A DNA stretch of 64,000 nucleotides, from assembly GCA_965153455.1 (NCBI GenBank), contig OZ234493.1, positions 12,948,213 to 13,012,212 on the forward strand. Direction: 5' to 3'. The notes under the pieces were generated by a model that saw nothing but the letters and a program-made list of their open reading frames with translations, searched no databases and was not told where the DNA came from. Positions 1 to 64,000 of this stretch are shown piece by piece; positions within the stretch are counted from its first letter, which is position 1, and each line of letters opens with the position of its first letter. Origin of the DNA: Sphagnum compactum. Taxonomy: Eukaryota. A program made the position numbers and the translations under genes.

Positions 1-2169
1 GCTAGACATGGTTCCTAAACCATCTTTAAAAACATTTAAAAGACATCTTTAAATCATCAAAATTATGATTTTTTTACTATATTGATTCAAATGTACATTC
101 CTATCTAATGAAACAACAAAAATTATATAACTTGTAAGTTATATTAATCACAAAAATAAATCAAAATTAAGATTCAATATGATTTTGAGGATGGACAATC
201 CTTTTGTGTACTCTAATTGTGAATGCATCTAGCCTTTATCTTAAATAGCACATTAATCTAGGTAGGCCATATGTAATAATCCCCTAGGTTATTTAGATAG
301 CTTTTGAAACAACCCTTAAATATCCCTTAACCTAGGAATTCTTTGTACAATCTTGGGGTAGATCTTATGCAATTTCCTACGTACGGAACCCCTATGTATC
401 CCCTAACCTAGGTAAGCCCTTCGGTAACCCCTAGCTAGTTTTGAGCATGTTTGTGATGCCTTGTTTACATAGGGTCCTAATCTTTGTAGCAAATAACCTA
501 ACTAGTTTATAGTGTAGTTTAAAACAAAACTATGGTGATCGGAGTGAATACAATGAGGACCAATGTGAAAGCTTAGAGTAAGGATTACTTAACCTTGGTT
601 TAGATGGCTGGGTACAGTTTCTAACCAAGCTTGTGCTAACTAATACCCTACCACCTCGGCAACTCCCACACTAATTATATTGTTTTCAGAAATGTTGAAA
701 ATTTTCCCTTGAAAAAATTCAAATAGAAATAGTCTATGAAGACAAAATGTTGAATCTTCAAGAATATTTTATTTGTTGAAATGAAAATTTCAAAAATTGA
801 TTAATTAATTATTCGACAAACATGTGTCAAAGCTGCCAAGGTACCAAAGTAACTATTCCATTGTAGATTTTTCTTTTTATTTTGGGTGCTTCCCGTACAC
901 ATGCAGGAGGACACACTACCTTTTGAGGAATAAATACAAGAGATGCATTACTACCACCCTATGTCATACATATGTCCTCTCCAGCCTCTCTCCCCTTACT
1001 TCATTGCTGAAGTAATAATGTTGTCATCATTCGTAAGCTTTGCTTCTTGCTTATGGCATTGACATGGAGAGAAATTTCCACAAGGAAACCACTTAACTGG
1101 AGTTGTGATGCATGACGCCCTGAGTCGCCATGGTTCCAATTCTTCGGCACGAGTTTTGTGTGCATGGCAACAACAAGGTGACCAATTTCTAAAATCTTGT
1201 TGCCATACAAAATTATATTCAAGTACAAAAAATTTGTTGTTTCTAGAGACAAGATCATTTTTCCATTCTCTTTAGTGTAGCATGAAGCCCTAGGTCGAGG
1301 GCATTACCAAAATAAGGGCACACAAGGTGATAGCCAAGTGCAGGCTCTCGATTTTGGAAATAGCCCTTGACCAAGGGCTTCACCCGACATAAAGACTTGC
1401 CAGAAAATTCAGTGGAGAAACTGAGGCTAAACAGGAGCGGAGCACTATGAAAAAAAACGAAAAAACCTCTCTTTTTATTTCTCTTTGTATTTTGAGGGAT
1501 TTCCCCCAACAGAAGAGCAGAAGATCCCTAGGGAGTTAGGCGGTGCGGGAGATCCTGCTATATTTCTATGTTCTCATGTTCCTATGGAAAGATTTTTTGC
1601 TGGGACGACGGATCAGGAAAATTAAAAAACACGAGGAGGAAAGGGACAGTTCAGGAAAAAAAAAATTTATAAAAACAAGAAGGAAAGAATGGAGGAAAGA
1701 AAAAGAAGAGATTTTTACATACATGGAGGTTCCCATACTCATGTTTTCTCCATCAGTCAGGAACATCCTCATGCAACCCATTCTCCCTGAGGAGAACCCA
1801 CTCATATGGGGACCTCCCAATCAGCGAAGTGCCCTTCCAAAAATGCTGAAAACCAGGCAAACAGGGAGGGGGGCAGGGATATCAACAAGAGTGTTATGAG
1901 TTGGGTATTGGGTTTAGGGTTTAGGGCCCCCTCGGGCTTTACCCTACACTCGTTGTTGTTGGGTAGCTATTGTTAGTTGTGGGAAACTTCTTTCTTCTTC
2001 TTTTTTGCAATGAGCCACTTTGATTGGCCCATATTACCCCCCCCCCCCCCTCCCAAAAAAACAAAAAATAGATAAAAGTTTTCAAACCATCAACACTCTT
2101 ACAAATAGAGTTTGCACTCTCATAATAGAATTGCCCTAGAAGTGCTTCTCTTTGGACAACCCCTAGAGT

Positions 2170-2890
2170 TCAAATTTTGGCAAAGGTTATGGAATTAAAT
2201 TTGGTGTTGTTGGGAACATCAAAATCCACAAAAAAAAAAAAAAAACGAACACATTGAGAACATGGGGAACATGTGGGAAAAACACACCGGGAACACATGT
2301 ACATATCCATTGGGAACTTGATGCCAACACAATTGAGAACTTGGTTGGAACACACGGGGAACATTAAAATCTCCAAAACTTCCTCCCCTCACCTCACTTA
2401 CCCTTGCCTCCCCTCCCCAAAGGAAAAAAAATTGGGCCTCTTGATTGCATACTACCTCATCTCATTGATGTTCTTAAGTGTGTTTGTCACCCATTTTAGT
2501 GTAGGCCTACACAAATACCCCATTGACGAGGGTGGGTACCAGAATTTATTTTTCTCAATGTGTTCATCACTCATTTTTTGCTTACACTATCCTAGCACCT
2601 AGGCTGGTTAGGCACATATTAACTATTTTTTGAAATTGCCAAAAATTCTGAAAAATAAGGGTCATGCAAATTGTGGGGTTGCATCATTGAGAACCATTGG
2701 GAACTTGATGAGAACACACTATGAACACATTGGGAACAAGGTGGAAACACCAAAATCCAAAAGAAATCTCAAAACCAACCCTAGACCCGCCACCCATCCC
2801 GGCCATGAAATTTCTATGCCTAAATTGTTTGTCACCGATTTTTTGGCCTAGACTCATACCCCTTCCTAAGGACGTGAATGGGTGCCCAAC
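2170..2890. repeat. Two degenerate copies of an interspersed repeat rich in GGGAAC(A/T) motifs
   Basis: Both ~2200-2540 and ~2690-2890 contain CATTGGGAACTTGATG and TTTGTCACC(C/G)ATTTT blocks. Related GTTCCCATG motifs occur in reverse orientation near 43830-43920. Confidence 0.5.
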
Positions 2891-4069
2891 ATTTTTTTTT
2901 TGTAATTTTTTTTTGTCGAAAAAACCCCAAACAAATTGTCCACTAACCTCCACAAAGGATTTTTTTTTAATTTATCTTTGCCAAAGTGAAATTTTAAAAC
3001 TCGTATGCCACTACCTTGTTCATTCAAACATTGACAAGTGTCACAAAAAGAGCTAAATCCTAAAGGGAGACATCACCAAATGGCTAAAGGGAAAAGGGGG
3101 AGGTTGTCAAAGTTCACACACATAAAAGAATCATTGGCCTAAAAATTCAACATATAAAATGGTTAAGTCACTACATATTGGTGCAATGATGGCCATTAGA
3201 TTCGCCAATCTTTTTCTAGCATATGGTTGTAATTTGCCATGGTTATATACCTAACAAAGATATGTTGAGAACATGTCACCCATCGCCTAATGCTGAACTC
3301 CAAGTGGTCAAAACTCAAAGAGTTTTGAACTCTAACTTGTTAGGTGTTTACAAAGTGTGTGCATTACACAATGCACTATTCTTTTGTGGCATGGGAATTC
3401 ATGTTTAATTTTGCTCATGAAGCTTCAAGCTACAAACCTAATATTCATTGTATTGAAGTTGTAGACTTGTAGTTACTTGTCATTTGCACATTGGACGTTC
3501 AAGCTTCAAGTAGCAACATTGTAGAACAATCATTTGTGGGGAGGTAGGATTTGTGTTAATGGGGCTATAAACTTGAATTGCAAATGCAATTTTTTGAACT
3601 CTTTGTCTTCATTGTCAACTTTCCCCTTGAGATGATTTCTTTAAATTGAACTTTTGTGAAGTGGCCAATTATCCAAGTTCTTTTTTCATTTCAAGGGCTT
3701 TACATTATTTTCATGCTTTCTTTTGGTTGTTTGGTGTGCAGGCTTGTCTTTCGAGTTTGTTTAACTCTCATTGCTCAATCATCAATTTATTACAAGTTTT
3801 GTGTCTAATTCAATTTTAAATACAATATGTTTTTTGGTTCTCAACTTCCTTCTTCTCCCCTTGAATTTTTTCCTCTTGATTTCATTCCCTTTGAATCTTC
3901 TCATGCACCAAGTATTGTTAATCCTAACATTGTTTCATTAAGCAATATTGTTGTTAGATCTTTTTGTGCACATTCTAATACTATTGATCATGATGTTGCT
4001 TCGTAAAGCAATGTTGTTGTAACAATAACTATTGTGGATTTAAAGCATAACCTTCAACTCCCAAAATCT

Positions 4070-4565
4070 ATGATGAAGAAATACAAATATGAATTTGGTC
4101 AAAAATTTCAAAACATTTGGGCAACATAGTTGCCATGGGCAAAGTTTGTGATGGATGGGGTGGGTTGGTCACCACTAACAAAAGCAAAGTCAATTCCAAA
4201 GTTGAAGGCAAATTATAACCTTTTGATCCCTAAAGTTGATTTTTGTTGAAATATGTAGGGAAGAGGAAAGCTACTTCTAGTATGCCAAGGGTGAAAACTA
4301 GGAAGTTTTATGTGAACAAGAAATGTGCGCATGCAAAAAATGAGGTTATGTTTGCACGAATCCTCCATGATTCTATTCTCTAGCTTGTAATTTACCGAGA
4401 TTTGGCATCTAACAAAACGAAAGTATGTTTTCGATATAACAATTTTTTGCTAGCCCATGTTAAACCTATGATAGATTTTGAAAATATTAGGTTTTTTTTT
4501 CATTTGTTGAAATGAAGCACTACCCAAAAAAACATTTGTGTGACAATGCAAATTGGGGTTTATCA
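4070..4565 (+). pseudogene. N-terminal fragment of a ZNF862-like hAT transposase
   Basis: Broken translation reads KKYKYEFGQKFQNIWAT*LPWAKFV...NLLIPKVD...GKRKATSSMP...FYVNKKCAHAKNE...LLAHVKPMIDFE...KHLCDNANW, with stops and frameshifts. It is cut off near 4565. Confidence 0.5.
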
Positions 4566-4569
4566 AAAG

Positions 4570-7500
4570 AAAAAGACATAAAACTCAAACAAAAAAAATG
4601 AAAAAATGAAAAGAAAATCGTCTCTCAAGTTCTATTTTTCTAAATTTTTAAATTTGTTGCATTTTTTTGCAAGATTTTCATTACTTGCATTTTCCTTATA
4701 CATTTCATTTCAAAATTCCATTACATCTTGTTTTGTAAATGCTTAAAAAGTAATTTGCATCTTCCAAATGCTTGTAAATGTTGGTTTTGATCGATCATAA
4801 AATTGTCTAGTTTTTTTCGTTATTCATTAAGGCAATAATTTTTAATTTCAAACTAAAAATGGAACAATCTTCTGAAAATGAAAATACATATGATGTATTT
4901 ATGAATGAAGTAAGGATGGAAGTTCAACCTTTACAAGAACCTAAAGAAAATGCAAGTGTTCAAACTAAAGGAAGTAGAAATCCATAAAATAATGAAGAAA
5001 AAATGAATTTTTTTTTGAAGAAATTACATGCATGGATTATTTTGGAAACCGAATAACATAAATGCATTGTGTTGGGCATTTTACTATGTTAATGATAACA
5101 AAGAAGTTGACTTAACAACTCTTCAAGTCATGCATTGTATTTTTTGTCACAGTAATTTTGTTTTGAATTTAAATCCAAAAAATCAAACTAAGAGAAGATT
5201 AATCATGTATAACACAATTAATGTTATAACTACATTGAAGAAACGTGGAAATTCAGATCATTGTAATTTTTTTTCTAAATTTGAAGAAATCAATAATCCT
5301 TTGAAAGAAGATGAAAGATAACTTTAAAAAAGACCAAATATGTCTTCTAGTTCCATATTAAAAAAATTGTTGCAAAGGAACCTTTCAAAAAGATGATGTG
5401 TAACAAAAGCAATTTTTGAAAAACCTGGGCCTTTTAATTATTAAAAACCATCCTCCTTTACAGTTTGTGGAAAGTATTTGGTTGAAAAGATTTAATATGC
5501 ATTTGTGTCTAAAAATTGTTTTTCCTTCTAAGAAACAAATATCTCATTAATTATTACCTAGATTAGTGGGAAAACAATTATAAACAATCAAATGTTTTAC
5601 TAGCTTCAACAAAATGTCATTATGCAATTACAAGTTTTGATTTGTGGATGTCAAAAGGTGGACATGATATTTTTACATTGGTGATCAATTTTTTAGGAGT
5701 TGATTGGTAGCCAAAGCACATTATCCTTGGCTAACTAGTGGACAAATTTTGGCCAAAATTTTGACAAAATTATTGGACAAATATGCATTGAGAAGGAAAA
5801 TTATTGCTTATGTCAAGGATGAAAGATTTAATCTAAACATTACGATTGCAACCCTATAATCAATTATAAGTTGTGATGTGTTAGGTTTGGAAAACAAATT
5901 CATGGTATTTGTTTTGGTCACACATTTTTAAAGCATGTCAATATGCAACAATAGATGAAAAAGTTTATAAAGAATTATGATATGTGTCAATCAAAACTAC
6001 CCAAAAAGATTTTTAGAAATGCATAACTTGGCCCCAAAAATCAAGAAAGGGTAAGCAAGAATGAAAAAAGACGCGTGTCAACTCAAGTATTCCCCCAATG
6101 AAATTAAATACTCCAATGAAGATAAGGTACCTTTTTTTTCCTAGATATTTTTGAGTTTAATTTTTTTCAATTCCTATTATGCATAGTTTAACATATTCTT
6201 TTGCTTTTGGAGATTTGCTAGTAAAGTTATCATTTTTTAAAGAATATTTGTAGTTCAAAGAACCAATTATACTATGTTACAACATGCAAAATTATCTAAG
6301 AATGAATGCAAAAGTACCACCTCCATTAACATGGCACATATGTCAAATTATTGTTGATTCTTTTGGCCTTATTATGTTTGCATGTATATTGAACCAATCT
6401 AAGGGTCATTGATTGTTAAATCATGCAATAAACTCTACCATATCCATGAGTTTAAAATTTAAGGATGAAATTGATTATGCAACCTTTGACAACTTAATGA
6501 AAGGAGATGGAAATGTTATTTATGAATTATCATGTTTGGCCTCAAGCATAAAAAAGAAGAAGTTGTTCAGGTTTTGGATTCTTTTATTTCCTTCTTAGAA
6601 AAATATGAAGAAAAAAAAGTCCCATAATATGTTTTTTTTAATGTTGGGTCCTAGGTTTAAGACCTTTCATCTTGTGTCTTCACTTAGTGATCACAAGCAA
6701 GGTAAGGCAATTGTTGAAGAATATGACAAAATCTTTGTTTCTAAATTTTTTAAATGTTATTATCATTTGCATCTTTTGGTTGAATTTGAAAGGGGTATTG
6801 TTAATCAAACAGTTGAAAAGGACAACAATTTGGATATCTTTGAAATGACAACCAACAACAAGTGAGCTCACAACAAAATTGATTAATAAAGAGCTTTTGA
6901 TTTTCAAGCATTATCAAATGGATGTTAAAACCATCAACTGTCCACTATAGTGGTGGGAAAAACATGAAAACATGTTTCCTATAGTTGGCTTTTGTGTTAG
7001 ATAACTCTTGTGGATAGTTGGAACCCAAATGTGATAGAAATAAATTTTTCTTTAGCTAGAATCTTTATTAGTTTTACGAGATGTTATTCACAATCAAAAG
7101 ATTTGGACAAATTGATCTTTGTCAAAAACAATTGGCCCAACGATCCTAAGATAGGTTGTAAATTCCCTTCTAATTTGATACATTTTATTGAGTTTGATAC
7201 TAATTTAGAAAATGAATTATTTAGAAGAGCGATTAGAAGGGTTTAAAGGAGCTTTTGAAAGGAATGAAGTTATGGAGTTGTAAATTTTACATTAAAATTT
7301 TAAAACAAGTTTCCATCTATTTTCAGTCATTTTTAATTTTCAAAATTATTTTAATTAACAAAGCGAGTAAATTATTTATTTATTTATTATTAAATTAAAT
7401 TTTAATTTGTGAAAGATGTAATAACCAGGTTGTGAAAACCGGATTTGAAAATTGACTGTCATTGTATATGCAAGAACCGCCCTATTTGAGAGCCATGTGA

Positions 7501-7649
7501 GTTTGAAAAAATAAATTAAATCCTGATACCCTGGTCAGTTTTCACCAGCCCAAAACAAGTATATTAGAGAACCGATCCGGTTCTCATAACATCGTGTAAG
7601 AACCGAAACCAGCCCATTCTCACAAAAAGTGAGAACCGCTCAACATTTG
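4570..7649 (+). mobile_element. Decayed hAT DNA transposon (BED finger, DDE core, C-terminal dimerisation domain) with AACCG-rich 3' subterminal region and 3' TIR
   Basis: CWAFYYVND...VMHCIFCH (5067-5150); TSFDLWMSKGGHDIFTLVINFL (~5630-5695); probable intron ~6127-6211; PL*WWEKHENMFPIV...IEINFSLA (6940-7060). Ends GAGAACCGCTCAACATTTG at 7631-7649. Many stops. The left boundary is approximate. Confidence 0.75.
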
Positions 7650-7656
7650 TTCAGAC

Positions 7657-7800
7657 CAGTGTTGGGCGGGCGGTTCTTCGAGGCAGCGTCGTCGGTTCTT
7701 TGCAGGTTATCAGACCAGTTACATAAGTACATAACCAGTGGTTCCCATTTCTTGAAACCCCTGCAAATATTGAGGTGCAAGCATTTCTATGGAACTAGCG
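7657..7800 (+). mobile_element. 5' end of a second, related hAT-type element or MITE
   Basis: Starts CAGTGTTGGGCGGGCGGTTCT, which is an imperfect inverse of the TIR ending at 7649, followed by GGTTC-type motifs. Confidence 0.5.
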
Positions 7801-10108
7801 ATTTCTTCTCGAACAAAATTTTTGTTGTTTTTAATTGGAAATTTTAGGATTTTAATTTTTTTAGTGTAAATTTGAAAAAAATTAATTTATAAAAAAAATT
7901 ATCCAATTTTCATATCAAATTTTTTAAGAAAAGATAAAGAAAGAAAGGAAAAAAGAAGAAGAAAAGAGGCCATGTATGGAACATGCACATCCATCATATG
8001 TTACACATTGGGTCAAGTTGAAGCCAATATGTACAACTTGACCCAATGTATACCCCACAGTTTTAAGTAATCCACACATGTCAATTGACCTGCATTTTTA
8101 ACCAAGAAATTGTCTACTAAGCCAAAAATGGCTATTTAAATCTTTCAAATGGATGTTGGATGATTTGGGTCAAGCCCAATGGCCATGTGTACTTTGGGCA
8201 ATTTTTTTTCTTAAATAAATAAATAAACAAACAAATAAATAAATAAATAAATAAGTGCATGCATGCATGCATTAAGCTCCAAGGGTGATGTCGGTTTGGC
8301 CATATAATATGTATTATAATAAGGTTCATCAAATAAGTAAGTGCATGTATATTAGGTTGTCCCAACTTCAAATTGCCCTTGCACACTACCCACAAAGCAC
8401 CAAATTAAAGGAGGATGTTATGGGATTGTGCACATGGGTAAATAAACAAGGGCTTACTTGATTATGAGTTCACCCAAATTGTGTAAGCATTAGGCAAGCT
8501 TCTTCTCGGAGATGTTTTTGTTGTCCTCACATTTCACAATTGCACATTTACAAAATCAAAGTAAAGGCTTCTATTCTTAAAGAACCACCACCATATTTCA
8601 TTTTGACCTGAATTATGAATTATTACTTGAAACTTGAGCACTTTAACTTGATCATTTGTGATAGTAATGTTGTAAGTATCGTATCGTAGTACCTTTGCCA
8701 TTTCGGCAACAAATTAAATTGTTGAATAATTAATCAAATTTGAAATCTTAACTTTGACACTTAGTTTTTTTAATTTTGAAATTTTCAATAGGTAACGAAA
8801 ATAATAAATAGGTCCTTCCTTGTCAATGTTATTGAACAATATAATTTGTCTAGACTTTAGATTATTTCAATTTTAAATCATTGTCATGGAAGGTCTACGA
8901 TTCAAAACTTGACGGTTGATTTTTATTTTTTTTATTAAAACTTTGACACAAATAATAAATAAAATTTAAAAGTTTGAAAAAAAATTTAAAATTATATATG
9001 CTAAAATGATAAAGGTATTAGGATATTATAAACAAACATTGAAAATAGCCAGACTTAAAAATTGTCTTTCTTCCTTTCAAGTGGATGGGAATGCTTGTCC
9101 ACTCCAAAAAAAATAAATAAATAAATTTGTCTTTCAAGGGGTTTTTCTAGATGTGGGGTTTTAGTGAACTTGAAAAATTAAGGATTTTTATTAAGTAGTA
9201 TTGGGAGGGGTAAGGAGGTTTTTTTTCAAGGAGTTCTTTCTTGGGCGGGGTTGGGTGGTTGGGGAAAAAAGGGGGGGTGGGTGGGGGGGGGGGGGGGTAA
9301 TATTCTCTTTTTTTTCTTTTTTTTCCCTTTCCCATAATATGGTGACTTAACAAAGATATTTTCCCAAGAAAATAATTTTGAAAAATCAATGTCATTTTTC
9401 CACACATGGCAAAATTTCAACACAAAAAAATGAATCTCATAATTTTAAGGAAAAAAACCAAAATATTGTTTGAAATCAAACATTGAATACATTTAACTAG
9501 AAATTGAAAAGCGATTCAATTTCAACCTTTTGTGTGACCAAAATTTTCATGCAAGTGACCAAAAAGTTGATGTTACCAAATAAATATATATTTATACCAA
9601 ATAAATATATATATATTGAGGTGAAAATGAAAAGAATGGTTTAAACAATGGGAAAATTTTAGGGTTAAAATGTTGTATTTCAAATATGAGTTGAGACAAT
9701 TGGGGTTCCGGTATACCCATGAGTTGCATAATTAAAATTTGTAGGATACCTTATTCATTATTAGACCATAACTTAGCCACCGAACCATGAATATGATTCC
9801 TTATTGTTAAATTGTAGTCAACCATGTAGTCAAAACTAATTAAAGTTAAAGAACACTAGTAAAAGGTTTAGGTTAAATTTAATGTTTCAATCAGGTTTTT
9901 TTGTCCCATACTAAAGATTATATTGGATGTTTGTTATCCTTCTTTCTAATTAGCATGAACATTGTGTTTAACTTAAACTTTCATTTTGTATTGATGTTTT
10001 TTGCAAGCTCGAATTTTTTCAAGTGTGTTTGTTAATCCCTTTTTGTCTGTTACTTAATTTGTTTGTTGTCAAATTCATTTTGGTAAGTTTTATTTTCTTT
10101 CTTGCACA

Positions 10109-11526
10109 ATGGTTATTGTTTCAATAAAAGAAATTTGATTAGTTATTGCAATGGATGATTTGAATTTATAATTTAATGTTGCATTTGAAGCAAAGGTGTT
10201 CAATAGGTACGACACCTTTGATTGAATTACAAATAGAAGCATGGAAGATTCAAGCTATGCATATTTGCATTATGATTTGTTGAAAATTTCGACATTGAAT
10301 CAAAGTCCAAAAGGGGATTTGAGAAAGGCGACATGCATGTGGTCATCACAATTGAGTTGACAACCATTGTGTCACTAATCATTGTTTTTTAACATGAATT
10401 GATTCCCATGTTTTTCCATTAAAAAATTCAAAAACATTTTTCAAAATTGAAGTTCTCCTACTATTGTCGTCATCATTGTTTGTGTAAGGGGAAGAGGGAA
10501 TAACAAAGGTGAAAAAAAAAAAAATTGTAGATGGAAAAGGTGAATTTGACCAAGATGTTTTTGCTATTGGCAATAATTTCATAATAGAATATGAACAACT
10601 TTTTGAAGCATAAAATGGAGGTTACTATGGTCTTGATCGTGAATGTGGCAATAACATCCAAAGGAGACTAATATTTGGAAACACAACAATACACAATTCT
10701 CACAAAGGTTGTTCATGAGCATATTCAAGTTTGACCCATTTGATTTAGATTATCCATTCTAGCCAAAGAAAAACATTTGATTCAGGCTATCCACTACCCG
10801 ACCTACATTAAGAAAGGTAAATTCCTTTTTTAGAAGGTTGCATAATCCATGAATTTTGCACCATCAAATTTATCATCTATTGTGTCATTTTTCACCAAGT
10901 ATGCAATTTTTGTGCCCAAGTTTTCAAGCTTAAGCCTTTCATCTAGTTTGCAATTTTCCAAAAAATTAGAACATTTCACACAAATTTGACTATTGGTGAA
11001 TATAATTAAAAATAATATGACATTTAAGTTCTTCACTCCAACAATCATTTTCTTCCTTTTTCATCTAACCATTCTAGGAAGAAAATGGTTCTTGGCAAAA
11101 AAATATCCAAGTAAGTTTAAGTTCAACACACAAAACAAAATAAATTTATGAAAAAATAACTATCAAAATGTTGAACATTTGGGTTAAGATTTGTGAAAAG
11201 CAATTATCTACTCTTGAATGATGTGATCAATTATCATGTTTGTTGTGCTTGATTGAGTTCGGTAGTATAGAACCTAGGCTAAATTGATTTCTGGTATATA
11301 AATCAGATTTGGTTATAATAATGACAACATTATGTTGATAACAAAATTTCAATCACATACCTTTTACAAGGTGAAAAAATTTAATCAAGAAATAGAAATC
11401 AATTTGAGTGCTAAAGGGTTGCTTGCTCCTTTGGCAATTAGTTTTAGTGATGATGTCCAATGTAATGTGAAACACGAACTTCATTTTGATGAGTTGAAAT
11501 ATGTTTCTAAACAAAAACCCTGTTAA
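10109..11526 (+). pseudogene. Degenerate RPA1/OB-fold ssDNA-binding-like gene associated with the Helitron-like element
   Basis: Fragments read VENFDIESKSKRGFEKGDMHVVITIELTTIV (OB-fold-like), TIVVIIVCVRG...KKIVDG, and KICEKQL...LSCLLC...EPRL (Zn-ribbon-like, as in RPA1 DBD-C). Many stops and frameshifts. Same strand as, and directly upstream of, the RepHel gene. Confidence 0.4.
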
Positions 11527-11649
11527 ACACTAGGGTTGTTAATTATAGTTCTTGTGCAACCTTTTTATAATTACTTTTAGTATATAAATATTGGACATAT
11601 ATGTGAAATTTCTTATACCATATTTTTTGTGATTTCTTATTTTTTGATG

Positions 11650-11830
11650 TTTGAAGTGATTTTTCAATATAAGCAGTTTTCTAATACAACCAATTTTTCT
11701 ATATAATCAAATTATATATATATATACAAGTAGTTTTTAAGTACAAGTAATTTTTCAATATAAAAAGTTTTTCCATCCACTTAATTTTTGAATCCAATCA
11801 ATTTTTCAATCCAAGTAGTTTTTGTAAAAA
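11650..11830. repeat. Degenerate ~17-bp tandem repeat (consensus near AAGTAGTTTTTCAATAT)
   Basis: About 10 imperfect units, e.g. aagtagtttttaagtac / aagtaatttttcaatat / aatcaatttttcaatcc. Confidence 0.55.
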
Positions 11831-14800
11831 TTAATTCAATGTAAATAGTCTTCTAATGAATCATTGATTCCATGTCTTTTGTAATGTGTATGTGTGAGGA
11901 AGGTGATTTTATTATTTTATATTTGGATTAAATTGAAGCTAATAATAATGGAAACAACTTTATCAAATTTAGTTTAAAATTTCATTTGAACATGTATTGC
12001 ATTCATATGGTCTTCGTTTGGTTTCACCATACGAATATGAATAGGCAATTGTTTTTTTTATTCTATATTTTTTTTATTAAATAATCATTTGTCATCTCTT
12101 CAATTGAGGCAAAATAACATGGCACATTTGAATCGATGTTTACTATTGAATACAAAAAACCCAATAATGTTGTATTTGAAAATTAAATCCAAATTTTTTA
12201 TTTGATTTACATCAAAGTATGGTCACAAATGAACATCGATATGGGACAAAAATGGCATTATGTGTTACGTTGGGACGTTTGTAAGGAGATTTCACTATAA
12301 TATTTTGGATAGTTAAATATTTACATTTGCAATAAAATATAAAAACACATTATGTTTCCGATGTGGAATGGATTTTCAATCTATCCCCTTACATATAGTT
12401 TATAGTTTTCAACATTTTGAGCCAATTGAATATGTTAATGGTCCATCTCAGTCTTCACCTGTTTCTTGAGCAAGTGATGCCAAAGTTCACATAGATTTAG
12501 ATGATTTTCCATCTTTTTTGAAATTAATGAGGCAAAAGCCTCATATTCAATCTTCACAATCTACGCATTTCTATTATAATGAAAAACTTGACTCTCCATT
12601 AATGGACATTTTGAAAAATAATTGGGATTCACAATAACAATATGTTGTCTCTTTGTTCAACACTTCTTGTGATACAAATGTTACTAAAAAATAAAATCAT
12701 ATTCAATACTTACTCCCCAAAAAAAATACAAATTTTCCTATCAATTATGAAATTTTGTTTAATCCATCCACCTTAATGCTTGAAACCAAAGTTCAAAAAA
12801 TACCTAAAGTTCAAATTGAACATTTCCAAGATCTAATTGTTGATCCTAATATAACACATAAAAAAATTAAAATTAAAATTGATTGGGCACTTTATGACAA
12901 TAATATTTTTGAACTATTTGATGTTTGTCCAAATTTTATTTATTTAAAAAAACATCGAAATTCATTAACATGTTTCCAAATATTAAAAGAATAATATCAC
13001 AATTATGAATCACATGATATATAAATATTGCGTAAATGAAAAAGTTCAATCATCATATAGTGAATGTAATTTAAAAGAAACTAAACAACCAATCTTAAAC
13101 AATAGGTTTCTATGAAACATGATGTTCAATAGATTAAGTAAAACATAATGTTAATATAAAGGAAAATGCAATAAAATCAATATAAATTGACATTTATAAT
13201 AAAAAAATCCAAGATGTTCCCATAATTTCATAATTTTAGTTGTGAAATGTTATGTTTTTAAAAAACAACTTAAATGTTTCTCAAACAAATTATCAAAACA
13301 ATTGTCTACATACTTTCAAATTCAAATAAAACCTAGTTCCACATCATACATATGTACAAGTTGTTTACATTCTATCAATGAAAATAAACTTCTTTTATAT
13401 TAAATACTAAATAGAATTTCCAAAAACAAAATCATTCCATCGGTCCAAAAAATAACACAATTAGAAGAACATCTTATTTCATCACGTCTTGTTTTGGCTC
13501 AAATTTATAAATTGTATGGGTATGGGTAATATAGGATGCATGATAGTGTTATTAATGTCTTTGCAAACATGAATCAAATTCAATTAATACTATCACATCT
13601 ACCACATGATGATGCAACAATAAGTGTGTTTATTAATTGATATTAAATACAATTCACTTTATATGTTAGGAAATGTTTGTCCAAATATGGTGATGATTTT
13701 TTTATGAAATTTAATTGAAACACCATTATATAAAGATTTGAATGTTACCATTCATCATCAATGGGCAAGTTTGTTTACTTTGCATATGGATTAAAAATCC
13801 CAAATCTTGATTTTAATGATGCATCCTTTGATAATTCTAATATGATAATGAAAAAATACATTGTACACCAATAGACTTGATGATACATAACGTTTTGGAA
13901 GCTCTAAAAATAATGGATTATGATAATACTACATATTCTATGCCCCCAAATCAACATTTTCATTTTCGAGGTTTATTTAAAGATAAACATTTAGATGAAC
14001 AAAAAATTTCAACATTGTTCTATGGGCAACCTTGCCAATTTTCAAACAGTTTTTCATATCAACAAATAGCTCAATGGGAATTACTTCATAAATCCAGGGA
14101 TTTTTCAACCAATATTTTTAACCTTTTAAAAAGTTATTAAAGTTTCAATACAGAAAGTCATAAGTTTAGGTTGGGTGCAAATACGAAAAGGAAAATTATG
14201 TGGTAGAACTTTAAAATTTTTTCATATACAAGATACCAAACTTAGATAATATTTTCAAATCATACTTAGGTTATTGTGATTTAGAAAGCTTCTGTAATTC
14301 GACTAATTATTTATGTGAGAATTTATTTGCAATGATGAGGCAACTTGGTCCTCCAACAATTTTGTCACTTTTATATATGTTAAAAGATTAAGGGATCCTC
14401 TCATTAAAACTTTGCACACATACATGCTGTGAGATTGAATTTCCCAAATAAAATAACAGATTTACAATTTTTTCATATAACATAATTGATACAAAGTGAC
14501 CTTGTCACATGTGCAAGATATTACAGTCATAAAACATCTTTTTTCAACAAATTTATAACAAAAGACCATTAAAGTTTTTGGACATATTTTCAATTTTTAT
14601 TTCATCATTGAATTCCAAAATCGTGGGAGTGAACATGACCATGGACTTTTATAGATTCAAAATGCACTTATGTATGGAGTGCACACAAATGAAAAAATTG
14701 AAGAGGTTGTAAACATGTATATTTCTTGTCAAGTATCATTATTACCAAATCCATTGCAAAATGCACAACAACATCAACACACACATACATGTAAGAAAAA

Positions 14801-15850
14801 TAACAATGTTGTTTGTAGATTTCATTATTCATTACCTCCCATGTGTGTAACAAAAATTTTAAACCACTTCAAATAGATGGGAATTGTCCATTTTCACAAC
14901 AATATTTCCATACATAATCAAAAAATATATTTGAATCTTTGAAAGATTTAAAAGAAAATGAAGATATATCATTTTTTTAATTTCTAAATTCTTTGAACCT
15001 TGATGAAAAATTATATATATATATCAAATTTGAGAAGCAAATTAACAAAGCTGCACATTTTTTTACAACAAGCTTCTAAAAACATAAAAATTAATGCATT
15101 TAATACACGTGTTGTTCATTTGTGGTTTGCAAGTTCATAAATATTCAATTTATTTTAAACCCATACGCAGTTGTAACATATTGCACATCATATATGACAA
15201 AAATAGATAAATTGATAACATCATAATTACATTTTATCATTTAAAAATGTATTGCAAATAATATAGATGCAAATACAAGCACTACGCCAAAACATGGAAA
15301 ATATGACTACATAAGCGATGTAGTCTTAAACCACATATATGATTGGCCATGACTACATGACTGCTAGTCCATATGGCCGCATGGTATTTATCATTAATCG
15401 CAAAAAATGATGTATTCATAAATGCCATTTGTGACTATGTCTTCCATGACTGTAAGACGTCTTTAATGGCCAAATTTTAATTTAAAAATATAATTATTAT
15501 TTATCTTGATTAATGTTTTATTGCCACATGGTAGCCTAAAATGAATTCAAAAATATATTAACCATTTATAAATGGACACGTGACAATCTAAAATAATGAA
15601 TTTTTTCCTACCCAATTATATGATGCCACATGGCAATCAACTTTTAATCAAATAATGACACTTGGGACCTAGCCTAGGCCACCTACTAAGTTAGAAACCC
15701 TATGCTAAGTGACCTAGCCTACATGCTAAACTAGGCTAGGTGACCTAACCTAGGTTTTAAAACAATTTAGGTTATGTGTTAACCACCTAACCTTCCTCCT
15801 AAAAAGTTACTCCACTAATACTCCCCTAGGAACCTAGGAAGCATATAGGA

Positions 15851-15922
15851 TGAAAACAAGAGGACTTGAACCCCTCACCTCCATTTTGAGGGGCAAAGTC
15901 TTTTGTCATCACACCACCACAT
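15851..15922 (-). pseudogene. tRNA-like / tRNA-derived segment inside the CACTA element
   Basis: Minus strand reads ...TGGTGTGATGAC-AAAAGACTTTGCCCCTCAAAATGGAGGTGAGG-GGTTCAAGTCC-TC. This has a B-box-like GGTTCAAGTCC and an A-box-like segment at tRNA-type spacing, but no clean cloverleaf. Confidence 0.45.
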
Positions 15923-16099
15923 TTTTTATGCAATAAGTGAATATCACAAAGATATAAAGAATAAATTTTCCTAGCTTAGATTAGCCTATGCCTCCTTAGG
16001 CTAATCTAGATTGACCTAGGCTAACCTAGGCCACCCAATAATCTAGCTTAGGCTTCCATAGGTTGTTTTAAGAAAATTTGGGTCTGCTTAGTTTCAATT

Positions 16100-16900
16100 T
16101 AGGCAACCTAATCTACCTTGGGGCTACTTAAACCAAACTAGGTTATTTAAGTTTAACCTAAGTTCAACTAGGTTATATTAAGCTAAACTTGGTAATATTA
16201 AATTATATTTGGCTAAACTAAATTATACTAAGGTAACTAGACTAAACTTGGCAAAAGTAGGTTATTTAAGTTAAATTTAACTATACTTGGCTATACTTGA
16301 ACATGCTAGGTTAAACTTGGTTATACTAAATTATATTTAGCTAAACTTGGCAAAAGTAGGTTATTAATGTTCAACTCAGTTATAATTGGTTCAACTAGGC
16401 TATAATTGGCTATATTGAACTAAACTTGGCTATATTAATTTATATTTGGATAACTAGGCTATAATAAACTATACTAGGTTAAACTTGGCAAAAATATGTT
16501 ATTTAGGCTATACTTAGCTATACTAAATTATATTTGGTTAAACTAGGTTAAATTTGGCAAAAAGTAGGTTATTTAAGCTAAACTTGGCTAAACTTGGTTA
16601 TACTTAGCTATACTAAATTATTTTTGGTTAAACTAGGTTAAATTTGGTAGAAAGCAGGTTATTTAAGCTAAACTTGGCTAAACTTGGTTATACTAAATTA
16701 TGTTTGGCTAAATTAGGCTAAATTATGTTAAACTTAACAAAAGTAGGTTATTTAAGCTAAACTTGGTTATACTTGGCTATACTAAATTATATTTGGTTAA
16801 ACTAGGATAAATTGTATTAAATTACTTGGCAAAAGTAGGGTATTTATGTTAAATTTGGTTAATTCAAGATATTTAGGCTAAATTATGTTAATTTTTAAAA
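16100..16900. repeat. Decamer-based minisatellite with higher-order units
   Basis: 10-bp units such as CTAAACTTGG, CTATACTTGG and TTAAACTAGG. The landmark CAAAAGTAGGTTATTTAAG recurs roughly every 70-140 bp. Confidence 0.8.
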
Positions 16901-18508
16901 AATTGGTTAAATTTTGTTGAATTGGATTACCTAAAAAAATTAGGGAAAGATTAAGTTATTTGTTAAGTTAAGTTAAACAAATATACATAAATTAAAGTTA
17001 TAAATTAAATTTAATGGAAGTTAATTTTAGAAGATAAATTGAACATGTTAAGCCTAAAGGTTTAAATTCAATCAAATAAAATCTGAAGGTTAATAAAAAT
17101 AGGTTAAACCAAAGCCAAACCTAGGTTAAATGTAAGCCAATTTGTATTAAACTTAATTACATTTTCTTATTTATGTAAATTTTTTATAGTTGGTCAAACA
17201 ATGTCAACTATATTCAACATTATTATTAATTGTGTAGTCATAATTTATAGTCATATAATTACCTATAGTCATATTTATAGTCATGTAGTCTTAATAATGG
17301 TTGTAATCAAAATAATGACAGCAACTGAAATCCAAATATGACCACATGATTATATTTGGACAGTAGTCGCAAATTGTCTTAATCATGAAAACCATGTTTT
17401 GGTGTAGTGAAAAATTCAAAAGTTGGGCGATGTTTTTCTCAATGCTCAACTTGTTATTTATCTTGGGCTTTCTTTACCATTATATCATTCATTTCAAACA
17501 TTTCAATTCATTGATACTTTTCCTTTTAAAAAACACGTTTTTTTTGTTGAAACCACAAGTTACATAAAATGAATTATAACATGATTCCATTGATATAATG
17601 TGTTCATCAATCATAAACAAATATATTAATCGTTCTAATCAATATGAATATTTAACACTAGCAAAAAAAGAATTATAAAAAATAACATTTCAAACATCGC
17701 AAACCCAAAATTATTAGGTTTGTAAATTATAAAAAAATAAAGATATTGAGAATTGGTCGAAAGAAAAAATTGTATTATATTCACCGTTTCAAACTTCAAA
17801 AAATTTGCAACTTGGACCTAATGTAACATGGCAATATTTGCATATTATTACCAATAACATGAGGAAATTTATAAGATTGAATCTATTTTTAACTATCGAA
17901 TGCCATATCCAAATACAAAAAAAATTGAATGATTCAATATATTCAAAATCAAAACCATTACATCCAATTAACATTTGGAATGATGACCTAAATAATGCAA
18001 TAAATGATTCATGTATTGCAATTCCTATTACAAACACAATTAACATTGAACATTATGATTTACAATATGACTTTGTGATTCAATCACGTAATGTATCAAA
18101 CCAAATATTGCAAACTTTAAAAGATTAAAATTTCACAAAATCTTCATTTTCTTTGATGATGGGAAAATTTGAATATCATAATTTTTTTAGACAATTAAAT
18201 GAACAACAAAGATTTATTATTTGATGACATTATACATAAAAAATAATTATACCTTGATATACAAATTGTTTATTTTTTATAGGGGGTATTGGAATTGATA
18301 TAATTTTTATATTAAAATTTATAATTAAAGAATATTATGATTATATAATAAAAACATATTTTCTGACTTAACAAAAACCAAGCCTTTACTTATGGCATCA
18401 ATAGGTAAAATTTCTTTCAATATGAATGGTTTAACAATACATTCAAGATTGAACATACCTATCCAACAATCTTTATAACAAAATCATTAAATAAGCTTAC
18501 ATGGTGAT

Positions 18509-19281
18509 GGGTCAAAACCTATAACTAGGAGCCAAAATGATTACTTTGGAAAAGAATTGCGAGTTCTTTTCCCCTAAAAAACTTTTACATGCAAATGAAT
18601 TTTTGAATGAATGTTTTTGTAACTTGTTTTTCAAAATATTAAAAAATTTCTCAATGCATCACATTATTTTTGTTAGTCATTATTGAAGAAATATGAAAAT
18701 TTAAAAGTATGCAAATTCCTTACAAATTTAGTGTTTCATTTTGAAAAATGATCAAAATTATAAGTCAAAATTATAAGTCATCACCAAAAAAAAATAGTTT
18801 TATTATACTCTAAGCTATAACTTTTCTTAATACATCATGTACATTATAACCCATTTATACGTGGTAAAAGATTCTTGAAGCACTGAAATTTTGAAACATT
18901 CTTTGAATTTTTAAAGTTTCAGAATTCCACATAAAAAAAATTATGAGTGTTTTTTGAGTTTGGTTAATACGTTTTTACCATCTATATTTTTTTCAATGAA
19001 AATTATTTTATTATATGAGTCCTTTTGATAGTCCTTTGCAAAATTGACTCCATATAATGTAATAGGTGTATGTTTTCAAATGTCATAAATTAAAACCAAA
19101 ACTTAAAATTGGATCAAATGAATTTTTACTCTAAATTTCTTGACATTCATATGAGGGAAAAATGATTAATTTATTATGATTACTATGGTTTCAAATGGTA
19201 ATAATAAATAAATTATTGATTTTGTCTAATGATGTTTAACATCCAATGCCCTTTTTGGCTCCTTGTTAGATGTTTTGACCC
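18509..19281. mobile_element. 773-bp non-autonomous TIR element with GGG...CCC ends and 4-bp TSD (Sola-like)
   Basis: Left TIR GGGTCAAAACCTATAACTAGGAGCCAAAA vs reverse complement of right TIR GGGTCAAAACATCTAACAAGGAGCCAAAA (26/29). TGAT flanks both sides (18505-08, 19282-85). Removal rejoins helicase KLTW*YEQLQLIVIDE. Confidence 0.85.
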
Positions 19282-22200
19282 TGATATGAACAACTACAAC
19301 TTATTGTGATAGATGAAATATCATTTGTTGGTGTTAGAATGTTGAATGTTATAAATAATAGGTTAAGGTCCATAAAACATATTCAAAATAAATTCTTCAA
19401 TGGTGTGGATGTTATCATGATAGGTGATTTTTATTAAACACCCCTTATGAAAGATAGTTGGATCTTTCAAAATATCAAAAATAATGTTAATGCATTAGCA
19501 CCAACTTTTTGGCAAACATATGTCCAATGTTATGAGTTAAATAAAGTTATGCGACAATTTGATATGGTTTTCATATATTTTTTGAACAAACTTTGCACTG
19601 CAACAAAAAAAGAAAAAGATATTCAATTTATAAATTCAATTTGTAATCGACAATCACCCAACAATTTTACTATTCCATATTTATTTTATACAAATAAACT
19701 TGTGCAAAAACACAATGAACATGTGTTCATTAGTACATTATGTCCCACATTTATTTTCGAAACAATGAAAATTAATCATCAATCATGCCCACCATCCTAC
19801 AAACTTTCAAATGATTTAAATAAACTACAGGTTTGCATTTTACAATTTAAATAAAAAAATATGTCGGTTGAATTATGTGCTAATAACTATGTAATGTATG
19901 ATGGTTTTATGAATGGAGTTAATGGTATTTTTAAAGCATCAACAACACATTGTGACAAAACCTGATCATATAAATAATGTTTTAAAATTTTAAAATTGGA
20001 ACATTGACAAAAAAAAATTCATTATTACAACGACAACATTGAATCAAAATCAACACCAATTGAACTTATTATCAAAGTTATAAGAGTTGATAAATCTCAA
20101 TCATTTATCATAATAAGGATTCAATTTTCAATTTAACTTGTAGCAAAAGGAACCATCCATCGTTCTCAAATATTATCATTAGATGAATTGACTTTTGATC
20201 CTACTAATGTTAAAAAACATGGGTTAACATATACATCATTATCCTATATCCGATTATTATTATTATTATTATTTTTGGTTAACTCCTTTCCAACATGAAA
20301 ATTTCTATGTGGATCCAAGAGTGCATATAAAAATGAATAGATCAAAAACAATAGTGACTTGGATACCATTAATTCTACAATTAAGAAACTTCCATAATGT
20401 TCATGTAATTATACAAGCCTTGAATATAACTTCTTTACGCTAACATTATGAAAACATCAACAATGATCATAACCTTCAAATGTCTCATATTTTATGTCTT
20501 ATAGAAACAAAAATACACCATGCATCAATAGATGTGCACAAATTTATAAATTCATCAAAATATTCATATGTTTCAATCCATGATGATCATGGGTTAATGA
20601 TGATGTATGACGTACACATGCATTTATAAATTTTAATACAATAACTAATGATGATTCAAAATATATAGTAGCAACTTTTAATATTAATACACGAAAAAAA
20701 TACATATTGTATGCATGTATAAAGTTTATTCAGGATTAGTTTCTACATTCCTAAACAAGCTTCAAATTATAATTCAACATCCTCCCAAACATTGTCCAAT
20801 CATCATAATGGGAGATTTTAATGTCAACATTCTAAAAGAAAATAACCATGGAAAAAAAAACAAGAATTATTAGATTTCATGGATAAGTTTAAATTCAAAT
20901 CACAATTTAGCGAAAACACCACAAAAGTTAGATATCAACTAAACCAAATATGGGCAAAGATCCTTGGAAATGAATGTAAATATGGTGTAATAGAAGCATA
21001 TTGGCCAAATTTTCACAAACTAATTTATATTGCATTCAAATTACCAAACACACTTCCTATGTATAACAAAAAATCATTATCACTTGCATTTTTTAAAAGT
21101 GCAGTGTATGAATGTTGCATTTTCCATCTAATTAATTACACCCAAAATGGTGGCACCTTGTGGCCTAAATTTATATATTTTTATTAGTTTTCATAGACCA
21201 TGTGCAAACAAAAATTCATAATTATCAACCATAAGATGAAAAAAAATTTGAATGTTTTTTTATTCACATGTACACCCATCAAACGCAACAACAAAACACC
21301 TTTCATGGAAATCCTAGAGCCAAAATATGACAACAAAAATCTAAAAGTGAAATGAAACTAAAAACTAAGTGGATAAAATTTTCAATTATTTTCATCTAAA
21401 TTATATCCATTCATTACTAATGTTTGAAATCATGGTAAAATGTACAATTAAAAGTACTCGCCAATATACTTGTTAAGTGAACAAAAAGTAGGACCAAAAC
21501 CCATCCCAAAATTGTTATATAATCAATATTTTTAGTTGAATGATAAATAACAAGATACTTCTTCATTAATTTTTAAATTTTGCATTGTAAAAGTAGGTTT
21601 CAAGTAGACTTTTCTGAATTCAAATAACTTTTAAAACCTACTTTTTGCAGCGTAAAATTTGATTCAAGTATTTGTCAAGTATATTTTACCAAAAAGAAAG
21701 TAGATTTGTTTTTTAGTGAGGCCCTTGAATATACAATGATCTTAATGCTATAATTTCATTAAATTTTCTGCTAAAAAAATAGGTTTGAACACCATATTGA
21801 TCAGCCAATTTCAAACCTACTTATTCCTACTTTTATTATTCCAAAGTTTTTGAAAATTTGTAGTTGATTTACAGTAAACCCAATCGAAGGCTCAATAGTT
21901 TCAAATTGAAATTTAAGTAAAATTTGAATTTACTTTCTTACGTTTTCATGAAAAACTACCTCTTTTTTAACTTGATTGTTTTTGGGCAACTTTTTCTATA
22001 TATTTTACCATGCTTTCACCCTTATGCACATTATGAGAAATTGTTTACACTTTTTGGGGGGAGAATTTGGATTGAATTTTGACACAATATTGTTATTTAC
22101 AACTTTCTATTCATTTGTATGGTTAAAGGAAAAGCAATGGAACCATGGTTGGAATTTTCAAGTACATGCACAATGAATTTTAAGAGGGCTAAATTTTATA

Positions 22201-22779
22201 TTATTATAATACATATGTAAAAAAAGATTTTCAAAATCCTTCATAAAGCCAACAAATTTTTATCCCATGAGTTCATATATAATTTTAAATGTAACATATT
22301 ATTTTAGGACAAAGCCTCTTGTGACGAAACTACTTGTTTCCACCCATTTGGTTGCATAATTTGTTGTCATCAATATATATCAATTGTCAATGTATTGATC
22401 CCTATGGGAATAGGATCCTTGGGCCTTGAGTGAACAAGCACCCATGTTAGTACCATGGTAAAAATTTCAAAATCCATTTAAATTACCTCAAAATACTACA
22501 ATCTTCAAATCTTCATAACTATTGGAAAACACCTTTTATTTTTGAATACGAGATTATCATCGTATAACTAACATTAATATCTTTCCATTGATTCTAGGAT
22601 CAATTCATTTAGACAAGGCTTGAGGGATCAATGGTCCAAAGAAACATGGGAAACATTATTATCCCAATTGTATATTGTATGAGTGCCAATGGGAACTACA
22701 TTGAAATGGCAAATACTTTGAACTCTCAAAATTGGCACTTTGTTATCCATAACTTCATAACTCTTCAAACCTTGACCAA

Positions 22780-23316
22780 ATAGAACATGCAAGTCTAATT
22801 CCCTATTGACCCACATCAAGAGGTTTTAAATGTCATGTTATGCTCTTCAAGTGAATGTCATCCACACCTTTAAATCGAACTTTGAGTACAGAGGACATGT
22901 TAATAAAATACTTTTGTCTCAAACTTTCAAATGATTACAATAGTTGAAAAGCAACTTTGTAAATTGCAAATGCAAGGACACTTTCTTATAGCTTTCTTTG
23001 AATTCTTTTCAATGAGCCAAATATCATTGGATTTGAAAAGGGTTTAATCTTTCAAATCTCATTATAAACATTGAAAATGTCAAAGGGAGATCCAATTCCC
23101 AAAGTGGGGATTCAATTTGAGAGTCGTGGAAGTGCTTGAATTCATTTTCAATTACTTCCACTTTGTTTGTGTGAGTGTCACACGATCCTTAGCTTTTGCC
23201 ATGTTTTGGACTTGCATTCAACACGAGATCCTTGTTAAGTCTTCAACTTGCCTTTGATTCAAGATTTCTGAGTCACTCATGGGATCCAATCATGCTCCGA
23301 AGTCGAGATCGTGACA
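22780..23316. mobile_element. Probable LTR-retrotransposon LTR remnant
   Basis: Degenerate non-coding repeat-like block ending ...GAGATCGTGACA, a CA terminus. No matching 5' TG end or TSD was found. Confidence 0.25.
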
Positions 23317-24604
23317 TGAAACTCACTATCATGGCAACAATAATTGAAAAATTTGCCACTCGAATATGAGTATAATTTTTTTTTTATCAAAGAGCCTTGA
23401 CTACATAAAGTTTATTGGAAAGCACTAGCAATAGGGCATTACACTTGTTGACCTTGAGGCTTTGGGTTAAGTATCTTGCTAGCAAGGCTTTTCCCATGCA
23501 TAAAAATTTTACGACAATCATTCCTGCTAGTACGGTGGGCATTATGTTTTTTTAATGCCTGATATTGCATTTTGCACACCTAAATGCATGTCGGCCAGCT
23601 TTTTATGGTTGGGGGATGATGGGCCAACTTTAACCTCTAAATCTTATCATAATTTCATGAAGCCGTTTTATTTTTTTCATCTCCGCTTTGTCCACAAAAA
23701 ACTATCATTTGCTCTCACCACTTTGATCTTGAAACAAGAACCAAAAAATCATCATTCACAAATCTTAAACCTAAATGTGATCAATATCTAAACATGAAGG
23801 GGAAAACACGCATGACGTTTTTGGACATATGTGCACCCAAAGGTTATTATCGTTGTCCTAAATCATTTGAAGCATTGCATTTGTCCTAAAACACCCATAT
23901 GTTTTGTTGCCCTTGGTGTCCACTATGCTACGGAGGGGTTGAATATATGTTCTTATCCAAAAGTGATCCCAAGAGTGAGAGGCTATTATGTGTTTGCATG
24001 ATGTAAAACTACATGTGTTGTGCATATAGATTGCTATGCGCCTCCAAATCCTTGAGGTGTTTGAATTTCATATATTGTACATTATATCTATGAACATCGT
24101 TCCTAGTGAAGAGGAAGGATCTTTTATGCCTTAAAAGCAGGAAGGACGTACAGGCATAGATTGTATACAGTAGGTGTAAAGTCCTCCCACTCCTACTATC
24201 TTGAAATCTCTGTATGTTTAGAACTTCCGAAGGTTAGAACTGGATAAGGTGCCCTCCTGATAAACTAGAAACTTTCTGCCAGTTCCTTGTGATTCTGTAT
24301 ACAACGACCAATGCAGTTCTCATGTCAGTCACCATTTCAGTTTTCACTGGCACTACTAGTTGCTGATGTGCAAACTTTAAAAACATATGCATAATATCTT
24401 GGAAACATGTATAATAATCTGGGATTCAATCCTTTACCTGTCAGTTAAGAGGGAAAAATCCTGATCTTTCTTCTTCACCAAAGACCACATTATGTACAAT
24501 TTGGGATGACTCCGTCAAGCCATATTGGCATCACTGAGAAGAGGTGCACAAACCTCCTGCATACTAGTAGTGTCTTTGCAGCTTCACATCAGCTCTAAAC
24601 TTTG

Positions 24605-27600
24605 TCAGTTATGTTTTCCCTTGAATGATTTTTCGCTAGGAAAGTGTGTGATTCCTCCTACTATTCTTGCAGGGGGCCTTGGTCTTCTCAAGTAGATCCA
24701 TCCATACTGAATCCCAGATAATGAAGTTGTTGCTGCCACTGACCAGCTGCACATAAAAGAGAGCGTTCAACAAATTGCTACTCAGATCTGATGGTTTGGT
24801 CACTGTAATGAGTAGTACATACTCTTAGGTACATGATAGATTCAAATACAAGTAGCATCCTCACCTGTCACTTTATCTTCAAATCCACCTACAAACTATC
24901 TATGAAGAAAAACCCATTTGTCCCACAGTACACAAATAAGGGTTAATTGAGTGGTTTAAATAGCTCAAGAAAAGCCACAGCCACTCTTCCCAAGCCTTAA
25001 CCCAATATGCTGAGACATTGTATAAGGCCTTCTATCCTCCCCTATTACATAACCCAGATTTGAATCCCTTACCTCAAAATAGGAACAATCGAATAGGTGT
25101 CCACAACATCTAAAGCAGGTTGCATTAGTGCAGAGCCAATAAGCGCCAACTGCAGCACAGTGTTGACCTGAGCCCTCACCCAACAGTCTGCACTTTGAGA
25201 CTCCTTGTAACACACAACAATGACCTAAAATGGATTGGGAAACATGGTGCATGTTGTTGCAATGAAGGATGGTGAGAAAACTAAACTAGTTGAGGGCATG
25301 ACAATTTGGTTGGCTCTCAGGCAAAGAAACCCAGTTTGTAGGAACTCTGTACATATGGTTCAGAGGAGCACGGATTGTGGTCGTCGGATTCAATCTTTCC
25401 TATCTCATGAGTTCAACCAGTTCAGGTACACCTTGAGGGGCAACTTCTGCAACAAGACTAAATCTATCTTCTGCAGCCTTGTAGTTATTAACCCTGCACC
25501 CCCATGGTGCACAGAACAAGTGAGTGATAGGAGGAGAGAGAGAGGTGAAAGGAAGATGGAGAGACCTTGCTGATGAACAAAGGTTCAACTTTTTCAGCAC
25601 CACCAGCACCAATCTTGAAAAACTCAGCCCAGCCCGACCACTGAGGTATCCCACTACACAAACATTAGCACCCCCTCTCTTGAAATTACCAAGTTTTCAG
25701 AAACATGTCTTGTGTTTGCAACTAAAAAGAAGAGACTTGACAGTTGTCTTTTCCATGAACATGCAACAAGATTGAAACCATTGCGAGCTAGGCTTGTGCA
25801 TTCTAGCTCTTGTTTCCCAGTTTTATATGGACACTCTATCCTGGATGGTCTATGAACCTGAAAAAGTCATATAGCTTTAGGGGTCAAGAACATAAGAAAT
25901 GAAACACCCAATTCAAGCTGAGACAAGAGGTAATGAAATCTGCCTCAGACCTGCCAGCCAAGAGTGAATGCACGATGAATAAAGGAGCCAGAGAGAAGGA
26001 CAACATCCCTGGCTACCACAAGAGCAACAAGAGCAGCTGCCAAAGAAGCAATCCACCATCAGTACTACGGATCCTATGGCACATGCCACTACCAGAGACA
26101 TGACAGATTCTCCTATGAATAAAAAGTCCAGCAAGTTGTGTCTTGAATCTGTCTCTTAGATCCCTGCAGGCCATGCACCTGCGGCAGAATAGATGTTCTG
26201 TGCACTGTCGGAGTTTTATCATAAGTGACCAGCAAGAGAGCAAATTTTGACCAATGTAGTATATGACAGGCAGGGAGTTCCTGAGTCCAAGGTTGTGTGA
26301 ATAACGCACTTATGGTGTAGAAACCATACTACATTTTGATCAATGTAGTATACAACAGGCAGAGAGTTCCTGAGCCTAAGGTTGTGTGAACAATGCACTT
26401 ACGGTGTAGAAGGCCTGCATAAGCCATTGACAAAGCAATGCTCCCCACCAAAACCTGACCATAATAACCATGCAAGTCAAGACTCCACCCAAGTTTGAAT
26501 TGGTGCACTAACAGCTGGCACAGCAGTGAAGAACACACAAAAACAATGAGATCCTGAAAACCAAAGTTCTAGAACTTAGAGTGGGTTGATAAAATTTTAA
26601 AGGTTTTTCTTAACAATCAGTACCTGCTTCCTTCACAGTCAAAAAATAATGTCCAGATTATCAAGATTGAAAAATCAAAAGATGGAGGCTACTGTGAAGA
26701 GAGACACCTTGTCAGCGAGTGGGTCGAGATATGAGCCGAGTACAGAGTTGACACCTAACTTCCTTGCAACAAACCCATCCAGCTGCACCCTCCATAGACA
26801 AATGAGTGTAATCAAAAGGTGAGTCCCTAAACTCAATCCTTAACCTCCCCCCCCCCCCCCCTCTCTTTGGGCTTATGCACCTACAATAAGGCAGAAAACT
26901 GACCAACCATGTGAATAGTAAAGACAAAGTATGATAGCAAGGAAAATCAACAAGGGCATTGCCTGCCACCACTTCTTGCCCAATTTCTTCTTCCTCTGAA
27001 GTAGACCCAAACAAATACCTGTGGTGGCCCCTCAAGCAATGAGCAATAGTGCCTTTCCATTAGGTTCACTGTGGTGAATGGGATTGTACACTACCAGTCT
27101 TGATTGTCTCTCATATCCCTTCTCTCTCAAACTTGTGAGTGATGACAGTGACAGAATGTATGTAGTGTGGTCAGTCAGAGTGTGCTCACCCAGTCGCTTG
27201 CTCCAGCAAGGGCTAGCCCAATAAGAGCAGCTCTTGGGAAACCCTGTAATATCATCCTGCAGCATCAACATCTGTCTTTGACCTTCAGACCCTCCACCAG
27301 ATACACATTATAGAATCAATATGGAGGATTGTCACAAGAGTAGAACTGGATTATCCAGGAAATGCAGGTTACCCTAGTCCGCAACTGTACTAGAAATAAA
27401 CACATACTACAGACTAGTGATTTTACTCCTCCAAACAAATTCAGTATTGCTGGATTTGGCATCACATACAATGCATGACTCTGAAAAACTTCATCAACAG
27501 GAGGAGAGAGGGCAAGTGATTTTACTGACCCAGCAAGCAAAGGGCCTGAGAGAAGGCGTGCAAGAGAGATTGCATTTGGCCAGTTCACCACATCTTCTCT

Positions 27601-28470
27601 GCTCCATCCTGTCTCACTTTCTGTTCTTGATACCTCATGCTCACTGTGTAAGCTCCCTCCTTGATGATGATGGCCTTTACTACAATCTGAGCCCTCAACA
27701 TCCCTTCCCACTCCTACCACCTCCGACCCATCATCCTGCATTGAAGGACCCACATTTGCATCTGCCTGACCATAATTGCTTCCATAATCCCTCAACTGCT
27801 TTTGTTGCCCACATTCTGGGCCACTGGTAGTAGAGTATTGAGATTTTAAGAAGAAGAAGACAGAGCAGATGCTGGTTGGATCACGTGAGGACGAGACTAA
27901 CAGCCTCCTCCCTTCAGACAAGAGATGATTACTCAGACCCAGAGGAGGAGGAAGAGGAGGGTTCAACGAAACCCTAGTCAAGCAATGCTGTTGTTGTCTT
28001 TGAAGCACCACATCGTTAGTAGTAGTAGTAGAAGAAGAAGGCACTGCCGGTTCTAAGAAGAAGAACCTCCTCTCACTTGAAAGCAATGAAGTTGGAATCC
28101 AGCTTTTCAAAGAATCTCTAGGTTGCCTTTGAAAGATGGAATCTGTAAGAATGGAGCTAAAGAAGTTCCTTCTACCGATGATGTTGCCGCTGTTGGCATT
28201 ATTGTTGGGACCAGGAGAATCAACATGAGAACCAAAAGGAAACAATAGGAAGGTTAGGGTTGAAACTGTCTGATCACTTGATGAAGAGCAACAAGCTGCT
28301 GCAGCCGCTGCTGCAAGTCTCGTCTGCTGCTGTTGTTGTTGTTGCTGCTGCTGCTGCTGCTGACGATGATGATAATGATGCTGATGACGAAGCCTGTCGT
28401 ACTCGGAAGCTCTGGTTGCTTTCAGATACTGGCGCACCGCCGCCCAGTTCGCACCCTCCGGAATCCTCAT
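24605..28470 (-). CDS. CLS: Cardiolipin synthase (CDP-alcohol phosphatidyltransferase family), 8 exons
   Basis: Exons 28470-27530, 27256-27190, 26782-26708, 26454-26403, 26036-25951, 25640-25566, 25167-25073, 24746-24605; all GT-AG and frame-consistent. Protein: ...[17 protein letters not shown]...[30 protein letters not shown] (CDP-alcohol PT motif)...VARDVVL...[15 protein letters not shown]. First in-frame ATG is 28470; the ORF-track start at 28602 is a TTG. Confidence 0.92.
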
Positions 28471-28893
28471 TGCTTTCTTGCGATCCACATGAGAAGAAGG
28501 AAGAAGAAACCCAGTTCCTCTTTCAGATGTTATACCACCACCATCCCTTCTTGCAACATCCGATAATGATGACTGGAGACTTCGCAACAACAAACCATTC
28601 AATCTGCAAACTCATCGTCATCATAATCCCCCACTACCCTACTCCCGACATTGCGTCACATGAATCTAGGGTTTAAGACGTAGGGACCAGCACTTTGGGT
28701 CTTGTTGTTGCTGTTCAATGCTCTTGTCTTCTGTCGATCTGTGTGTGTCTCTAATGTTTTTGGAGCTGCTTGCCTTTCACCTTACGACAGGATGATCAAC
28801 GTCGGTTTGTCTTACAACTCCAACGTCCAGTCCGGGATCCCGCTGCTGCTGTGAGTGAAGCAGATTGCAAGGAAAGGGAAGGGAAGAAAGAAG
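28471..28893. promoter_or_regulatory. Short shared (bidirectional) upstream region of CLS and VPS25, containing a telo-box
   Basis: Only 423 bp separate the two divergent ATGs. TAGGGTTT (reverse of AAACCCTA) at 28667-28674. Confidence 0.55.
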
Positions 28894-31124
28894 ATGGCAG
28901 ATTTCTCGTTTCCTTATTTCTACAACTACCCACCATATTTCACGTACGCTTCTTTCTCCTGGTCATCATCATCATCTTCTTCTTCTTCTTCATCGTCTCC
29001 TTCTCCTTCTCATCCTCCTCCTCCTCTCCCTCCTCGTCGCCATCATCATTCTTACTCACGATTTTGGGTTTCTTTTTCTTTGGTGGTCGTGTGTTGAAGA
29101 AGAAATTATTGAACTTGTTCACCTCTTTCGATCAGACCAAGAATATCAACCAAACACGCACACATCCACACACACATACAAGAACAGAGAGCGCGCGCGA
29201 GAGAGAGAGAGACACACACACACACACACACCTGATTTTCAAGTAACATTAAGATGTGGAGGAGAGGGGGAAGAGTGTCTCCTTGTGATTCTTTTTTCTT
29301 CTTCCTTTTTTGTGAATCGTGATCTCCTGGGGACGCTGGACTGGAGCTCCCCAGAAGTGATTTCTAGGGTTTTTTAGGGTTTATTAGGTTTTTGAAGAGA
29401 ATGCAATGCATTAACTTTTGGAAGATGATGATGATCACTCACTCACTCACCCACCCAACCCGATCCACCTTTCTTTCTTTGCGCATTTGCAGATTGCAGC
29501 CAGTGAGGGATACGAGAGAGAAACAAGTGGAACTGTGGAAGCAGCTGATTTTGAAGTACTGTAAACATCACAAATACTTTGTAGTGGACCTGGAGGAAGG
29601 AGATTTCCCACTGTTTGCCAATGCCAACATTGACCGTAAGTAATTTCTGATTTTAAGTTTCATCCCGCTCTATTGCTCCGATAATCAATCAAGCAATCAT
29701 CCACACACACACACATACAGACACAGCACACGTGCATGCGTATGCACACACATGCACACAATCTTTCAATTTGGAAGTTTAGTCTTGGGAATTACCAACC
29801 AACTTATTGCTTGCTTTCTTCTTTTATATTTCAACAGATTGTGTTTTGTGTCCTGCAAAATTAATGTCCTTCTCTGTCTCTGTCTCTGTGTTTCTTGGGT
29901 ATTACACAGAGGTGGCATACCTGATGGTCTGATTGTCAAAAGCTTTTTTTCTTTTTCTTGGTTTGAGCAGGAAAGCTAACATATGAAGCCAGAGAGGTTT
30001 TCCTGGGAGCTTTAGTTTCAGAAGGTTAGATTTCTTCTTTCTCTATCCCTTTTCCTTCCTGCATTTGCTTCACACCACCCTCTTCATCAGCACATCGGGA
30101 GCAATTTTTGTGTGCCTGTTGTTGTCCTTAATGAGTATGAAGAAACAAAGGGCAGATGATCTGTATACTTTGTTTTACCCTACTACTACTTCCCACAAAA
30201 CAAATGGCAAGGGTTGCTTCTCTTATATTGCTTGCCTGCAAGCATCTCCCCAGGTTTTTTTTTCTTCAAAGTTTGTTTTTTGTTAAGAAAAGGAGGAGTG
30301 CTTTTTATGGTGTGTGGTAATCCAGGGAAGGCAGAATGGATGGATAAAGGGCACCGGAGGTGCCTCATTCTGTGGCGAAGAATTCAGGACTGGGCTGAGC
30401 TACTTCTTTCTTTTGTAAGTGTTGCCCATTTTTTTCTGTCCTTTTTTGTAAACAGAAAGAAAGAGATGGGCTCCAGATCGGTGGTTCCTTTCCACCACAC
30501 TGTATGTGAATCATACAAATTTGGCAGGAGAGAAAGAACTGCAGTAATTTCAAGACCTCTCTTGCTCTCTCTCTCTCTCTGTGTCCAATGAGATAAGTTG
30601 ACACCTGAGTGATGTTATACACAAACCTTCTACATACATGGTTGCAGGTGCGAGAAAATGGTATGGAGGACAGTGTGATGACGTTAGAGGAAATCATGTC
30701 TGGTGATGAGACCCGTGGCACAGGTGACTGATGCTCTTCCTTCAGCTTGATTTTCTTGAAGGCTGCTCTGTAAGGATGCCAGATGTGCTGCCTGTATTCC
30801 TTTCTTGTGCTTGTTTCCATGGTTGATTTCCTCTCTCTCTCACTCTCACTCCATGTGAAGTGGGCATACAAGTCTGTCATCTCTCAGACTACAAGGTGCT
30901 GTTGTTGTTGGTGGGTGTGGGCTTCTTGCATCACACACGCCTCTATAACATCAAGCTTGTACATGAAAAGAAAACCCTGTTCCCCTTTGTTCTTTGCAGA
31001 GCTTGCTGGCATAGATCGGGGAGTGCTCATACGAGCTATCAAGGTTTTGGAGCAAAAGGGAAAAGCGGCGATGTTCAAGGGACAAGCTACTGATGATGAT
31101 GGTGTCAAATTCTCAGCACACTGA
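28894..31124 (+). CDS. VPS25: ESCRT-II subunit VPS25, 6 exons
   Basis: Exons 28894-28943, 29493-29635, 29971-30024, 30326-30414, 30648-30723, 31000-31124. Protein MADFSFPYFYNYPPYFTLQPVRDTREKQVELWKQLIL...FPLFANANIDRKL...GKAEWMDK...CLILWRRIQDWA...DDDGVKFSAH carries the PPxY/FTLQP signature. Confidence 0.95.
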
Positions 31125-32099
31125 ATACCCACCATCCCTTCCCATTGGCTGGCATCTTGTACAATCTTCCTTTGATCCACAACCTTGAAATGAAATCTTT
31201 CATTTCAACATTTGCCAAAGTCTTGTTTTCCTCAAAACCCTAAAAAAAAGGAAACATACAGGCAATTGTGTCATCAGTTGTTACGGGCGAATGTTTTCCT
31301 GAACTCCTATGCAATTCATGGTGATAAGTGTTGTCTAGTCTGTGTACTGAATCGCCAATTCAAACGGCTGTTTCTCCTTGGGTGGTCTTTGATCAACCCT
31401 ATAGAATGTCAACAGAGAAGGCTCAAGAATGTGAGAGACTGTTACTGACTAGCAGCACCAGCAGCTCTTCAGAGTAGAGAAGAGATGTTGAGCAGATCTA
31501 TGGTGCTCAGTATGAACAAATCAGCTGTGTGCGACAAGTCATTTACTTCAAGAATGTCAGTCATCCATCTTTGCACCACCATTGAAAAAATAAAGAAATT
31601 GTGTTATAGGGATTAGAATTGTGGTCTTCAGCTCAAAGGTTTAGGGTTTGATTCTTTTCCTGAAATTCTCATTTCCTTTCGTGGATGGATGAAAAAGAAG
31701 ATGTAATAATCCTTCGGCAACTTTCTCAAGCAAGTTTCCTTGGGAAGACAAAGGAGTTGCACCTTCCTTAGGAGAAGGCTGAACCCAAGTTCCCCAAGAA
31801 CTTGAGTTCATTTGTTTGAGTAACCATGTTTCCCTAGGGATTGAGGCCCATTTACCATAGGGAACCATGTTTTGGGCTCATTTGTTGCAAGCAAACCATG
31901 TTTTCCCTCAGAAATTGGGCCCAAAGTTTGCTTTAGGCAACCACGTTTCCTTAGTAAGGAACTTGCATGCATTTGTCTCGGGGACCTTATTGAACTTGGG
32001 CCCATTTGTCCTGGGGAGCTATGTTTCCTTGAGGAAGTTTGGTTCTGTAGAAGAGAAGGGTCTATTAGTAAACCCTTCTCCCACGTAATGTGTTGTTGT

Positions 32100-32900
32100 G
32101 ATAGTGACATTGTAGAGGGATAGTCGCAATGATAGGGTCAATGGAGAGGGACATGTTGATGAATAACTTCGATTTTGATAGGCTAGAGAGTATCTATCTT
32201 TCGGAGGGATAGTTGCAATGATAGGGACAATGGAGAGGGATAGTTGTAATGATAGGGACAATGGAGAGGGATAGTTTGATGAGTAACTTCCATTTTGACA
32301 AGCTAAAGAGTATTTATCTTTCAGAGGGATAGTTGGAATAACATGGATAGTGGAGAGGGATAGGTTGATAAGTAACTTCCACTTTGACAAGCTAGAGAGT
32401 ACAGTAGAACCTCTATAAACTGATCCCCCCAAATTTTATAACCTCTCAAATTTTATCACTCCGGCCCGGTCCATCAATGGGACCAGGCAAAAATTTTATA
32501 TTCTTATAACTTATCACTTTTCCTCTTTCCCGACAATTTTATAATTTTATAATTTGTTTATTTCTCGATCAGTTATGGTGGAAATAGCTAGTGATAGGCC
32601 TTTGTTTAAGACTATTCAGTTACAAGCATGTTCGGAAAAAAAGTGCTGGACTTCTTCAGATGTTTTTCACCCTTTTTCTCTGCCAAAGATGGGTTGCCTT
32701 GATGATCAAAAATGCAAAGAAAATGGGAAAAAAGAGCAGCCTGCAACTTTTGAACCCTGCGCCTCACAGTTCCAAACTCTCCCATAACTTATAACCTCTC
32801 AAACTTTATCACTGGCTGCCGGTCCCTAGGTGATAAAATTATAGAGGTTCTACTGTATCTATTTTTTAAAGGGATAGTTACAATGACAAGGACAAGGAGA
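32100..32900. repeat. Degenerate GGAGAGGGATAG-based tandem repeat in an unassigned TE-like block
   Basis: GGAGAGGGATAGTT...AGTAACTTCCATTTTGACAAGCTAGAGAGTATCTATCTTT recurs at ~32142, ~32262 and ~32352. The third copy is split by a MITE. Confidence 0.6.
32402..32855. mobile_element. 454-bp Tc1/mariner (pogo/Tigger-type) MITE
   Basis: Perfect 17-bp TIR CAGTAGAACCTCTATAA / TTATAGAGGTTCTACTG. TA TSD at 32400-01 and 32856-57. Internal TTATAACCTCTCAAA repeats. Confidence 0.9.
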
Positions 32901-33490
32901 AGTATTAAGTGTTAAAATTGTTCAATATTCAAGGACATAGCTTTCTCTCCTTTCTAACGTTACGCACATGGGGTTTCCCAAGCAAAGTTGAGTCGCAATG
33001 CTTAATGGTTATGTGATGATTGAATGGTCGGGTTGACGTGCATGGTTAGTCCACCGCCTAGCTACCTTGCCCCTTACTTTTTTTTTCCTTTTTCAAGCCC
33101 CTACCTAGGATGCCCACACCTTTTGGTTTTTTTGGTTTGGGTCAAGCACATGGGCATGTGGTGGGGCCTTGATATTTTTTAATTTCCTCTTTTTGGTCTC
33201 CCATTTATTAAACCATGTGGGCATGTGGGACTTGCTTCTTGTCCCCCATTGGTGGAAGAAAAAAAAAATAGTCAATCACCTCAACCTAAATTAAATTAGA
33301 TTCATATTTTTTTCAACTTTTGTTTCTAACCATAAGTTTAACCAATTGTTTCTAGCCAATCAATCATTTAACAAGGATCATTTTCTCCTTTTCATTAACA
33401 CTTAGGGTTTGAAACTCACAAACTTCAATCTTTTGTATTTTGAACCCAAATTCTACAAACCTTGTATTTGAAACCTTGTGGAAAAAAACC

Positions 33491-34776
33491 ATGGCCCAAG
33501 ATGATACAATACTTATGTTTGCAATTTTTTTGGTGTTCTTTGCCAACATGCATCCCCCAAAGCTTATTCGAATCCTCCCCATGCTAGTGGTGAATCAAGA
33601 AAAGTTTTTATTGGAATGGTTCATGCCATACTTTCTATTGTTTACTTGGAGAAACAAAGTAAAGAATAGGATGTTGTGGGTTGAACCTCAAATACATTTT
33701 GATGTTATTGAAGGCGATGCCTGGCATTGTACACCAAAAATGCTTGATAGGAAATACCTTCAATTTTATAAGATGACATTCTTAGCATTTGAGTATTTAT
33801 TAAAAGAGTTGACATCATTTGCAACTTAATTTGTTAGAACACCTATCCCTTTCAGAAAAGCTGTGAAAATGGTTTTATATCGATTAACACATGGAATTTC
33901 TCTTGAGAGAATGAATGCATTGTACGATGTAGGTGCATCTACAATTAGGAAATATACCTACATTGTATGTGATGTTTTGTCTAATGGTGACAAGTTGTTT
34001 TCAGTTTATGTTCACACTTTTACTGGACATCCATTGCTCAACATCGTTGAACAATTTTGTGACATCACAAGGCTGCAACAAATTTGTGGTGTGATTGATG
34101 GTGCACACATTCCTTTAAGTGTGAAACCAAATCAACAAATCACATCTTTTGCTGTAAATTTTTATAATAGGAAGCGCTTTCACAGTATAATGTTTCAAGT
34201 TGTGTGTGATTGTGATATGTTTTTTTGGATTGCATGTGTTGGTCAACTAGGTGGAGTGGCAGACGAAGGAAAATTCAAAATGTCAAGTTTGTATCGTTCT
34301 TTTCAATCAAGACGGATTTGTAAGAACTAGTTGTTACTATTGAAGGTGTGTAAATTCAACCTTACCTACTTGGGGATGCAACATATCCTTTTCAACCATA
34401 TTTATTGAAAGGTTACAAACCTCGAAATAGTGATATGGTAGATCAAATCCAATTTGATCAATCTATGAACAAAGGTCATGTTTTGATTAAGAATGCATTT
34501 GGAACTTTAAGAATCGATGGAGGATTTTCAAAAATTTTAATGCTCGTGTTAATTGAACCCCTATGATTACTTTGGCATGTTGTACCTTGCATAAGTTTTT
34601 TCAATTGCAAGGTATGCCAAAATTGGTGGTTCATGATGTACAAGGAAATCCTTTTGTGGGTTTTGCTAGTATGCATATATCAGTTCCATGAGAATGTGAA
34701 AGAGCTAAGGCTACTGGTGAGGAAATGCGAAAATGCATTATTTAAATTTTGGATACAACGTAATCCTAGAAAGTAG
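33491..34776 (+). pseudogene. PIF/Harbinger DDE transposase (HARBI1-like), disrupted
   Basis: YLQFYKMTFLAFEYLLKEL...KMVLYRLTHG...GASTI...ICGVIDGAHIP...YNRKRFHSIMFQVVCD...LLGDATYP...NAFGTL, with internal stops and frameshifts. Confidence 0.85.
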
Positions 34777-34913
34777 ATTCACATTTTGTTGTTTTATATC
34801 AAACACATCATTCAATAAATAAAACTCAGGTTTTATTGAAACTCATGTTTCATACAATAGTTGCATTTTGTATGAATATTGTATTCATACAAAGTATAGA
34901 TGCAAATCTCTTG

Positions 34914-35872
34914 TCAATTTTCTTGAACATCAAGAGGACGTTTAGTTCTGAGTTCAGCTACAAAAATTTGTGCCAATTGTAAAGTTTGTACTCTACTTTC
35001 TTTCCTAGACCATTCTTCCATTGCAATCATAGATTGGGCAATGGACTTTGTAATCTCAATTGCCTCCCTTTGCAATTCAAGCTTCAAAGTTTCAAATTTT
35101 TTTGAAGATTTAGTTAACTTCTGGAAAGCAAATGCCATGTCACCATTCAATCTATGTCTTTTGTTTCCCACAACTTTGCCAAAAACATCAGGTAAATTTT
35201 TTGCATGTGTATGAAGCAATTCAATTGTAGTATTACCTCGAGTGCCCATACTAGATGTATCGACAGAAGTGCCAAATGCAAGAAAAACGGATGGAGGAGA
35301 TTGTGGAGGAGCACTCCCAATATCATCATCATCTGGTAAATCTTGAATCTTCTTCAATGTTCGGTGCTTGAGAAGATCCAGCATGAACATAACCCTGCTC
35401 AAGTCCATTAGGTGTGCCATCTGCCTTTGTTGTGGCTTTCAAAATTGGGTTCATCTTATTGAACCAAACCCATGAAGTAGATGAAGAACTTGTAACATCT
35501 TCTGTTGTCTTTTCTTGAAAATATTTCTTCTTCATCTTGTTTCATTTGTCACAACATTGAGTTGCTGTCCTCACACTTTTTGCAGGAATATGTGTCACAA
35601 GCTTTTTCTGAATGTCTTTTTTTAATCTTGACTTGAAAAGACCCACGGCCAAATGCCAAATATTTTTCCTCATACAAATCTAACAAAGTTGACAAAACAT
35701 CATTTGACCATTGTACTGGCCTCCCATCTCTCCTACTTCGCTAAGATAGACTTGGTTGAGCTATGGCAGATGCATTTGCAGGTAATGAAAGCACTGTAGC
35801 TTGAGACCCTCATGTAGGAGAATGGAAAAGAAGATCCATGTAAGAAAAATCCTTTGGCGATGATTGAGACAT
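34914..35872 (-). pseudogene. Harbinger ORF1-type Myb/SANT (trihelix) DNA-binding protein, disrupted, convergent with the transposase
   Basis: RPVQWSNDVLSTLLDLYEEKY...RTATQCCDK*NKMKKKYFQEK...SSTSWVWFNKMNPIL, then a C-terminal coiled coil (KFETLKLELQREAIE...). Stop and frameshifts present. Confidence 0.75.
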
Positions 35873-36619
35873 GTTGAGAAAAGAAGAAGAATTGTGTTTA
35901 AGAAGGACTGTGTTTAAAGAAGAACTGTGTTTAAGGAAGGACACAATTTTTATTTTTATTTTTTGAGGTTGTGGGCATGTGAGTTAGCATTACTATTTTT
36001 TGGATTGTGGGTCTTCTGTGCTAGTAGAAGTTTTTTTCTTACAGGATCGGCGGGCTGCAGCAATTTTTGAATAGGACAGTTTGGCAAGAAGAAGCTGAGC
36101 GGACGAGCTGAGCGGAGCGGATGTGCAAGACGGCTTGCACTTCGGCCTCTGAGTGGAGCGAAAGAACGACTGTCAGGGCCACTTTTTGTTGCTGAGCGGA
36201 CGAAATTGTGTGCATGTGCGCAGGCCTTCTCTCTCTCAGCGCAAGAAATGAACATGAAAACATAGCGCGCTCTCTCTCTCTCTCTCAGAGCAAGAAAGTC
36301 TGGATTCTGGACAAGAAAACATAGTTTGGCTGTCTTCAGATATGAATTATCTCTTGCAACCTTTGCCGCTGTCATAATTGTTTGTGTTTTTCCTTTTACA
36401 ACCGTTGGCGTTTCTTCTTCATCTTCTTCTTCCCGTTGAACAGCACAAAGGCGACCGCCGCTGATTACTGGAAGAAGGAGGAATCGTGACAAGGAATTTG
36501 TAAAGTGGATTTTTTTTGGGGAAGAGAACGAACATTCCTCGCAGGATCAGCTTGAGGTATGAATTGCTCACAGTAGATTCATGTCCTAGGTGACGACGAC
36601 ATTACTGTTTTCTTCGGCA

Positions 36620-37330
36620 ACAAGATTGCGAGACTGTCTCACTGAGCAAGATGGTGATGATAATGATCTGTGCGATTGTTCTGGGGAAATTCAGAGCTTG
36701 AATTTGTAGAATTGCGCTTCCAGTTCATATTCTTCCTCATCTTCTTCTCTGACAAGATTGCGAGACTGACGATCTTCGATCATATTGCCGCAGCAGGATG
36801 ATGATAATGAACATCTGTGCGATTGTTTTGGAGAATTCAAAGTAGAATAGCAAGCTTCCCGTTCATATCCTTCCTCGTTTTCTTTCTCTGAAGATTACTC
36901 TGAACAAAGAAGATTGCGAGACTGACGATCTTCGATCATATTGCTGTAGCAAGATGATGACGATGATCTCTGCGATTGTTCTGGAGAATTCAGAGCTTGA
37001 ACTAGTAGAATAGCGCTTCCCGTACGTATTCTTCCTCATTTTCTTTTCTCTGACGATTACTCTTACAAGATTGCGAGACTGACGACCTTCGATCATATTT
37101 CCGCAGCAAGATGATCATCATTTTCTTTCTCTGAAGATTATCCTGAAAAATTGCGAGGCCGACAATCTTCGATCATGTTGCCGCAGCAAGATGGTGATGA
37201 TAATGATCTGTGCGATTGTTCTGGGGAATCCAGAGCTTGAATGAGTAGAATAGCAAACTTCCCGTTCGTATTCGTCATCATTTTCTTTCTTTGAAGATGA
37301 TTCTGACGATCTCCGAGATTGCGAGATCTT
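36620..37330. repeat. ~130-160-bp tandem array (about 5 units) upstream of duplicated gene copy 1
   Basis: GATTGCGAGACTG recurs at ~36624, 36756, 36912 and 37069, with variants at ~37150 and ~37317. TGCGATTGTT(C/T)TGG...AATTCAGAGCTTGAA also recurs. Confidence 0.85.
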
Positions 37331-37560
37331 GGATCCTCCTCGCATTATATCATCGTTTGTTTCGGAATACTCTGTGCAATAGCGGCCAAGAAACATTTCG
37401 TTCTTTGGTAGCAAACGCAGAGATAGCAGCTCTCATGCACACAGTAGTGCAGTTGTGATTCTGCTGCAAACACACACACACAAACCAGCGCTCGCTCTTC
37501 TTGCCCGTTGTAAGTACCTTTCTCCTAACTTCGCGTGTGCATATGTGGGAGAGACAGAAG

Positions 37561-40500
37561 ATGGATGCGAATTTTCAAAAGAGTGTCGAGAATGAACTGG
37601 CGATACTGGATTATGACGCCGATCTTCATGAGCAAATCGTGCCGGTGCTGTGGGACGGAGATCTTTCTGCAACTTTGCGATTTTGCGAGGCAGGATTGGA
37701 GCAAGTCTTGTTTCCGAGTTCATTTGGTCATGTGCTATCTGCAGCTGCAGCTATTCTCAAATCCAAAGCACCAGATGAGAAACAAAAAGCGCAAATAACA
37801 AAGCTATGTTGCCCTGGTCTTTCAATTGCAATCGACAAATGCTTGAATAGCAATCTCGTTGCAGCATGGAGCGAAGATGTTCACATATGCATTTTCCAAG
37901 CTCTGGTCGGTCTCCGGGAACTGGGAGCCGCGATCTTGTCGCAGTTGCCCAATCCGAACGGGCCGCCCCTGGATGCAGTCTGTTTGCTAGAGATCATGAA
38001 GGCATTGGCCGTCTTTGTCGATGATGAGAACAAGTACCACGAGATGTACAGCGAAAGAGGAGCAGCCGCCTTCAAATCATGGAACGTTCCCTGTCAGACT
38101 GAAGAAGCTGCACTGAAGAAATCGTTTGAGAGAATCCACATGAAGTTGTTGAAATCGATGTTACTCACACCATCGTTTTGGCACAAAGTAGTAGATCATT
38201 TCACCAAGCATCTGGAGCAGGGCGCTCCAGCACCAGCTGTGAGGTATTGTCCTATTGTTCCAGGCTCTTCCGATTCTCCTGAACTACAGCATCTATGCAA
38301 ATGACACATTTTTAGAATAGATCCTGATTATGAGAAGACGAAATCTGCCGGAAGAGCTTTGTTGAGCAAGCCGAAAATAAAAGACTTGATCGCAGCTAAC
38401 TGATTCCTTTTCTAACTGTGCTTTGCTTTCAGGGGGGCAAAGAGGTCTTTATTTCAGTTGTTGGACCAAGACAAGGAGATAATATCTGGCATTATTCAAA
38501 CGATGGGTGCTGTTGTCAGTATGGAGCATGTACAGGAGGCAATGATCTCTCCCCTTGAATGTTTTGCTGCATTTTGTAATTGGGTTGTTATTGCTCACTT
38601 GCTGTTGAACTTTTGTTGCCCACTGCATAACAGATGTCTAAATGAGCCAAAGACAGTTCACAATCTAGAGAAAGCAAATTTGATAACTCTAGGTAGGTCC
38701 TTCTTTCTATCAGATTTGACCACCAAAGAGTTGGACATAGTACAATGAGTGTGTCTGTCACTTGATCTCATTCTGGACTATTGGACAATAGGTCCTTCTC
38801 AGGATTTCTTTTCTTTTGTATGTAAGCAGGTTGGCAAGCTTTTCAGGATGTTGATCAAGGAGAGAAAGCTCTTACAGGAGCACATAGCTGCTCTTTGGGA
38901 TGCTGAGACAGCAAGTGCTGCATTTGAGATGGTAATGCAAGGAGACCCAATCAACAAGTGGGAGTCAGATTTATGCCATTGTATAATGAAACTGTGCAAG
39001 TTATGAGCTCATGTGCTTACATATTGTTGTGGATTTTTGGTTGCAGCTCAGAGTTGATGTGCTTGGTTGTCTTCTAGACACCCCAATGTGCTTGATTCCC
39101 AATCCACAAATTCTTGCTTTTGGGGAGTGGTTGGGCAAACTTCAGGTACTTCTTCAGCAAGATTCCATTTTGTTACAACATCTTGTGGGCTTGAGACTTT
39201 GACAATCTAGTGTTGTCGATTTGGGTTAACTTTGCTATTAGTGTTCAAAACAGGGTATACCTGTTGGTGAAGAATTGAAGATACTGTCCTTGATAAAGAA
39301 GCTTGCTGTAATTGACGAAAAAGGAGTGATGGGACACAGGTATGTATATTCAGAGATTGAAGGTCATTGTGGTCCGTAGTAGGTTCAAAGTTTACATGTG
39401 AATGGTCTTGAGTTCAATGACATGTTTTAAATGTGTACACAAAGATGGATTTCTGAGGGATGGCAACCCCTTTACATTTGTAGCTTGATTGATCATTAGA
39501 TAGTTAACTGAGATGCCAAGACTTTTGGATTTGAGCTTTTCTCCATCCAATTGTCTTATTTCACTTGATTTGGTTGATCTAGAATGGACAGCAGCCATTC
39601 AGCCATTCATTATCCATCACATTTCAACCTTTCCTGCTCAGTTTGTGGCAATTGTGTGATTGGCAGGGTGTTTGAGCTCTACTGGAAGCATTCTGCATCA
39701 TTGCCCATGATGACTATCATGGAAGGATTCAAGGACCTTGTTCAGCACTCCAAGTGTGTGGATGATACATCACATAAGGTAAGTCAGTTGCTCCTGAGTC
39801 TCCGGCACTTCAAACATTAATATTTGGACCTGTTCTTGTCCACTTCTTCTACATTCTCTACCAAATTGCACATCTTCATGCCAGCTTGCTCATTGCAGGA
39901 TGGAGAGCATGAGTTTGACATTATGAAAAATGGGAAAGGAAGATTGATGGAGGATCTTAAGAAGGCAGACACTGGAGGGTCTGTCAATGGTTACACCCTC
40001 AATATGTGTGATTCAGATGTATGTAGACTCTAGACTCCCTTAATAAACTGGAGGTCCTGTTTTTTTCTTCTCTATTATAGGTGTTACTTAACACTTCATA
40101 TACTATTAGAGTTCATAGTCAGAAAAAATCGTATATTTTCACTTCTAGCTGCTCATGTTAACCCTCTTGCACACTAGGTGACACAAAAACTGCACACATT
40201 GTGGCTCTATGCTGCATACTAATGAAACCATTAGGAAGTTCAGGGGTTTTCTATGCCACCCAGGTTGAAAAATGTTCAACTTTGCTCTTTTCCTTACACT
40301 TCTATTGAGCCATGTTTATTTCAGAAGGACAAACTACGGGAACAGGAAAAGTTTGTTTTTATTGAGAAATGCAACAAAAGGCTGCACAAATTCCTGGAGT
40401 ACAGGCTTCCAGTGATGCGCAGTGATATTGGTTGGGAGAGCATGCATCGAGCGGAACTGATTCAAGCTTTGCAGACTGGTGTACAAGGGGACCACTCAGT

Positions 40501-41580
40501 TGCAAGGTGTCTTTGAGTAGTCCTTCCTTTCTCCAATTTCTGTGTTCATTGGTTTTTTACTTTGGAGATGCAATTGATCACCATACTGGATTCAGTTCTT
40601 CCTGCCTTCTTACTTTTAGTGTAAAGTCTGCCCACCATGTTGATGTGGCTTGGCTATGTTTTGTGCAGACTGAAAATGATGGAGGAGCTGGAGTTGAAGA
40701 CCCTGAAGACCTTAAATTGTGAGAGCATTTCTCACTTGCAGATTGATAAGAAGCTTATTGAACTGAGCATGCAACAAAAGATACTCTTCTCTGAGCTTAA
40801 CGACAGACACCATAGAGAAAAGATGCAGGTACCATTCATTATCTTGAGTAGATTTGAGTAGATTGTCAGGTTTTTGCTTGAGTTTGGTTTGCACAAGCAT
40901 ATTCAGGTATCTGCTGCTGATGTGAATGAATTACATCCAAAGCTATGCGAACCAAACCATTTGCAAGCCTCAATATAATCCAGGTTTGAATGGCCATGAC
41001 ATTTTTCATGCAGTTCTTTGAAGACTGTCAAACAGACAGGGAGAACATTGTGAAGGAGGTTTTGTACAAGAAAGCCAGGGTGTTGGCATGTGTGGAGGAG
41101 GGAAAGAAACCCATAGATGAATCACTATCAAAGTACTTACGCACAGCTATTGGCCTTCTGAAGGAGGTATTTCACACATTCTAGTTTGTCCCTTTCCCAC
41201 CTTGGCAACCATGTGTGACTTTCGCATCTTCTCTATATCCTACCACTTATCCCTCATTCTGATCATTTTCCTCTGGATATTTGAGTTCTGGGATAGTGTG
41301 CTCACCAGCAGGTGGTCTAAACGTATTGCAGGAGAAGGAAAAGCAGAGGTTACTACTCCAAAAGTTGGAAGAAGCCAAGGAGAATATGCCCAGCTCCCAG
41401 TGTTCAGTGTGCATGCTTGGATGGACTACTCGAATACGAGCATGTTTGCACCCATGCGGCCATGCGAGTGTATGTTTCCCTTGTGCAGAATACTGGTGGA
41501 GGAGTAAAGGACGATGTCCAATATGCAACTCACACCTCTCTGCAAAGCCAGTAATGCTTCCCCATCAGTTGTTCATCTGA
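37561..41580 (+). CDS. ~683-aa protein: USP9/USP24 (Fat facets)-like N-terminal helical region, coiled coil, C-terminal C3HC4 RING finger (copy 1)
   Basis: Exons 37561-38243, 38433-38538, 38830-38931, 39047-39145, 39254-39339, 39667-39778, 39899-40018, 40325-40506, 40669-40828, 41014-41166, 41332-41580 sum to 2052 nt in one open frame. RING: CSVCMLGWTTRIRACLHPCGHASVCFPCAEYWWRSKGRCPIC. Alternative in-frame ATG at 37543. Exon structure is mirrored in copy 2. Confidence 0.8.
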
Positions 41581-44445
41581 GAGTGATCAACAGTACTGAT
41601 GGATAGAAGTCTGTAGAAGTGAGTTGGAGGTTCAAGATGTAGGCTCCTGTGAATGGATTGTGTGTCATATCTGATACAGGACCTGGGAGACTCAAGCAGG
41701 TGTCCAAGTCAGCAGTACTAGGGGGGCATATGTGTATAGTGTATACCACACTGTGTCATCATGACTTGCAGGAGTTTTACTTGACTTGGGGCAGAGGGTC
41801 TACATCACCAATAATGGAGGCTAAAGCAAATTTTGCTGGATGCTATAGAAAAACCACTTACCTGATTACATACAGAATATCAGACAGGTATTTTCCCAGC
41901 ATTCAGTACAGCTTATCCTGAAGTTCACTGAAGGAACCAGGAGCTGCAGTTTCTTCTGCTGGTGCATCTACTATGATCAAACTGATATGCAATTACTACT
42001 CTTGATTGACAATATACGGGCTGAGGGAGATTCTGGAGACAGGGAGTATGACAACAAAGCAGCACATGGGTGTCAAGTCTTCTTGTGAGGCTGGACATGG
42101 AATGTTGTTGGAAGTGGAGTTCCTAGATTTCATGTTTTTGGTCTTGCAGCCAACAGGATTTTGCAGGAACCAATTGCATGCATCTCTACAATTCATTGTA
42201 TCTCTCACCCTTGTTTAGTCTCTGGTGGTATGATTATCCAGCACTCTACAGAAGTGTATGTATTAGATTTGGCATGTGGAAGATCTGATGAATCAGTTCT
42301 GGGGTTTGATCCTTGGTGGGTTGCAGGGTGATTCAAAAGTTGGGAAAGGAGCACAAAAGAGAGAACTGCTGTTGGAAGTTGATGAAGTCACCAGCAAATG
42401 TTAAGGTAATTAGCCACCACTACAAATCCAATTTCTTTTGTCCAGTTTGAGTCTATTGCAACAATCATTTAGCAGAGGTGGGGGGAACCTTTGAGGAAGT
42501 CTTGTTGTTGTTGTTGGATCCAGATGGAAAGTCCCAATTCTCAAGTTCCATGTCTTTGCATTTGTTACATACGTTGGGTATCATGGATCCTTATATACTA
42601 GCTCTGTATAAGTCATGACTCATGACCCAAACCTCAATGGGCATTCCCAAAATGGCAAGGATGAGGAAGTAGTAAAATCTAGCACCGCATGTTGTCAATT
42701 CAAATGTCCCTCACCTGTTGGCTTTGCCCATTGTGAAGTGAGGGGAAGTTACCAGTTTCAAATGTTATGAACATAAATACTTCAATTGGGTTAATGCAAA
42801 AAATCAACTAAACTCGAGAAGAAATTGGGGACAATTAAGAAGGTTAGTAAACAAGGAAATCAAATAAATGAGACCATTAGGGAACTTAGTAAAAAGCTTG
42901 GGAAAAGGAAATTGGAAGGTCAATTGATCACAAATTCAGAAATAACCAGTCTAAGGGTTGGGGTCGAACTATGATTATTGTGTTCAACCAAATGCCCTTG
43001 GGTGCAATAATGCAAAGCCTTCAAGGTTGTGGGCAATATGTGACAATTCAAAAAAAAAGCTCAACAATTTGTCACACAAACAACAAGCTTAATGTACAAA
43101 ATCTCACAATTTTCTTAAAGAATATGAAGCAAGTACCATAAAAAGTTATATAAGGAACATATTTTGGAAACACTCCATGATTTTAACTTTTCAACTTTGG
43201 AGTCACTATTGAATCACCCCAAGTTTGTCAAATGATATCGATGGTTAAAAATTTCCTTGTGGACTAATTTAACAACACATTAATAGAAACCCAAGGCACA
43301 TTTTTTAGCATGTAACCCAAAAAAAAAAAAGTGTGTGAGAACTTAAATTAAATTTACTTTTGACCTTAGCTATTGACATGACTCATCTAAAACCTATAAC
43401 ATTACACCCTAAACCCTAAACTTGGGCTTTTTTATCACAAATATTCAAGCCTAATGAAAGGTTTTGTTCATCAAAGTACAAGTGTGATGTTAAAGTTTTG
43501 CTAAACTTCAATCCTAATGTACACAATTGCAGTTTGTGAATGGGGTCATGATTTCTTGTGTTGTTTGGCATTGTTAACCAACGTTTTGATATGCAATTCA
43601 AAACACTCTATGAAGGAATCATATACTAGTTACAAAACCTCTTACTTAACATTGGTGTCAACCATCTCTCTCCAATTCCTATATACTTGTGATAATCTTG
43701 GAGTAAATCTTGTGTGCTAGTACATTGAAAAAACGATTATGTTTCATAATATGTATCCACGGTAGAATAATATGTAATATAGTCTTCCAAACTAGAAGAT
43801 TACGTGTTAGAAAATGGTTGGGACATGTTTTGTTTTCACATTCCCATGTTCCAATGACATTCTCTTTTGATGGTCCCATGGCAATCTCTTGTTGTTCCCA
43901 TGTAGTTCCCCATGGTCATTTCATGGTAGGTCATTTCAATTTTGCCAAAGATATATGATTTACACAATAGAGGGAGGTGCTCCAATCAAGGTGTAATGTT
44001 TGGGAACCTAAAGGGCAAAACCCAAGGTCCAAGGAAGAGTGGGAAATTATGCCTCGTAAAGTGACTCAAGCTTGGCAAGCCGAGTATTCCATCCATCCGT
44101 AATCATCCCTCATGAAAATCTTGATGTTCTAATTGGCTCTCAGGTGGCAAGTTACAACCCCTAGTAGTTTTTGACCTCCATTTCATTAATGACCTACCAG
44201 TTACCACAAGGTACCACCCTCGGCTCTCATTGGTCGAATGACTTTTGTAACCCTTGGCCACTTGGATGAAAATTTCGTATTCGCTATTTACATGGATGAA
44301 AAGGATGGCATCTTGATTCTCATGAGGGATGGTAGTGTCCAAAGCTAAGGTATCAATTTCTTGTAACCAATGACTTTGAGCCCCTCACCTAGTCCATAAT
44401 ACATACTATAAACTACGGCCCTAACTATGAAGATTTCGACTATGC

Positions 44446-45170
44446 GTGTTTGGATGAAGATTTTGTAACCGGTTTTTTCATGGATGAAAAGCAGGGCATC
44501 TCAACCCTAAAACCCTAAAAAAACCCATTCTCACAAGGGATGGTTTATATCCGGTAACCGGCTTCAGGGTGTTTGGATGAAGATCTTGTAACTGTTTTTT
44601 GCACGGATGAAAAGGAGGGCGTCTCAACCCTAAAACCCTAAACCCATTCTCACAAGGGATGGTTTATATCCGGGTAACCGGCTTGAGGGTGTTTGGATGA
44701 AGTTTTGTAACTGTTTTTTTGCATGGATGAAAAGGAGGGCATCTCAACCCTAAAACCCTAAACCCATTCTCACAAGGGATGGTTTATATCCGGGTAACTG
44801 GCTCGAGGGTGTTTGGATGAAGAGTTTGTAACTGTTTATTGCATGGATGAAAAGAAGGGCATCTCAAACCCTAAAACCCTAAGCCCATTGTCACAAGGGA
44901 TGGGTTATATCCAGTAACGGGCTTGAGGGTGTTTGGATGAAGATTTTGTAACTGTTTTTTGCACGGATGAAAAGGAGGGCATCTTAACCCTAAAACCGTA
45001 AACCCATTCTCACAAGGGATGGTTTATATCCGGTAACCGGCTTGAGGGTATTTGGATGAAGATTTTGTAACTGTTTTTTGCATGGATGAAAAGAAGGACA
45101 TCTCAACCCTAAAACCCTAAGCCCATTCTCACAAGGGATGGTTTATGTTCCGGTAACCGGCTTGAGGTTG
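44446..45170. repeat. ~120-bp tandem array, 6 units, each with an AACCCTAAAACCCTAA telomere-like core
   Basis: Units start G(T/G)GTGTTTGGATGAAG at ~44446, 44567, 44687, 44807, 44927 and 45046. An inverted GGTTACCGGAAATA / TATTTCCGGTAACC pair follows (45173-45210). A single diverged relative lies at ~44260-44410. Confidence 0.92.
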
Positions 45171-46026
45171 TTGGTTACCGGAAATACCTTGGGCACTATT
45201 TCCGGTAACCAACTACCTCTCGCCGGTTACCTAGTCCATAATACATACTGTAGAATACGACCGTAACTACGCTACTGTACGACGTTCCTACGGAGCGTAG
45301 GGCTCTAGTGCTTTTCACTTTTGCGCTGGGCGGCTGCTCGGAGGGTCGAAGCTCCGAAACCCGCACTTCACAAGCCATTGAAAAGCGAGCCGGATTCAAT
45401 TAAGTTAACTCTTTGCAGTAGCTGCTGAAGTGCTCGAACTTCATAATCTCATCTTCATCATCTTCTTGTTCTTTTTCTCGGCTGAGCAACAACAACAACA
45501 ACAAGACCCTGACCGCCGCTCCTCACTCGAACAGGAATAGCGATGAGGAATTCGTGAAGTCGGAACAGATCAACAAACCTTCGCAAAGACTGACTTACAT
45601 CTTGAGGTCTGAATTCTTTCCTACTGTCCTACGTAGCCCCTGCATTGTTCTTTTCACCGGTGACAAAGATAGTTTTGCGAGACCAGGACGATCTTCTTCT
45701 TTTTCGATAATAGAATTTGCACAGTGCCATGATGATGACCTTGTTTGTGGTATTGTTAGATGCGGAATTTAGAGCTTGAAATCGAATAAGAATTTCCTTT
45801 CGTAATCTTCGTACTCGTTTTCTTTCTCGATTATGAAGCTAGACTGGCGATCTCCGAGATTAGGATCTTGGATCGATCGTTACAGAATATGTTCCTTTGT
45901 GTTCTAGTCTGTGCAATAGCGAGCAAGAAATATGTTGTTGCTTATGCGGTTTTTTTTGGTAGCAGATGATTGCAGGGATAGAGCTCTCATGAATGGAGAC
46001 AGTGTAGTTGCTATTCTGCACACATC

Positions 46027-49000
46027 ATGCGTGGGAGATCCGAGACGCCGATGGATGGAAGCTCCCGGAAGCGTGTAAAAATGGAACAGGACATTCAGGA
46101 TCCCGATGCTGATCTCCAAGCGCAAACAATGCCCGTGCTGGCGCGGTCCGACGACGGAGACCTTTCTGCTGCGTTGCGATTTTGCCATGCAGAGTTGCAG
46201 GAGGAAGGAGTCTCGTTTCCGAGTTCGTTTGGTCGTATGCTGTCTGCAGCTGCAGCGATGGTGAAATCGAAAGCCGCAAATGAGAAACAAAAAGCTCACT
46301 TATCAAAGTTGTGTTGTCCTGGTCTTTCCATTGCGATGGACAAAGTCTTGAACAGCGATGTCCTCGCCGCATGGAACGAAGACGTTCATGCATGTATTTT
46401 CGAATCACTGGTTGGTCTCCGGAAATTGGGGTCGGCAATCTTGTCGCAGCTGCCGAGTCCCTACCCTCCGCCGCTGGATGCAGTCTGTTTGCTAGAGATC
46501 ATGAAGGCATTGGCCGTCTTTGTCGACGATGAGAACAAATATCACGAGATGTTCAGCGCCGGAAGAGGTGGCACTGGTGCGGCATATAAACCATGGAAAG
46601 CTCCGTCTCAGACTGAAGAAGTTGCTCTGAAGAAATCATTTGAGAAAATCCACAGGAAGTTGTTGAAATCAATGTTACTCACACCGTCCTTTTGGTCCCA
46701 AGGAGTGACCCATTTTGTCAGGCATCTGGAACAGGGTGAGCCAGCACCAGCTGTGAGGTAGGTATTGTCTGAGACTCCTCCAATTTATATCTGGATAAGA
46801 GCAGTCTATGCACCTTGATGAAACATGTTTGAGCATTTTCTTCTGTACTATATGCAGTGGATTTCTTCAGCCATGATCATGACACTGAGCTGAGGAAAAA
46901 AAAAATTTGCCAAAAGAAATTTGTTTCAGAGCAACCCAAAAACACATGTGGTCAGATGAGCTAACTGTTTCCTTTCTGACTGTGCTTTCTTTCAGGGGAG
47001 CAAGGAGGTCTTTATTTCAATTGCTTGAACAAGACAAGAATATAATATCCAGCATCATTCAAATGATCAGTGATGCTGTCAGTATGGAGCATGTACAGGA
47101 GGCAATGATCTCTCCCCCTGAATGTTTTGTTGCATTCTTCAAGGGATTATTATTGCTCACTGGGTGTCGAGCTTTGTTGCCCACTGCATGCTAAATGTGT
47201 TTGATTGAGCCTAGAGAAATATTCACAATCTCGAAAGAAAGCTAATTTGGTAGTCCTCTAGAAAGTTTCTTTGTTTCTCTCAGGTGTTACCAAAGAATCA
47301 GGCTTATTGCAATTAGTCAGGCTTGCAAAGAGTACTAGGGTTCTGCCATTCGATTCTTTATTCACAGAATCCAGTTAGGTCACATCCTGGACTATTTTGA
47401 CACCTTTTTCATGATTCACATTGTGTTTTGTATGACTTTGCAGGTTGGTAGATTTTTCAGGATCTTGATCAAGGAGAGTAAGCTATTGGAGGAGCATGTT
47501 ACTGCTCTTTGGGATGCTGAAGAAGCAAGTACTGCATTTGAGATGGTAATGCAAGATGACCCAATGAAAGGATCAATTCTACACCATTGAATATGTAATG
47601 CAAGGTTGTGAGTGCATGTGCTTATATTGTTATGTGATTTTGGCTGCAGCTCAGAGTTGATATACTTTGTTGTCTTCTAGACACTGAATGGTCAATTCCA
47701 GATGATTCTGAATGCTCAATTCTTGAATTTGCGGAGTGGGTGGACAACCTTCAGGTGATTGAGCAAAACTCAAATTTTTTAAGTACATCTCCCTCTTGAG
47801 AGTGCAACAGTGTTGTCAGTGCCTGTTAACTTTGCTCTCATGAAACAGGGTATACCTGTTGGTGAAGAATTGAAGATACTGTCATTGATAAAGAAGCTGG
47901 CTATAATTGACAAAACGGGTGTGATGGGACAAAGCAGGTATGTGTATTCAGAGATTGTATGACATTTTGCTCAGTAGTTGAAAAGCTTATCTTCGAAATG
48001 GACTTGAATAATTTGATGAGATGCTTTAGATGTACACAAAGATGAATTTCTCAGGGGAGATTCCTCTGAAGGTATCTTAGGGGTTCACATGCTAGTACCT
48101 TAAGGTTTTTAGCCTGTATTTGCATTACATAGTCAACAGAGATGCAAAGAATTTTGGATTTGAGTTTCTCTCCATCCAATTGTCTTAATCCTCTTGTTTT
48201 GATTGATCTAGAATGAAAAGCAGCCATTCTCTTTTGCATCCAGCTTTTGTCGTACATCAGATTTTGAGCTTTTCTGCTCAGTTTGTGGCAGTTGTGTGAT
48301 TGGCAGGGTGTTTCAGCTTTGCTGGAAGCATTCTGTCTCATTGCCAATGACAACTATCATGGAAGGATTCAAAGAGATTTTTCAGCACTGCAAGTCTATG
48401 GATGATACATTGCACAAGGTCAGTTGCTTATGATCTCTGGCACCACATATATTTTACTCAGGCCTGTTCTCATCCACTTTTTCTGCATTCTGTATCAAAT
48501 TGCACATCATCATGCCATCTTGCTCATTGCAGGATGGAGAGCTTGAGTTTGACATTATGAAAAATGGCGAAGGAAGTGTGATGGAGATTCTTAAGAAGGC
48601 AGACACTGGAGGGTCTGTTAACAGTTACACTCTGAATATGTGTGAGACAGATGTATGTACTCCCTTAATTGTTGTAGGGTGTTTTCCATGCAATAAACTG
48701 GAGTTTCTGATTTTTTCTTCTCTACTATAGGTGTCAGTTAAAACATTTAGTACAGTATTAGAATTCTTGGTAAAAAAGAATTGTGGGTTTCACCTTTGCC
48801 TCTAGCAGCTCATGTTGACCCTGTTCCTTGCCAAGTTGAGCAAAACCACTCATGTGGCTCTGTGGCCCAGTACTTTAAGTGAAACCCCCGGGAAGTTCAG
48901 GGGCTTTCAGGGGCTTTCTATGCCACTTGTTGTTGGTAGGTTGGAAAGTGTTTCCTCTTTCCTTATAATTTTATTGTTCAAATTATGCTTGTTTCAGAAG

Positions 49001-50150
49001 GACAAACTGTGGGAGGAGGAAAAAAATGTCTTTTTTGAGAAATGCAACAAAAGGCTGAACAAATTCCTAGAGTACAGGCTTCCAGTGACCCGCAGTGATA
49101 TTGGTTGGGAGAGCCTGCATCGAGCAAAACTGGTTCAGGCTTTGCAGACTGGTGTACAAGCAGACCTCTCAGCTGCAAGGTGTCTTGAGCATACCTTCCT
49201 TTGTCAGTTTTCTTAAATCTTTGGACATTCAATTGATCATCGAACTGGATTTAGTGCTTATTGCCTGTTTACTTTATGAATCAGGACACTTCAGTGAGCC
49301 TGATGGGTCCCTGGCAATGTTGACGGGGCATTGTTGTCTTTTGTGCAGACTGGAAGTCATGGAGAAGCTTGAGTTGAAGACCTTGAACACTTTAAATTGT
49401 GAGAGCATTTCTCACTTGCAGGTTGATAACAAGCTTAATGAGCTGAGCAAGCAACAAAAGATACTATTTTCTGAGCTAAATGACAAACAACATAGAGAAA
49501 TGATGCAGGTATCACTTGTCATTTTGAGTTATTTGTTTGGGTTTTGCTTGAGTTTTGTTTGTACATACATATTTTCATATCTGCTGCCCATGTGAATACA
49601 TTGCATCCAGAGCTGAGAGAACCAGATCATTCTGCAAGCCTCTACATAATCCAGGTATCAATGGGCATGCCATTGAATATGCAGTTCTTTGAAGACTGCC
49701 AGATGAACAGGGAGAACATTGTGAAAGAGGTTTTGTATAAGAAAGCCAGGGTGCTGGCATGTGTGGAGGAGGGAAAGAAACCTGTAGATGAATCACTATC
49801 AAAGTATTTACACACAGCTGTTGGCCTTCTGAAGGAGGTATGTGACATATTCTAGTTTGGCCCTTTCCCACCCTTGGCAAGCAGTTGTCTTCAGAATCTC
49901 TTTTTAAGATTGTTCTGTTTATCCCCCCATTCTGATCATTTGCCTCTAGATGTTTGAGTTTTTGAAATCATGCTCATTAACAGTTGGTCTGAACATATTA
50001 CAGGACAAGGAAAAGCAGAAAATACTACTTCAAAAGTTGGAAGAGGCCAACGAGTGTATGTTATCCTTGTGCAGAATATTGGTGGAGGAGGAAGAGACGA
50101 TGTCCAATATGCAATTCACCCCTCTCTACAAAGCCAATAATGCTTCCTAA
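46027..50150 (+). CDS. Paralog (copy 2) of the USP9/24-like-N-terminus protein; RING destroyed by a frameshifting deletion in the last exon
   Basis: All 11 exons are colinear with copy 1, with conserved splice sites and only frame-preserving indels in exons 1-10. The last exon (from 50004) lacks the 86 nt equivalent to 41379-41464 and ends ...EEANECMLSLCRIL...NNAS* at 50150. Confidence 0.72.
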
Positions 50151-50854
50151 TCAGTTGTTCATCTGAGACTAATCTGCAGTACTGACAGGTGGAAGTCTGC
50201 AGAATGTGAGTTGAAGTCTTAAGACACAGGCTCTTGTGAACCAGTCATATGGCACATCTGGAACAGGACCTGGGACACTCATGCACACATCCAAGTCAGC
50301 AGAACTAGGGGAGGATATGCATGTGTATACCATCGTACCTTGTCCTGATAACTTGCAATGATTTGTGGAAAGGATCTACATCACCAATAATGGGGGCTAC
50401 AGCATGTGCCGGATGAACTACTGGTTACCTGATTTACCTTCAGAGCATGACTGATGTTCCAGCATTTAGTGTGGCTCATCTTGAAATGCACCAAAGGAGG
50501 TAGGAGCTGCAGTTCCTTCTCCTGGTGCTTGGACTAAGTTTGGACTGATATGTGATAATTACTAGTCTGGATTTTCAATATGAGGATCAAGTCCTCTCAT
50601 GAGGATGAACATCTAATGGTGTCAGAAATGTATTTCTAAGATATCATATGTTTTGGGGTTGCAGCTTAACATGATGCTGCTGCGGCCATTGACAGATTTG
50701 ATTGCGTACGTGTCTCTATGATTCTTTTGTCATGTCTCTCATCTTTGTTTAGCTTCTAGTGTAGTATTATCCATCAATCTGGGGGAGCATGTGTATTGAT
50801 TTTGGCATGTGGAAAATGTTAGAAATTGGACTGTTGGACTGTTGCTACCAACAC

Positions 50855-51200
50855 TCTATATGTACTTGGACTAAAAGAAAAATTTGTTGAGCATTGGAAA
50901 GTTAGCAAGTCAAGGTTACATTGTTTGATGCTAAAACAATGTCTTGTGATTCACAAGCAAGATCATTAAGTGGCAATTGGAGGCACACAAGACTGTTCTA
51001 ATGGTCTTTTATCGCTTTGAAATGAGAACTTTGATTGAATCACTGCAAGTCAATGGGGTTGATCATTTGTTGGATGGGAAGTTGTGGTGGCACCATGGGT
51101 TGGGCCACTTGAACTGTCAAGGCTTGAAGGTTTTGTTTGAAAATCAAAATTGCCACAATGTTACCAACAAACTTGTCAACAATCGAAGAGGTGTTTTGTT
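50855..51200 (+). mobile_element. Ty1/Copia protease to GAG-pre-integrase fragment
   Basis: LYVLGLKENLLSIGKLASQGY...CLVI followed by KLWWHHGLGHLNCQGLKVL (LWHxRLGH motif). Confidence 0.65.
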
Positions 51201-52601
51201 TTTTAATTAACTACAATTCAATGTACATCAATTCTTTGATGCGGTTTATCCATATTTCATATCAACTTTCATCCAACCTTGACAAAATAACAAATATGTA
51301 TAATTTATTGTACTTATAGGTGAAAGCATATTACATTGTTCATAAAATGTTGTTACAAAGCAATTTTTACAAGATTTTGAGATTTATAACTGGCAATGTG
51401 ATTAAATAGAAGTGATTAAGCTGATAAAATACTCAACAAGACAATGTTATATAAATTGTAATCACATTGTATGATTTTTTTGATTAATTTTTGAATTATC
51501 ATAACATAATAGACTTTTTAAGAAATATTCAAAAACCTCTAACAATTCATAATAAATGAATATGGATTTCATGCACTTTATTATAAATTTTTTATTGAAT
51601 AAAAAGTCAATGATAATATGATGTGATGACATTGATATTAAGGAAGACTTTTTGAAAGGATTTTGATGATGAAATTTTTCTATGTACTTTGAATTATGGT
51701 TTTTTTTCTCATTAGGTCCTTTCTTTATTGAAAGTAATAAATTAGAAGTTCATAGTTCATATTCAAGTTGTCCAAGGTAAACTAGGGTTGGAATTTTTTT
51801 ATAATGAATTTCAAATCATAATTTGCAAAATGATTTGTGTGACTCAAGGTATCTTGCCATCACACTATCCTTGTAGTGTTAATTTAGGCAATTATGGATT
51901 TCCATATGTGCTTAAAACAATTACACCTTAATGTGTTTTCACCCATATAACCAAGTATGTTATTGAATTAACTATAACCATAAAGTTAGGGTTTGAATGG
52001 CCTTTTAATCCATTAGTTTTTTTGTGAACCTTAAAATCACAATGTTCCTTAATTTGCCATTGTATGACAAAGTGAAAAAAACAAGGGCATTCTGACATTG
52101 TGACATATATGCAATATCTCTTTTTTATTAATAGTTGAAGATTTAAGTTGTGGGATCATTGATTTTGTCCTCAACATTACTTTCTATAATGCAAATACAA
52201 GTTTTTATTTCGCCTTCTATAACCTTGTGTTGTTGTTGCTAGAGTTTATAATGCAACACTGGTACAAACTATTTTTTTATGGTTGCATTTATTTGTTAAA
52301 ATTGTAGTTCTTATTGGCAACACTAACCTTGGGGGCTTTTGAAGAATGGAAACCACCTTTGAAACATTCACCATAAAAGAAACAATCTAGCACCTCCAAG
52401 GATGATAGAACTATAACATACTCCATAAATTTGATCTTCTTGACAACATGAAATTAATTCTTCTGACTTAATCCTTTGAACTTCTTTATTAAAAATTAAC
52501 ACTAACATTGCCCATTCTAATTGTGTACACATATTCTTGCGAATAGTATAAATGAGATAGGCACAAGAGAATTGATCAAATGCAACTTTATTGTAATATC
52601 A

Positions 52602-54200
52602 TTAATTCTGACATGTTTTAGCAGATGCCAATAAACATTGAACCATGTCCCAATTCCACATGGGATAGTGAATGAACTTTTTTGTTTGCCCACAATACAT
52701 TATGTTTTGTAAGATATGATACATGTGTTTACATTCCACCCATGCCTCACACCCACCCAAAGAAGCTGCCAACATGACAACAAAATATATGCATGAACAA
52801 CTTAAGTAATTTTCAACTATCACATCAAAACGTTTGTTGCCAAATAGTATGTTGTAGATTCGTCCATACCTTGAAAGCTAGACATCTACAAAAGGTAAGA
52901 CATCGATCATAGGGATGAATAATTTATCAACCTCGCAGTTGTTGGTGTGTTGTTGTGTTAATCTAAATGTTAAAACTATTTTCACCTTTTTGCAACAACA
53001 AGATGTAGGCCAATTGCTTGTATTTGCAAGCCTAAATAAATTTGTGTGCAAATAGAAGGCGCTTGGCAATTACTTGTAATAGAAGGCTCACCTCTAAATA
53101 GACTCCAAAGATACATTGTTCCTACATTCAGAGTCAAATAAAAACCCAACCTTTTCTAGAGATGATACGTCTTTCTAAATAAGGTTGACATTATGTTAAA
53201 CCAACATATAGTCGAAACTTGCAGCTTAGCAATGACAAACTTTCGTGTAAACCCACCCACACAATGGTTGAAATCATCAAGATAGAACTAGTGCTTGTGG
53301 TGCTCGAAAGCCCCAAATCAAAATTGAACCCAAAAAGCATAATAACATGGAGCTTAGCAATAACACATTTGTCACAAGTTTGGTAACATCCCCCAACATA
53401 TGGGCCTTCCTCAATAGGAGTTCATTCCTATCAAGACCATGTTCAGATGGACCTCCTCATAAATAATGTTGGTACAAGGTGGACTATTTAAAAGCTCAAA
53501 CATAGTCGTCGCATGTTGTTATGTACAAGGAGGTGCCATGTTTCCTTGACTGTTACAACCATATGTTATGCATAGTCTCAATAAGATTGCAAGTCAACAT
53601 GTTTACCCATTTGATGTTATTAAACTTCTACAAATACCATGAAGACAAAATTAAACCAAAAGTAGAGGGACATAGAGGATAGAAAAAAATCACTCTATTT
53701 AATGTGGGAAAAAAATTCTTACATGAGCCATGAACCCCAGCGCCTTAACTATTTGTCACAAAAATGCCATAAGCTAAGCCAATTACCAAGTTCATGAACT
53801 CCATATTCACATGTAATGCTAGACGAAAGCCACCAATAATGAATAGTTGCATATTGAATGTCCACCTCTTCTAAAGACTCAACATTTTTATATTTGTAGC
53901 AAAGGGCTTTGAATTGATCCTAAAGCTTGGGTTTGATTAGTTGTTTGGTATGGTCATCAAATGATTGAATCCAATGGAACAAACATGTTTGCTTTCTGTC
54001 AGCCATCCTGACACTTGCATCCCCAAAACCATAAACTATTATAACATTCCAATTTGCTTGGGCATTATCCACCCTACATCCATGAAGGTTCTTTTCTAGA
54101 ATGTAACTTTGGAATTACATGTAATTATGCAACATGGACCAACCAACATGAAACTTTAAAATATTCAACCTTTGGATTACAATTTTTATACAATTCATCG
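52602..54200 (-). pseudogene. MULE/Mutator-like transposase remnant with C-terminal SWIM zinc finger
   Basis: KQTCLFHWIQSF (CxxH, ~53990-53960); TCNLIETMHNIWL (catalytic-E region, ~53600-53560); CSCIYF...ECKHMYHIL (SWIM, 52800-52710). Stops present. Confidence 0.6.
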
Positions 54201-55619
54201 AATATCTCATGAAATTTTGAAAATTCTTTTCATCCAATTGTAAAATTAATTTCCATTAAATTTGATAAGAAGTTAAAGGTACTATGGACCACGATTCATT
54301 TTTGGAGAACATCGAAATTTTTTCATTTTAGTTATTGATGTTTTCAACTTGCCATAAGGTGTAGAACCATTATGCAATGTGGCAATGTTGGATTTGATGC
54401 AACCCACCTTTCAAGGTCATGTAACTAAGTTTTCAATTCTTTATTTTATGATTTAAAATGTTGATAACAAATTCAAAACCAAGCAAGCAAATGACAATTG
54501 TCATATCAATTGGTTGCTGTAAACCAATTGAACTATACGAAGCTACAAAAGTCATAATCAAATTTCCCCTTTCATTGAATACATCATCCTACAATATAAT
54601 ATTAATCGAAATTTTCATAGTTTCAAAAAAATTCAAATTTTCATGGTTATAGAAATCCCAAATTTATAACCATAAAATTTGGAGGCTATTGATTTTAATG
54701 TAATGGTATGAAAGTTTTGTTTGTATTTACTATGATAATATATGGGCAATGGTTTCTCTTTTCTTAAACTTGATTTCTTAATGAAAAAAAATTGAACATG
54801 TTTTTACTTGTATGTTAGCAAAATATTAAGTGGGGACAAAAACCATCTATTACAATTGTACATTGGACTCACAATGGTGACCATTGAGGACCTTTTTCTT
54901 CTTCTTTTTAAAATACATAACAATCTAAACCTTCCTCATTATCAAATAAGAGAAAATACTCTTCACATATTTAAAGACTTGGAGATATTTAAATACAAAC
55001 ATACAATCATCATATTAAAACATAATATAACTAAAATTCACACAAATAAATGGAAATGTGACAAGTAATTGGGTTTGTCGTAATGATTACTTACCATAAC
55101 ATTCTAAAAGTGACTTCATCAACTCCTATCTATTGGTTTTTTTTTTTGTGCTACTTTCTCACTATTGAAGTTTATAACCCACAAAATATCAAACCCACCC
55201 ATGATTAACTCCTTAGAATTTTTTTGGAATATTTTCCCAAATAATTACAAAAATAATGGTGATACTTAAACAACCCATGCAAGGTAGCAATATGTATAAA
55301 CAAACATACACTAATCTATGTACAACCAACAAGCTTAAAAACTAATAACTAATTAGCAAATATTTGCATGGTTACCTTAATTGCATGTAACTCCTTAAGG
55401 TTAAACACCAAAATAAGATCTATCACATGTAATTTTTGAAAGTAAAATACTAATACCCTCCTTTATATTCATTAATCTCTTATGATCCTACTTGAACATC
55501 AATAAAAATATCGGTGAACACATGTGTGTTTTGATGGCAGCCTTGTGATCCTCTTTCATTGGATAGAAAGGTAGCCTTGCTTAATTCTCCTATCTATTTG
55601 ACATTTATTTAAATTTAGA

Positions 55620-56690
55620 GAAGATTTGAATTCCCATATTTTCTCTAAAACACAAAAACTTATTTTAGCCTAGAGTAATTTTGTTAAAATGTCAGTTATT
55701 TGATCATTTCTGGCCACATAATTTAATTTAATTTCTTTTGAAATATTTTGTTTTCTACCGTAATGGTAACATACCTTAACATATTTGGTGCAAATGTGAT
55801 AAATCGGGTTCTTCACAATCTGCATAAAACTTTGGTTGTCAACATATAATGAAGTAGGTAGTTGAAACACATTAAGTTCTGTAAGGAACATTCTTATCCA
55901 TGTTGCCTCTTTAGCATCCTTAAATGTTGTTTGATATTTCACTATAGTTGAATGCAATAATTGGTTATTTTCTAAACACCAAGTTATGAGGCTTCTTCCA
56001 AGCTTGAATAGATAACCTGATGTAAATTTCAATCATCATTATCACCAACCCAATCTACATCAATAAACCTTTGAACTTCATTTTCATCCCCATGTTAGTA
56101 AAAGATACCATAATCCTAAATACCTTTAAGACACTTCAAAATATGATGGGCCTTTTCCAAATGTGTATTTTTGGGCATGTTCATATATTTGCCAAATATC
56201 CTCATTGAGTAAGTGAGATTAAGATGACAGTTAGTAAGGTAAACCAACTTGCTAATTTAGCGATACAAGATCGAATTAACATCTTCCTATATTCATCCTT
56301 TCCAAACTTGGCATTTTCTAAAAGGGGTGTGGGCACTAGGTTATGATTGGTCATCTAAAATTAGTCAAAAATGTTTGCAACATAAGCATGTTGACACATA
56401 AGTATGCATGTTGATAAATACAAAAATTCTACACCTACAAAAAGCTTTAAAAGTCCACGCTCAATCATTTCAAATTGAAAAAGTAATTCATTTCTCAACC
56501 AATGAATTTTCTTGATGTGGTTTTTTGTAATTAGAAGATCATCCGCATAAAGCACCGTGATGAACATTTTTCATCTTCAAGTAAATATTACAAGTTGTGA
56601 TCAACATCATTTTTGGTCAAGCCCTGGTTTTGCATGTATTAGTTCATTTTCTTGTACCAAGCTTTTGTAAATTGTATAAGGCTTTATATT
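55620..56690 (-). mobile_element. Ty1/Copia reverse transcriptase - RNase H remnant
   Basis: KALYNLQK, VLYADDLLIT (YxDD), FEMIERGLLKLFVGVE, TSGYLFKLG...ITW, LYVDNQS...NPIYH..TKYVKVCYH, QITDILTKLL. Degenerate. Confidence 0.85.
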
Positions 56691-57299
56691 GTGCATTAAT
56701 TTTTTATTTTCAATTAGTTTTTGTCTATTTGTTTGAAATGCAAATATGTTCAAAATCTATTTTTTATAACGAAAGATTTGTGTAAAGTATGTGGTAAATA
56801 GGTTTTAACAAATATATTTTTTAGTTTTTTACTATAATCACACTTCAAGGATATAATGATATTTATATCCACAAAAGCAAAAGAAAAACTACATTTTAAA
56901 AGTAAACAAAGAATATCCCCATTTACAAATTTACCACCCAACAAGGGAGGGTATTTTTGGTTTATTTTGAAAATTCATTTCCTCCTAGTTTTTTGGAAGT
57001 AAATTCTTATAGTAATAATAGAGGTGCAAAAAAGTTTTCAATTATATTTCCACCCAGTTTTATGCTACTTGTTCACTTTTATATGCATAATATAATGTAA
57101 AGTTAACAACATTCACTTTTTGTGGCTACTTTACCATGCTTCTACCCACTTATAAAAGAACTCATTTCAGTAGATGAAATAACACCTTTGTACTTATGAC
57201 ATAAACATAATGAGGTGATGGAAATAGTAACCTATTGCAATAGCTCCAAGGTATGAAAATGACATAAAATGGATCTTTGAATGTCAAAAACATCTTTTA

Positions 57300-58560
57300 A
57301 AAGCTTAAAATAATTTTTTTTTCATTTAGTTGTTCAAAGGATGGTAGCAATGTTGGTCAATTTGTCCCGCACATGCCCAAGGCCTTCTTGACTTTAGATT
57401 TTTCCTATTATGCCCACATGAAAAAACCCTTGACTCTTGATTGCAATATTTTTAGGGGAATGACCAATGCCCTACTTGCCATATTTTTTAGAACATTTCC
57501 ACAATAAAACTTGGTTTCACTAGGCTTATTGCTCCTCAAGTAGAGATTAACTAAACTCACATACACCGTAGTTACCAATGCATGACTCTCAACTTTCAAC
57601 ACCTTGAATCCTATGAGTGATTTTTGATAATTAGAATTGCTTTTGCATTATGACCTAGTGCAAGTTGTTCATTTCCAGTGCTTGAATGTATTATTGCCAC
57701 CTCAACTTGCTTCCACTAGATTAATGCTAAGAGTTGGTAGTCAACAACTTCCTCTGGACTACTTAGTTTACTTCATTCTCAATGGATGGTAAAAACATGT
57801 TAACACAAATTTTCAACTTTTTAGAACTCCATTGCTTGCATGGATGATCACCACCACATAATAACCCTTTACTTGAATACCCCTTGTTGATTTCTTACAT
57901 TTTCCAAAGTTTGTTTTATGATCCTAAGAGAAGAAATATCTTGATATCCTTTCATGGCAAATGCCTTGGAGTGATCAACACAAAAACAATCCACAAAAAT
58001 TGAAAATAGACAATGTTGGGCTTGTTATAAGTAGTGCATTTTATTCCACACAACAACAACAATAACAAATAAACTATTCCTTGGCCTTTTAGACATATTC
58101 AATTTTGGCAAATTGACAACCATTCAACCATGAGGATATTACTTGGATAAGGTTTTTCTCAACCTTTCACAATTCTTCATCAAGGAAGCATCATCAATAA
58201 GAAGCCTAATTGTAGGAAAGTTTAGTTTGGAACATGCTTATGGCAATCTTTTTGCCATGACCTTAAGTGAAGTTTGCCAAACTCTTTTTTTGTGCCATTG
58301 GAGCTAACTCACATTCCATTCACAATTGTATTTCTTGTTCAATCTGAACTCCTTCAAACCTTGATTAAAGCTTTATGAATTACACATGAGATCCATCTCT
58401 ATTATTGTAATAACTAGACAAGCACATTGTGTGCAATTAATCTCTAGCAAACACGACTAATAGTTGCACAATTGTAAAAACTTGTATTGCATTGTGTTAA
58501 ACCTTAATTTTTTGCCTTGCCCTACCATTTTTGTGTATAATTATTGAGTGAACAATGTTT
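57300..58560 (-). pseudogene. hAT transposase remnant (C-terminal part)
   Basis: LKNMASRALVIPL...RVKGFF resembles the hAT dimerisation motif (LAxxxLxIPxSxxxxERxFS). Upstream sequence is heavily decayed. Confidence 0.35.
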
Positions 58561-58659
58561 GGAATTATTTTAATGATGGCCATTAATGGACTTTATACAT
58601 GGTTCACCTAATCTAATTCTAACTTGGGCTTCGCATTATCACACAATACCAATGATGAT

Positions 58660-58970
58660 GGATTGATGAAAAAGATGAATTGATTTTGTAGAAATTAAAT
58701 TCCATTTAAATGATTTAATATTGATTGAATTTGAGTAACGTAACTTGAATAGAATGTAATTCAATTGAATTTGAATTAAATTTAAATTCCTAAATTGAAT
58801 TGAACACAATATGATTTTTCTGGGGATTCAACACGGTTAGAGTTTCCATTGAACTAAATCAAATTAAATAAAAATTGGTTGAATTCAAATTGGTTTCAAT
58901 TGAATTCTTTTCATAAGTTTGCTAAATTGAGTTTAACTAAATTATGAAAATTCAATTATGAGAATACACA
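58660..58970. repeat. AATTGAATT/AATTCAATT-rich low-complexity repeat
   Basis: Repeated TTGAATT and AATTCAA motifs in both orientations. Confidence 0.5.
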
Positions 58971-59990
58971 TGTTAATTTGCTTTTTCGTATCCATGTAGG
59001 TGAGTTAATAGTTATAAAATGTTTTAGTAATTGTCAAATGGACAACTTCTAGAATTGTCACGACCACGATCACTAATGGACCCTATACATGTTTACCTAA
59101 ACAGGTCCAATTAAATCGACAATATGTTTATATCCTCACTAAAATAATTAAATCTAGTCCAAATTTAGGGTTATGGTTTCACTCTTGCATAATCTCAAAA
59201 TATCTTATGAAGTAGATCAAAAAATCATGAACAAAAAACCCACATAGAAAAACAAAAGTCCTAATATCTAAACAACCAATATGTCAAACCTTAAAAATTC
59301 TAAATTCAAGTGTCAAAATGACCTTACAATCTAAAATTAATTGATCTTGATTTGGCACTTGCTTGGCGAAACTAACCAACCCCCTTCCTTTCAAACCCTA
59401 AACCCTAAACCACACAACATTTCTCAAAATATGGGAGCAAATGACAAATGCCTTGTTTTACATCATGTCAATAGATTCTCTACAAATGGGTTAAAATAGG
59501 TAGTCAAAAATATAGTTTTGGTGAAAAATTATAAATTAAAAATGAGCAATGTTTTCAATTGTCACAATTAAATTTTTAAAAAATAAAAAATTACCAGATT
59601 TCTATACATGGTTCAAGTAGGTAGTCAAAAATAAAGAAGGATGATTAAAAGATTTTGTTCTTCATATGTGGTTATGGTATATACCAAAATTTGGCTATAC
59701 CAGAATTTGGCTAAATCTTCTTCCTAAGGCTGATCAACACTTTTTTCTACAATCTTTCTTCCTATGCACAATAGCCACTTTGGGTTGCAAACAAAACAAA
59801 AAATTCCTGAGAAAAAAAAAAAAAAAAACACTGGGATTCCTTCCAAGAATAGAAGTAATAACTTTCTTGTTGTAGGAATTGCTTCTTGTTCACTCTACCA
59901 TTTCTATATTCTAGTCTTGTTGCTGTTTTGGCAAGAGCATCTGATGAGTAGATTGTAGATAAGTCCACAAAAGCCAAAACCAACAGTAGC

Positions 59991-60105
59991 TATGATGATG
60001 ATGATGATGATGATGATGGTGGTTGTGGTGGTGAAGATGATCTTCTCTTATGATGGTGATGATGATCTTCTCTTATGATGATGATGGTGGTGGTGGTGGA
60101 GATGA
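59991..60105. repeat. Compound (GAT)n/(GGT)n microsatellite
   Basis: (GAT)8 followed by GGT runs, and a duplicated GATGATCTTCTCTTATGATG. Confidence 0.85.
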
Positions 60106-61151
60106 TTCCTTAACACACAAAATGGGTTGTTTGTGAGCTCAATGAGTAGAGAGGGTGTGGAGAGTTGGGAGATGAGGAGCATTGAGAAAAAGATCCATTA
60201 ACCATTTTGGGTCCCATTTGCCTTTCACCCATTCCTTACATGGCAACAAAGAGGACTATAGTAGCAGCTTAGCTTTCTTTAGTGTTCTTATTTTTCTTCC
60301 TTTTTTCTATTTATCTTGTTGACTACAATTTGTATATGTTTTTTGTGGTGGGATGTTTGCTCAGTACTTGTTGGGTCTCTAAATATAACTATTGGTCTAG
60401 TGCTCACTCTTAAGGTACTAACTGATGAGGTAATTGGGTTGCTGCTGTTCATCATGCAGCTCTCATCTTAATCCTAAACACAAAATCCTCGACATGGATT
60501 TTGTGTGACTGTTTTTCTGTTTTGGGTTCTTGAACAAAAGGGGTGGTGTTTTGTGTTAATGATCAGAATTCAGCGGGGTGTTGGTTTGGGTGGTGGTTTT
60601 TTGAGGGAGAATTTGGTTCTTGTATACTAGGAGTCGGCATTCTTCTGTGTACATACAGTGAAAAACCCCGTCACAGACCTTACGATCAGGTTGTGAAATC
60701 CAATTCTTGCGGGCAATTTTTTTTTATCACCTCAATTGCTTTGAAAAGAGTTTCTCAATTCGCATGAATTGCACCATGAAAGCCTACCGCCCATTTCTCA
60801 AATTTGCATGCAATTATGATGTCTGGATATGAGCTGCACATAGTTGCATTTATTTAGGGTTTGAATTTGCAGGTGTTCCTCCTGTCTGTGGATTCATCTG
60901 CTGCTGAGGAATTCAGATATCCTCAAGCGTGGCAGATGTTGTTTTGCCATTACTAGGGTTATGTATTGTGTGGATCAATTTTGTACAGAATTGTACAATT
61001 GGACCTTGATTTCTGTTCAGGAGTGACCAAATGAAAATCTCACTCCCCCACACATGAGAGCTGCACTTGTTGGGTGTGGAAATCTCTTTCTTAATATATT
61101 AGTTTAGTGTTTTTTATGTACATGCTTCTGTGTTTATCAAGCTCAGAAACA

Positions 61152-64000
61152 ATGGGTTACATAGGCAAGATTCAGTTTTTTGGGGTGATGTTGTTTGTAC
61201 ATTGTGGGTATCTGTTGCTGGCAATGAGCAAACAAGTGTCAGCAGGGAAGCCCTTCAATGTCTCCTTTGACCACAGGGCTTTGATCATTGATGGCAGCCG
61301 TCGCATGCTCATTTCTGCTGGCATCCATTACCCTCGTGCAGCTCCTGAGGTACATACTGTTCCCATGCTGTTTTATCTATTGAGGTAATTTCTCTGCTCA
61401 AAATCCTTGAGGTTAAGTATCCCACAAGATTTGAGGGTCATCTCTGCTTCAGATAGAGATCACTTTAGTTAATTTCCTCAAACATAATTCAAAAAAAAAA
61501 TCTGGTTGTTTGACAGATGTGGCCAGATATATTAGCCAAGGCCAAGGAAGGTGGAGCAGATGTGGTGCAAACTTATGTGTTTTGGGATGGACATGAGCCG
61601 CAACCAGGCATGGTACAAAAACCACCCCTCCTCTTCTTTTGTTTCATTGCTGTGCCATGCAGTCACATTTTACCCTGAATAAAAAAGTCTAATTCACAGA
61701 AAGAATGGTCATTGCTGTACCAAGCCAATTTTGAGGTCAACTCATGGTGCACTTTGATGGGTATGCAGTATAATTTCAATGGGCGATACGATTTACCGAA
61801 GTTTGTAAAGCTGGTGGCAGAAGCTGGCATGTACCTCCATCTTCGAATTGGGCCTTACGTGTGTGCAGAGTGGAATTTCGGGTTTGCACTTGTTTATCAG
61901 AACCCAACCCCTTGACCCTACTACCTCTTTGTTTATTGGGTTTAGTCTGCTGTTATCCAGCTGTTATCTCATGTCATGAGATATGACTCCTTCCCCCTCC
62001 CTTATCACCGAATCTGCCAATCCACTTTCTCTGTTGTGGAACAGAAAGAGTTGTGCTACACAAAGGTTTTAGCATTTGTTTGTTTGCAAAATGTTTGGGT
62101 ACAGGGGATTTCCAGTGTGGTTGCGGGATGTTCCAGGAATTGTGTTTCGCACTGACAATGAACCATTTAAGGTGATCATGGAATCCTGGAATATCACCCT
62201 GTTTTCAAATACAGATCACAGGTCTGTGCTATAAAACAATGACAAAAAAAATGCAGATAAGTATATCTGATCATTGCATGAGATACACCTTTAAGGTGCA
62301 ACGTCTTCCTGGGTCTAACCTTTGTAGATCAGATCTTGATTTTGTGGGTACCTGTCAATGTTGTGGATTGTAGGAGAAAATGGAGGGTTTTGTTAGGAAG
62401 ATTGTCAACCTGATGAAGGCAAATGAACTTTTCGCATGGCAAGGTGGCCCTATCATCTTAGCTCAGGTTTTCTTGCTGAGGCACCTGGTGTCACTTTGAT
62501 TCATGCTTTTACTGTTTGTTGTTAGAATGTGGTGATATCTTGTGTTTAGGCTTTCCTCCTGTGTTTTGCAAACTGTAAGCTTGTGCAGGGTTCTCCATCT
62601 GTCTGGCAATTCTAGATACTTGTATGGCAATTCAACAATTGTTCTCAAGAAATACAGGCCCAATACATCACAGAATCTCATAGCCAAGTTGTAAAACCCT
62701 GAACCCTGAACTGCGACCTGGCATTGGATCATGGCCCCTGTGGCAGATTGAGAATGAATACGGGAATGTAGAATGGGAGTTTGGGGATGGAGGTCGTCGC
62801 TATGTACAATGGGCAGCAAACATGGCACTAGGACTCAATGCAGGTGTGCCCTGGGTCATGTGCCAGCAGAATGATGCACCTTCCAACATTGTAAGATGCT
62901 CCATTTCCTTTGGTGTCTCAAAACTGCCATGCTGGTGAAAAGAATTTTGAGTAGTGAAAGCAGAATCTGGATGTACTTGCAGACCTGTTGAGATCAGAAA
63001 AAGACTAGAGATCAATCAAATTGACCATGCTGTCCATGATTGTGTTGTGTTTGCATGGGTTGTGCAGATCAATACTTGCAATGGTTATTACTGTGATGGG
63101 TGGAAGCCAAACTCTCCTAACAAACCCGTGTTTTGGACTGAGGACTGGAATGGCTGGTATGTTTATATGAACCTCATCATTGAACTCTTTCAGCAGGTTG
63201 GCCATCTCTGTTCTCTCTCTCCCCCTGCTTCGACTCTCTCCACCCCCTTAGATGGGTGAGTGTCTGTTTGCCACTGGATTTTCAGGTTTCAAGACTATGG
63301 ACATGCTATGCCACATAGGCCTGTGGAGGACAATGCATTTGCTGTGGCACGGTTTTTCCAGCGAGGTGGAAGCTTCCAGAACTACTATATGGTATGTGTC
63401 AAGGACATAATTACAGGACATCTTTTATGCAAAACAGAAGAAATGTCTGAACATAATCAAAGCTTGTCCAACTAGGTGAATACTCAAGGAAAAAACACAC
63501 AGCTATAATTGGGGATTTTGAAAAGACAACAGGTGTTTCTTTCTTGTATGACACCAAGATGCATGCATGGCTATGATCGGCAGTACTTTGGAGGCACCAA
63601 CTTTGCTCGAACATCAGGCGGACCTTTCATTACCACATCATATGACTATGATGCTCCGATTGATGAATATGGTGTGTATCTCTCAAGTGCATCATGCAAA
63701 TTATGGTCTAGCTTCTTACAATGAGTTATAGCTTAGTTGATGTTCAGGTTCTGTTTTTTGCAAGTTTTCATCTTCGTCTGTGCGCTGATTTCTACAGATT
63801 GTGAGTGTGGGTGGCAAGCATTCTGCACTCTTTTGCTTGTACAAATGCAGTAGTACATGAAGAAGAAGAGAGCACACTAATTATCAGGTATGCCAAGGAC
63901 AAGCGATGCACTTGACGATTGTACACAATTAAATGTTTGGTTACAGGTCTGATACGGCAACCCAAGTGGGGCCACCTGAAAGAACTTCATGCAGCAATCA
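61152..64000 (+). CDS. BGAL: Glycoside hydrolase family 35 beta-galactosidase (BGAL9-like), 5' part; continues beyond window
   Basis: Exons 61152-61349, 61517-61612, 61769-61881, 62105-62171, 62374-62466, 62747-62890, 63068-63156, 63286-63391, 63584-63671, 63947->64000. Motifs: signal peptide, [78 protein letters not shown]. Confidence 0.96.

Follow-up and report, generated by a model that had tools for sequence, protein, structure and literature searches.

What does a gene do that begins like a giant deubiquitinase and ends in a RING finger? A preliminary description of one gene in the 64,000-nucleotide stretch of Sphagnum compactum DNA analysed here (the window) had proposed such an architecture, with a RING in place of the ubiquitin-specific protease (USP) domain. 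On the evidence below we think it probable that the product of this gene is a RING-type protein of the moss lineage, and most likely an E3 ubiquitin ligase, built from two unrelated parents: a shortened copy of the beginning of a FAF-X/USP9X/USP24-type deubiquitinase (DUB) and a C-terminal helix-RING cassette. Its features are listed in Table 1.

Table 1. Features of the RING gene (copy A) and of its tandem paralogue (copy B), in window positions.
Feature	Position	Strand	Basis
Non-coding first exon (5' UTR), 3' end	36530..36557	+	RNA contig loose ends (X1, X2, X3) and GT at 36558
5' UTR intron, about 1 kb, GT..AG	36558..37557	+	RNA contig loose ends
Exons 1-6, alpha-solenoid homologous to DUB residues ~70-570	37561..39778	+	gene model and homology searches
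Exon 1	37561-38243	+	gene model
Exon 2	38433-38529 (or -38538)	+	gene model
Exon 3	38827 or 38830-38931	+	gene model
Exon 4	39047-39145	+	gene model
Exon 5	39254-39339	+	gene model
Exon 6	39667-39778	+	gene model
Exon 7, low-confidence linker with family-invariant A-D pair	39899..40018	+	AF2 pLDDT and family alignment
Exons 8-10, long predicted coiled-coil-like helices, the final portion within the cassette common to XS-domain RING proteins	40325..41166 (40325-40506, 40669-40828, 41014-41166)	+	AF2, low confidence
Exon 11: helix end, RING, conserved C-terminal tail, stop codon	41332..41580	+	translation and Pfam
C3HC4 RING finger	41401..41526	+	ligands read from translation; Pfam zf-C3HC4_3
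C-terminal tail NSHLSAKPVMLPHQLFI	41527..41577	+	family alignment, hhalign
Tandem paralogue (copy B), 11 exons	46027..50150	+	gene model, comparison with copy A

The RING finger, its cassette and the copy that lost it

Positions 37561-41580 of the plus strand hold an intact spliced gene: 11 coding exons, separated by GT..AG introns and uninterrupted by stop codons, encode 681 residues, or 683 when the GC donor of annotated relatives is taken instead, much as first described. The product is close to P0003, a 688-residue protein of Sphagnum troendelagicum (664 of 689 alignment columns identical). The canonical C3HC4 RING that had been read at its end is confirmed, all eight zinc ligands being present in the exon-11 translation (C24, C27, C42, H44, C48, C51, C62, C65) with the spacing C-x2-C-x14-C-x-H-x3-C-x2-C-x10-C-x2-C. 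With Pfam zf-C3HC4_3, exon 11 reaches 36.6 bits and P0003 31.9 bits, both above the cut-off of 27; ligands, spacing and score together are the sequence signature of a RING-type E3 ligase. C-terminal RING ligases of the same subtype that follow a coiled coil (RNF8, BRE1, MDM2, IAPs, MYLIP, Arkadia, RNF38) have the same position and eight-ligand pattern; their E-values in the PDB search, only 0.002 to about 1, reflect RING-level likeness alone. The tail pattern KP-x-x-LP-x-x-LF is kept in the moss Ceratodon and in the XS-RING relatives considered below (alignment, hhalign). Some C-terminal RING ligases dimerise through their tails; a complex prediction with two copies of residues 590-688 scored 0.35 against a mark of 0.42, and a RING/tail homodimer here would be a guess from those other ligases.

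The closest relatives of the cassette are plant XS-domain-coiled-coil-RING proteins, of which we know no functional studies. It aligns by hhalign with P0049 (98.3%, E 2e-14) and with the XS-domain protein P0041 (98.4%, E 8.3e-15), in both cases from P0003 residues 535-539 onward. P0041 (578 aa, an unnamed transcript with Pfam XS and zf-C3HC4_3) and P0049 (Adiantum nelumboides, 448 aa) resemble the moss protein in the last ~150 residues, at 35-38% identity over 112-124 columns, and have in common with it a long-helix part, a C3HC4 RING with the core R-A-x-L-x-P-C-G-H-A, and a K-P/A-x-x-L-P tail. The N-termini of XS-RING proteins, by contrast, are an XS domain or carry no assigned domain, where the moss protein has a DUB solenoid; the XS domain (PF03468) is absent from P0003 (Pfam, E<=10), so that the C-terminal cassette alone is common to the two. 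Since helix, RING and tail have relatives of their own among XS-domain RING proteins, the gene reads as a two-parent chimera. Between its halves lies a low-confidence linker encoded by exon 7 (AF2 pLDDT is 27-42 over residues 393-479), with an A-D pair, A424 and D425, that does not vary when the Sphagnum and Ceratodon proteins are aligned; AF2 places helices, at low confidence, at 439-466, 473-493, 497-583 and 592-622.

Copy B gives a measure of how far the RING is needed. Its product has exactly the sequence of P0004 (668 aa); its RING exon has suffered an 86-nt deletion between 50050 and 50051, by which the first four zinc ligands are gone and the frame is shifted, and neither of the annotated copy-B proteins P0004 and P0006, which come from two species, has an intact RING at its end. 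With the RING of copy B gone in this genome, it follows that not every copy needs one, and that selection on the RING is not absolute. Compared with copy A, copy B has a Ka/Ks of 0.30 over the whole sequence (solenoid 0.31, helices 0.28); the gene is under purifying selection and is transcribed.

It is accordingly conceivable, though we judge it unlikely, that the protein is mainly a non-catalytic scaffold or decoy, with a solenoid and helices for partner binding and a RING that is a vestige or has no more than a regulatory role. The open, annotated 668-residue frame of copy B, the similar end of P0006 and the constraint on the non-RING parts all fit such a protein, as does the residue after the last RING cysteine, an N where R is often found, at a position said to matter. 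Copy A, however, keeps 8/8 ligands, and RING and tail are conserved not only in both Sphagnum and Ceratodon but also in the XS-RING relatives, which argues for a RING in use. Our preferred reading, a ligase, draws on the ligand pattern and on the name of the RING family: the RING would recruit E2~ubiquitin, the solenoid would bring a partner or substrate, and whatever the solenoid binds would be ubiquitinated.

Evidence for one transcript from solenoid to RING

The transcript begins upstream of the coding exons. Loose ends of RNA contigs at window position 37556 (X1, X2, X3) match 36537-36554 exactly, and define a 5' UTR intron that contains 80-156-bp tandem repeats at 36747-37193. The upstream in-frame ATG of the P0003 model, with its extra MWERQK, falls inside this intron, which puts the start codon at 37561. 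Spliced RNA joints are seen at 38930/39046 (intron 3) and 39776/39897 (intron 6), and the intron 8 junction, 40506/40669, is supported by loose ends, as is the 5' UTR intron. Splicing into the RING exon, which the preliminary description had asked to see confirmed by RNA-seq, is shown by a 393-nt X1 contig that joins it to exon 10 (41164/41330, with GT..AG ends once shifted by 2). The RNA evidence is sparse: contigs are 2-5 deep, the four poly(A) reads all lie at the 3' end, and the X2 and X3 sets are apparently one data set filed twice.

We weighed whether the 11-exon model wrongly merges a neighbouring solenoid gene with a small RING gene. The full length of the transcript is not covered by any one RNA record, some contigs run unspliced across intron 5, and Physcomitrium has a 105-aa RING-only relative; but spliced joints or loose ends cross introns 3, 6, 8 and 10, the frame is open through all 11 exons in both tandem copies, and in Ceratodon, as in several Sphagnum species, genes annotated independently have a single product that runs from the end of the solenoid to the RING. 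A merger is thus very improbable. Of ten neighbouring ORFs one has a Pfam match, a DDE_Tnp_4 transposase fragment; the neighbours offer no functional context.

The N-terminal solenoid and the point where deubiquitinase homology ends

Residues ~42-391 of the window protein are homologous to, and collinear with, residues ~70-570 of green-lineage FAF-X/USP9X/USP24-type DUBs. A HMMER profile built from four Sphagnum proteins and run against a library of 1,835,955,588 proteins gave 50 matches at E<=1e-3. Six exceed 2,000 aa (Chara, 1.9e-18; Selaginella FAF-X, 5.7e-18; Prasinococcus; an MMETSP alga; Mesotaenium; P0050), and two further DUB matches are Closterium fragments. In a Pfam scan of 11 matches, the ARM model PF25010 was found in all eight of DUB type and UCH in five of these eight; the long matches are without exception proteins of FAF-X/USP9X/USP24 type, and other ARM families are not among the matches. 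BLASTP of P0003 against the Selaginella protein gives two collinear stretches, of 31% identity over 207 aa (E 2e-18) and 24% over 123 aa (E 9e-5). By hhalign the moss family matches a profile of 16 DUBs at 97.7% (E 2.2e-12, 342 columns, 48-401 against 68-563), and Ceratodon alone does so at 94.4% (E 8.4e-8, 51-564 against 85-563), the homology stopping at the same point as in Sphagnum. Word-index searches, too insensitive to reach the DUBs, returned only four Sphagnum clusters.

Among 177,635 PDB sequences (HMMER) the top match is human USP9X, chain 7yxx_A (whole-sequence E 1.5e-6), aligned over 76-144 against 118-186 and 274-414 against 425-559; it is also the sole non-RING match, and the sole match, at E 0.16 only, when exon 1 of the window gene is searched alone. 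In a tree the moss RING proteins fall inside the green-lineage DUB clade (SH-aLRT 100), apart from animal USP24, on branches so long (2.66, 4.29) that their exact placement is unsure. The USP9/USP24-like N-terminus of the preliminary description thus stands, with some trimming of the four blocks by which it had been recognised: the third, the fourth and the first half of the second recur letter for letter in the HMMER alignment to 7yxx_A; the second half of the second aligns with Selaginella FAF-X, the human alignment not showing it; and the first, IVPVLWDGDL, lies outside every significant alignment.

AF2 predicts helical repeats over residues ~40-390 (pLDDT block means 58-88). On P0003, PF25010 stays below its cut-off of 27, at 16.6 bits (E 0.0044), although the homology covers the first half of this ARM domain. 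Structure comparison, unlike the profile and sequence searches, did not single out USP9/24: Foldseek of the AF2 model (mean pLDDT 59.7) against the PDB gave five matches at E<=1e-3, all generic ARM/HEAT proteins with TM about 0.2, and USP9X is not among the 50 matches listed, a result that supports an ARM-type fold and nothing more specific. The ESM Atlas, with residues 1-420, gave its best scores (0.79-0.83) to unrelated helical families. That the resemblance is a generic ARM/HEAT likeness and not common descent, as these structural results, the missed Pfam cut-off and the exon 1 search might suggest, is scarcely tenable beside E-values of 1.9e-18 and 5.7e-18 among 1.84 billion proteins, long matches all of one type, a single collinear alignment found again independently from Ceratodon, and USP9X as the only non-RING match in the PDB.

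The rest of the DUB is missing. No UCH domain (PF00443) is found in P0003 (Pfam, E<=10), nor the UBL (PF22900) and DUF3517 (PF12030) domains present in plant DUBs. Five full-length plant and algal DUBs compared with the whole window by tblastn yielded 35 HSPs at E<=10; the 21 at E<1 are confined to DUB residues <=588 and to exons 1, 3 and 5 of both gene copies, and residues >588 have no match at E<1 anywhere in the 64 kb. The USP domain is absent, then, as had been claimed, and the RING is terminal, but this is not the simple exchange of one for the other that was envisaged: of the ~2,400 residues of a DUB, no more than the first ~570 are left. The known enzymes, such as human USP9X (PDB 7yxx) and the Selaginella 'probable ubiquitin carboxyl-terminal hydrolase FAF-X' (P0017/P0063), consist of a PF25010 ARM domain, UBL, PF00443 UCH and PF12030, whereas the moss protein keeps the first quarter only, shortened in Sphagnum by about 150 residues, and has a RING at its end instead of the second PF25010 half, UBL, USP and DUF3517. 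The break lies within PF25010, and since the exon 6/7 junction is no more than about 5 residues from where DUB homology stops, fusion probably took place at an intron.

Probable origin in mosses and what the fusion may mean

The solenoid-helix-RING family comprises Sphagnum P0003-P0006 and Ceratodon P0013/P0056, the Ceratodon genes being KC19_3G039600 and KC19_1G312000. The window protein has all its marks (DUB-derived N-terminus to ~570, long helices, RING, KP-x-x-LP-x-x-LF tail), and Sphagnum and Ceratodon members are 26% identical over 374 aa (E 2e-32). The family is therefore no Sphagnum novelty, and the shared architecture and end point of DUB homology in Ceratodon make the fusion old. 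A literature search at the level of search listings found no publications on this architecture or on plant USP9X-like genes.

The full-length USP9/24 parent that the preliminary description suggested looking for in bryophytes did not appear: it is absent from the 27 database matches, and a metagenome scan with two peptide patterns only, and hence weak as evidence of absence, tied none of 19 loci to a moss parent DUB. These loci are mostly marine and alga-like, at 30-42% identity; one, L001, is seed-plant-like, being 96% identical to P0066 and 73% to Taxus. With no full-length bryophyte parent found, it is doubtful that mosses contain a co-resident parent for the fusion protein to oppose.

The history that we favour would be a single fusion event early in moss ancestry, at what was probably an intron. 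It would have set the first ~570 residues of a green-lineage DUB, a helical ARM-like solenoid that precedes the UBL and catalytic domain, reduced to ~350-400 in the product, before a linker, long helices and a C3HC4 RING with its conserved tail. The product may, as the preliminary description proposed, have clients in common with the parent DUB. A more radical history, to which we give a small chance, is that the early moss ancestor's only FAF-X/USP24-type DUB gene was converted and not copied: residues after ~570 would have been replaced at an intron by the helix-RING cassette of an XS-RING gene, the true DUB would now be absent from mosses, and the conserved client-binding solenoid, with its partners unchanged, would now serve the addition of ubiquitin where it once served its removal.

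The logic of the proposed ligase, in which an ARM-type solenoid chooses the substrate for an attached E2-binding module, is that of the plant U-box-ARM (PUB-ARM) E3 ligases. These differ in having a U-box and not a RING, the reverse domain order and unrelated ARM repeats, and none is among the matches of any homology search run here. E3 ligases and deubiquitinases are usually viewed as separate, opposing enzymes that meet on shared substrates.

Judged from sequence, the fusion is real and moss-restricted; as it comes from a non-model lineage and a gene of low expression, we give it moderate weight at present. In it the targeting end of a giant DUB has been joined to a putative ligase module, a combination that at least two classes of mosses have retained over hundreds of millions of years. 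The full-length DUB, kept in lycophytes, ferns, gymnosperms and streptophyte algae, is apparently absent in bryophytes, which would amount to a lineage-specific rewiring. If the solenoid still binds its ancestral partners, the moss protein would be a natural experiment in sign reversal of a ubiquitin enzyme, and would offer a handle on what the poorly understood N-terminus of USP9X and USP24 recognises.

RING of copy A and its decay in copy B

The last exon of the gene under study (copy A) encodes a finger that Pfam assigns to zf-C3HC4_3 (36.6 bits against a cut-off of 27), and by Pfam criteria the product is a RING protein; the ligand spacing read in its translation, C-x2-C-x14-C-x-H-x3-C-x2-C-x10-C-x2-C and then a 17-residue tail, bears out the canonical C-terminal C3HC4 RING of the preliminary description. 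It is probably a RING E3 with a solenoid adaptor: its solenoid, inherited from a deubiquitinase (DUB), would contact the substrate or a partner, and its inherited helix-RING-tail cassette would contact the E2. Architecture, homology, expression and constraint are backed by the data; ligase activity, dimerisation and client identity are putative.

The product of the tandem paralogue, copy B, is P0004 letter for letter. An 86-nt deletion in its RING exon, between 50050 and 50051, takes out four zinc ligands (C1, C2, C3 and H4) and causes a frameshift; the Sphagnum relative P0006 likewise ends without an intact RING, and copy B of S. troendelagicum (P0005) retains one. The decay hints that the RING is dispensable and the protein a scaffold or decoy, the main rival to an E3 and in our estimate an unlikely one. 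Comparison of copies A and B (Ka/Ks 0.30, Ks 0.44; 0.31 in the solenoid, 0.28 in the helices) shows that both were under purifying, somewhat relaxed selection through most of their history.

Gene model and transcripts

The proteins closest to the window's genes are annotated Sphagnum proteins throughout, and the DNA is nuclear, from a Sphagnum moss. The product of copy A has 681 aa, or 683 aa if intron 2 uses GC donor 38539 and acceptor 38829 as in annotated relatives, and is identical to P0003, its S. troendelagicum orthologue (688 aa), in 664 of 689 alignment columns. Intron 2 also offers a GT donor at 38530, and its acceptor is a tandem AAG/CAG (38826-38829); every donor/acceptor combination is in frame, with products of 680-683 aa, and GC-AG is the choice in copy B's annotated model.

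Features of the region, in window coordinates
Feature	Position	Strand	Remarks
AT-rich block	4001-22000		GC 0.24-0.31
ORF upstream of copy A	33863-34330	+	Pfam DDE_Tnp_4 (Harbinger/PIF-type transposase), E 1.4e-6; probably a transposon remnant
Tandem repeats in 5' UTR intron	36747-37193		unit 80-156 bp, 80-83% matches
Gene under study (copy A)	37561-41580	+	11 coding exons, 0 internal stops, GT..AG introns threaded by script against P0003
Satellite array between the paralogues	44446-45172		120-bp unit, 5.4 copies, 91% matches; unit includes telomere-like stretch CCCTAAAACCCTAAACCC
Tandem paralogue (copy B)	46027-50150	+	same 11 exons, about 4.4 kb downstream of copy A
AT-rich block	52001-60000		GC 0.24-0.31; gene-bearing middle between the two blocks GC 0.35-0.45

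Four coded RNA runs were aligned over 37400-41700. One 393-nt metatranscriptome contig of run X1 crosses intron 10 (joint 41164/41330), and splicing therefore links exon 10 to the RING exon, as the proposed fusion supposed. Other contigs have the joints 38930/39046 (X1) and 39776/39897 (X1, X2 and X3), and loose contig ends agree across 40506/40669. Loose ends at 37556 match 36537-36554 and so reveal that the gene opens with a non-coding exon, followed by a 5' UTR intron of 1 kb, which places the start codon at 37561. This transcript support is thin, with depths of 2-5: no single record covers the whole gene, the X2 and X3 tables are identical and could come from one data set that was filed twice, and the four reads of the sole poly(A) run all fall in the 3' UTR. 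Over 39330-39634, X2 and X3 contigs cover intron 5 without a splice; they may be unspliced RNA or carried-in DNA. That two genes have been read as one is very improbable, contradicted as it is by the RNA joints, by copy B's 11-exon model and by an 862-aa Ceratodon protein whose alignment with P0003 runs from the solenoid's end through the final residue (26% identity, 374 aa, E 2e-32).

Kinship of the N-terminal region

On the N-terminus Pfam gave nothing above threshold (PF25010, ARM_UBP24_USP9X-Y, scored 16.6 bits against 27). A profile built from four Sphagnum proteins, searched against 1,835,955,588 proteins, made 50 matches at E<=1e-3, including family fragments and weak RING-only matches. 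Six were long (2,032-2,486 aa: Chara, Selaginella 'FAF-X', Prasinococcus, an MMETSP alga, Mesotaenium and P0050), with E-values of 1.9e-18 for Chara and 5.7e-18 for Selaginella; two partial Closterium proteins and three Ceratodon purpureus RING proteins also matched. Among the 11 matches covered by a Pfam scan, PF25010 was found in 8/8 DUB-like proteins and UCH in 5/8, and RING was the sole Pfam domain in all three from Ceratodon. P0016 (Chara braunii, 2166 aa) is DUB-like, with PF25010 present and UCH not matched; it also has DUF659 and weakly matches a retrotransposon gag, suggesting a transposon-interrupted gene model.

Pairwise BLASTP aligned P0003 with the Selaginella protein at 198-396 against 371-573 (31% identity, 207 aa, E 2e-18) and, collinearly, at 55-173 against 76-193 (24%, 123 aa, E 9e-5); hhalign between the nine-row moss family alignment and 16 DUBs gave a single match (97.7% probability, E 2.2e-12) of 342 columns, 48-401 against 68-563; and in a PDB sequence search full-length human USP9X (7yxx_A) ranked first of 62 (E 1.5e-6). 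The kinship with USP9X/USP24-type DUBs proposed in the preliminary description is thus upheld. Of the segments that it matched to USP9X, blocks 3 and 4 recur in the 7yxx_A alignment, as does block 2 in its first half; block 1 (IVPVLWDGDL) is not confirmed, lying outside all significant alignments, and exon 1 alone found USP9X as its sole PDB match, at E 0.16. The Ceratodon protein by itself matches the DUB profile at 51-564 against 85-563 (94.4%, E 8.4e-8), a result which, with the profile search, Selaginella BLASTP and hhalign, contradicts a chance resemblance to USP9X, a highly improbable reading.

Structure is less specific. The AF2 model (9-row alignment, mean pLDDT 59.7) has helical repeats at residues ~40-390 (block means 58-88) and long helices of low confidence at 497-583 and 592-622. 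The PDB structures that Foldseek retrieved for it were importin-alpha, beta-catenin, CAND1, designed ARM proteins and the like, and USP9X was absent among the matches listed; this confirms an ARM-type solenoid and is not family-specific.

The USP domain is missing, as had been claimed: Pfam found no UCH in P0003, and tblastn of five full-length DUBs against the entire window found nothing past DUB residue 588 at E<1, with no catalytic-domain remnant nearby. Since the catalytic domain, UBL and DUF3517 were tested for and are absent, the protein falls outside the USP9X/USP24 DUB family.

Origin and age of the fusion

The moss gene keeps no more of the DUB than its N-terminal ~570 residues out of roughly 2,400. 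The break lies inside PF25010 (372-776 in Selaginella), and DUB homology ends within ~5 residues of the exon 6/7 junction (39778/39899), which fits a presumed recombination at an intron. A mere swap of the USP domain for a RING, as first envisaged, does not describe the gene, because the C-terminal part has relatives of its own: two non-moss proteins share with the moss profile a portion of the long helix, the RING and a K-P/A-x-x-L-P tail, namely P0049 (Adiantum, 448 aa; 98.3%, E 2e-14, 38% identity, 112 columns) and P0041 (578 aa; 98.4%, E 8.3e-15, 35% identity, 124 columns). The moss gene therefore looks like a two-parent chimera of DUB and cassette; residues ~402-535 had no match in any search made. 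Pfam finds an XS domain in P0041 and RING alone in P0049. Their plant family combines an XS domain, a coiled coil and a C-terminal RING and has the helix-RING-tail cassette in common with the moss gene; we know of no description of it. Relatives are named 'RING-type domain-containing protein' or unnamed in databases, and a surface-level literature search returned nothing on the solenoid-RING architecture or plant USP9X-like genes.

The DUB segment and its end point are the same in Ceratodon as in Sphagnum; the fusion is therefore older than the Sphagnopsida/Bryopsida split. In a quick maximum-likelihood tree (24 rows, 690 columns; omitting P0006, P0072, most animal USP24 rows, P0017, which is a shorter form of Selaginella P0063, and P0019 and P0020, which lack the solenoid) the moss RING rows fall within the green-lineage DUB clade (SH-aLRT 100) and outside that of vascular plants (99); their very long branches (2.66, 4.29) make finer placement unsafe. 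P0033 (Physcomitrium patens, 105 aa), a short coiled coil and RING with the same core R-A-C-x-x-P-C-G-H-A-S-V-C and ending in FF, could be either a relative with the RING alone or what is left of the family in Physcomitrium.

A search for the full-length parent with Selaginella DUB residues 100-1050 yielded 27 matches among candidates of 1,117-3,556 aa: 14 animal USP24, among them the crayfish protein P0086, and 13 green-lineage or unnamed. The named ones come from Selaginella (two), Diphasiastrum, Taxus, Cryptomeria, Adiantum, Chara and Mesotaenium; in the tree the unnamed P0065 falls beside the fern and P0066 beside the gymnosperms, P0069, P0071 and P0072 being unplaced. None of the 27 bears a bryophyte or angiosperm name, and none of 19 loci from a metagenome scan is tied to a moss; within the databases and metagenomes covered, these counts suggest, short of proof, that mosses lack the full-length DUB. 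Its weight tempered by a restricted lineage, low expression and a putative function, the gene is a neat, old domain recombination that raises a testable idea of 'sign-reversal'.
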